From: Geosiphon pyriformis uo1
Lineage: Eukaryota; Fungi; Glomeromycota
Length of the DNA: 64,000 nucleotides
Assembly (NCBI GenBank): GCA_016748015.1
Contig: JAAOMT010000096.1
Location: forward strand, 515,087-579,086
Direction: 5' to 3'
Positions 1 through 64,000 of the stretch are shown here, in pieces (position 1 is the first letter of the stretch; each line of letters opens with the position of its first letter). The notes under the pieces were generated by a model. That model was given only the letters and a program-made list of their open reading frames with translations. It made no database searches and had not been told where the DNA came from. Made by a program: the position numbers and the translations under genes.

Positions 1-2070
1 TATTGAAATATGGGCGTTTTCACTGTCTGCCTACTTTTTGAAAATACACAACGGCTTGCAGAGAAAAAGGCTGCAATGATTTTTTATCTATTTGCTCTTC
101 GGCAATCGAATTTTCTTTTTGGATATCATCCCTTCGACTGAAATTCACCAACCAATTCATCCAGAGAAGAAAAATAAAATACCACATTTACATATATCTG
201 CAAGATTAATGGGTGTCAATTTATGCGTCCTGGGCGAAGACCTCGAATACACCGAATTTCCAAAATATTAAAAGGAAATGAAAATTCCCCATGTTCATCC
301 TTTTACGGCTTGCACACAGCTCATAAGTTGTGCACACTTGGGATCAGGACAAAGGTGGTCAAGTCTCGCTCTTTGAAATATTTTATTATTAAAACTTGAT
401 AACATCATACTCTCCAAAGATCTGCTGAACATTTTTGCGATAAGCCGTTGAATTTTCAAGACACCACTCTGATAAGCAACTGGAATTTGATGTGTTGACC
501 GTTGTGTAAAGTTCGAAGAGACCAGTAGAAAGTTTTATTTCGCTCGTTCTTTTGTTGGTTTTACGTTTCAAATTTCGCGTCCAAAAAAATTACCTGTTAT
601 CCTCACCCAATTATAAAATTTGAAAAACCCACAAAAAATACTCATAGAAATTCAAAAATCAAATACATTTTTTCTTTGACAAAAATCAAAAAAAGCCAAA
701 CCAACCAAAATGCCAGCCAAGCCGGCGCGGTTCCGAACTTTGATTATTCAAAAATGTTGCCATATTCTTATGTGTACCCGAGTCCAGAGAATACCACTTG
801 CTGCATCGATCCACGTATTCCTCATCATCATCAATAACCTATTGTGTAAATCCACCACCTTCTGGAACGCGTCGCCAGGAACCCTTAAAATAAGGGCAAA
901 GCAATTCGATTCTTAGCAGAATTTCTTGGTCGACGTGAACACATAAATATGTTTTTATATCTGGGATAAAACGTTTGTGTTTCAGTCGTCTGCAGGACCT
1001 GTGTTTGCACCATGGCCTGAATTTCACTTATACTAAATGTGTGATATATTTTCTCTTCCTTCCATGTATTTATTTTATTGGATCTTTTTTTACATTCACA
1101 TACCGTACATTCCCCTCACACAAATATCGCTTTCTTTGTTTATTATTATTTTTCAGGTTTTTCTACATATCATCATCAATCAATCATATAACCCCTTTGT
1201 GTTCTGTAAATAATGTGAAGTTTTCCTCCCCGACACTTTTTTTTCTTTTTGTGAAGATATATATGGCAATTTTTAATAAAAAATTAACATATACTTAAGA
1301 TGCCACGTTTCCATCTAAATTTCATTGATCATAAAGCAACCTTTCGGCTGAAAGGCCATGAGGGAACAGGTACTGTATGACAAACTGTTAATCTTGTAGC
1401 AGCTTAAAGCTTTCGACACTGCTCCATATGAAAAAATTTAACACTTATAAATTCTCGAGTAAAGGTAATTGCTCTGAGGTATTGGCACACTAAACCAATA
1501 CTCGGTTTGGGTAATTTATCTCATATTAAAAAGCTCTGGTTACCAGTAGGCCTTTAATTAATAGATTGACAGCTTTTGAGAATTATACTCGATCTAGACA
1601 TTTGTTAACTTTGTGAAGTTTCTCAAGGACATTGCAGATGGTATAAATCTTGTAATAAAACCTTTTACCAATCTGATAAATTGCATGTCAAAGGATCGGT
1701 ACTTTTTTTTGGATAGACGTTTAGGAATGGATAGCGAAAAAGCGAAATTATTCATTATATAGGTATGAATCTAGTATCTAATAACCTGATGTTTGATAAC
1801 TGAAGCCATTATAGCATCCCTACAGAAAAACGTCTAGATTCAGATGAAATGCTCCCTGACCAGATTCATTAATATGATTGTTTCCCACGTCCAATTATGA
1901 AATGTCTTGAAGTGTTCATAGAGAAACCTTTTTGATGGGCTGAGATGCTTGAAATAGAGCTATATGGAAACTAGAAAATGATGATAAATTAATTTTCAAA
2001 GAATAATATTTTTAAGGATATTTCCTAGACTTGTGAAAAGTCCCTGGTTTATGTCGCAAAATGGGTCATC

Positions 2071-3505
2071 TCAGCGCGCTTCGACTCGTTGCACCAGCGT
2101 TCCATCTTTTTCACGCACATATACTCGCCTTCTCTTGAAAATTTGAAAAAACTTATTTAGCAATACTATAATTGAGAACAGGTGGATAAATTCAAATACT
2201 TACATCTGTGGAAATATCGTTGAATACAAATCTAAATCTGCTATTTGCTTCAGTCTCATCTTTCCTAATTACTATTACTTCTTCCTTTTGTTTTTTCTCT
2301 TCAAGCACAAACGGTTTCATATCCATGGTTTTTTGTATAGTAGCGAAGGGCTCACGCTTGAGTAATTTTGCCGCATCCTAATATTTTAAGTGTTGCGAAA
2401 GGATATGTTAGTCACTGACACAATTATAGTAGTTCACATTATAGGTTGCTTACGTCTGGAGTAAATTCATCATCTTCCCCAACGAGTACGAAAAAGGGTT
2501 TGTTCACTTTTGGAATAATGTTGCGTAGTGGTTCTTTTGCTCGTTTGTCAGGCTTTACACCAAGCATGCTTTCCATATTCTTACAAAAATCAGTTTCAAT
2601 TGGGATTCCCTTTGGTTATGAACGTAGCCCATCAAAGTTATTTAAAAAGTAAAATAAGTCAGTGATGAATTGTTCTAAATTAGATTTGTAGATCATCCAT
2701 AGGCAGAAAAGGGTTTTCAGATGCTCAGTCAAATTTGCGAGTTGAAACCATTTTGGCGTCTTAAAGACTAATCATTTGATAGCATCACCGCCTCTGAAGT
2801 ATCAAGATTTTCCTCCAAACCAACAAAGAATAAAATGTCTTAATTTTTGATTCTCGGTCACAAGTAGAAAAAATTAAAAGATCCCCAAATAAATCAGCCG
2901 ACGGTGTTCAGGAAATACCTGAGAAATCATTTTCTTTTCTTGATGTTTTAATTTTAAAACAGCTTCAACCCTTTTTATGGAAATTCCAAGCTCTTCCCCA
3001 ATGTTCACAGTAGATTGTCCGTTCTCAGTGAACATTATATATATTTTGTCTTTGATAGCATTGTCAAGTGGGGGCTTTGGTTTAAACAGAGGATTCATGG
3101 GGAACGGCTAATAGAGTAACAGGATGTCTTTGTTATCTGAAAAATATAATTTGGTCTGACACGAATATAAGTTTAGTCTTTGGCAAAAGCAGAACTTTCT
3201 TACATGAGTTCCCGCGGAATAATTCGTGGTACCTGGAACGGGATTTCTAAAACTATATCCCTTCTCAGCAAGCCATTTTTGGACTCTTTTGGGTAACTTT
3301 GTCTTAATATTTGAAGTCATTGAAGAGACTGACATATCGTTAGAATTTCCGTGTCCGTTTCGGGTGGTCGGAATTTTGCTACACCAAAGAGTAGGTGCTA
3401 GAGCAATGAACCCTATAATATTATAGATGACACAAGTCTCGGTTCTAGATTTAAACCCTTTATGTAAAGCTGTTGAAGAAAAAGTTGCTTTATCCAAGAT
3501 CCCAT
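2071..3505 (-). CDS. MRPS35: Mitochondrial small-subunit ribosomal protein mS45 (MRPS35/Bot1 family), about 279 aa, 6 exons
   Basis: Hand-spliced exons 3505-3457, 3412-3204, 3107-2919, 2609-2454, 2377-2204 and 2133-2071, all GT-AG with consistent phases. The product contains NY..GTHPFPMNPLFKPKPPL..KDKIY...GEELGISIKRVEAVLKLK, the Bot1/mS45 signature (PFPxNPxF...IY...LG+xxxRVxA+++LK), and a C-terminal FRFVFND...YVREKDGTL. Exon 1 and the start codon are the least certain part. Confidence 0.85.
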
Positions 3506-3682
3506 TTCGGTTAAGGTGAAGACAATAAAATGTTCTTATTTGAAACTATTTAGATTGCAAAGGTTCTGTGACACATATCTATTAGATCTTGATATTTCCG
3601 TGTGATATATAGACGCAATTGAAATTTATAGTTGTATTTCTGACGATCATGTGTAACACGCGTCTTTTTATTTTAAATAAAA
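3506..3682. promoter_or_regulatory. Short bidirectional promoter region between two divergent genes, with an ACGCGT (MluI/MCB-like) box at 3658-3663
   Basis: Only 177 bp separate the two divergent predicted ATGs (3505 minus, 3683 plus). ACGCGT is read directly; its function is inferred. Confidence 0.5.
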
Positions 3683-5035
3683 ATGAAATTGTCTCAACCT
3701 CAAAACATTCACTCAAAATCAACTTCATATAGGTATATTCCCATACAGAAGACGAAAATTAATGAATACCTTTCAAAAACTACTGGCAGAACGATAATTG
3801 GGAAGCCCCAATTTCAAGGTGAAAATCGTGATTTTTCGAAATTCCCTGCATTATGGTAATCTACGGTTTTTCTTAAATTTTAGCGGCAAGAGTTCAAATA
3901 TCGAGTCCAACGTATCACCATACTTTGAGAAATTCTGCTAAAGATGGCTTAGGAGCCGAGATTCATCAGAACTTGCAATCCAAAAGGTTAATCAAAACTG
4001 ACCTTTCTCCACAATATTTCTTAGAATCAGGCAATGAGTTGGAAGAAAATATTAACGACGAACAAATCAAAAGGTATTTATGGTGGGAACTTTAGATTCG
4101 TAAATTTTTGGTTGAAAGACCTTTTAAATTTTTTGTTCCTGTAACAGCGGAATTGACCAAACTGAAATTATGCTTGCTTTGGCTGGTAAAGAGACTTCAT
4201 TCAAATTAAATTAAATAGTGATTATTTGACTAAAAAAAGTCTCAAGAAATTTTAAATCCCCCCCAGCTGTTCTCAAAAAGCGTGAGACTCAAATTGCCAA
4301 ATCGATAGACAATCAATTTGAAATTAGCAAGACCACTATGATTGAAATACTCAAAAGCTATCTCGAAAAGGAAGACAACATTACGTAAGTTAAGTGTAAA
4401 TTTCAGAAACTCATCCCAGTTAAGAATTTCATTATCTCCTTTGTTTTCAAAGCAACAAGATCGTGTCTGAGTACAAAACTCGAATGGACGAATTTGCAGA
4501 GGAAAAATTGAATTGCTTAAGAAAGCTGCGTCTGGGATTTGAGAAGTATCAAGTGAGCAACACTTGGAAAATTGTCGAATTACTGTTATCGTTTTATTCA
4601 CCCTCTTTCAATCTTTTAGTTAACAACTTTTAACCTTCTCGAGAATCTGGACAAAAATTACTCCCAATGTTTGCGTGCACGAAGAGAGTTTGATAAAGAT
4701 ATGGAGCAATTACGTTTGTATTGAAATTTTCTACCTACCTTGAATTTCTTCAAACACCTTATGTCTCACACAGGAAATAAATTGATCAGAACACGTACAA
4801 GAAGTTGAAATGGCTCAGCTCCAGGAAGAAATTCATAACTCCAGTGAACATTTTCATCATTTATTGGCAAATGCAGCAAAGGTTTTTTATTCTCAATAGT
4901 TGTCTCAAAACATATTCAAATGCGTTTGCATCAATTCATATACTCCAATCAAAATGATCGAATTTTTTGGTTTTTCAGGAATCGTCTCAGAAACCGTCCA
5001 TTAGTAAGCAATTACAATCCTTTTTCAAATATTAA
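3683..5035 (+). CDS. Hypothetical coiled-coil protein, about 274 aa, 8 exons; possible SYCP3/Cor1-like meiotic axis protein
   Basis: Hand-spliced exons 3683-3818, 3884-4073, 4148-4185, 4267-4384, 4453-4552, 4620-4713, 4790-4881 and 4979-5035, all GT-AG, 825 nt in total with no internal stop. Polar N-terminus followed by a long helical region ending ...SISKQLQSFFKY. The exon-7 acceptor skips a nearer AG at 4773 and is uncertain. Confidence 0.75.
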
Positions 5036-6019
5036 AAGCTTTTCAATCTGTTAAAAGCACTGACGTTTCGGGATGACGATTTCAATCAAATTATGGTTGG
5101 TCTCTATAACTTCTTTCACTGTACTTTCATATGGTTAGAGGTCACAATCTAGATGGAGTTAAGGTTTATTTAAGAAATTTTATTTTAATATTATTTATTA
5201 ATTTGTATATAATGCTCAAAAATGTTGTTAAAAAATAATAAAATACAAATTTTTTAATAAATTTTGACATATATAAAATTAACAAAGATAATTTGAATTT
5301 TTATTTTAGTTTTTTTATAAAGTTTAAAAAACAATTATATAATTGTTTACAACAGCTTTTTTTATTTACATTATTGTTATCCAACATATAAACTATACAA
5401 ATCAGTTATTATTTTATAAAAGTTTTAATTTAAATTTTAAAAAAAATCAGTTTTTTAATTTTGTATTAAACTTGTTTTTACCAACTAATAATGATTATTA
5501 AAATAATAAATTTTAAAAAAAAATTATTTTTATTTTTATGTTATTAGTTTAACTTTTTAAATTAAATAATATTATAACATATTTAAATAAAAACATATAT
5601 TAAGACACAAATTTGTTTTGTTTTTAATAATTTGTTAAAAATATTATATTAAACAATACAATTATTTTTAATTTGTATATATTTTAATAAATACATATTT
5701 GTTTTTGTATTTAAATTAAAAAAGATATTTTTTTTTACAATTAAATTTAAATAAACTATTATAATTAGTATTATTAATACAAAACTAATAAAAATATTTA
5801 AAAAAACTAAAATCTTATTTTTAAAAAAAAAACAGATTTTAAAATAATTAAAACCAATAATTAACATTTTAAACAATTTAAAAAAAAAGTATTTTTTTAA
5901 ATTTACAACAAATTAATTATTTTAATAAAATAAAAATAAATAATTGTTTTTATTTATTTAAAAAATAATAAAAAACAAATTAAAATTTTTATTAAAAAAT
6001 AAAATCTTTTTTTTGTCAA

Positions 6020-8265
6020 TCTCTTGACCATAATGAAAGTGAAAAATTTATCAAAAATATAATTTTTTTTTCTTTTCTCTCCTTTGTTTTTTTTAGTTAT
6101 TTCTTCAAATACATTTTTATTTGTAATAATAGAACTAGTAAACTTATCTGTTAGTAGTTCTGGCTTTGGTTTGGCTGAATTAGAAATCTGCTCTAACACC
6201 AAAAAAAAGCATGTGAAAAATGTTTACTTTTATAGTATGTTGTATAAAAAGCCAAAAAAACCTGAAGCTAGTAGTAGTATGATTGACTTGTCTGCTAGAT
6301 TTTTGAGTTTAATAGATATTAAAGTTTTTGATATGAAACTTACAATGTTCTGGGGTGATAAAGTTGGTAACATGGCTAATAGTATTAGTGGTTTTTCTGA
6401 TGTAAAAAATATAAAAAATATGTTTGCCAAAAAAACCAGCTATATAGACTTGAATACTTCTGGAGACAGTAAAAATAAGGATAAAACAACATCTAAAAAA
6501 ATCTGTGTTCTAATGTTTGATAATATAAATAATAATAATAACATTTTAATGCTTTTTCTTTTCAAGTTTATTGGCTTAGTGCCATTGGCTGGATTATATG
6601 CTTCAGAAAAATGTAGTTTTAAGCCAGTCAAATCTTTTACATTGAATATTAAACTGTTTGCTGTACTTGGTAAAACCAATTATAATAAGTTGATTGCTGT
6701 AAAAAAAATTTTCTATTATATTGATGGTTTTGGGAAAGCCTCTATTCTCTCAAAATTTTTTGGGATAATCAAATCTTTTTTTACATCTGAATTAAGTTTG
6801 AAAAAAACAAAAAATTTGGCTATCAGTAAGAAAATTCTGGTTAATAATAACATAAAAAAAAACAAATAGTCATATAAATTAGAAAATAATTGTTAAGAAG
6901 ATTTTAGTAAATCTTTTTAAATTAACAATAAAGACAGTTTTTTCCAAATTTGGCAAGATTACTTTAATTAAAATACAGTTAATTGGTCTTTGGCAAAAGG
7001 TCTTAGTTGAATTTAAGTTAGCAAATATTGTCTGTTTGGTTATTTTTAAGTAGTCAGTTCTCATGAGAAAAAATTCTGTATGTATAGCTTTGGTAATTAA
7101 TAATAAACAGTCATAAGTATCTAAGAATCTTTATTAAGTATTGTTGTATATTTTGCCAGTTGGCACTACTGTTCATAACTTATCTAATTTGTTGGAATTA
7201 TATAATAAGAAAACCTATTGTATTGGTCATAATCCGAGTTTATATGTGTATAATAGATGTGTTATAATTTGTTTTGCTAATAAGGCATTCAAAGTGGCTG
7301 TTATTGGCTTTATTTTGGTTTTTAAGAATGTAAATTTGTGTTAAACTGGTTTTTCTTTGGCCTATTGTGCCCTATGTAAACAATTTGGTTATGTTTTTAA
7401 TATGTGTTTAGTAAATAAAAATCTTGGAGTTTATAGTAAATAAGTGATTACTTTTTAGGATCAGGTTTATTTAGCCAATATATATAAAAAAAAGCAAGTT
7501 TTAATTGCTTGTCTGGTATTTTTTGGTAAAAAAACTTGGGTCAGATTGCTAATAGTTTCATTTTTTATGTAGTGCCTTTGGTCTCTTTTAATGCTGATTT
7601 ATTTTCAAATGTTAAATCTATCTTGCTAGTTTTTTTAAAAGTTAATACTAGGTTTGCCACTTTTAAGCACAGTCTTATCAGTCTTGTAAAACAGATTAAC
7701 AAGCTGGCTAAAAGATTGAATGCATTCAAACCAACAATTTCTCAGCCTAGCTCTAAATGTTAACTATTGATAACCTCTTTATTACAGAATCAAGAAATAA
7801 ATATAGTGATAAGTAAAAGTTTGGGTGCAGTCATTAATAATGAGATTGTTGTAAAGACAGTAGTTTTTGATTAATTGTTTGTTTCAAAGTTAAAAAAAAA
7901 CATAGACAATCTGTTAACTACAGTTATGAACTTGATGATCAAGGTAAACAATTTTAATTTAAGTGCAAAAAAAATTTTTTTTTAATAACAAATCTGGTAT
8001 AAAAGTTTACTGCTTGTAATGTTAAAGATTTAAATATTCCTGTTAAGAAAAAAGACATTGTTTATTGACATGTAAATTCGAATATTATGGTTTTTTTTGT
8101 AATAAAAATAAAGTTAAGGTTTAGTATTAAATCTTGAATTGCAAATAAGTTTATGGAAGTACAAATTTTTATATCTGATTTGAAAAAAGGTTTTCTTGGT
8201 ACTAGAATAACCATTATTATAAACAATTTTTTGGCTTGACATGTTTCTAAGATAAAAGAAATTCC
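6020..8265 (+). mobile_element. Decayed non-LTR retrotransposon (LINE family L-A): ORF1 plus the start of the ORF2 AP endonuclease
   Basis: ORF 6084-6869 and following fragments; RRM-like SKFGKITLIKIQLIGLWQK; decayed CX2CX4HX4C knuckle near 7365-7410; endonuclease start (ACNVKDLN) near 8010. Homologous to 32517-33960 and 60877-62039. Confidence 0.8.
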
Positions 8266-10370
8266 AACATACTATTATTACCAAAAAAACTCACTTTATC
8301 TATTTAAAGTCTTATTAATTCAATTATTACAATAATAAATTCATCAAAAAAAAATAAACTGAATAAAAAATCTTGGATTTATATAAAAAACCAAAAGTAA
8401 ATAGGCTTTTTTAGTTGTAGTGGTATCCAAAAAAAATAAAACTCTACACTTGTATATTGACTACTACCAATTAAATACTATTATTAAAAGAAACATATAT
8501 CTATTTATTAAAATTAATGCAATGCTAAATCAATTTAATAATACTACTTTCTTTTTAACTATTGATTTAACTATTAGATTTTGACAAATAAAAATGGATC
8601 TAAAAAGCAGAAAAAAAACTGTTTTTATCACTAAATATAATACTTACAAATTTACAGTCATGTTTTTTGGTTTTACTAATGCTTTTCTTATTTTTTAATA
8701 TTTAATGGGCAAAATATTTAAATCAGTAAAAAAAAACTTTATTCTAATTACTTAAATAATATAATAGTATATTCAAAAATCTGGAATAAATATTGTTACT
8801 CATAAAAATTAGGAATTATAATAATAAGTAAAATAATTAATCAAAAATAGACATAATAAAAGAAGGAATTCCAGAATTTCTCTTGAAAAATTGCAGGATT
8901 TTAAGAAATCTTATATAATATAAATTAGATATATATAGTGAAAATATTAAAATATTCATTTGATTCAGACAGAACAGTAATTAACAATAACTATTTATCC
9001 CATATCTCTTTTTTCAAAAGATATTTTTTTATGACTTAAAGTGAAATTATTTCTATATTAATAAAATTATTCATTATTATTCAATTCATATTATTATTAC
9101 TTGATTAAAGAAATATTAATCTATTCTATTCTATCAATACTTTATGTTAATAGAATTCAATGCTTAACTATACTAGATTAATAGCTCTTGATCACAGTTA
9201 TTAATAGAATATTAATTTTTTATTTTTATTTATTTTTTATTTATTTTTTTTATTTCATTTTTTTGTTGTTTACTAATTAATTAAAAAGATTAAATGTTGA
9301 GTATTTGATGTTAAGAATAGTCTGGTAAAAAACCTGAAAACAAAAGTAAAAATTTAAGGATAGTTTACTAGAAGGGCATAACTGTTAAAATAAACTAGTC
9401 ATTATACTAAAAAAAAAATTCACATAAGAAATCATTAATTAAATCTCTGTCTATTATATAAAAAACTTAACCAAAACCTTCTAACTCCAAAATCTAGAAA
9501 TTACCAATATTACCAGCTATTGAGCACCAAGTTATAAGTTTGTTATTTGTTTTAACACTCCAAATAATCATCTATAACAACATCTTAAATATTTGTTAAA
9601 AGTTTTTAATTTTTTCAAAAATGTTGGTCTTAAAATCAATCCAATTAAATCTTTTTTTGAATGTCAATCTACCCAATTTTTTGGTTATTTTATTATAAAA
9701 GATGAAATTTTCTTTAATCCAACCAAGATTATAAAAGTTCAGAATATTAAACAACTAATAAATATATATAAACTATGTTTTTTTTTGGTTTGGCCTTTTA
9801 TTATCACAAATTTGTTAAAAATTTCTTTAAAATTGTCTCTTTTTTTAATTAATTACTCAGAAAAAATGTTAATTGCTACTAAAGTATACAATAACAAAAA
9901 ACATTTAAAATTCTAAAAAAAAATTGGTTACAAAATCTATTCTTAAGCAATTTAATCTGAATTAATTTTTTATTTTCTATATTAATACACCTAATTATAG
10001 ACTTAGCACTGTTTTCTTATAAAAAAATAAAAATAATAAAGAACATACTATAGCATATGTCAATAGAACTTTTTTATTAGCAGAACAGAACTATTCAATT
10101 ATTAAGCAAGAATGCTTAGCAGTAGTTTGGTTTACCAATTATTGGAGCAAAGTTTTTGGCTGTACAATAAAAAAAATTTAAAATACAAACAAATAACTTA
10201 CTAGATATTTTACTTAGATAAATTTAATTATAATATATAATATTACAAAAAAGTTAATTATTAAAATACCAATACTCTTTTCAAACCAACTTAATTATTA
10301 GTAACTTTCTCTTAATCAAACATAATAATAGACTTGGACAACTACTTTGCATTAATAAAATTTTTGAATG
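8266..10370 (+). mobile_element. Decayed Ty3/gypsy family C RT-RNase H fragment, split by a solo LTR
   Basis: ORF 9593-9916 (KVFNFFKNVGLKINPIKSFF) is a C-to-T/G-to-A decayed copy of ORF 53069-53728. The 8266-8793 part matches the RT region at about 53740-54270. Confidence 0.85.
8794..9579 (+). mobile_element. Solo LTR, family A
   Basis: TGTTAC...ATAACA termini. Flanks ATAT/ACAT give a 4-bp TSD with one transition, and removing the LTR restores the RT reading. Shares AATAGCTCTTGATCACAG and the 3' end with LTRs at 19491, 31650 and 62040. Confidence 0.85.
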
Positions 10371-12149
10371 TCTTAGAAAAAATTAAAAGTTGTTAAAAAT
10401 TTGTTTTTTAATGTAAATAGTTTTGAAAAGATTTTTACTTTTTTAAAAATTTGGTTTAATAAACAATTATGAAATATTAAGAATATACATAAAACTTTGC
10501 TTTATATTTTTTAATAAACACAACTGTTTATAATTTTTGAAATTTTATTAATTTAATTAGTAAAAAAAACTTGTGTAATTAATTATAATTTTGTTAACTA
10601 TTTTGAATTTAAATCAGATTAAATTAACAAGAATTTATGTAAAAAAAATTAACTTTTATTATTATCAAAAAAAACATGATTTTAAAAATCTTTTTAGTAA
10701 TAATAATACTTTTTTTAGCAATATATACAGCCAAGTATATTATTATTGACTATAGTATATACATAATTATATAGATTATTTTAGTATTTAGGAGAGCAAA
10801 AAATTAATAAAAAAATTGGTAAAATAAAAAAAAGTATTGTTATTATTATTTATTTTTGGATAAGAATTAGTTTTAATGTAAATTTTATAAAAAAATAATT
10901 AAATCCACATTTAGAACACAAAAAGCAAATTAAAACTAGAAAACAAACTATTTAACTAAAGTATAACCAGAATTTTTTCAAAGAATTATTGAAAAAATGT
11001 GGTATTTAAAAATTTATTTTGAAAGTAAAAATAAAAAAATTATAAAAAATTTTATAAAAAAAATATAACTGAAATATTTAATTAATTAAATATTATTGTT
11101 GAAATCTAATCTTTAATAATATAATATTTTTTATTATTTAATTAGTATTATAACAAAAACATATAATAAAACTAATAACTTATTTAATAAAATAAAACAT
11201 AATATAAAATATTAATAATATGTATTAAATAACTAAAAAGTAATAAAAAATTTGAAAAAATAATAAAAAATACATACATATTTTAAATATTAATAAAAAA
11301 TATTTAACTTAAAAAAAAAAAACATAAAAAAAATAATAGACTGCTTATTATAAAATTATAAAAAAAAGTTGCTTTAATATAAAAACTGATATTTTTTTTA
11401 GTTTATAGAAAACTGTATATATAATTAAATTACATAAAATCTACATATTATATTAAGACTATTTTAAATATATTAATTATTTATATATATTAAATTACAC
11501 AATTTAGTTGTAAATTTACTTAGTATATTATTTTTTTAGAAGTTAATAATTTAGATAATTAGATTTATATAGCTAAATTTAGAACTATAATTATATATTA
11601 TTAATACTAATTATAATTATAATTAATATAATCAGACATAAATCAATTAATTATATTATTTAGTAATTATTTTTGAATAATAATTGCAAATTTAGAATAT
11701 TAGACTGTATAAATAAGAACATATAAAAATTTTAAATATAACAAAGTCTGTTGTTATTAGATTATATATATTAATTTTTAATTTTATTAATGTTTTTTAA
11801 TTTGTCAAAAATTTTTTGTATTTAATTTAATTAAATAATTAGATTGTACTATATTTTTTTGTTGTTATTAAGCTAATTATTGATTTTTATTTTCTATTTG
11901 TTAACTGATTTTGTTAATTAAACATAATAATATAGATTTTTTTTACATAATTTTAATGATAATTTTCATAATATGTATTGTAATTTTTGTATTAAAAAAC
12001 TATAAAAATCTCTAATAATATTTTTATCTATTTAATAACTTTTAGTAGCAAATCTTAGACATCTGTTGTAATAAATTTTTTTTCAGATGTTTTCAGATAT
12101 TTTTTTTTGGTTTGGTATTTTAAATAAAGTTATATCTTTCTAAGTAGAT

Positions 12150-15100
12150 TAGAGTTTCAATATTCAGTCTGATTTAGTTCAAATTAAATTAAATCACTAA
12201 ACTAAACCAAACTTAAACAGAAGATTTGGCAAAATTTCAAACTTGAACTTGAACCAGACTTAAAATTATTGAACTTAAACTGAACCCAAACACATGTAAT
12301 AAGTCTGGTTCAAGTTTAGTTTAAAGTTCATGAACATGTTCAGATTCAATTATTAAAAACATTATATTATACTATATTATTATTTAATTTTTTTTTCAAT
12401 AATTTTTGTATTTATAATTAAAAATATTGTGTCATTCTTATAGTTTTAAACACTAAACAAGATCTTATATTTGTAATCATATTCTCATCTGCAGAAAAAG
12501 TGTGTTTAGAAGCAACAAATAATTTCTGAATTGTTAAATAATTATAAATCATACATATAAGATGAAAAAATTGTGTTTAATATACCTAAATATTAAATTA
12601 TTAATAAAATATTAATTTAGATAAATATTTTTTGTAATATATCTTCTACCATGCCATTATATTTATTTCTCTATTGGCCATTTTTTTAAAGATATAACAA
12701 TCAATTTTTTCAAGTTTTTTTTTTTCATCATTGTCAAAGTTTGTCTCTAATATAAATTGTGTAACTAATACTATAGTATTATTAAAATTGCCATTCAACA
12801 AAAAACTGTTATTTAATGTTGATATAATATTCAATGTGTATTCCATTTTAAAAAGAATATACATTCTAAAAATTTATTTATTGTGTAAAAATTGGAAAAT
12901 AAAACTGTTTAAATAAATTAATAACTTATAATTTTTTTATTTTATTAATATTATCATTTGAAAATTCTCTTTTTGTGAAATAATAGAATTTTTTTTTGAA
13001 TACAATACAATACAGAACATTATAGTTGTATTTGTTTTAGAATAATATTCAACCAACTTTTTTTTTGCTGTCTTAGTCACCATAATAAGTAATAGATTTA
13101 ATATTAAATATGTTAAATAAATAACTAAATAAATACAATTGAGAGTATAATGTTTTACCAAATTTATTATTATCAATTGTCTTTGATATAATTATAAATA
13201 ATATTAAAGAAAAAAATATTTAAGAAAACATTATTATTTGAACTGGCTGACATTTTAATCATAATATTCTTAAATAATTCAAAAAATTTAGCAATTTTAT
13301 CAAAGACAATCCACTAATTGTGTAAAATAGCATATTGATAAAAATTAATGTAAATAGTAGTAAGAGTGTTTAATGTTTATAAATTTACAGTTAAAATTTT
13401 TGTATTCAAAATATATAGAATCAGAAATAAATAACTTGCTAATTTAAAAAATAACTTATTTTTGATTATATTATAAGTAAAATTCTACTGGATAGAACAA
13501 TTCAGAATGAGTTTATAATATTTAATTTAACAAGTATTACAGATGTATTTAAAAAGCTCAAAATATTGGAATAAGGTACAAATTGTAGAGTTAAGTTTTT
13601 TAATCTTTAATTTATATAAAGTTTACATTAAAAAAATTTCAAATAAATATATTTAGTTTGGGTTTTTAACAAATATCTTGAAAATATTATTTTTTATTTT
13701 ATTTAAGACTACTTGCACTGTCAAGTTTAAAATATAATCAAAGCATCAAAATTAAAAGTCTTTTAAGTTCTATTAAATGTTTTTTTCTTTTAATTTTCTC
13801 ATTAATTCTTTTATAAAAGTACTATTATTTATGATATTATCAAGAATAATAGCAAAAAGCTATCAAAAAAAATTAAGTTATAACTAATAAAATTAATGAT
13901 AAATTTGTATAAAAAAAAAGTGAATATAGCTTTTTTTAAACTTCTTTTTTAACTTTTTTGGCTGAAAATTTGGCTTATGGCAATAATAAAAACCACTTAA
14001 GCTAATATTAAGAAAATCCAATTTTCAATAATATAAGCACTATGATAACTTTAAATCTCAGATAATATTAATGCTGAAAATTTAGCTTTAACGCAATAAT
14101 AAAAACAAACTTAAGTTAATATTAAGAAAATATAATTTTCAATAATATGAACACTGTAGTAATTTTAAGTCTCAAATAATGCTAATGCTAAAAATTCAGC
14201 TTTGAAACAATGATGAAAACCAATTTAAGTTAATATTAAAAAAACACAATTTTTGATAATATGGATATTATAATAGCTCTGAATCTTAGATAATACTAAT
14301 ATGCTATGTGGTATACCAATCTTATTATTGGCTATTGACTAACCAAATTTATGTAAGAATATATATACATATCTTTAATATAATTTTATAATTTTTTAAT
14401 ACTTTAAAAAATTTATTTGTAATATTTATTCTATTATGTTGTTTACTTATTAATCCAAAATTAATTATTGTTTATTAAAAATCTCAATTATTATTAATAT
14501 AATAAGTGATAATGAAAACAAAAGCTTTGTTATTAAGAAATATTCAGAAATCTAATATAAAAAAATTTTTGAACTTAATAGTATCTAAGTATATCTATTA
14601 TATTATAAATATAGATAAAAAAAAACCATTTTATAATAAAAGTAGTACTTATTCTTAATTTTTGTCTACCTTAAACATAGAGTTCTATAACTTTATTTTT
14701 AATTATATTAGCACAAACAAGTTGAGAAATAGGATTTAAATATTAGAATATTTTGATTAATTTAGAGTCTTTCATTATAAGAAGTAGTTACTGGCAGTTA
14801 ATAAGCCAAATAATAATTATGCCATAAAGTTTTTTATTATTAATATTAATAACAGTTATTACAGAAGACTAGAACAGTTTTCTAGTTAGATTGGTCAAAA
14901 ATTATTAAAAAAATAGCAATCTTATCTGTCAAAATATTTCTTCAATTGATTTACAATTTTTCTGTATATTTTGCCTTTTTTTATGATATTTTTTTATTGT
15001 AATATATACTGCCCAATAGGAAGTCTTAAAATAATGTCATAAGGATTTGGTAGTATCTGTAATTCTATAAGAAAATAATTTATGTACACATTTTAAGACT

Positions 15101-15595
15101 GTATATTTAGCTGTTTTTTTTTCTTTTGTTTATTCAAACTTATTAAAATAATCTTATATTTTACTCTAAAAACTATGTTTACTAAATATATTAATATTTA
15201 GACTATTTAGATTATTAAATTTTGTTATTTTGAATTATGAATCTTCAGTAACATTAAATAATACTAATAATAAATTTATTTTGGTAAGTTAAAAAGTAGA
15301 GTTATTATATATGTATAATTTTATATATTTTTTTAACTAATCATAGTAATTAAATAAAGTAATAATTAATAAACAAGTAGTACAAGTTATATTTTTTTTA
15401 ATTCTATTGAACTTAAACAAATTCATAAACATCAAACCAAACTTGAACTGAACTTAAACTTGTCAAAAAGGTTTAATGCCAAACTTAAATCAAATCTATT
15501 TTAAAAAATTGATTCAGTTCAAGTTCAATTTATAATTTAAACTAAACTTAAACAACACCCAAAGTTCAGTTGAGTTTGATTTAATTAGAATTCTA
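12150..15595 (-). mobile_element. Decayed hAT-superfamily DNA transposon
   Basis: Imperfect TIRs (TAGAGTTTCAAT / ATTAGAATTCTA). 8-bp flanks AAGTAGAT and AAATAAAT differ only by two G-to-A changes. AACT(T)GAAC-like subterminal repeats lie at both ends. The minus strand near 12430-12550 reads YLTIQKLFVASKHTFSADENMITNIRSCL, a decayed hAT dimerisation motif (YLAIPATSxxSERxFS...TxxRxxL). Confidence 0.8.
13961..14302. repeat. About 3 tandem copies of a 112-114 bp unit inside the hAT element
   Basis: Units start with GCT(G/A)AAAATT at 13961, 14073 and 14187 and share TTAAG(C/T)TAATATTAA and CTCA(G/A)ATAAT-like cores. Confidence 0.85.
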
Positions 15596-15649
15596 AAATA
15601 AATATGTATAATATAAATTTATATTTTGTCAATATAAAATACAGTTTTG

Positions 15650-17930
15650 TTAATTTTATAGAATAAATTAGTAAATTGGCTAAGAAATTAAATACATTTG
15701 TGCTAATAATTCGTTAATTTAATTTTAAATATTAGTTATTAATGATTTTTTTATTACAAAATTAAGTGAATAATATAGTAATAAAAAAAAATTTAAATGT
15801 AATCACTAATGACAAAACTGTTTTTGTTTTGGAATTTTTAGCTTTTTTAAATATTGTTAAGTTAAAAAAACAATTAAATAATTTGTCTAAATTAATTATA
15901 AGTTTGATAACAAGATTTAATAATTTGGTTCTAGTTTTAATAATTACTTATTTAAAAAATTGCTATATGCAATATACATAAAATAAATAATTTTATAAAA
16001 CAGAAAAATATTGTTAAATAGTATAAAAAAATAGACAATATAATATTTATAATTATTAAGACAAAATTTAAAAAAAAGTATATTTATAAATTATTAATAA
16101 GTTTAATAATATTAAAATTTATATTTTTGGTTTGAATTTTGGTTATTTGAGTATTGGTATTATTATTATTATAAAAAATTATTTGGCAAAACATTTTTGC
16201 AAAATTATTGATTTTTTTAATTAAATTACTCTTTAAAAACAAACTTTTAATTAATTTTATGCTAATATAATTATAATTACATATTTTTTTTAAGCTAAAA
16301 ATATTAATATATTGATTGCCAAAACTATTAATAAATTTTTTTTTGTGGTTTTAAATAATAATTTTAATAAAAATAGATCTTATAAAAATATTAGTTTTAA
16401 AAAATACTTAAATATAAATCTGGTCAATTCTTTAATAAATAGTATATTTACTAAAATTTCTATATGAAAAATTTTAGAAGTTAAAAAAAAATAATTAATT
16501 ATATTTTGGTTTTTACAGATTTTAGTAATAGAATAGTATATAAAAGTATAAAAAATATTACAAATTTCTTTAATATTGATTATTAAACAGTTTTTGTTTT
16601 TATTGGTCTAAATAGATTTTTAGATATATAGCTAAATTTTGTTTACAAACAGACAAACAAAAATAGATAAAAATTTAATATAAAAAATATAAATAATGCT
16701 AAGTAGTTTTGTTTTAAGGATATTATTAAAACCAATTTTGTTTTGTTTTATGTTAATTTTGTTATTTTAAAAAATTTTTCAGATTTGGATATTTTATAAG
16801 ATATAATTTGTAAAATAATATGTTTTTCTATAAATAAAATTTCTTTTAAAGTTTAACATAAAAAATATGATAATATTTTTTTTAAGCTGTTATTTAAATT
16901 ATACAAGTTGGAAATTTTTATGTTAAAAATTATTAAGACATTACAATCTATACCAAATATTAATTTTGTATTATTAATAGATAGTTAAAAGTTTTTTAAT
17001 ACTAAAAAAGCTTTAAGTATTCAGATTTTATTTTAATTTTAATATTATTTATTTTAAGCTTTGTAGTATTAAAAAGTTATATTATATGATTAAGCTTTTA
17101 AAGTCTTAAAAATAAAAAAATAAAATATTAGAATAGCTATTAACAAATACATAGAAAATTTTACAACAAATAAAAATATTTTAGAATACTTATTTCATTA
17201 AATAGGTTTTAACTACTTAGTTGTAAATAATAAGCTGCTTTTAGTTTTTAAAAATATTAAATTTAAGATAAATAATTTTATAGAAAGTTAAACTTAAAGA
17301 AAATCTGTCTTGAATTATATTTTTAACTTATAATAATATTAATATCTATTTTTAGACCATGTAAATAATAATGTTTTTTTTTGAAGTTATAAATATAATA
17401 AGTTTTGAAAAAATATTGAATAAATTAATAAGCTTTTTAATAACAAAACTGTTAATCTGTTTGATATTTTAAACAAGCTTTAAAAGCATTGTAACAATTT
17501 AATTTTGCACATGTTTTTAACTCTGTTTAATGTTTGTTTATTGCATAAATTAGGTTTTAAATCATAAAAAAAAGCTTAAGTATTAATAATTCTTAAATTT
17601 TATAAATAAAATAATGTTTTTATAAACATTTATTCTATTGTTTTAATTAAAACTGCTTAGAAAATTTTTTCTAAAATTTTTTTAAACAAAATTTTTTTAA
17701 TAAATAATAAGTTTAATAAACTTTAAAGTAATAATTTTTTAGTACTTAAAAACACATTAACAAAATTTTCTGTTTTTGCTATTGGCTTTATAATAAAAAA
17801 TGCTTTAAAAAAACCACAAACTTTGATTGGTTCTGTAAAACATAAAAAAAGGTTATAACTTTTTTAGATAATATTATTTAAAAAACAGTCTGTTTTAATA
17901 TTATTAGCAAAAATTTGATATATTATTTAG
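15650..17930 (+). mobile_element. Heavily decayed LINE (end of ORF1, endonuclease, start of RT)
   Basis: Colinear with 7670-8260 and with the reverse complements of 45500-47400 and 59700-61900; many stop codons. Confidence 0.7.
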
Positions 17931-18040
17931 CATAAAATTATTTTTATAATTCTTATTATTAATTAACATATATTATTATTTTAATTTATTATTTATTATT
18001 TTATTAAATTAAACAAATTAAATTTTTGTCTCTTCATTTT

Positions 18041-19490
18041 ATGAACATAACTAAAGCAAAGAATAAAAAAGCTGCACTTAATATTTTCTCTGAAATATCT
18101 AATAAAATTTTAACCAAAGGAGCTCTTTTTGTAGTAAAAACAACTAGACAGAATGTTTTAGAAGCCTTTTTTTTATCTGATAATTATGAAAAGCTGCCTT
18201 TAATAGTTATTAAAGCAATTTTTTTATCTTTGGCTAGTTTTTTATCAGTTAAAGTTCTCTCAAAAAGACATTTGAATTAGTTCCAGTGTTGCCTCCACTC
18301 TTACTAAAAGCCCAAAAATGTTTAATAATAGACCAGTTAACAAGTTGGTATTCTTTTCTATAGCTTCAACATCTAGTGCTACTAGTACCACCTTTTTAAA
18401 AAAAATGGTCAAAAAAACCAAAAGTTTAGAAAAGTGGGAACAGTCACTTGTCTCTGCTATTGTTACACCAAACTCTTTTGTGATTCCAACTGAGATCTTA
18501 AGTAAGATCTTTGCTATATTATCTAGCACATCATCTAAGATAGGCCAAGATTAATTACTGGCTATATTGCCAAATGTGGTGTCTTTCAGCAAATTTTTGC
18601 TAATTCTAAAAGCAAAACAATTATTTTCTGTTGGATTATCTGTTCTTAGAAACTAGGCTGATCAAATAAAAACTGAATTATCCCCTTTGGTTTCTGGTGC
18701 TGCCACTAGTAGTGCTTGGGAAATTATTACTAGTCATTAAAGATTTGCTGAGTGGATGGTCTTCTCTCCAATATCTGGTGCTACTTTTAAAATCAAATTG
18801 GCTCATGTTAGGGCTGTTTTTTAGTCTGTATATGGTTTTTTGGGTGCAAAATCTGTTTCTAAGAACAATTTAAAGCTCTTTTATGTGAAGTTTGCTTCTC
18901 AAAGTTCTTTAGATGCTGTATTTTTGGTTGAGCTTACAAGCTTTGTTTACTTTGTCACTTTCAAAATTGTCAAGTTTCTGGTGGTTTCTGAATTTAATTC
19001 CTTTCTTGCTGCTATTGCACTGTGTGATGTGTTTTTGAGTGTGTCTGTTATTGACATTAAGACAGCTTTTGGTGTGTTTGGTAATATTACTTATGTTGTG
19101 CTGAAACCTGTTAGCATTTGGCAATATGTAGTTGTTTATTTTAAAAATTTGAATTCTGCTATATTTGCTTTAAATTATTAGTTAGTTTTGGTGGGCAAAA
19201 ATAGTGTTAGAATTTTCTCTTTGGTAAATCAGAATGAAACTATTTTGTCTTGTAATAGATTTAAAACCAAGTTGGTTAATCTCCTCTCTGGCTATATAGC
19301 TTTCAAAATTAGTGATATAATTTCTCAAGTTGGTAGTTAGACATGTTTTATTCCCCATTTTTCTAAATCTGGTCATTGTTCTTAATCTGTCTTGGTTACA
19401 TTTGGTTCTCAAATTGATTTGGATACTGTAGTACTAAAAACTAGTACACTAAAAAAATGCTATATTTGGTGAGAAATCTCTGGTTGCTGG
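18041..19490 (+). mobile_element. LINE family L-B ORF1, decayed and truncated by an LTR at its zinc knuckle
   Basis: ORF fragments 18026-18280, 18318-18554 and 18840-19181 (RRM-like IKTAFGVFGNITYVVLKP...QYVVVYF). Paralogous to 36350-38450. Confidence 0.75.
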
Positions 19491-21682
19491 TGTTACTCAT
19501 AAAGAAAACATATAAAAAAAAACAATAAAAAAACAGATAGACTAATAGGAGAGTAGTAGTTAGTACATGAGCACATTGCTCAACAATGTGGAGAAATGTT
19601 AAAAAATTAAGACACATTGCTTAAGAAATTATAGCACATTACTTGGGAATGTAAACAATCTTATAGAATCTAAATTATATATATATAGCAAGAGCATTAG
19701 AAGCAAAAAAGACAGAACAATTACCAAGACTTTTTAGTTTTGAACTTTTCTTCCTATCTATTCACTAATTACTTCATAGATAGTTCATATCTATTAAAGT
19801 AAAATCATCAAAAATATTAATAAAATACTTATATATAACCAATTTATATTGCTATCATTTGATTAAGAAACATTTATTAAAACTTTAACTATTAACACTT
19901 TATGTTGATAATTGCTGATATTTAACTATGCTGGAACAATAGCTCTTGATCACAGTTATTAACAAAATACTAACTTCTATTGTTTTGGCTTATTCTCTTT
20001 ATTTTTTTTATTTTTTTTATTTCTTTTTATTGTTGTTTACTAATTGATTAAGAATTAAGCATTGAGTTATTAACATCTCAGATAGTCTGGTAAAAAACCC
20101 AAATAGAAGAGTACAGAATAGTAATTGGATAGCTTACCAGAAAGGCATGACTGCTAAAATAAACTGGCCACTAAGCTAAAGAAAAAAATTAGGAAACCCA
20201 GCACCAAAAAATTACACACCATTGAATCTCTGTTCATTATACAAAAGATTCAACCAAAACCTTCAGATTGTAAAACCTTTAGATAGTACTATTAATTACA
20301 GCCCTTGAGCACCAAGTTACGAGTTTGTTATTTGATTTGAGACTCCAAATAATTACTTGTAATATTTGGTGCTTCCTATAAGGTTTAATCCAACAGAGAA
20401 TCAGCACCAACAGCAATCATCTAAAACAGTAGCAGAATTTGAAGAAACAGAGACAAACCATTTGAAATTTGCAAAATTCTTATTTCAACATTATCACATC
20501 CATCTTGATTAACAAATAGTAATTGGCCAACAAAATTAGCTTTCAATTGTTATGTTAATAAAAAAATTGCATACTACTTGAGAGGTCAAAAAGATTCAGA
20601 ATTCGCTTTCAACAATTTCTTCAGTAAACTACTCCAAAGCATTACTCTTTCACAAAACTATTTATTTGTACCTCTAATCACAGAAATAAACAGGAAAATT
20701 GAAAAATACACCAAGCAAAAATTTTCTATTACTTTTGCTGACAAAGGAAAAGGAAGATTACAAACACTTATAAAAACCCCAAAGCAAATTCAACTATCTA
20801 CTTGAAAGAAACAAAGATTTGATTCACTTGCTAATCCATTATATTATCACATACCTGGAAGCACTATCAATATAATAAACATATCTATAGCAAGTGTAAC
20901 AACACTACTAAACAGAATTGCATTTCAAAGTAAATAGAAAAAAACAGAGTTATTAAAAACATATGGCGATTATTTTGAGAGATTTAAATTGTGATCTCTA
21001 ATACTATCAGGAGTTCAATTACCATTATCACTACCAGATTTTGAAGCCACCAGTCCTTGGAAATTAACCAACTCCAAGGAAAAAAATAGCAATCAGGAAA
21101 ATAATACTAAAAATCTGATCTCAGAAAACCCAAAAATCCAAAACCCAAGTGTTCTAATTTTACAATTTGAACTCTGACATTATTAATCAGCAAAACTTAC
21201 CTTCAGCAATTGTGATTAATCCACTACCAATTACTGTACTACCACCACAACCTCAGCCACAATTTTAGCAACAACTACTTTAACAACCATTTCAACAACT
21301 ATTAATCACACTAATAGTCTATGCACCAATTACCAAGCTAGAAAAATTCACTAGTGAAGAAGATAACACCCAAGTTTGGCTCAATGACATAGCCAAAGCA
21401 ATAATTGCCAACAATTGGGATAACATTAGAGCAATACAAGCCATCCCATATTTTCTGCAAGATATTGCTGATTTTTGGTACCAAAATCTTGTAAACAAAT
21501 CCCAAGATTTTAATTTCACTACTATCAAGCAAAAAAACACTGAAGCAGTCACAACTTACTTGGAACACTTCCACTGAAATTTGCATTAAATTCAGACCAT
21601 TGATGCAAACTACTTTACAATATTCCAGATTTTGAATTAGTTTATTCACAGGTTGCACAGCAGCCTATTACAATACATATGC
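19491..21682 (+). mobile_element. Truncated Ty3/gypsy family A element: 5' LTR 19491-20364, PBS about 20367-20383, partial gag
   Basis: The LTR starts TGTTAC and is followed by TTTGGTGCTTCC (PBS). The Gag remnant reads YAPITKLEKFTSEEDNTQVWLND...ANNWD..RAIQAIPYFLQD. Confidence 0.85.
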
Positions 21683-22653
21683 TGTTACCAGAGGTTTTTG
21701 GTCTCTTTTTTTGCATGTTGTTAATGTTTGTCTGTTGCTAGTTTCACATTTTCTGGAAGCAATTAAACCTCCAATAACTGAATTTCTTTTCAAATTATCT
21801 CCTATAATTTAAACCACTGGACTTATAGGTGGAATGGCCAATTCCATGCCAGTTACTTTGTATAATTACATTGTAGTAAACATCAACTTTTTTCCAGAAA
21901 TTGCTTGTCTGAAAGCTTACTAAAAATGTGTAGTTACTTTGTTGTAAAAATCAACTCTTCTACAGGAATTTTGTCTGTAGACTACCCTAATAATTATAAT
22001 AAAAAAAGTAAAAAAAAATAAAAAAAATGTAAAAAAAATATAATTGTGTTAAGGAAAACGTTTTTTATTCAGGTCTGGAGTTACTAACAAATTACTGAAA
22101 TTAGTAGTTAATTAATTTTAAAATGTTAGTTTGTGTTAAGAAAATTTCAAGTGTAATAATCAAAGAATTTGGTTTTTGAATATTTAATTTTTATTTAAAA
22201 TATGTAAAAAGTGATTTGTTCTAATTAAGGTATCTAAAGTAAGATACTATGGTAAAATATTAAAAGATACATTTTCTTAAAGAAAAAAGCTCTTCTTTTA
22301 TACAACTTGTTGTAGTACTAGTCTTTGAACTTGCACTTTTCTCTTTGCTATAATTTTGGTGAACTAAAGATATATTTTGGCAAACTACAAGTTATTTTAC
22401 TGAACTATTGATTATTTCGGCCAATTTTTATTAATTTCGGCGAATTTTGACTATATTATATGGTTCAGGATATTGTGTAATTTGATCATCTTAATTTTTA
22501 TGATACAAATTGAATTATTGATTGAGTAATAATATTTGATAATTTGATTAAAATAATAAGTGATAATTGAAATGGTAATAATATATGTTAATTAATAATA
22601 AAAATTATAAAGATAATTTTATGCTAATTATAGCTAAAATTCTATTGGTAACA
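21683..22653 (-). repeat. 3' LTR of element B
   Basis: Near-identical to 30594-31542 and to the reverse complement of 48809-49781. Confidence 0.92.
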
Positions 22654-23340
22654 TAATTTCCTCCTCAAGATTGAGCTCCGTTAAAGTCCAAGCACTATCT
22701 GTAATGTCAAGATAGTGGTTCAAAATAATTGAGGTGATTTTGTCTGAAAATTGTTGAAATTTCAGTTCTATGAGCTTTCCAATATATTGAATTTTCATTG
22801 AATAAAGTATTAAATTTTGTAGAATGTTTTCACAAGTGTTGAATAAATTATAAAATCTGAATGCTGCTCTAAGTTTGTAGTGAATGTTTGTTAATCCAGC
22901 TGCTGTCTTAAATTCATTGTGAATTTGTTTTTGTATAGTTTTAGAGGTGATGTTGATTGCTTCAATTTCCAGTTTTTGTTCATAAAGTGTTTTTCCAATA
23001 TGAAAATATCTATGTATAAAGGTATGTTCATTGTTTTGTTTATTAAGGAATAGTAGAAGTTTTTGTTGAATTGTGGCATTTGGTGAAATATCAATAGAGG
23101 CAAATAAAAGGTTTTCTTTTAGTGTTTGCTTCAAAAGTTTTGGTAATTGATTTTCAGAATAACTTCTTGTTTTTCTTCTATAAAGATAATAATTCTAAGA
23201 ATTATTTACTACTGGAACTGTGGTTTTTTTCTAAATGTAATTAATTTGACTTCCATTAATCATTATAGATAAGTCAGAGAGTGTTTTTAAAGCTAACATT
23301 AATTTTTGGGATATTTGTTGGATATTTTGGAGAATAATCA
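22634..23340 (-). pseudogene. Accessory ORF3 of element B (166-aa open part 22634-23134, broken N-terminal extension); function unknown
   Basis: Lies downstream of integrase and reads through the PPT into the 3' LTR. Resembles ORF 50896-51363 of element C. Confidence 0.7.
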
Positions 23341-23589
23341 TGATAAAAATGACTAACTAATAAAAAAATAAAAAAAATTATTTTTCGGTGTAAGGTTTTT
23401 ATTTGTTTTTGGGTTTGGGTGTTTCTTGTAATTATTTACTATTTTTGGTTTTCTGTTTTTGTGTGTTATTAAAAAAATTATTGTAAAAATATGTTGAATT
23501 AAGTGTTTAAGTTTGGTTGTTGTTTTATTATAATTAATGGTTCTAAATTTCAGAGAATATCTTCAGAATTAATTAAAGGGAAATGTATA

Positions 23590-24880
23590 TCAATTTGTGA
23601 AATTAATGGTTTAAGATTGTTTCTGGAATAATAGTGTTTCAATTGATTGCCATGTGCAACTTTTGCTAGTATTTTGTCATCAAGTTTTAACTTGTATGAT
23701 TCATTGCCTAGAATTTCGTGAATATAAAATGGTCTATCTCATTTATGTTCAAATTTTCTATTCCATTGTTTTTCAGCCTTAGTTTTGTGTAAGAAAACTT
23801 TATTTCCAACTTTAAATTTGTTGATAACTGGTGGCAGTTTGTTGTCATGTCTTTTTTTTTGTAAGGCTTGAGAGTATTCAATATAAGTGGCTGCTATGTG
23901 TCTTTTTTCTTCCAATGTACTAAGGAGAGTGTAGACTCTTCTTTGGAGTGTTTCTTGAAAGTTTTTTTTATTGATTGGTTGTACTAAGTATGTTTTTACT
24001 GTGAAATTAATTGGTAATGTTGCTGTCTTTCCATAAGTAAAATCAAATAGTGTTTCATAGTATCTTGTTTTAGTGTTCTGTATGCTAGTAATACTAATAG
24101 AATAAAGATATCTCATTTCTGCTCAAAATCTATTGATACTTTGGCTAAAGATTCATATAATGTTCTGTTAAAACATTCTACAAGTCCATTTGTTTGAGGG
24201 TAATAAGATAATAATAGAGGTTTTTTGATATTAAATTGTTTACAAATTTTTTGTATCAAGTTGTTTACAAAATGTGTTCTTTGATCAGATAAAAGTTCAA
24301 TTAGATATCTATGTCTACAAATAATGTCTTTATATATAAAATTTGCTACTGATTTTGCATCTGCTTTTTGAATGATTCTAGCTTCAGGCCATTTGGTAAG
24401 ATAATCTACTACAATTGCAATATAAAAATTTTCTTGGGTTGTGATAGGTAATGGTCCGACTAAATTAATTCCAACTTTGTTAAAAGATTGTCCAACTTTG
24501 ATTGGATTTAAAGGTTTTGTGGGGTGAGTTTCTCTTCTTTTTTAACAACTATTACAAGATTCTACATATTGTCAAATGTTTTTTTGTATGTGAAACCAAA
24601 AGTAATGTTTAAGAGTTTTTTAAATTGTTCTATTTCTTTCCAAGTGTGCTGAAGAAGGATCTGTGTATATGTTGTATAGAATTGTTTTCTTTTTATTTTC
24701 TTGTATTAATCTAAGTGATTGGTTTGGGTTTTTGTAATTTTTGTAATAGATTTTGTTATAATGTATAAAATATTGTTTGGATTGGTATTGTAATTAATGT
24801 TTTTTACTTGAAGACCAATTTTCTGACATGGTAAAAGTCTCCAAATAGTTTTTGATGTTGTTGTAATTTCTGGGATCTAT
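23590..24880 (-). pseudogene. Integrase of element B
   Basis: HHCC remnant (TDPSSAHL), core GINLVGPLP...VDYLTKWPEA...SDQRTHF, and C-terminal GPF-like region (ORF 23739-24116). Confidence 0.85.
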
Positions 24881-24937
24881 TGTTGTTTGGTTATTTTTGT
24901 TAATAATTGGTAAGTTGTAGTGAAATTGTTGTTGGTA

Positions 24938-26340
24938 TTAATTTTGTCTCATTCTTGAAAAGCTGTTAACATTGGTGTGTAGTTTTTCTGATTTATGGTG
25001 TACAATATATTTGTAGTCTGCTAGGAAGTTATTCTATCAAGACTGTTTGGCATTTTGTTTAGTTTTCTTTTTGTTCAGCCATTTGAGACCAATATTGTCA
25101 GTTATGATGTCAAATTTTTTTCCATTCTTCAGGTATTGTTAAAAGTGTTTAAAAGCCCAAATGACTGCAGCAGCTTCTAATTTAATTGAGCCATATTTAA
25201 GTTTTGTTGGTTTGAGTGTTTTACTGACATAGGCAATGACTTGTTCCTGGCTATTTTCATCCAATTGTGATAGGATGGCATCAAATGCTGTGTGTGAAGC
25301 ATCAATAACTAGTTAGAACTGTTTGTTAAAATTTGAATAAGCAAGAACTGAAGCTGTTGTTAATTTTGTTTTGAGAGTTTCAAAGGCTTTTTGCTGTTCT
25401 TTAGTCCATTGATATGGCACGTTTTTGTTGGTAAGATAATTGAGTGGTTTGGCAATTTCTGAGAATTTTTTTATGAATTTTCAATAGTAAGAGACTAATT
25501 CTACAAATCTTTGTAGCTCTGGTATTTTTGGAAGTCTAAAAGTTTTTGACAACACTAATTGTTCTTGGATTTGGTTTGACTCCATCTTTACTAACTATGT
25601 ATCTAAGAAAGATTAAGCTTGTTTTTCCAAAATGACATTTTTCAATGTTCACTTTTAATCCTGCTTTCCATAATTATTGGAAAACTTCTCACAAGTAAAT
25701 AAAATGAGCTTTAAAACTTGGTAAGTACACATTAGTGTCATCAAGATAGACAACTACTGATTGCCATAAAAGTTTTTTATATACAATATTCATGAGTTGT
25801 TAAAATGTTGCTAGTGTATTACAGAGTCCAAAAGACATAACATTGAATTCATAGTTTTCTTCTTGAATAATAAATGCTGTTTTGAGTCGATCTTTTGGGT
25901 CCATTTCGACTTGCCAGTATCCACTTTCTAAGTTTAAAGTTGAGAAGAACTTGGCTTTTCCTAGAGCATCTAGCATGTTATCAATTCTTGGAAGAGAGTA
26001 GGCATTTTTAATTGTCATATTGTTAAGTTGACAATAATCTACACAGAATCTGATTTTTCCATTTTTTTTTTAACTAAAATTACTGGTAAGACCCATGAAC
26101 TTCTTGATGATTGAATTAATCTGTTCTTGAGCATTTTTTGGATCTTTTTTCTAATGAATTGGTGGCTAACAAGTGGTACTTAATAAGCTTGTTGTTATTT
26201 TGGTGAAGCATTTTCTGTGTGAATTTGATGTTGGACAATATCAGTTTTTTCAAGGTCATTATTGTCTTTTGCAAATATATCTGCAAATTCAGCTATTAGC
26301 TGTTTTAGCTGCCTTTGTTGTTGGGGTTCTAAGGAATCCA
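24938..26340 (-). pseudogene. Reverse transcriptase and RNase H of element B
   Basis: ORF 25800-26018 (YSLPRID..LD.L...FSTLNLESGYWQV...KTAF...MSFGL); VYLDD at about 25738-25752; RNase H DAS...VIAY...LEAAAVIWA. Confidence 0.9.
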
Positions 26341-26779
26341 TGTTGATTTAAAAGAGTTTTTTTTCCAAAAAGTGGTAGCTTTCATTAGTAGAAATAATAT
26401 TTAAGTTGGGCAGTAGGGTATGTCTTATAATTTCGATAAAATTAGAGACAGTTTAAGAGTTTTTATCTTGAAAAATGTTGCTATGTATGATTCCAATTTC
26501 TAATTTATTTAATAAGACAATAGGATAATTGTTGGGGTTGTAGAATGTAACTTGAAATTTTTTTATTCCTTTGAAAACATAAACATTTGGAATTAAGATT
26601 TCATGCTTTAAACAGATTTGTTTATTGGATTCAAAAATTTGTTGGATAGTAGTAGATTTTAAGCAAGTGTAAATTTTGTGATGTTTTCCAAAAGGTAAAA
26701 TGGTAATTGGTTAAGAAAGTTGAAGAATCTGGTGAGATTTATTCTGTGTATTGAGAGCTATGTTTACTGGAACTGTGAA

Positions 26780-27210
26780 TCATTCAGTTGAACCAAAATT
26801 TTGAGTTTCTCTTTCACTTTTTCTTAATTGTTTTCTGTTGTTAACTGATTGTAAACTCAAAATGTTAATTAAGAGTAGATAAATTGCTTGAGCAATCTTT
26901 TCAGCATGTTTAATTTTGAATGGTTTGTCTGTTTTATTTTGTAACATGATAGTAATATTTTCAGTGTATTTTGCATCTATAACTCCTCCTCTAACATTGA
27001 TCCCTTTGCTGGCTAAGGATAATCTAGAAGCAATTTGAACTATTGCTTTTGATAGAATTTCAAGAGCAATTCTAAGGTTGATTTTGGTTAAAGATTTTGG
27101 TTAAAGAACCAAAGTATTTTTTTCTGGGTATTATAGATCATATTCAGCATCTATATCATGTGCTTTTTCTAACTTGATTCTTTGACCATTATTGTTGAAG
27201 TATTTGAGTT
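26780..27210 (-). pseudogene. Trimeric dUTPase domain inside the pol region of element B
   Basis: The minus strand shows all five dUTPase motifs in order and in one frame: KAHDIDAEYDL, IASRLSLASKG, GGVIDAKYTENI, EKIAQAI, SERETQNFGST. Several conserved Gly residues are hit by G-to-A changes. Confidence 0.9.
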
Positions 27211-28149
27211 GTAGGGCTGATTGATTTTCAGTAAGGTAGATTGGAATTGTTGTAATTCTTTCTTCTAGCTCAAATTTTCCAAACTCAATTTCCTTCTAGT
27301 CATCTTTGCTGGATAAAGAGATGCTAAAAGCATAACATTTTGAATACTATTTATTATTACAAGGCATGATACATTCTTTATACAGTTAAATATTCATTTG
27401 CTTTAATCATTGAATTTGAGCTTCTTGAGTTGGATAAGTGTGGCTTGCAATTTGGTGATATGTTTCTACTTTATCTTCATAGTTAAATCCAGCTAATTCT
27501 ATTATGTACTTAATGTATTTAGCTTTTTTCATTTGACAAACATCTTCTTATGTGGCTCTATTAATTAAAACTATTGCTAAATTAAAGATTATTTCAGCAT
27601 TATAAAAATAATGATAGAGTTTTTTGAGAGCACTATTGTATGCTGCATTAAAGAGCTGTTTCTCTTTTAACTTTTTCCAAAATTGATAGGGCATATTGAC
27701 AGATTTGATCACATACTCCTCTTTTTATTGTAACATCAATCCAGTTACATTCTTTTGATAGTATATCTCCATATGTAAAACAAGAAGTGTTGTTCTATTT
27801 TCCACTTTGTTTGAAATATCCAAATCGTTCTTTATGGCATGCTTTGCAAAAATAACAGATATAAGTTTCATATTTCTCTTCTGGGGAAATACATGCTCCC
27901 ATGGATAAAAGTTTTTTCTTGTAATCTTTACATTTAAGTAAGATGTAAGATGATTGTTTCTGTGGTTCTGATGTGGAGTATCTAACTACATTTTATCTTT
28001 TGGTCTTCTTAAAAATTTCTTGTTCTGTTTCTTCAGCCCAATTGGATGATAATCTAAGAGCCATAAAGGTTTCAGTGATTGATAGTTCTTTATTCTCTTT
28101 AAATTTGAATACTAAAGCTTTTTCAGATTTTTTATTAAAAATACCACAG

Positions 28150-30548
28150 ATGGCAGGTACTTTGGTGTATTGTTTTTGATATAAAATCTTCAATTTCTGA
28201 GTTTCCCAATTTAAATTTGCATTGGTCTTAAGAAGTTAATTATTTTTGATAAGAGTTTAGTATTGTGGTACATCTATGACTAAAACTTTGACTGGAATAG
28301 TGATTCCATTAATAGTGAATAGAAAATTGTCAATTTTTTCTACTGATGTCTTTTTTATATCATCTGCTGTAACAATGACTGTTTGTGCAGATCTGTTAAC
28401 AGTTCATTGAAGTTGTTGTATTAATTGATAGGTGATAATATTTCTAGCTGATCCACTGTTTAAAATTAACTAAATGGGTTTTTCTTCTATTTCAGCTTCA
28501 GTATATATAGTTGTGATTGTTTTTTGTTCATTGACTGCTGTATTACTAAGCAAAAATGGTGATTCATTTGCTTCAAATTTAAATAAAAATATATCTGAAA
28601 GGTTAACATTTTGGGCAATTTGGGCTGGTGAAATAATATTGTTGGAAGAGTTTGATCTTGGTGCTACAACTTTATCTTCAGAAAGTGCAGTTTATTGAAA
28701 ACTCAATTTTTCTGGCATTGTAAGGTAATTGGATTGAGTGTAGTAGTAATTGAGTTTTTGTTGACCAGAATTTTGGGAAACCAACTGATTGTTTGGGTTA
28801 ATTCTGTTGTTATTATTATAGAATTGATTTTGGAGTGTGAATTGGTTTTGTTGAACCAATCTTCGAGCAAGTACTTGATATTGTTGTGTAAATAGCTGTT
28901 GATACTGTTGGATTGGTGGAGGTTGTTAATATTGTTGCTGTGGAGAAGATTGATAGTAACTGTTTTGCTGTTGGGATCTTGGAGAATAGTAGACTGGTGG
29001 TAGAGGCTAATAATGATATTGCTGTATTAAAGAGTAATATTGATTACTCCTGTTTTGTTGGTCTCTTTGTAGCTTTCTGCAATCTCATTTCCAGTGTCCT
29101 GAAATTTTACAATTTTGACAACTTTGGTTTTGACTGTTTGATGATAATGAGTAGTTGTTTTGGTTTCATTATTGTGGTGGCTGATATCTCTGTGTTTGTT
29201 GCTGCTGTTATTGGTTGGTAAAATAATTTTCAATCTTCTTTGTGAGTTGGTCAATTTTTTTTTCAGCTGCTAAGCTGGTTTTTTCAATAGTAAAATTTAC
29301 AAGTTTGGTATAGTTTGCTTCTTCTATTGTTATTTTATAGTTTTTTGCATGTCTAATGGCTGTTGTTAAGTCTTTTAAAACATGTGGGCAAACTTTTTTA
29401 ATTAACTTGTCTTTTAATCCTGCTATAAATTAATCCAAAATCTGGGCATTGAAATAGTATTTATTGGTTTCTAATTGTTAAATTCATCGAAGAAGTTTGT
29501 TGAATCTCCCAAGATAAGTTATAACAGTTTCAAATGCTTCTTGTTTGATATTGTGAAAGTGATTGTGGAGAGTAATAGAGGTGTTGTTGTCAGTAAATTG
29601 TTGTAAGAAAACATCTTTGAATGCTTGCCAGTTTCCAAATAGTTTTTCTAAGTTTTCAAACCATTCTTCTGCAGTTCCTTGAAGAAAATATGGGATTGCT
29701 TTGAGCATTTTTGCTGCATTCTATCTATTTGCATCTCCTGCTTTTTGGACTTTGTCAAGCTATTCTTGAGGGCTAGTATCATTATTTTTACCAGTAAATT
29801 CTGGAATTTTTGCAATATAAGCAGTTGTCATTTCTTCTTCATTTTTTGTAGTTTCTTCTTGTTCTAATTCAGTTTCTTCATTTTCTAAGTTCTTTGAATG
29901 ATTACTTTCATTTTTCTGTAAGTAATCAATAATATTGGTGCTAGTTAATATTGGTTTTTGCTATTGAGTAAGACTTTTTGGTAACTGAAAATTTTCTAGT
30001 CTGAAGAAATAAATAAGTGATGAACTTGGTGTTTGTGGTTGAACAAATAAAATTGGAAATAGTGTAACTAAAAGTGAAAGTCTGATGCTGGTTCTTTGTT
30101 CTGGAGTTTGCAAGTGTTTGGCAGTTATTTTTGGCATTTTTGGAGTGTTTAAGGTAGTGTTTGGGTGTTGCTTTAATTTTTGTTTGCCTTTGTTGCTTGT
30201 TTCTGTTTCTGATTCAAAGTCAATAGAGTATTTAGACTGTACTGGATATTTTTTTTCACAATACTAGATAATGTTGAAATTAAGTTCTTGGAAATAGGTG
30301 CCAAGTGTTTTACTATTAAGGTCTTCAGTTTCCAATTGTAAATAGTACACTAAATTATTGTAGAAGTTGCTTCTAACTTCTAAAATGTTGTAATTTCCAA
30401 GAAGATAATTGTTAATGTAGTTTTCAATATACTGGTAAAATGTTTTCTTAACAATTTTAATTCCATCTGGAATGTTGAATCTCTGCTTGCAATGGGTGTA
30501 AATTAACTGGTAATACTCTAGAGTTAATATATCTGGTGTGATTGTCAC
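28150..30548 (-). pseudogene. Gag and aspartic protease of element B
   Basis: ORFs 30264-30548, 29484-29708 (AIPYFLQGTAEEWF, retrotransposon Gag) and 29027-29254; protease motif LILNSGSA (decayed DSGS) near 28450-28470. Confidence 0.85.
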
Positions 30549-30593
30549 TTTGAAGTTGTTATTGCTGTGTTATTTTCGTAGAAAAGCACCAAA

Positions 30594-31542
30594 TGTTACT
30601 GGAGGTTTTTGGTCTCTTTTTTTGCACATTGTTAATGTTTGTTTGTTGCTAGTTTTATATTTTCTGGAAGCAGTTAAATCTCCAATAACTGAATTTCTCT
30701 TCAAATTATCTCTTATAATTTGAACTGCTGGACTTATAAATAGAATGGCCAGTTATTTTGTGTAGTTACATTGTAGTAAACATCAACTCTTTTCCAGGAA
30801 TTGCTTATCTGGAAGCTCACTAAAAATGTGTAGTTACTTTGCTATAAAAGTCAACTCTTCTATAGGAATCTTGTCTGTAGACTATCTTAATAATTATAAT
30901 AAGAAAAATAAAAAAAAATAAAAGAAATATAATTGTGTTAAGGGAAACGTTTTCTATCCAGGTCTGAAGTCACTAACAGATTACTAAAATTGGTAGCTAA
31001 TCAATTTCAAAATCTTAGTTTGTGTTGAAAAAATTTCAAGTGTAATAATCAAAGAATTTGGTTTTTAAATATTTAATTTTTATTTAAGATATGTAAAAAG
31101 TGATTTGTTCTAATTAAGGTATCTAAAGTAAGATACTATGGTAAAATATTAGAAAATACATTTTCTTGAAGAGAGAAGCTCTTCTTTTATACAACTTGTT
31201 GTAGTACTAGTCTTTGAACTTGCACTTTTCTCTTTGCTACAATTTTGGTGAACTAAAGATACATTTTGGCAAACTACAAATTATTTTACTGAACTATTGA
31301 TTATTTCGGCCAATTTTTATTAATTTCGGCGAATTTTGACTATATTAAATGGTTCAGAGTATTGTGTAGTTTGATTATTTTAATTTCTATAGTACAAATC
31401 GAATTATTGATTGAGTAATAATATTTGATAATTTGATTAAAATAATAAGTGATAATTGAAATGGTAATAATATATGTTAATTAATAATAGAAATTATGAG
31501 GGTAATTTCATGCTAATTATAGCTAAAATTCTATTGATAACA
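30594..31542 (-). repeat. 5' LTR of element B
   Basis: Paired with 21683-22653; the PBS follows immediately on the minus strand. Confidence 0.92.
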
Positions 31543-32516
31543 GTGAATCTTAAATAGTTTGTTCCTATTCTTTCTGGTTTTGCCATTTTTGGATGATTGT
31601 TTGTTGGTGCTGGTTCTCTGTAAAATTATACTTCACAGAGAGCACCAAATATTACAGATGATTATTTGGGGTGTTAAAACAAATAACAACCTGTAACTTA
31701 GTGTTCAATAGCTAATATAGTTGGTAATATCTGAAGATTTTGTTTGTCTGAAAGTTTTATTAATCTGAAGGTTTTGAGTTTAAGTTCTTTGTATAATGAA
31801 CAGAGATTTAATAGTTGTTTATCAATAGCCTCCTGGAATTACAATTCTGTCAAATTTTTTTTTTCAGCTTGATGGCCTGTTTATTCTGGCAGTTATGCTC
31901 TTCTAGTAAGTTATCTGTTAATATATAAATTTGATATCCTTATTTCTGGATCTTTTATTAAGCTATTCTTGACATCAATAACTCAGTGCTTAATTTTTAA
32001 TCAATTAGTAACAACAAATGAAAAAAAGAAAAGAAATAAAATAATAAATAATAAAAAAATAAGCCAAGACAAAAAATGTAAGTATTCCATCAATAGCCAT
32101 GATCAAGAGCTATTATTCCTATGTGGTTAAGTATTTGTTATTATTAACATAAAATGTTAATTGTGAAAAGTAAAAGTTAAAAATAGCGAATATTGATTTA
32201 TTGATATTTGTAAATGTTGAAGATTACTTAGATGAAATCCAAGCTAAAAAGTCTGTTTTTTTCTATTTTTAACACTATTGCTATATATACATAATTAAGA
32301 TTCCTTAATTTCTTAATTTTTCATCTTAGAAATCCTGCAATTTTTTTGAGAGAAATCTTGGAATTCTGGAATTCTGTGATTTTTCATATGAGAATTCTGA
32401 AATTCCTGGAATTCTGCAATTCTTTTGAGAGAAATCCTGGAATTTCACTTTTATTATGACTATTTTTAATTGGCTAATTTATATGCTAATATACTTCTTA
32501 TATTCTATAAGTAACA
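31543..32516 (-). mobile_element. Family A 5' LTR (31650-32516) with PBS TGGTGCTCTCTGTG and about 100 bp of gag start
   Basis: Reverse-complement match to 62040-63030; contains internal GGAATTC(C/T)-type short repeats at 32330-32445. Confidence 0.85.
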
Positions 32517-33960
32517 AAAACCAAATTGTTTACAATAAGTACAGCAAACCAAAAAAAGACCAGCCCAATGCAGATTCACACTCTTAAAAACTGAAACAAA
32601 ACCAATAGTAGTCATCTTAGATGCTTTATCAGAAAAACAAATCATTGTACACTTATTACACACATATGAACTCAGATTGCAGTCAATAAAACAAGTTTTT
32701 TTACCATAAGAATTCACCAAATCAGAAAAATTGTAAACAGTAGTTTTAATAAACAAAGTATACAACAAAGTCTGATGCTAATCCCTAAAAACTCATAATA
32801 ATTTATTATTGATTGCCAAAGCCACATGCACAGAATTTTTTTCCATAAAAACTGACTATTTAGAGGCAACTGAACCATCAACATTTAATGATTCAAATTC
32901 TATCAAAGTCTTTTGCCATAAACCAATCAGTTGTATTTTAACTAAAATTATCTTACCAAATTTGGAGAACACTGATTTAATCATTAATTTAAAAAGATCT
33001 ATTGAGATTTCCATAATGATCACTATCTGATCTGAATGGCTGTTTGGTTTCTTAATATCATTATTAACCAGAATTTTTGCATTGATAACCAAACCTCTAG
33101 TCTTTTATAAACTCAACTTTGAAATAAAAAAAAACTTGATTAGTCCAAAAAATTTTGAAAGAATGAACACTCCCTCTTCCCAAAATTATCTACACAATAA
33201 AAATTTTTTTTCAATGCTATTAATTTGTTATCAGAAGATTTGTCAGGAACAGTTAAAAGATTAATATCCAACACAAATGATTTTTTCAAGCCAAATTCTC
33301 TGAATTCTTTGTTTTGTAACTTAACTAATAGCAACTTCTTGAAACCAACAAACTTAAATACCAGTAGTACCAAATTGGTCTTATCTCCACTTAGATTATG
33401 AAAGACTGATGCTTTTAATAGTTGACCCAAAATCTAAGTCTTTGTTCATGTTTTCCTTGAAGTTGTATTATCTAACATATTGTCAATTTTAGAGGTATTT
33501 GAATTCACATAACTCATCTTTTTGGCAATCATGTTTTTTATGTTTTTAATATTAGATACATCACTAATATTAGATACTTTGCTATTTACTTAACTGCTTC
33601 AAGACTTTTTGTATTCAACATTATCAGTCTGCAAAATGTCAACAGAAAAAAGTCCAGCCAACAAATTTACCAAACTACTAGCAATATTAGATATTTTTGT
33701 TTTTTTGTAAGAGAAACCATAAAAATAAATACTCTTTACACACATCTTTTTCTTATTACTAGACTGGATTTCTAACCCAGCCAAAACAAAACCAGAATTA
33801 TCAACAAAAGAGCCCACTGGATTTATAATAACAAATAAGGATGTATTAAAAAAAATATCTACAAAAACAAGAGAAAAAAAGAAAAATAAAAGATATATTT
33901 CTTTGATTATTCTAAGTTCTTACTGTGACTAAAGAATTAATGAAAAAAAGAATTTTTTTT
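32517..33960 (-). mobile_element. LINE family L-A ORF1 (5' part), decayed
   Basis: ORFs 33599-33817, 33140-33430, 32856-33092 and 32505-32768 are homologous to 6084-7400. Confidence 0.8.
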
Positions 33961-33990
33961 TAAAGTAGAATCATATTTATAAAATTAAAA

Positions 33991-34012
33991 ATATATATAT
34001 ATATATATATAT
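33991..34012. repeat. (AT)11 microsatellite
   Basis: Read directly. Confidence 0.9.
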
Positions 34013-34209
34013 AAACAAAATTTGCAAATTTATATATTATAACTTATATAAGTAATAATAATTTTATTATAAAATTTTTAAAACAAGTTTTTTTTTAAGT
34101 ATATTTTTTTATTTTAAAAAATAATATTATTTTAAATTTAATTATTAATATTAATAATAATAATAACAACAAAAATTATAATTTTTTTTTATTATGCTTT
34201 TAATGAGTG

Positions 34210-35402
34210 AAGTCCAACTGCTATTTAGTACATAGAACCAAACTAAAAGGCTCAAACTAAATACAGCTCATGTATTTTCTACATGTGACTAGCCACTCAG
34301 GTCAGACAAAGCAACACTACACACCAATACTAACACACGGACTACCATCTAAACTAGAGAAAAAGAGACAAGACCTGCAATGGCCAAAACCAATAGCAAA
34401 AGAGCCAGCAACACCGAGCATCTTTACCACTTTATCAAACAACAAAAAATCCAAGCAGCGAGACAAACCTGAAAACAAACTGTTATCTCCAACCAAACCA
34501 GCTTTCTCCATTCTTACCCTAAATGCTGACCTCGCCAACCAGGCTTTAGAGCAATGCAGCTTAACTAGATGCTCAACAAAACCAACCACAGCACCAATAG
34601 TCTCTTTTCTACCATCAAAAATCCTCACAGCTTTAGCACACTATTCCCTCAGCACAAACCCCTTACACAAGACTGAATACAATTTAACATCCACAGAATA
34701 CTGACCAAGAGATCACAAAACAGCAGAAGGCAACAAACCACGAAGACCGACCATGAAAAGCCAATTCACAGATGCCGCAGCAAAAACTTTCTTACAAATC
34801 TCTACATCATGAGAACACATGAAAACATGATCTGGCAACTCCACTTCACGACACAATAAGCATAGCACACCAGGATAAAACCTATTATATAACCATTTTC
34901 TAACCACCACAGGAAGCTGTCAATACACAGCCTTCATCAGGTACATGTGAAGACAAAAAGACCTCCAACTAGTAAAACCAACAAGCATATGTGAATCAGG
35001 ATGTTAAACCCTAGCAGTAGCACCCCAATCTACAGCCTTAATCAGCACCTCAGGAATCATATCACAGCCAGGTCCTGCTTTCTATCATGCATAACAAACA
35101 GATCTATACAAATTCCAAATAAAATAATGAGCATTGCCAGACACTGATGTGCTTTCAGCTACCAAAAATTGCTTTTGGACACTGACAGGCAAAGACAGAT
35201 GAGAAAAAGCAGCGTTACCAACAGTGGCATCAGCCTTAACATTGCCAAGAATCCCAGAATGTCCCTTAACCTTAACCCACCATACAGAAAGATTCTTTTC
35301 ATAAATCAAATTAAAAATCTGGCATCTTTCCAATCAACAAAAGGAGCAAAAATCAGACACAGGCAATGACATCTCAGAAATATATGCATTAATAGCCACC
35401 TA
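34210..35402 (-). mobile_element. 3' end of a comparatively young LINE ORF2: RNase H C-terminus plus CCHC finger
   Basis: WVKVKGHSGILGNVKADA (RNase H, ORF 35085-35333) and CLLCREVELPDHVFMC (CCHC, ORF 34713-34910). GC content is visibly higher than in the flanks. Confidence 0.85.
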
Positions 35403-36349
35403 ATATTATAATATTAACAAAATAAGTTTAATAAATAATTATTTTCAAATTCTAATTTAATTTAAAATTTATTAGTAAAAAATATTAATGTAATAAATAA
35501 TGATAAAATTTTTTTTATAATATTATTTTAAAATTATAATTTTTTTTGATTAATAATTAATTTGTAAAAAATTTAAAAAGATTTTGTTTTAATTATTAAA
35601 CATAAAAATAAAAAATTTATTAAAAAAAAATTAAAAATACAAAAAACAAATTATTTTATTGAATACCATAATAATATTATAATATAAAATAAAACAAAAT
35701 AAAAATATTTATAAGTATTTAAAATAACTAATTGAAAAATATAATTATTGTTATATAATTTATTATTTAAAATAATTTAAGTAAAATAAATTAAATAAAA
35801 AATTATTTAATATTGTTTATACATGTTTTTAAATTTTATTCTGAAATTTACAAAAGAAATTAAAATAACAATTAAAATTTATATTTTATTATAATAATAT
35901 TAAAAATTATTAAATTTTAATTAAAACTATTAGAATTAATATTATAAATTTTTTTATTTATTCTTAAAAAATAACAAAAAAAATGTTTTTTATATGTTAT
36001 TAAATATTTTTTAAAATTATATTAATATATTATTTTCTTAAATTATTATAAATTAATTTATGCTTAATCTATTTATATTCTAAAAAAATTTAAAAAATTT
36101 AATAAGTTGTTTAATTAATTTTTTCTAAATTTAATTATTATTAAAATATGATTATTTTATACTGTAAAAAAATCAAAAAAAATCATTTTTGTTATTTTTA
36201 AAGCTTTTATATTATTCTTAAAATTAACTAAAAATTTAAAAATAAAATTATTATGTTTTTCTTTAATAAAATTATTTTTATTATTATTAACAATTTCAAT
36301 AAACTTATAATAAATATTGTTTTTAAAAATTATAAAAACTTTTTGTCTT

Positions 36350-38450
36350 CTTAATTTTATGATTATAACCAGATTAAAGAGTAAAAAAGCTGCAACTAGT
36401 ATTTTTTTTAATATTTCACAAAGTTTCAACCAGAAAAGTTCTTTTTATTATAAAAACTACCAGACAAAATGTCTTAAAAGCTTTCTCTTTCGATATTAAT
36501 AATAAAAAACTGTTTTTGGTGACTATTAAAGTATTTTTTTTATTTTTGACTGGTTCTTTTCTAGTCAAAGTTTCTTTAAAAAGACACACTTAAATTAATC
36601 TCAATATTGTTTTTATCTTTTTTAAGAGCCCAAAAATTTTTAATAACAGGCCAGTTAGCAAACTGGTTTTTCTCTTTATAGCTCTTATATCTGATGCTGC
36701 TAATATTATTTCTTCAAAAAAAATGATCAAAAAGACCAAAGATTCAAAAAAGTAAAAACAGTCACCTATTTTTACTATTATTATACTGAACTCTTTTGTG
36801 TTTTTAATAAGATTTTAGATAAAATTTCTGTTGTATTATCTGGTACATTGTCTAAAATAGGCCAAAATTAACTACTGGTTGTGTTGTTAAATATAATGTT
36901 TTTTAACAGATTTTTGCCAGTTTTAGATGCAAAACAATTATTTTCTGTAAAGTTATTTATTCTTGAAAGCTGAACTAACTAGATAGAAACTGAATTATTT
37001 TTTTTACTGGTTTTTGGTACTGTTACTAGTAGTGCTTAGAAAATTATTATTAATTATTAAAGATTTGTTAAATAAATGGTCTTTACTCTAATGCTTAATA
37101 CTATTTTTAAGATTAAATTGGCTTATATTAAGACTGTTTTTTAGTCCATACATGGTTTTTTGGATGCAGTTTGGTATTAAAAAACAATATAAAGCTTTTC
37201 TGTATAGAGTTTGCTTTTTAAAAGTCTTTGGAAGCAGTTTTTTGAACTTATAAGTTTTGTTTGTTTGGCTACTTTTAAAATTGCCAAGTTTTTAGTAGTT
37301 TCTAAAACTGATTTTTTTTTTGTTACTGTTATGCTGCATAATATGCCTTTGGATGTATCTGTTGTTGACATTAAGACAGTTCTTAATATATTTAGTAAGA
37401 TTGCTTGTGTTGTGCTAAAACCTATTGGCATTTGACAATATATAGTTGTTTTTTTGAAAAACTGAATTCTGTTATGTCTGCTTTAAATTATTAATCAGTT
37501 TTAATAAATAAAAATAGTATTAGAATTTTTTTTTTGGTGAATCAAAATGAAACTATTGTATTTTATAATAGGTTTAAGACCAAGTTGATTAATTTTTTTT
37601 CTGGTTGTATTACTTTTAAAATTAGTAATATAATCTCTTAAGTTGAAAATTGAACATGTTTTATTTCTTGCTTTTTTAATTCTAGTTATATTTAAATCTT
37701 AAGTTAATTTAAATATTGTTATAATCAAAACTAGAATACTAAAAAAGTGTTATATTTAATAAAAAACTTCTGGCTGTTAACACTGGTTTAAGTGTTAAAA
37801 AATAGACTATTTAGTCATAGACTATAAAATTTCTCCACTTTTTTCTCTTAAGACTCTTAAGATATTTGCTTTATATTTTGTGAATATTAAGTTTTATGTC
37901 AAGAACTCTGTTTTTTTAAATTCCTTTATGTTTTTTCTTCTAATGGCTTTTGTTTCTTTTTTTGTAGCTGTTGTTGATTCTTTAATTTCTTCTTAATTGG
38001 TATTTCTGGAATTTAATTTGATCAAGTTGTTAATTTTGGTTAATTCAATTATTAATTCTGTTAATATATTAATTATTGTGTTTAAATAATTTGTAAAAAG
38101 TAATCTTGTGTTAAGCAGTGTTTTTAGTTTTAAGATTAATAGAATTTTGGTACATATGGGTATTTTTAGCAAAACTATAAGTAAGCTGAAATATAATATA
38201 ATTACACTAAAAAATAAGTGTGATTTTACTAATATTGATATGTCTGGTCTTTATGTAGATTTGTTTGTTATTAATAATAATATGTTTTCTAATTTGCTGT
38301 TATTTTGGAAACATAAACTTACTAATGTCAAGTTTAATGTATTTAAAATAGTTAATTGATTAGTAGAGTTGATTTTTAATAATGCTATATTATTTAAAGT
38401 TGTTTAAAAAATGTCTTTTTTGAATAAGTTTTTTTTTAAAACATCAACAT
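36350..38450 (+). mobile_element. LINE family L-B ORF1, decayed
   Basis: Colinear with 18041-19490 (for example ORF 37211-37435 versus 18840-19181) and continues past the knuckle. Confidence 0.75.
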
Positions 38451-39668
38451 AGTATGTTTTTAATTGGTTTAAGTAACTGGTTACATGTAGAAAAAGCGCA
38501 AATTGTATTTAGTTAGAATTTTTAATTTTGGTTTTATATACTAAATAGTAATTAGATTATATTTGTTAAACTTTAATAAAAAAAATTATAATTATAAATA
38601 ATATTTGTTTAATTTTATTGTTGTTTTTTATTTTATTATTTTAGTAAATTCTGAAAATTTTAAATTTCTGTTTAATAATAATTTCTAATGTTTAATTTGG
38701 CTTTTTTTGTAATTTAAGTTTTACTAATTTTTTTTAAAACTTTTTAAATTTAGTTTATTAGTTTTAAATTCTTGAATTATTAATAAGTAAAAAAAATTTG
38801 TTAGTTTTATTTTTTTGTTTTTGCAAATTGTATTTCTTTATTATTAAAGAAAAATTATAATACAATTGAATTTTAAAAAAAATTATAAAATTCTGATTAG
38901 ATTATTTGGCTTTATAAAAATCATAAAACTGATCAAATAAATATTTGTTAAGTTTATACAAATTATAAAACATTGTATAATTTTTTATTTTAATTAATAA
39001 TTCATTTTTTTCTTTTTACTATACTTTTTGCAAATTATTTGTTAGTCTTTTTGTAATTCAATAAATAATTTGAAATTACTGCAATTATTGTAATTAATTA
39101 CAACTTTTAATTTTTTAGAAAAATAGTTTTATAAAGATTAGTTAAATTCTTATTTGTATATAATTTTAATTAATAACACAATATTATTTAATAATACAAT
39201 ATATTTTTAAAGTTTCAAAAATTTTGAACAAAATAATATAGTAACAAGTTAATTATTAATTAATTAATTAAAGTAATTAAAAAAATTCATTCAGCATTAT
39301 GATTTTTTAATTTATTATTATTATTATTTTTTAGTTTTATATAAATAAATCAAATATTATTATTAACTTTTATTATTTTATTTCCAAAATATCGCGAAAT
39401 TGTATGACTTTAATGGGGAAATTTTTCTCCGGGCATTGCTTGATTTTCTCTGGAGATCATGCAGGAAATAGTAGCAATGCATAACATCGTTTATTATTGA
39501 TATATTACAATCCATCAGGCTTTATTAACAATGCCTTCCTCGTTTTGTATAATACTTGTCGGTTCCTTTGTCGACTGAGAGGATCGATCGTCTCGCGAAT
39601 AAAAGAGTTTTGCCCATTACTTTTTTACTCGCGCGTACGCAAACGACAACTACCTTTAGATAGTGAAT

Positions 39669-40487
39669 ATGGCAACCACGACAACCGCGAGGGACATTCC
39701 TGCTGTTAAAAGGGCAGAGTCTGGCGCAGCCCACCCGACTCATTATAGCACCACGCCCGCTGGGACCATTTATTCGAGCACCCCTGGAGGTCAGGATTTT
39801 CGGTTTTTCGCATTATTAAGAGATTGAGAGTTTGGTGCATTAATTGTTTTTAGACGTTTTCGGGCTTTCATCCGTAAAAATGCCGTTTTTTGATTTACCT
39901 GCTTTTTTCGATTATGTTTTATGAATAAAAAATCATTCTTTGTTAGTGGGTTTTATTTTCCCAATGAAATGACATAATTTGGGGGTCTCTCGAATTGAGC
40001 TTCAAGAACATGTATTGTTCCACATCAAGGATGGGAGAAAAATCAGTCAAAGCACACTAAAGATTCCAAATTTTATTTAAATTATACAATGGATGATTCA
40101 GGTTCTAGAATTATTTATGATCGCAATACACTTTTGAATCTCGCCAATTCTCCTTTGGCCAAGACACCACCAAGTAATTTGGTCTTCGTTCCAGGAGTCA
40201 CTAAACCAACTGCCCAGCACTCTCATGATAATAATCAGACTTCGGCTCAATTTGGTGGGCATCTGGCACCACCGCAAACTGTACCATTTCCTGGTTTGAA
40301 ACAAGTAAATGAGAATGCAAATAGCAAAAAGTCTCGAAATGATGACAATGGGCATCCCCATGGTAAAGGAATTCTCTTATTTATCTAGTTTTTCTTCAAC
40401 ATTATTTGATATATTTGTTTTGAAGGAGACCAAAACAAGGATCAGCATAACGACCATCATGATATGTTCCACATGGACATGGAATAG
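39669..40487 (+). CDS. EIF4EBP: eIF4E-binding protein (4E-BP, metazoan-type), 147 aa, 3 exons
   Basis: Exons 39669-39789, 40102-40362 and 40426-40487 (GT-AG, 444 nt). The protein reads ...[39 protein letters not shown]...VPGVT...DMFHMDME*. It has the canonical YXXXXL-phi motif, the four TP/SP phosphosites, the non-canonical PGVT motif and a TOS-like FHMDM. Confidence 0.95.
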
Positions 40488-41459
40488 AATCTTTGTTTTA
40501 TACGTGATATTTCCCGCTTACTTTCTTTAATTATGTACAAAGAACATGAAAGAACGGACATTTTATTGTAATTTCTTGTCTGAAACGTTTTTCCTGATGC
40601 GTTTATTTGATAATATTTCTTGATCCTTGTATTGTGGTGAACATATTACCTGTTACTTTTTCCATCATTTCAATAAAGGAAAATCAAGGTAGCACCCTAC
40701 ACGCCAACTTTCCAGTGCGTGTTGGGACAATCTGAATAAATCATCCTAAACCAAAACATGTTTTGCATAATAAAGCAATATATCATTATTAATATTGGAG
40801 AAGGGTCAATAAAATCTCGAGATTTTAGGATAAAGTTATTTTTATAACTAATACAATTAAAAAAACAATTAATCAAATGTTAATATTTTGATTGCATAAA
40901 TCTATCTTTTAAACAAAATTATTTAACAAACTATTAAGGTTATTATTTAATTGTAGTTTTTTTACTACTTACATGCATAGCTTATATATATATTTATAAT
41001 AAGTGTAAATTATGTACTTTTTATATATAACCAACTATTTAAACTTTTATTAAATTACATCAAATAAAATATTACGAATGGTTTTTTTGTATTTATTTAT
41101 TTATAAAATAATTTAAATCTAAACTACTTAAAACAAAACTTATTTATCTAATTTTAGCATATTTTATTAGATTTTATATTAAATTAAACAAATTTTATAA
41201 AATTACTAAACAATTAAATTTATTATTATTTAAAAAATTTTATATTATATATTTTTTAATTTTAATTATAATTTTTAAATTAAAATTTAATTTTTTATTT
41301 TGCTTTAAACTTATTTTTATTAACTAACAAAAAAGCTATTTATCTATTAAAAAATTAAAATTTTCTATTATTAATTTTATTAAACAGTTTAATTTTGTAT
41401 TTAATAGTTTAAAAATTAAAATAAAATAAAATATTACATATTATTTTAAATTCTTTTTT

Positions 41460-42300
41460 CTTATATTTTTATAATTACAATTAAAACAAAGAATAAAAAA
41501 GTTGTAAACTTTTTATTTTTATTAATAAAAAACTTATAGTTATTAAACTGCTTAATAATATTTTGTATAAATGCTTTTTTTAAATAAAATAATAATAAAC
41601 CAATTTTTTGTTAATTTTAAAACACTGTTTTTGGCTTTAAATAAAATTTTTTTTATTTAAAGTTTTTTTAATAATCAATTAAGACTAGTTTTAATATAAT
41701 TGTTATTATTATAAAAAATTCTAAAATTTTAATAATAAGTTAATAATAAAATTATTTTTATTATTATTATTATTTTATATTTGTTTAAATAATTAAAAAA
41801 GCAAAAAAACAATTTTTTCCTTTTTTTTTAAAACAATTAACTTTTTTAAGATATTTAAAAAAGTTATTTTTAAAAATACTATTCTATTTTTAAAGTCTGT
41901 TTTTTTTTGTAAAAAATAAAATATTGGTTTTATTTGTTTTTTTAATATTATACTAAATTTATAATTGTATTAATTTTATTATTTAATTTAAATTTGATTA
42001 TAAATAATAGTTTTTTATTATTTAAATAATAAAATTAACAATATATTTACCAAAACTAATTTTAATTAATACATAATTAAATTGCTTAATACATTAAATT
42101 CTAATTAATTTTTATTAGTTTAAAAAGAAAAACAATTTATGTTTTTATATATAATTTTAATTAATTAATCTCTTAAGTTATTTAATTTTAAAAATTATGC
42201 TAATTAAATAAAAACTTAAGTTGTTTTTTATTTTTTAATAGTATTGTTTTTAATAATATTTAAAAAATAATTGTTAATTATTATAAATTTTTTAAATAAG
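41460..42300 (+). mobile_element. Extremely decayed LINE L-B ORF1 relic
   Basis: Residual colinearity with 18041 and 36350 (AAAACAAAGAATAAAAAAGTTG..., AAATAAAAACTTAAGTTG) in DNA almost free of G and C. Confidence 0.5.
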
Positions 42301-42679
42301 TAATTTTTATTTTAATATTTAATATCTTTTTTAAAATTAAATTAATTTATATTAAGATTGTTTTTTTAGTTTTTATTAATATAAAATCAGTTTTTAAGGT
42401 TTTTTTAATAAAATTTGTATTATAAATTTCTTTGAATATTATTTTACAAGTTAAATTTGCTTAAAATTATAAAATTTTGTATTTGGTTCTGTTTTTATTG
42501 TTGTTGTTTTTTCTAATTTTTTTTAAGTTATTATTAATAAAATTAAAAATATTATAAGTATTTTTAACAAAATTTTAATATTAAAATAAAATTTATTGGT
42601 TTTTAATAATATAATATTATTTATTTTAAATTTTATGTATTTTTTATTATTATTAAATTGCTTTATAAATGCAGTTTAA

Positions 42680-45600
42680 TCACTACCTAAAATTATAAAA
42701 TCATACAAAATCTTATATTAAGTATAATTCATGCTTTTTCTATATATAACCAACTATTTAGGCCAATTAAAATAATATTATATACTTAAACTACTTATAA
42801 CAAAAAAGTCACACAAAAAACCAAAACATATACTGGACAAATGAAAATGCAAATTAAAACAAACATAAACATCTAACTTAAAACCAAAATTATTAATCAT
42901 TTTAAGAAATTACAAGAATATTAAACCAAATACAGCCAAAATTACAAATCTATCATGTAATAAAAGACTATATTTTTTATAATGCACTTTCAGTTTGGCA
43001 GTTAGCAACTACATAGTAGATCTGTAATCTTTAACAAAACTTCAGACCAAATTAATAATTAATAATACATTATTAGATCTGCCACCTAATAAATATATCA
43101 TGTTAGCTATTTACTTCTTTATTACAAAGTCTTTGGTCAATAACATATATAAATAATTAAAAGATTTAGCCTTATACAGAGATTAAATTATTATACTGTC
43201 AGTAGTATAGGCATCTAGCAAACCAGTTCATATTTTAATAATTTTCAAAATTAGATTTATCTTAGTGCAATTATTATGAATACAAGAAAACATGTGATTA
43301 GAGTTTTTAACCAACTTATATTAAATGCACAACACATTAAAATAACTTGAATTATATAATTTTTTTTTTAACTATAAACAACCAGTAATATAGAGTTTTT
43401 ATAAAGTAAAACTAAAGTATTATAAAAGCTAAACTAGTAAAACCTAAATGAACTTGACCATTAAAATGTCATACATTAAAAGTTTTATGCATATTAATTA
43501 GACTATACAAAGTCTTGTTTACAGTATTATTAGTATATTTAAAATTCCAACCAACAAAATGAATGGCTTTAAAAAAATGTCTAACAAAATAATAGATGTT
43601 TTTAGAAACAAATCTGTTTTTAATAGCAAAAAAGTGGCATAGTATTTTAACAGACAGCATAAAATTAAACATGGTAGCAGTATTGACAAAAAAATCAATA
43701 CACTAATTACCAAAAATTTCAGAATAACTCTTGATCTTATTTTAATTGACTAACAGATTCTTTGACACAATAATCTAATGAATATGTTCCCTTTTTATTC
43801 AGAATTTATCATAAAAATTGGAACTGATATTTTTTTTAATTGACACTTATATTTAATAATATTGACTATTTATAAATAACACAATTGAACTAAATACTAA
43901 AACATATTTCAGAGCAAGAGTAATGGTTTGCAGTTTTATTAGAATCAAAAAAAGCAAGTTATTTATCTTAACTTCTACACTTATGTTAATATCCAGAAAA
44001 TAGGCAGTAGTATCATCATGAGCATTTACAGATCACAAATTTTTGATTAAATTATCTATATAAACAACTATATTACTAGACCCATTTTTTAAAAAGCATT
44101 TGTCAATAGAACCAAATTTGCTTAAACAGCAAACAGAAGTAAAATGAAAAACCAAAGCACAATTACTATTTAGACTATTATCTTTAATAAACTTGATCAA
44201 TAAATTGAACCAACCAAAAACCAAATCTCTAAAATTCTGTTTCTTTTTAAAATATATTCTATGTAAAACATATACTATAATAATTTAGAAACTGGTTTGC
44301 AAAAATAATACCAAACTTTTTTAACAAACTTACTATACTCAAATACTATTTCAAGCCTAAAACATCCACAATAGCAATATTAGTACCAATTCAGAAAACA
44401 TCAGACAGATTATTGCTTAAAAATAATTTACACAATATAAAAGTGTTGGTTATATTAACTAAAAAACAGTTCATAAGATTAATCAACAATATAATTAGAA
44501 AGCAAAGGAATTGCCAGAACATCTAACTAATGATTTACAAATTTATAGCTCTGTATTTAAACAATCTGTTAAAAATGTCTTTCAAGTTAGCAAAAACTAC
44601 CAAATTCACCAAAAAATTTTCAGTTTGTATTTGTTTAAATAACTTTAAACCATATAACTTAAGATGAACAATGACTTTATTAAAAAAATTTTTAAGTAAA
44701 TTGGTCTTAAGTTTTAGCTTTTTTCTTAATATCTTGTCTTATTTTTTATATACACTTGCTAAAAAATAACTAAATTGTAATCTGTAACCAATTATTGGCT
44801 ACAAAACAGCAAACACTAGATATAAAAACTGCTTATTAGATATGATTTTTCTCAAAACCAGATTTGTAAAAAACTTAATATTTAAGTAAGTCTTAATAAG
44901 ACTTGGTTTAAAAAAACTGTTTATAGACAAAAAAATGGCTAAGTATTTATGTAATTCATCTTTCTTAGCTATTGAAATATTTGACTTACTTATTATTAAA
45001 TGAGGAACTTTTACTCTTTGTTTGATGAGTATAATAACCATCTTATCTGTATTAATTAAAATGTTATTAATTTGAAAAAATTCATTAGCTATGTTTAAAA
45101 TATGCTAAATAGCAGTCATACTATTTTCAATTCAAATTGTGTCATTCATGAAAACTCCTACTGTCAAAAAAGATGCTATGCTACTTCTAAGATCCTATTT
45201 GCCTGTTTGCATAAAAATTTTGAATCCAATCTGTAGTCATATAAACTGTCATGTTTTTTAATCTTATAGAGCAAAGAGTTATAGAAGATTTTTTACAGCA
45301 AAGGTAAAAATACCTCATCTTAATCTAGTCTATCATAAATAGTATACCTTTTTATAAGCCCAAAATCTGTTATTACTTAGTTAATTTAATCATTGTATAT
45401 ATTCTTAAAAAATCTAATAAAATAAAAACACATCTTAATCTTAGCCAAATTGTTCTTTAAATAATATTATCTAACAGAATTATATGTTTTATACATGTTC
45501 TGAAAAACTAGTTACAGCTTTCTGTTTTTTTTCAATATATCTTTAATAATAAAACCAACAGCAAAAATTGAAGTTTAAATGAACATATCTTTTAAAACTG

Positions 45601-48470
45601 AAAAATTATCATCATGTAAGATATTAAAATTACTATAAGTTAAAAAGATCTTATCTGAAAAAATCTTAAATAAAATTTTTTAGGCTGTTTTAATCAAGAC
45701 TATTGGCCTGATATTTGTAAGAATTCTTTTCTAATTATATAATTTTGGTATTATAGAAACTCACACTCTCTTTTACTATATGAAAACTATACCTAATATT
45801 AAACACACATTGAAAATATTCAATAAACCACCCAAAACCTACATATTACTATGTTTTCAGAGCTTATTAAAAATACCAGAGAGATCAGTGGCTTTTTTAT
45901 TAGGTAAATTTTTAACAATTTGCAAAAACTCATCAAATTTAATATTATATATTACTTTTGAGAAAACATTATTATTAACATGATTCAAAAAAGCATATTA
46001 ATTAGACTATTTATTAAACAAAACACTAGGCACTACATGTTTTTTTATCTATTTTTCTATAATTGTGTTAATTATGAATTTAACTTTACATGGCTCTAAA
46101 ATTAAATCATTATTAACTATCAGATAGTTAAGTACTATCTTTTAAAATAACTAATCTAAAACACTCTTAATTATTCTCTTCTTATTAGAACAGAAATTTT
46201 TTATATGTTTATTAATAGTTTTTTTAATGAGATCATTTTAGACAATTTTGAATTTATAGTATTTAAACTTATAGTACTTTTTCTTAACTCTTAACAAATA
46301 ATATAGAATATCTTTCAAACTTTTATTATTATTAATTATAATATACAATTTGAAAGTTTTTTTCTTATTAATATTAGTTCAAATATTAATAGGACAATTA
46401 TTTTTTGAATCTTAATTCTAACTCAAACCCTTTATAATTTTGGTTATTAACAATTCCAATTTAAAAAACTTAGATAATTGCCTATTTTTCAAATATTTTA
46501 ATTTACTAAACCAAAGTTTAGAAAATATTTTATTAGTAGAACTTACTATTACTTTATTTAAAATTTTTTACATAGTATTTAAATTGTCATAACCTTTTGT
46601 ACTATTGAATCCAACCACTTTTTCAAAAATTTGTTTAACAAATACTTCTCAAACTATAACCATTTATTGACTTTAACATTTTTAATTTTGAACTTTTATC
46701 TATCTTTATTAGTCTGTTTATAATCATTATTAAGATGAATATTCAAGAAATTATTTAAACCAACCACAACTAAAACTGCCTTGTAATAAGTTTCAAAAAA
46801 CTCAAACACAATATTAACCTCATAATTAACAACTGCAGACACCAGATTTTGGTTTACAAAATTAAATTAATAATCTTTTTAATGCCTTTAAAATTACTTT
46901 AAGTAAGAATCTTGGCTAATAAATATCTACTAAATAAGTTAATTAAGTTTAAATCTCCACAAAACTTAAAACTTGTATTTTACTTTGAACTGTTTTTATT
47001 AAAATTCTTACCCAATATCATAAAAGTATTAAAGTTAACAGTCTTAGCAATAAAAGAGTTGACTTTCAACACCTAATCAAATTTAGTCTTAACAAAAACA
47101 CCTGTATACAAATCCAAAATTATAACTGATAATTTATTCTTAAACAAAAGCTGTATTAAAATAATTTGACTAGAGACCTCTTCTATTTTTAAGACATGTT
47201 GAACTAAAAAATTGTTTATAATAATTGCCACTTTAGCACCAAAAAAGCCTTTGTTTAAATCAGATGTGAAAATTTTTATCTCATCAAATTTACTTGTAAT
47301 TTATGGTCTAATACTAGATCATAACTTTGTTTCTATAATAATAAAAATTATATTACTTGATTCTGTATACCAATAAACAACATTTTTTTGTTTAGCAGGA
47401 ATGTTGATATTATAAACATTACATGTAGTAATTTTTCAGATCAAATCAGTTATTAAGCTGAGACAACTACAAAAAAATTCAAGTCAGCATACAACTAATT
47501 CAATTTTACTAATACTGAACTAACTAAAGTTTTAAGAACTATTATTTTTGATTCCAAACCATTTATTTTGGTGGTTAAAATTTTTGAGCTACTTAAATTA
47601 AGAATGAAATTTTTATTCATTGTTAATAAAATAAAATAAAAAAAGACAATAAAAAGTTATTCAAAATCATGTCTAAATCTGACTTTGAAAACATAGGCAC
47701 AAAAACAGCTGGTAATAAAAAATAATAAATAAACACCAAATTCACATTGTTTAGTCTTTGCACAATACCAAACATTTGGTCAGCTAAAAGCTTTAAAAAA
47801 TGTTTTAAAAAAACTAATTAATTATCAATAAAAGAATTATTCTGTAATGCAAAAAAAATCTTATCTGAAAACAAAATACTTAAAAAAAAAGAACCTAAAT
47901 CAAGACTTAAAAAAACATTATTGAAAGCAGAAGCCAGCAAGACCATTTAAGCTCATAATTTGTTATCAAAGGCAGCAAAACAAAAAATAAAAACACTTTT
48001 CTTAACATATAACTTAGCAAGCTGAAAACAATTCTTATTTGAAACAGATTTTTTAAATATCTTGAAAGACAGAGAAATAAAGACATTAGATGCATTATAC
48101 TACAAAGCCAAATATTCAAAACACCTGTATTTTTTGCAATAAACCAAATCCAATTTGGCCCAAAAGAGTTTCACACCACTAAAAATTGGCTTTATGTAAA
48201 AGACAGATTTAAGTTTTTTTTTGATTCAAAGTTAACTATAATACAGTAAACTCTATTACCAGTTTTGAATGATCTATTAATAATACAAGTTTTTCTACCA
48301 GCTCTATCCAATAAAGTACCAAGATTATGAGCAATTGTTTTTACTAACAAAATACACAAAAATGCTCTAAACCAATTTTATAACATTCAGATTTTAAAAT
48401 TTTTTACAGTCTTAACTACTTATACAGAATTTTTTTTAATTAAAAATGATTACTTAGATGTCAAATAATT
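42680..48470 (-). mobile_element. Long decayed LINE: partial ORF1, then ORF2 endonuclease-RT-RNase H-CCHC
   Basis: Minus strand shows ITTCNV (endonuclease, near 47420), RPIVLIKT (near 45700), F.NDTI (RT, near 45140), ORF 44799-45041 and the RNase H start VVYIDNL (ORF 44033-44224). Confidence 0.8.
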
Positions 48471-48808
48471 TATAGCCAAAAACAAAGACAGTTTCTAAAT
48501 ACTATTTCTTAAACACAAAGCTTTTACACAATACAGTATACACAGTATTGTTAAATATACACACTAAAAGCAATTGTAAAACACAAAACAATAATAAATT
48601 CAAGCCTAACACAGAACTTTATTGAACAAAACATGAATCAAGTAGTTTTTTGTGAATACTAAAGTCTATTATGCATGTAAAAAAATAATTAGAGAGCTTA
48701 ATTTTTTTACAATATAAACATAATACATTAAAATACTTTTTATCATATAAGTATTTTTAAACAACAACAGATAAATAATAATGTAAAGTCTTTATAAAGT
48801 ATGAACAT

Positions 48809-49781
48809 TGTTACCAGTAAAATTTTAACTATTAATTAGCATGAAATTACTCTTTTAATTCTTATTATTAATTAACATATATTATTATTATTTCGATTAT
48901 TACTTATTATTTAATCAAATTATCAAATATTATTACTTAATTAATAACTCAATTTGTACCATAAAAATTAAAATGATCAAATTACACAATATCCTGAACT
49001 ATTTAATATAATCAAAATTCGCCGAAATTGATAAAAATTAGCCGAAATAATTAATAGTTTGTAGAAATAACTTGTAGTTTACCAAAATGTATCTTTAATT
49101 TACCAAAATTAGAGCAAAGAGAAAAGTGCAAGTTCAAAAACTAGTACTACAACAAGTTGTATAAAAAAAAAGCTTTTCTCTTCAAGAAAATGTATTTTTT
49201 CATAGTATTTTACTATAGTATCTTACTTTAAATATCTTAATTGGAACAAATCATCTTTTACATATTTCAAATAAAAATTAAATATTCGAAAAACAAAATC
49301 TTTTGATTATTATACTTGAAATTCTCTCAACACAACTAACATTTTGAAATTAATTAGCTACCAATTTCAGTAATCTGTTAGTGACTCTAGGCCTAAATAG
49401 AAAACGTTTCTCTTGTTAAAATTCTATTTTTTTTATATTTTTTATATTTTCTTTTACTTTTTTTTATCATAATCATTAGGGTAGTCTACAAACAAGATTT
49501 CTGTAGAAGAGTTGATTTTCACAGCAAAGTAACTACACATTTTAGTAAGCTTTTAGACAAGCAATTCTTGAAAAAGAGTTAACATTTACTACAATGTAAC
49601 TACATAAAGTAACTGGCATAGAATTGGCCATTTTACTTATAAGTCCAGCAGTTTAAATTATAAGAAATAATTTGAAGATAAATTCAGTTATTAGAGATTC
49701 AACTGCTTCTAGAAAATGTGAATTTATAACAAACAAACATTAACAATATTTAAGAAAAGAGACCAAAAACTTCTAGTAACA
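48809..49781 (+). mobile_element. Solo LTR, family B
   Basis: TGTTAC...GTAACA termini, perfect 4-bp TSD ACAT, reverse-complement match to both LTRs of element B. Confidence 0.92.
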
Positions 49782-50260
49782 ACATAAACCAGCAGTAGCT
49801 TTACTTATAAAACCAGATACTATATACAAGTTGGAGTGCCAAACTAATAAAGTCTGAATCCAATTTACATTCTTAATTATGTCTTTATAAATAATACTAG
49901 AACCAAGCCCAACTTCCTAACAAGCACAATAAACAGTCCTAAACATATTGTAAACAAAATGACAAATATTCTTAAACACTGCTATTCTATTAGTACAGAT
50001 ATATCTCTTCTTGACAAGAATAGAAAATAACATATTCAAACATAAAACTAAGTCAACTAACATGTCAGTATACTTATTACTTAAGACACCCAAATGGTCT
50101 TTAACTTTGATCTATGAAGCAATAAATTTCTTATATTTAATAAAGTTTGCAATACTACACTTTTCAAGTCAACAGTAATTACAAAAATCAGGTAAAGCCA
50201 TATCCAATTCTATAACACATATATCCAAAATGGTTTAACTATCTGAATACATCTTAATAT

Positions 50261-50926
50261 TGTTACGGGTTGGAGTAACAAGCTAACGGATAGCAAGAAA
50301 GAACAGTATTGTATGGTGATGGAAATAAACAAAGAGGGAATTACAATAAGGGAGCGAATTGAATAAGTAGGAATTCAATGTGCGTGATCAGTCTCATAAA
50401 AATCACAGTCGCTAATCTTTTCTTAAATCTGAAGGTAAAAGAATAGTCTGTGATTGTCAACAAGATAACACTGCTGCTATTATTCTATGCCTCAACTTGG
50501 CAATTTTTAGAATCAATAACAGGTATTGTTGTGCTTTTCAATTGTTTTTTTATTCAATGAATTACAAGAGCAAGCCAATTGCTTCTTAGGCTAATTCTAA
50601 CAAATACAAATCAAGAAGAGAAAAAGATAAGGTATGTGAATGCCAACAAGTAGATACTTAAAGATAAGGAAAGGGGAATAAGCGATTATGAGAAGAAGTA
50701 ATTAATATTGTTTGTTTCATTACTTTAATCATGTATTTCTACAGCTAAGGGAATCATTGCTTATATAGCTATCTAAAGTGGTCAATGACCAGGTCAATGA
50801 TCAGGTCAATGGTTAGGTCATTAATCAGATTAACAATTACTATCTAAAAATAGGGTGGCTAATTATATGACATTAGTGGCTAATACATGTGATAACTAAT
50901 AAAAACTATGGGTTTCAACCATAACA
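50261..50926 (-). repeat. 3' LTR of element C (666 bp)
   Basis: Paired with 57252-57989. Confidence 0.95.
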
Positions 50927-51552
50927 TCATCCTTTCCAAAGAGATTGAGCTCCGGCGAAATCAAGCTATTTATGAGATAGTCTATGTGAAGGGTTTTGTC
51001 TAACTCAAAACTAACTAGTTTGTTGAAGTTTTTTGTAGATAGGGTATATAATACTTGAAGTGAAATAAGTTTTGTATCCAAGAGACCAAATCTTTGTATA
51101 AGAGTTCTGGCTCTTCTAGCAATGGTTAAAACTTTTGGGACATCTAATTGTATAATGCCCAAAATTTCCCCTTGTATCTCTGAAGTTGTTTTCTTCATGA
51201 ACTTTATGTCTTCTATGATTTCACCAAGGCAACCATAGAGTTCTAGTCGTCTTTCATATGACAAGTTTTTGTCTATGGGCAAGATTTCTTGTATTGTTTT
51301 TCCAATTGTGCTGGAAGGTGAAAGTATCACTGTTGTTATGCTTTCCAGCAGGTATTTATCCATTTTGCTACCAATTCTTTCTCTTCTGGTAGTTGTTTTC
51401 TTTGGTCTGATAACAGTGTGAGTTCCACTGTTGTCTGTTATGATGGTTTGTTTTTCGATAGTCAGAGTAGCATTTGGATAGTTCTTGATTCAGTACTTAT
51501 GGAGAATATAGAAAGCGTTTTGAATGTTTTGATTCAGGAAATAATTGTTCAT
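50896..51552 (-). pseudogene. Accessory ORF3 of element C (about 218 codons from ATG 51552 with one internal TGA; 155-aa open part)
   Basis: An upstream ATG is in frame with ORF 50896-51363. The frame overlaps the PPT and 3' LTR. No signal peptide or transmembrane segment is apparent. Confidence 0.75.
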
Positions 51553-51619
51553 GTCAATTAAAGATACCTCTGTTTTGGAAATAGTGCATTTATTTATATC
51601 TGATTTTTGCTGATCATTT

Positions 51620-52913
51620 GGGTCAGTATTACTATAACAGGTAACCAATCAGGTTGTTTGTAATATTTCTTGAATCGCATGCCATGAACAGGGCAATCAC
51701 TGAATATTGTTCCATATTGATCTTGTAGGATATATGAACCATTGTTCAAAACTTTGTTGACTATAAAAGATTCTTTTCAGCAGCTGGAGAATTTATCACC
51801 ATAGACATTGTCTCTGTCTGAACGGTATTCCAAAACTAAGTCATCAATACTTAAGGAAAATGTTTTATAGGTCTTTTTCTTTTTGAGCTTCTCTTGGAAC
51901 TGTTTTATCTTTTCAAAAACAATTATCCATGCTTCTACCAATGAGTCAAGAATGGTACCAAGTCTTCTTTGCAAAATGTCTTTGTAATCTCCTATTGTTA
52001 TTTTTTCAAAAGGTATTGTTTCTATATCTGTTTCTATTGGTAGAGTTGCCATTTGTCTATAGAGCAGATAAAAAAGTTCATAACTTGTTATGTCATGATT
52101 CACAGTTCTGTAGGCAAACAAAGCTGAAGGCAATACTTTGTCCCATAGGTTGGTTTCTTCACTGGTTTTGGCTAGGGTTTCACATAGTGTTCTATTGAAA
52201 CGTTTCACTAGGCCATTTGTTTAGGGGTAATAAGGAGAAGAGAGTTTATGATGTATTTCCATTTTTTTGCAAAGTTCTTCAACCAGTGTACTGAGAAAAG
52301 CTCTTCCTCTATCAGATAAAAGTTCTTTGGAGCAGCCATGGTGACAAATAATATCTTCATAAATGAAATTGGCAATTGAGACTGCTGTTTGATCTGGAGT
52401 GGCTCTTGCTTCTACCCACTTTGTAAGATAGTCGGTAGTTGTAATAATGTATTTGTTGCCATCAGGAGTTACTGTTAAAGATCCAACAACATCTATACCA
52501 ATTCTGTCAAATTGTTGACCAACAGAAATTGAATGGATATCTTCCTTGCGATTGGGTTTTCCTCTTCTTTGGCAGGTATCACAAGTTTTGATGTATTCAG
52601 CAATGTCTTTTCCCAAGGTAGGCCAATAATAGTGAGCTAAAGTTTTCTGAATTGTTTTTGTTTTTCCAAAGTGTCCAGCTAATGGATCAGTGTACATATT
52701 GTAGATCACAATTTCTCTTTCTTCAAATCTAATAACTCTCTGGAGGTGGTCAAGATCTTTTTTATTTCTTTTATATAACTGGTTCTGGTGAATCAAATAG
52801 AAATTTGATTGTTTGCGCAAATGTTCTCTTTGCTGTCAAGTATAGTCTGGTGGGTATTGTCCTTTACCCAAAAATTTCATTAAAACAGAGTAGTTGTCCA
52901 AGTTCATTATCAT
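51620..52913 (-). pseudogene. Integrase of element C, in its own frame with its own ATG
   Basis: ORFs 52221-52820 and 51777-52208: GHFG...CDTC zinc finger, GIDVVG, DYLTKWVEA, SDRG, RFNRTL. No chromodomain is seen. Confidence 0.92.
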
Positions 52914-52972
52914 GTTTGTTTGTGGGGGAGTTACAAATAATTAAGTTGGTTTGGTTTGAGAGGGTTTTGCTA

Positions 52973-55630
52973 TTACTGGATGGTAAGTCTGAAAAGAGCA
53001 TCGGCGTTTTGATGATTAGCTTCTTTGTGATGTTGAATGTTATAGTCGAATTCATCCAAGTGGAGTATTCAGTGAGTTATCCATTTATGTTCCAGGTTTT
53101 TTTTGTTGTGTAGCCAAACCAAAGCTTGGTGATTTGTTACCACCAAAAATTTCACACCTTTAAGATATTTGTCCCAGTAGCTGGTAGTGCAAACTACTGC
53201 TAAGCATTCCTGCTTAGTAACTGAGTAGTTTTTTTCTGCTGGTGTGTGAGTTCTACTGACATATGCTATGGTATGTTCTCTGTTATCTTCATCTTTCTGA
53301 GAAAGAACAGCACCAAGTCCATAACCAGATGCATCAGTGTAGAGGATAAAAAGTTGATCCAGATTAGGTTGTATAAGAATGGGTTCTGTAATCAGTTTTT
53401 CTTTCAGAATTTCAAATGCTTTTTGTTGATGAGTGCTCCAGTGATAATTGATGTTTTTTCTAAGTAGCTGATTGAGAGGAGTGGCAATTTTGGAGAAATT
53501 CTTGACAAACTTGCGATAATAAGAGGCCAAACCAAGAAAAGAGCATAGTTCATGAACATTTATTGGTTGTCTAATGTTTTGAACTTTTTCAATTTTGGCT
53601 GGATCAGGGAAGATTCCATCTTTTATAATAAGATGGCCAAGGAACTGGGTGGATTGACATCCAAAGAATGATTTAATTGGATTGATTTTGAGGCCAGCAT
53701 TTCTAAGGAGGTCAAAAACCTTTTGCAAATGTTCAAGATGTTCATCTCAGGTTTTTGAGTATACCATTATGTTGTCCAAGTAGACTAGAACAAAGTTTTT
53801 TTTTACTGATTCAAATACTTTGTCCATTAAGCGTTGAAAGGTGGAAGGAGCATTTGTGAGACCAAAAGGCATGATTGTGAATTTGTAGGTGCCATACTTG
53901 GTAATGAAGGCAGTTTTCTTTTTGCTTTCTGGATCCATCTCTACTTGCCAGAATCCAGCAGTTAAGTCAATGGTTGAGAAGAAAGCAGCACCATGGAATT
54001 GGTCTAGCATTGCATCAATCTTGAGAAGTGGGTACATGTCTCTTTCAGTAATGGCATTTAATTGGCAATAGTCAACACAAAAGCATAGGGTTCCTTCTTT
54101 CTTGGATACCACTACAACTGGGAATGCCCATTTACTCTTGGTTTCCTGTATGAATCTAAGGTTTTTCATTCGGTTTATTTCTTTTTTGATAAACTCATCA
54201 TTGTGCCAGTTGGATTGATAGGGCTTCAAATAGATGGGGTGAGTTTTTCTGGTGATAATGGTGTGTTGTATCACATGTGTACATCCAGGAGGTTCACTTT
54301 CTTTTGAGATAACTGGGCTATTTCTAGCCAGCAGGTTTTCAATGTCTATCTTTCTTTCTTCTGGAAAGAGTTCTCTTTGTTCTACAACCAGTGATTGGAT
54401 TTCAGGTAGTTTGTTTTCAAAGGACTTTTGGACTTCTTTTATTTCTTCACGGGGTATCAAGCTGATTGGTTCCCAATCTTTGTAATAGATCAGGCAGGAC
54501 ATGCATTCATCGCTAGGAGAATACAATGGTTTGTTGCACCAGCACCAGGCACAAAGACCATGCCACCAATAACTGTATTTGGCTTTCTTGTCTGGCTTTC
54601 TGTCAAAGGTTTTTCTGAGCATGTCATAATAAGGCCAGCAGATCAGCTTGCCATTGACAATGATTCTTTCTTTATTTGCCTTGACATTATCCAATGGTTT
54701 GCCATTGCTGGTAAAAATGGTATAGGTGAGTTCAGTAGTTTCTTTTTGTTCTTTTTCTTTCTCACTTTCTTCATCATCTGATTCATCTGATTCATTTTCT
54801 TCTGGGCTCTGCTTGGGTACTGGGGGAGTTGTCCAATGGCGACACTTAACCACAATGGGTTTCTCACCACATCTGATGGTTAGTTTACAAAGTTTATAAT
54901 CAAGCAAAGCTTTTGCTTTCTTGAGCCATTCATTGCCAACAATGATGGTGTATTCTTTCACTTCAGATACTTCCATATTAGTTTCAATGCTGATGTCATT
55001 GATGCAGACAGGAATAGCTTTGGCTATGCCAAGCCCTTTCTTCTTATCACCATGCACATTGGTCATTGGTCATGTGAATGGTTTATCAATTTTTCTGCCA
55101 ATTGCTTCAAGAAAGTGTTTGGCAATAACACTAACAGATGATCTACTGTCTAGGATCAAATCAATAAAGTAGCCAGCCACTTGGGCTTTACAAATTAGAG
55201 AAGTAACATTGCTATTGTCAGCAAGTCCAGCTTGGCAAGGGCATTTGTTGGTTTTGGGTGTCTTTTTCTTTGGAATTAGAGATTTGCAAAGATTTTTTCT
55301 GAATTGTGAATGGGTCATCAATTGGCCAAAGGTTATATGTGCTGGGGTTTCTATAAAGTCTTTGACAACAGAATAGGGGCCGAATTTTTGTACTATTTCT
55401 GGGGGTTTCAACTTTGGAGGGTTTTTGAAAACTTTGGCTTTTGGGGGCTTATTGTTGTCAGCAGTTGATGTAGAAGCTTTATTGGGATCCAGAACAAAAT
55501 CAACTTTGGCTTTCTTCTTCTTTCTTGTGAATTCAGAGAGGTTGGTTGCTAGTTCATTCATGTCATGGTCATCATCAGTTAAGTTAAAAGTGAAAAAAGG
55601 GTTTTCTTCTGGTTGGCTTGCACTCTCACC
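52973..55630 (-). pseudogene. PR - Cys-rich insert - RT - RNase H of element C
   Basis: LILDSRSS (protease, G-to-R change); CVDY..LN; DLTAGFWQV; MPFGLTNAPSTFQ; VYLDN (YLDD decayed); TDASGYGLGAVL; NADALFRL followed by a stop. Confidence 0.95.
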
Positions 55631-55644
55631 CTTTGGAGATGTGC

Positions 55645-57199
55645 CTACCAGTTTAAAGGCTGATAAACAGTGGCTTCAACCAGGGGATCCTCTCCAAAAA
55701 AATTGATGTTGGCATGATTGGGTCTTTGGTTGGGCACATTGTTGTTGTTGGGTCTGTTGTTCTGAGCATCATTGTTTCTGGGAACTGGTGGAGGCAGTGG
55801 AGGATTGTTGCAATCTCTTGAAAAGTGTCCAGTTAATCCACAGCGATAGCATACAGATGGGCCACAATTTTGTTGTCTTTGATAAGGTGGTTGCTGGGAC
55901 TGATTGAAGCGTGGTTCAAATCTGGGTCTTTGTGGTTGTTGATTTTTTTTGACTGCTTGGGCTAAGGGTTCTAATAACCAGGCAAGATTTGCTGTGAGTC
56001 TGTCTATTAACTGTTCATTTGGGATCTTGAGTGTGAGTGGCAAAAGAAGTAACAGCCATTTGAGGGGCAGGGGCCATGACAGAAGCAGAAGCAAAAACTG
56101 GTAGTGTAGATCCCAAGTGCATCCTTTGGTTATCTTCAATTCTTTGTGCTAATTCAATGGCCATATCCATGGTGGAATTATCTTTCAGGGCCAGGAGGAG
56201 CCAAAGAGCATATGATAGATCAGTTCTCAATCTTTTTGTGAAGGAGTGAATTTTCTGCTCTTCTGTCTAATTTCTCCCAGAGTCTATACGTTTGATTAGC
56301 TTTCTAATAGCCTTGGCATATTCAGTCACTACTTTTCCAGAACCTTGGGTTCTTCTTTCCAATTCCATGCACCATTTTGATATTAATATTGGGGTTCTGA
56401 ACTTGGTCTCAAATCGAGTAGTGAAAGAGGTATTTTCTTCTCCAGCATTGAGTGGTGTCCATCTAATTATTCTGTGTTGAGCATTGGCATCTGTTTCTTG
56501 TGAGAACCAGGTAGTAGAAGAGCCTTGGAGGTAGCCACCAATGATTTGGAACTTGTATTCTTCATCATACTGGTTGGCTGTGGCAGCTCTCTCAAAATCA
56601 TCCAACCATTCAATTGGATCTTGTGTATTACCTCTAAATAGTGGTAGTGGGATATTGTTTCTTCTTCCTAAAGCAGTTTGTATACCTTGAAGGGCGGCCA
56701 GAATGTTTGCTTGCATGGGGTCATTAGCCATTGGTTTAGGGATAACTGTTTGTGTAGACAAGTCTGATTCACTTGATAAAAGATCAAAAACAGGGGCAGT
56801 TTGGTAACTTTCTTCTTCTGTTTCAAAGGGAGTTTCAGTTGCTTGATGGGCAGCAATCCAAATGTGGATTTGATGATTCAGATATTCGAAATCAGGAGAC
56901 TGTTGTTCAAAGATTGCAGAATATAAGAGTTGATTAATACTGTTGTTTCTTTCTTCAAAGTCATTTTCAAAATAAGCTTGGTCAAAGTAATAGGTCATAT
57001 AAGCTGTGTAGATTTCAGCTGAATGCTCATTCAGAAACCAGTTCCAAAAGTTTTGGAATTGTCTACTGGATTGTTTTTCAAGAGAAAAACAGATCAAACA
57101 GGAGGGCAGAGAATTAAGTTCAATGAAATTTAGATCGTTTCTATTGTGTGCTTCAAAGTGTTCTTTTGATTGCTGTGGCAGATATGAGTAATTATCCAT
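55645..57199 (-). pseudogene. Gag of element C with a CCHC nucleocapsid knuckle
   Basis: ORFs 56267-57199, 56015-56230 and 55645-56139; DPIEWLDDFERAATANQY; CYRCGLTGHFSRDC; one stop and one +1 frameshift near 56020. Confidence 0.92.
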
Positions 57200-57251
57200 A
57201 CAATGAGGAAATAAGTGAATTTTGACAACCTCACAGAGAGCACCACTTTTA

Positions 57252-57989
57252 TGTTACGGGTTGGAGTAACAAGCTAACGGATAGCAAGGGAGAACAGTAT
57301 TATATGGTGATGGAAATAAACAAAGAGGGAATTACAATAAGGGAGCGAATTGAATAAGTAGGAATTCAATGTGCGTGATCAGTCTCATAAAAATCACAGT
57401 CACTAATCTTTTCTTAAATCTGAAGGTAGAGGAATAGTCCATGATTGTCAACAAGATAACACCGCTGCTATTATTCTATGCCTCAACTTGGCGATTATTA
57501 GAATCAATAACAGGTATCATTGTGCTTTTCAATTATTTCTTTATTCAATGAATTACAAGAGCAAACTAATTGCTTCTCAGGCTAATTTTAACAAATACAA
57601 ATCAAAAAGGGGAAAAGATAAGGTATGTAAATACTAACAAGTAGATACTTGAAGATAAGGAAAGGGGAATAAGCGATTATGAAAGGAAGTAATTGATATT
57701 GTTTGTTTTGTTACTTTGATCATGTCTTTCTATAGCTAAGGGAATTATCATTTATATAGCTATCTAAAGTGGTCAATGACCAGGTCAATGATCAGATTAA
57801 TGATTAGGTCAATGATCAGGTCAACAATCAGATCATTAATCAAGTCAATGATTAGGTTAATGATTAGGTCAACGGTCAAGTCATTGATCAGATCAACAAT
57901 CACTATCTAAAAATAGGGTGGCTAATTATATGACATCAGTGGCTAATACATGTGATAACTAATAAAAACTATGGGTTTTAACTGTAACA
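57252..57989 (-). repeat. 5' LTR of element C (738 bp) containing a 12-bp tandem array at about 57770-57900
   Basis: Paired LTR; repeat unit GGTCAATGATCA. Confidence 0.95.
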
Positions 57990-60900
57990 ATATTATTAAA
58001 AGCTGGAATACACTTTAAAGCTAAAACAATTGTCTATAATTCTGCTATTATAAAAGACATTAAATCACTAATTTTGACACTAATACTTAAATCCAGATCA
58101 GCAAAAAATACAGCTACACCACACTTCATATCATGTGTATCTAAGTTTTTTAGAAATCTATTTGTGTAGACATTAATATTATCCAAATTAACACCAAAAA
58201 AATATTATTTTACTGTAAAAAATTCATCAGTACCAAAAACATTTAAAAGTCAAAAGACACTAATAAGTAACTGGACAGCAGAATAAGAAGTAAGATTGAC
58301 TAAGTAACTATATGTTAACTTAAACCAAAAAAAACTGGATCCCTAAGATTAAGTTTTTTCTAATAACAAAAACTCTTCTAATTAAATATTGACCCCTTTT
58401 TATTATACAATTGTTTAATAAAAACCATACCAAATTTTTTAAGTAAATAAAAACCATTATAGAATATTATATTTCCCAAAACAAAAGACATAAAAATACT
58501 ATCAGAAAAATAAAATGCAGAAGAAAAACAATTAGTAAGAGAAATATTATAATCCAAAAAAATTTTTACCACACCAGCCAAAAAATTGTTAAGCAAATTA
58601 ATCTTCAACTTTACAGAATATTGTAAAAAATAAATGGAAAACCAACTCAAAATCTGCAAATCTAAAAACTTATAATCAAAAAAATAATTAAAAACACTAC
58701 CAGCATTCAAAAAACTTAATATAAAAGTTAATTTATTCTCTATTTGCACTTGTTTAAATAATTTTAAGCTATATAAAGACAAATAATAAAAAGTCTTATT
58801 AGAAAAATTCTTAGATAAATCAGCTTTTATTCTTAAATTTTTCCTAATTAGTGTATTCTATTTGTTATATACATTTTTAGAAACAAAACTAAACTGGATT
58901 CTATAACCAACAATAAATTAAAGCACAACTAAAACTAAATAAAGAAACTGCTTGTCCAAAATAGTTTTTTCCAAAACTTTATTGGCAAAAAACCTGATAT
59001 TTAAATAAGTTTTTTTCAAATTAGATCTGGATAAATCTTTAAAAGAAAAAAAAATACCAAAATATCTATAAGACTCTTTATTCTGTGCTATAAAAATTGG
59101 CAGACTACTGATGAATAATAAAGCATCCCTAATATTTTGATTGATAAAAATAGTTACTGTTTTTTTATTATTGATTAAAATGTTATTAATATTAAAAAAC
59201 TTACTTATAATATTCAAAATATATTAAGTAACAGTCTAATTATCTTCTACTCAAATTGTGTTATTAATAAAAGCACCAGTTGTCAAAAATAAAGTCAACC
59301 CATCTTGGTTTTTTATTTTGTCAATTTTGGCTATAAACTTAATATTAATATGGTAATTACATAAGTTCTTATGTTTTTTGACTTTATATAAGATAAGATT
59401 ATAGAAAATTCTTCAGAGCAAAGGAGAAAAAATTTTACTCTGATCCAAATTATTATGTACTTAGTACTTATTAGTTAATCTATAATCAGTCATAATTCAG
59501 TTAATTTTATTATTGTGAATACCTCCAAAGAACCTAATAAATTATTCACATATTTTAATTCAAACTAAACTATTTTTTAAATGATGCCAACCAACAGAAT
59601 TATAGGTCTTTTGCATATTCTATAAAACCAGCCAAAATTTATAACTTTTTTTTAAAGCATCTTCAATCATTAAACCAACTGCAAAAATAGAAAACTAGGT
59701 AGTAATGCTCTTTAATACAAAAAAATTGTCATCATAAAAAACATCAAATCTATTACAGACCAAGGAAATTTTATCAGAAAGTATCTTAAAAAGAATCTTT
59801 TAAGTAGTTTTAATTAATACAATCAGTTTGGTATTAGTTAAACTATTTTTTTATTCATCAAGTTTAGAAATTATTAATATCTAAGTTTTCTTCCAAAGTT
59901 AAGGTACAGATTTATGCAATAAACAAAAGTTCAAAAGATCTAAAAACATAATGAAAACAAAATTATTACAATATTTTTATAGCTTATTTGTAATACTAGA
60001 CAAACCAGCAGTCTTTTTATTAAACAGGTCTTTAATTATATGTATTATATTATTATAATTAATAATATCTATAATATAAAAAAAAGCAGTATTATTAACA
60101 TAAATCAATGGTAAATATTATAATATTACAGATTAGAAATATTGTCTAATACCAATCTTTTCTTTGTCCAACTTTGCATAATTACATTAATATTAAATTT
60201 AATTTTAACAAGATTCAGAACCAATTTATCATCAACAACCAAATAATTCAACACAATTTTCCAAAAAAAATGCTTTAATACACTTCTAATTATGTAACTT
60301 TTATTAATAACAAAGCTCTCTATTTATTTATTAATAGCAGATTTGATATATAACTCTTTAGTCTTTAGTGATTTAACAAGTTTAAAGACATAATATAATT
60401 TTTTTATAACAAAAAAAAACAGATCTTATACAATTAAAATCCAACAAAATCTGAACATTTAAAGCTTTGTCATTGTTTAAAGACAACTAGTGGCTCATTA
60501 AAAAAACAAACTCATTACCAGATTTATTATATAACAATTTGGTAATTTTTGATATCAACAATTTTAATTTATAAAACCTGAAAAATTCTCCAATGAAAAC
60601 ACCATCAAACTTTTTGACCCATTATTTTTTAAACACCTCATTGACTAATAAATACACTACTTTACAAATAATATTTTACATTGTATCCAAATCTGAGAAT
60701 TTCTTAGATGTAATAAATTTATCAGAAAACATAGTGGCATTGATCATTATAGCATTCTTAAAGTTATTTCATTTAGTATTATTAATACCTTTAAAATCAA
60801 ATTTCTAGCAGTTTCTATTTGTTTATTTAGGAAAAAAATTCAACAAATCTTTCAAACTTATAGAAATAAACACAATTTAATGATTAGTGTTAAAATGCTT

Positions 60901-62039
60901 CTTAATATTTAAAATATTATGACTTATTACTATATTAATTAAATTTAAAAAAACAAATATAAAATTAATTGTTTTTTCAACATCTCTAGAATTAGACCAT
61001 ATTGAGGTTTTTACAATTAAGTTTTCTGCCAAAAAATTTATTAGCCCCAAATTAAGGCACTTTTTAAAACTAACACATTTACAAAAATCATCTTTATTAA
61101 AATTATTACTTAAAATCACAAATAAAGTTTTGTTTATAGTCTTAGCAATTAGTAAATTGACTTTTCTAGCTTGAGCCAAGTATGTTGCCAAAGTGGCACC
61201 AACATACAGCCCCAAAATTGAAATAGAGAGTTTATTCTTAAAAAACAGTTTAATAAACAAAAGTTTACTAGCAATCTCTAAAATTTTGTATACATATTTT
61301 GCTAAACTAATGTTTATAATAACTGTAATATCAGAACCTAAATAACCAAAACCTAAATGACTAGACTTCAAACTAAAAGTAAACATTTGAATACTATTAA
61401 ACTTGTTTATAATCTACAAACAAATCTTTTCTTTTAATTTTGTCTTAGTAACAATAAAAATCAAATTGTTCATTTCTCTATGCTTACAAATAATATCCTC
61501 TTGCTTTACAAAATTGTTCATATTTTTAACATTGCATATAGCAAATTTCTAGATTAAATCAGTTATTGTTAAGGAAAAATGTTTAAACCCAAACTTTTAT
61601 TGTTTACTTTGACTAGCAAACTCATAATCATATCTGATAAATTGTTCATTTTTTCGTTAAATTCCTTGACAATTATTTAATTTTAAGATTTTACTTTTAT
61701 TATAATCTTACTACTAATGACTACACCTAAACTTTTACTTATCACTATATTTACCCTTTAATTTTGTGATAAAAAGATCACTAATAACTAACATTTAAGA
61801 TTAGGCTAAAAAATTATTAATCTAAGTACATCTAATCTTTTAGCTAACTTTTTGACTTGTTCTATAAGGTTAACAAAACTGCTCTTAAGAATGGCAAACC
61901 TATTATTTATGTCTAAAGAAATCAGTAGAAGAGATTTAGTATTTAAAAATAAACCAATATTAGAAAAAACCAAAGGCACCACATAAAAAATAGAACCATT
62001 AGCAATTTGAGCTCAAGTCTTCTCACCAAATGAAACTGG

Positions 62040-62456
62040 TATTACTTTTAGAATATAGGAAGTATAGTAGTATATAAATTAGCCAATCGGAAGTAGTTAT
62101 AGTAAATATGGAATTCCAGGATTCTCATATGAAAAATTGCAGGATTCCAAAATTCCAGAATTTTTTTCAAAAGAATTGTAGAATTTCTGGTGTAAAAAAT
62201 TAAGGAATTGAAGAATCTTAATTATGTATATATAATAGTAGCATTAAAAGTAGAAAAAACAGACCTTTTAGTTTAGATTTTATCTAAGCAATCTTTCAAT
62301 TTACAAATATCAATAAATAATTATTTGTTATCTCAATTTACTTTCCACTATCAACATGAAGTGTTAATAGTAATTGATACTTAACCATACTAGAACAATA
62401 GCTCTTGATCACAGCTATTGATAGAATACTAACATTTATTGTCTTGGCTTATTTCT

Positions 62457-62506
<50 letters not shown>

Positions 62507-63055
62507 CTGACTANNNNNNNNNNNNNNNNNNNNGCTTATTTTTTTTTTTTTTTCTTTTTTTTTTTCTTTTTTTATTCTGTTATTTTTATTGCTGACTAAT
62601 TAATTAAAGATTAAAGTGCTGAGTTATTAATGTCAAGAATTGTTTGATAAAAGATCTTTGCAAGTAAGTAAAACATGTAAGAAATACAGATTGCTTATTA
62701 GAGAATTGCCAGCCACCAAGCTAAGAAAAAAATTCATAGAATTATAATTCTGGAAGACTATAGAAAACAACTATTAAATCTCTGTCTATTATACAAAGAA
62801 CTCAACCAAAACCTTTAGACAATCAAAACTTTCAGATCATAATAATCATATCAACTATTAGCACCAAATTATAAGTTTGTTATTTGTTTCAGCACTCCAA
62901 ATAATTACCTGTAACATTTGGTGCTTTTTGTGAAGTATAATCTTACAAAGAACCAGTACCAATACACAACCATCCAAAAATAACAGAATCAGAAAGAATA
63001 AGGACAAACCATTTAGGATTTACCAAATCCTTATTCCAAATTATTTATGGATTTA
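62040..63055 (+). mobile_element. Family A 5' LTR (62040-62916), PBS and gag start
   Basis: Ends TGTAACA followed by TTTGGTGCTTTTTGTGAAG; homologous to 31543-32516. Confidence 0.85.
62514..62533. other. Assembly gap (20 N) within a poly-T tract
   Basis: Run of N; GCTTATTT plus poly-T appears on both sides, which suggests a duplicated contig overlap. Confidence 0.95.
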
Positions 63056-64000
63056 CTATTTAAAAAAAAATATTCAGAATATTATAATGTGATCAAAAAG
63101 CCAAGATCTTTAAACATAATTGAAATTGGTATTATGTATTTCTTTTCTATTAGTTATTTAACACTTAACATATATTTTCTATATTATATCAATAAAAAAT
63201 TTAAAAAGAATATTATTCATTTATGAATTCAATTAGGACTTGCAATTAATTTTAAAAATATTATGTATTTAATAATGATTTACACATTTTTAAAAATGCC
63301 AAATTCTTATAAGTAAGAAGTTTATTAGGTTTTTAGAAAAAAATCTGGGTTTTATCTACTTGAATTAATATGTTTTATACATTTTTTGCATTAAAACAAA
63401 CTTATTAAAAAATGTACAATACTAATAAAAAAAGCTATTTAAGGTTATAGACTTTAAGACAACTTTGGTTTTCTTAATTAAAATAAAGCCAAAGATCTTT
63501 TAATTCTAATCTGATTTTCCTAAATTAATACCAATTAATATAAGTTTTTTAATTATTATGATAAACTATTATATATCACATTTTAATAAGTTGTTGAAAT
63601 ATTCAATAATCAAAATTTTTTTTACAGTCTAAGAAACTAATTCTAAAATTAGATCATAATTTGGTCAAATATACAATAGATATTTTAGTCATTATATTTT
63701 TCTTTGATATAATTTATTATTTAAATATTAAATTTAACCAGAAATTTTTATTATAAGAATTTCATATATTTCTTAAATCCAAGCAATTTTTTGAAATACA
63801 ATATTATGATTATTGAAAAGTTATTTGTGAATTCAAAATAAGTATTTACATTATAATAAAAATAATACTGGTCAAAATTTTCAAAGTTTTTTACTGTTTT
63901 TTGTCTTTTATATATTGCAAAAACAGTTGGTGAGTTCTTTTTTTTTAAATCTGATCAAGTTAATTTTTAATCATAAATATTACTTTTATGTTTTATATTT

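What the first reader, a model, noticed from the sequence alone, without database searches (positions are those of the whole stretch)
22634..23340. Conserved non-env accessory ORF running through the PPT into the 3' LTR in two distinct gypsy families
Seen: elements B (22634-23134) and C (50896-51552) have unrelated LTRs, but both carry a sense ORF of roughly 200+ codons after integrase. The two share a motif order: basic patch (KKTRS / KKTTTRR), RYFHIGK / LYGCLGE, AAFRFYNLF / ARRARTLI, IQYIGKL...KFQQF / LQVLYTL...NFNKL, and ELNL just before the PPT. Both stop inside U3. Neither shows a signal peptide or transmembrane helix, so neither looks like env. Established: ORFs overlapping the 3' LTR are known from complex retroviruses (for example nef) and are not standard in fungal gypsy elements. 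Inference: a small helical nucleic-acid-binding accessory protein (transactivator, anti-silencing or targeting factor) that marks a complex LTR lineage.
Basis: partly seen in the sequence, partly recalled or inferred. Interest (0 to 1): 0.8.

Follow-up and report, generated by a model that had tools for sequence, protein, structure and literature searches.

The report
Fungal retrotransposons' conserved third gene
Two jumping-gene (Ty3/gypsy retrotransposon) families in this likely mycorrhizal-type fungal DNA each carry an extra, envelope-unlike gene after integrase that is intact in many other copies and matches no known protein family, and whose product is predicted to be a soluble helical protein that likely binds DNA to regulate its own element.

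Summary
Real, but not nef-like. Both decayed minus-strand Ty3/gypsy elements carry a third sense ORF after integrase (B 23341-22634, two stops; C 51552-50896, one stop). Each has over 100 relatives, many open, annotated as Geosiphon pyriformis hypothetical proteins. The B-type ORF is conserved at 20-33% identity across several element families; one intact metagenome relative has the same layout with unalignable DNA. No curated family or solved fold matches; no transmembrane helix. B-C homology fails every local test and is supported only by collinear global scores (about 70% likely). The LTR overlap is only 20-31 nt, and 'ELNL' reflects a conserved DNA motif before the PPT, read in two frames. 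A confident model of a homologue shows a small alpha/beta N-domain, a basic linker and a helical core with a basic helix-turn-helix-like pair; weak, non-significant ParB/KorB and DUF1016 hints suggest a DNA-binding regulator (45%). Integrase is also a separate ORF; B carries a dUTPase. The scan noted similar accessory genes and split integrases in other genomes (unchecked). New variant of a known kind.

The parts
22634..23341 (-). ORF3 of element B (235 codons; two nonsense codons at 23233 and 23197; last 20 nt inside the 3' LTR)
   Evidence: 174 relatives, 62-81% identical among the 120 listed
22667..22682 (-). Conserved pre-PPT DNA motif (core GGAGCTCA), source of the 'ELNL' peptide
   Evidence: same core in B, C, L001, L002; 33 nt at 94% identity to L001 while the rest of ORF3 DNA does not align
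22654..22666 (-). Polypurine tract of B
   Evidence: sequence directly before the LTR's TG
21683..22653 (-). 3' LTR of B (TG...CA)
   Evidence: 91.9% identical to the 5' LTR; 73 of 77 mismatches are transitions
30594..31542 (-). 5' LTR of B, followed by a TGG-starting PBS-like site; flanks TCAC/GCAT do not form a clean TSD
23500..24880 (-). Integrase of B (decayed; ends approximate), beginning after the stop that closes RNase H at about 24940-24938; no chromodomain seen
26783..27180 (-). dUTPase domain of B between protease and RT (upstream end approximate)
   Evidence: PF00692 E 5.2e-16; frames
50896..51552 (-). ORF3 of element C (218 codons; one nonsense codon at 51492; last 31 nt inside the 3' LTR)
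   Evidence: 127 relatives, 55-90% identical among the 120 listed
50927..50953 (-). Pre-PPT motif and PPT of C
50261..50926 (-). 3' LTR of C
   Evidence: 93.1% identical to the 5' LTR; 44 of 46 mismatches are transitions; 4-bp TSD ATAT
57252..57989 (-). 5' LTR of C, followed by a TGG-containing PBS-like site
51594..52913 (-). Integrase of C as a separate ORF with its own ATG, in a different frame from RNase H (which ends in TAA TAG at about 52975-52970)
   Evidence: PF17921, PF00665; junction
55651..55657 (-). In-phase T-TTA-AAC heptamer just before the gag stop of C, a likely -1 frameshift site into pol
   Evidence: slippery-site pattern recalled from established knowledge
48809..49781 (+). 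Solo LTR of the B family with 4-bp TSD ACAT
   Evidence: 85-88% identical to the B LTRs; flanks

Best explanation
ORF3 is a third gene carried by these Ty3/gypsy retrotransposon families and kept by selection on the element, and its product is predicted to be a soluble helical protein that likely binds DNA through a helix-turn-helix and would regulate its own element (switching it on or shielding it from silencing). Shown: position, open family copies, protein-level conservation across families, no membrane anchor, no known family. Predicted (AlphaFold2 of homologue P0265): alpha-plus-hairpin N-domain (about 7-38), disordered basic linker (41-54), helical core (82-208). Inferred: the linker acts as a nuclear localisation signal; helices 126-141 and 146-160 with the conserved G-x-T-N turn and A-x-R-L-Y-x-x-F helix form a ParB/KorB-like DNA-binding unit; the protein is made from its own ATG on a subgenomic or spliced RNA; the target is the LTR. 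Inferred at about 70%: the C-type ORF is a highly diverged member of the same family. The read-through into U3 has no function of its own; it follows from the ORF ending on a conserved cis motif and the PPT.
Confidence: 0.45

Rival explanations
1. ORF3 binds the element's RNA (Rev-like export, packaging or translation control of the separate integrase and ORF3 messages) rather than DNA.
For: Basic Arg/Lys linker and basic helix; a lineage with two downstream ORFs needs RNA-level control; a conserved motif sits before the PPT.
Against: No RNA-binding fold matched; no common hairpin at the motif in the 4 sequences folded; the weak fold hints are DNA-binding domains.
Confidence: 0.2
2. ORF3 is a partner of the separately made integrase or the pre-integration complex and steers insertion, standing in for the chromodomain these elements lack.
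For: Integrase is a stand-alone ORF in B, C and L001; no chromodomain after the SH3-like tail; 4-bp TSDs ATAT and ACAT.
Against: Two TSDs show no targeting; nothing tested links the two proteins.
Confidence: 0.15
3. B-type and C-type ORF3s are unrelated genes acquired independently at the same position (a rival to the homology step only).
For: All local tests fail (4, 35 and 169 of 500 shuffles reach the scores of three C copies); no cross-hits; C lacks the G-x-T-N turn in the joint alignment.
Against: Same length, position and order of elements; global B-C z 4.0 and C-L001 z 5.3 (0 of 300 shuffles each); summed global score of 23 C copies against six B-type representatives 99.8 versus shuffled -79 +/- 40 (max 25.5 of 300), reversed max -21, 178 overlapping decoys max -29. 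ORF3 identity falls with integrase identity (B-L001 integrase 55-64%, ORF3 25-28%; B-C integrase 39%, ORF3 about 20%).
Confidence: 0.3
4. ORF3 is an env-like or membrane movement protein for spread between nuclei or hyphae.
For: It lies where env and env-like ORFs lie (PMC7264820 section 4; PMC5408684 passages).
Against: No transmembrane-strength window in 10 of 11 proteins, 0-3 Cys, soluble helical model.
Confidence: 0.04
5. The open frames are a by-product of A-rich strand composition or a host-domesticated gene.
For: The genome is AT-rich and strand-skewed.
Against: 0 of 2000 simulations reach the lengths; protein conserved where DNA is not; the window copies carry stops at 0.85 and 0.46 per 100 codons against 1.95 and 0.60 in their pol, too few events to show preservation by the host.
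Confidence: 0.02

Closest known systems
Sense additional ORFs between pol and the 3' LTR (aORF-3S / env-like) of plant and insect LTR retrotransposons (PMC7264820, abstract and section 4 read)
   Same: Same position and orientation; present in most copies of a family.
   Different: Those are described as env-like, some with transmembrane domains; this one is soluble, 218-244 aa, with no sequence match.
Non-envelope ORF3s of dUTPase-bearing bdelloid rotifer LTR retrotransposons (PMC5408684, passages read)
   Same: Non-env ORF3 as a separate unit in Ty3/gypsy-like elements, with dUTPase in pol.
   Different: Rotifer ORF3s are GDSL esterases, DEDDy exonucleases, or TM/coiled-coil proteins; this family has no conserved acidic or His residues and is inherited across families.
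Fungal Ty3/gypsy elements with dUTPase or an 'add. ORF' of unknown function (PosPlaTy3, Tmt1, Phanerochaete; PMC2864245, passages read)
   Same: dUTPase between PR and RT as in B; extra ORFs of unknown function are known in fungal gypsy elements.
   Different: Those surveyed are chromoviruses or were not shown to carry this protein; here there is no chromodomain and integrase is a separate ORF. Their add. ORF sequences were not compared.
ParB/Spo0J/KorB DNA-binding domain and Pfam DUF1016_N (YhcG N-terminus)
   Same: Similar order of helices; Y-[YF]-x-I-G and R-x-[FL]-Y motifs align in register.
Accessory genes of complex retroviruses: nef, and the foamy virus DNA-binding transactivator Tas (both recalled, not from a call)
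   Same: Small gene between the enzymatic genes and the 3' LTR; Tas is the functional analogue proposed here.
   Different: nef lies substantially in U3; here 20-31 nt overlap, none in some relatives. No sequence or fold match in PDB or BFVD. The RT-RNase H is closest to Ty3, not to retroviruses.

Membership tests
Ty3/gypsy (Metaviridae) LTR retrotransposon | TG...CA LTRs, PBS, PPT, TSD | tested here: met
   (TSD clean for C and the solo LTR, not for B)
Ty3/gypsy (Metaviridae) LTR retrotransposon | Order gag-PR-RT-RNase H-integrase | tested here: met
Ty3/gypsy (Metaviridae) LTR retrotransposon | RT-RNase H closest to Ty3 | tested here: met
   L001 relative: Ty3 E 6e-47 versus 2e-20 or weaker for the other 10 PDB matches; no tree with reference clades was built
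Canonical Ty3/gypsy pol | Integrase fused in frame to RT-RNase H | tested here: not met
   stop after RNase H in B, C and L001; rough joint chance 1.5e-4
Chromovirus | Chromodomain at the integrase C-terminus | tested here: not met
   no chromodomain match in the integrase-tail ORFs; tails end soon after the SH3-like part
env / env-like ORF | Signal peptide and transmembrane anchor | tested here: not met
   hydropathy scan; no dedicated signal-peptide predictor was available
nef-like U3-overlapping gene | Substantial coding overlap with U3, conserved in the family | tested here: not met
   20, 31 and 32 nt in B, C, L001; none in the D family or L002
ParB/KorB-type helix-turn-helix | Structural match of the helical core | tested here: inconclusive
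DUF1016_N (PF17761) | Score above the gathering cut-off 32.8 | tested here: not met
   15.3 bits for the window protein; best E 0.0028; hhalign E 0.15 against a 7-sequence profile
DNA-binding transactivator | Binds the LTR and changes transcription | not testable with these tools
   needs EMSA and reporter assays
One ORF3 family holding both B and C | Significant sequence or structure similarity | tested here: inconclusive
   local tests fail; global tests pass their controls

The most novel reading that the evidence does not exclude
A fungal lineage of 'complex' Ty3/gypsy elements, built as gag-pol, a separately translated integrase and a vertically inherited ORF3, encodes its own helix-turn-helix transactivator or anti-silencing factor of ParB/DUF1016-like bacterial ancestry. 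That would be a foamy-virus-style regulatory gene evolved independently in retrotransposons, and could explain how these elements came to fill a large part of a glomeromycotan genome.
Probability: 0.25. Interest if true: 0.8.

Novelty: new variant of a known kind. Interest (0 to 1): 0.52.

Why it matters
Most fungal gypsy elements are described as gag plus pol, often with a chromodomain (PMC3248453, passages). A conserved soluble third gene, together with a split integrase, defines a more complex lineage in a group whose LTR elements cover 41.2% of the G. pyriformis genome (PMC11952901, passage). If ORF3 is a self-regulator, it offers a direct test of how retrotransposons escape silencing in mycorrhizal-type fungi. 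Practically, hundreds of 'hypothetical proteins' in that annotation are copies of this transposon gene.

Tried and rejected
No whole genome is held, so copy DNA, dN/dS and insertion-site statistics could not be computed. No RNA holder was listed for the B 3' region; this is no evidence on expression. Homodimer prediction for P0265: no verdict. The ESM Atlas gave no answer for any sequence tried. Viral contigs: 212 pattern matches, none confirmed; 0 matches to the DNA motif. Plasmids: 6 records at E 2 only. PDB sequence searches with the B-type and C profiles: 0 hits at E 10. PHROGs and NCBIfam: only scattered weak matches (best phrog_20548 E 0.0012 for one protein; FtsQ E 0.00046 at 19.5 bits against a cut-off of 366), rejected. 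Fold search with the low-confidence B model was uninformative. The DUF1016_N test used 7 of 25 loci (near-identical ones and two with stops left out), a shallow profile; widening it in viral contigs failed. No further ORF3 remnants in the window. P0094, a gene model that joins B-type and C-type pieces, was left out of the cross-search. The pattern was designed from known ends, so finding L001 was by construction; L002 has no pol on its 2-kb contig and links to the B type only weakly (0-3 of 500 shuffles; hhalign E 0.011) and not to C (295 of 300 shuffles score higher). A conserved hairpin at the pre-PPT motif and copies of it in the LTRs were not found. No tRNA genes in the window, so the primer tRNA is undetermined. 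Literature: searches listed no description of this ORF or of a separate integrase in fungal Ty3/gypsy elements; the library lacks most subscription journals, and no supplements were read (the element table of PMC2864245 and the repeat library of PMC11952901 may bear on novelty).

Full report
Setting. The window is AT-rich and full of decayed repeats. No whole genome is held. The nearest relatives of both ORFs are all named Geosiphon pyriformis hypothetical proteins (120 of 120 listed, 120 of 120), none identical, so the host is inferred to be that glomeromycotan fungus or a close relative.

The two elements. Both lie on the minus strand. B: LTRs 31542-30594 and 22653-21683, 91.9% identical, flanks not forming a clean TSD. 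C: LTRs 57989-57252 and 50926-50261, 93.1% identical, TSD ATAT. A solo B-type LTR at 48809-49781 has TSD ACAT. Mismatches between LTRs are almost all transitions (73 of 77; 44 of 46). Domain order is gag-PR-RT-RNase H-integrase; a relative's RT-RNase H is closest to Ty3 in the PDB. B and C are distant families: about 40% identity in RNase H and 39% in integrase. B has a dUTPase between PR and RT, as reported for some fungal gypsy elements (PMC2864245, passages). C has an in-phase slippery heptamer before the gag stop. In B, C and the metagenome relative L001 a stop follows 4-5 codons after the last RNase H motif; integrase then starts at its own ATG in L001 and, in another frame, in C, while B has ATA at the matching place. 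The rough joint chance that decay put three stops there is 1.5e-4.

The observation. ORF3-B is 23341-22634 with two nonsense codons and ORF3-C is 51552-50896 with one. Their stop-free parts (186, 197 codons) exceed all 2000 simulations each. Relatives read Gln (77 of 77 regex matches at the first B site; 45 Gln and 20 Arg at the second, a looser pattern) and Trp (86 of 86) there, so the families are open and the window copies decayed after insertion. 55 of 120 B relatives are full length and 20 of 119 C relatives are exactly 218 aa; gene models favour open copies, so these are not unbiased fractions. B reads RRKTRS rather than KKTRS.

The 3' end. The ORFs enter U3 by 20 and 31 nt. The DNA core GGAGCTCA before the PPT is shared by B, C, L001 and L002, and between B and L001 only these 33 nt of ORF3 align as DNA (94%). 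B-family copies mostly read ELSL or a variant; the D family and L002 read the motif in another frame and stop before the PPT. So 'ELNL' and the overlap come from a cis element, and the nef comparison does not hold.

A real protein family. The B profile found 35 of 1.84 billion representatives, including two metagenome proteins (P0263, P0265) and two further Geosiphon families (E: P0266/7; D: P0268/9). A profile of these distant members found 50 of 2159 candidates, 49 from Geosiphon plus P0265; 7 are fused in gene models to the integrase SH3 domain. Families are 20-33% identical, B1-B2 69%. L001 shows the layout RT-RNase H, stop, integrase, spacer, ORF3, motif, PPT, LTR, with one nonsense codon in integrase and an intact ORF3. 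B-L001 codon positions are 42, 53 and 44% identical and the proteins align at z 10.6: constraint on the protein, not the DNA. No other named species appeared; I recall similar ORFs in Rhizophagus annotations, but that comes from no call and was not tested.

Is C the same family? Local tests say no: E 0.15, 0.19, 0.039 and 0.033; HMMER scores of three C copies were reached by 4, 35 and 169 of 500 shuffles; no C member was found. Global tests say probably: z 4.0 and 5.3, and the summed score against six representatives is well above shuffled, reversed and decoy controls, though not against P0263 or the D family singly, and the C copies and decoys are not independent. The best local piece is the N-terminal helix-strand motif. 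I put homology at about 70%.

Mechanism. Shown: an element-borne, selected, soluble third gene. Inferred: made from its own ATG on a subgenomic or spliced RNA (ORF3s are typically expressed from spliced messages according to PMC5408684, passage), imported through the basic linker, binding DNA through helices 126-160, and acting on the element's own LTR as activator or anti-silencing factor (45%). Rivals: RNA-level regulator (20%), integrase cofactor (15%), env-like (4%), artefact or host gene (2%); the rest is unassigned.

Comparison and novelty. Extra sense ORFs between pol and the 3' LTR are a known kind (PMC7264820, abstract and section 4; PMC5408684 and PMC2864245, passages), while fungal elements are usually described with two ORFs (PMC3248453, passages). 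This protein family was not found described in searches (listings only, apart from the five papers named; PMC11952901 passages; no supplements read). Earlier notes of this scan report an undescribed helical accessory gene near the LTR border and separately translated integrases in other genomes; I could not check whether they are the same family, and a sequence look-up found no look-alike. Verdict: new variant of a known kind; interest 0.52.

Noticed in passing
window 24940-24880 (-), 52975-52913 (-), L001 2942-2915 (-): Integrase is encoded as a separate ORF after a stop that closes RNase H in three families; in L001 the ATG has A at -3 and G at +4. Unlike the scan's earlier notes, start and stop do not touch here (8 or more codons apart).
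   Followed up: partly
window 26783-27180 and about 27700-27950 (-): Element B has a Cys-rich stretch and a dUTPase between protease and RT; C has a different Cys-rich stretch (about 54480-54560) at the same place.
   Followed up: partly
window 55651-55657 (-): In-phase slippery heptamer at the gag-pol junction of C, whereas B has gag and protease in one frame.
   Followed up: partly
window 50758-50841 and 57761-57904: 12-bp tandem array in the U3 of C, 72 bp longer in the 5' LTR than in the 3' LTR; a candidate protein-binding array.
   Followed up: no
window 56735-57199 (-): The gag ORF of C has an N-terminal extension of about 155 codons before the capsid-like part; neither matched Pfam.
   Followed up: no
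window 39999-40388 (+): Host eIF4E-binding protein exon (PF05456, E 3e-14) amid the repeats.
   Followed up: no
window 8141-10366 (+): Decayed RT-RNase H fragment of a C-like element (76% DNA identity), interrupted by another repeat at about 9036-9577.
   Followed up: no
window 15642-17899, 44616-47454, 58378-61881: Three decayed copies of another repeat family whose residual frames look LINE-like by eye (recalled resemblance; no Pfam match).
   Followed up: no
window 35650-36173 and 41637-42108: Long imperfect palindromic AT-rich repeats.
   Followed up: no
L002 261-764 and 1108-1578 (-): A 167-aa ORF ends on the same pre-PPT motif, preceded by a Gln-rich coiled-coil-like ORF instead of integrase; possibly a non-autonomous element or an element with two accessory genes.
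   Followed up: partly
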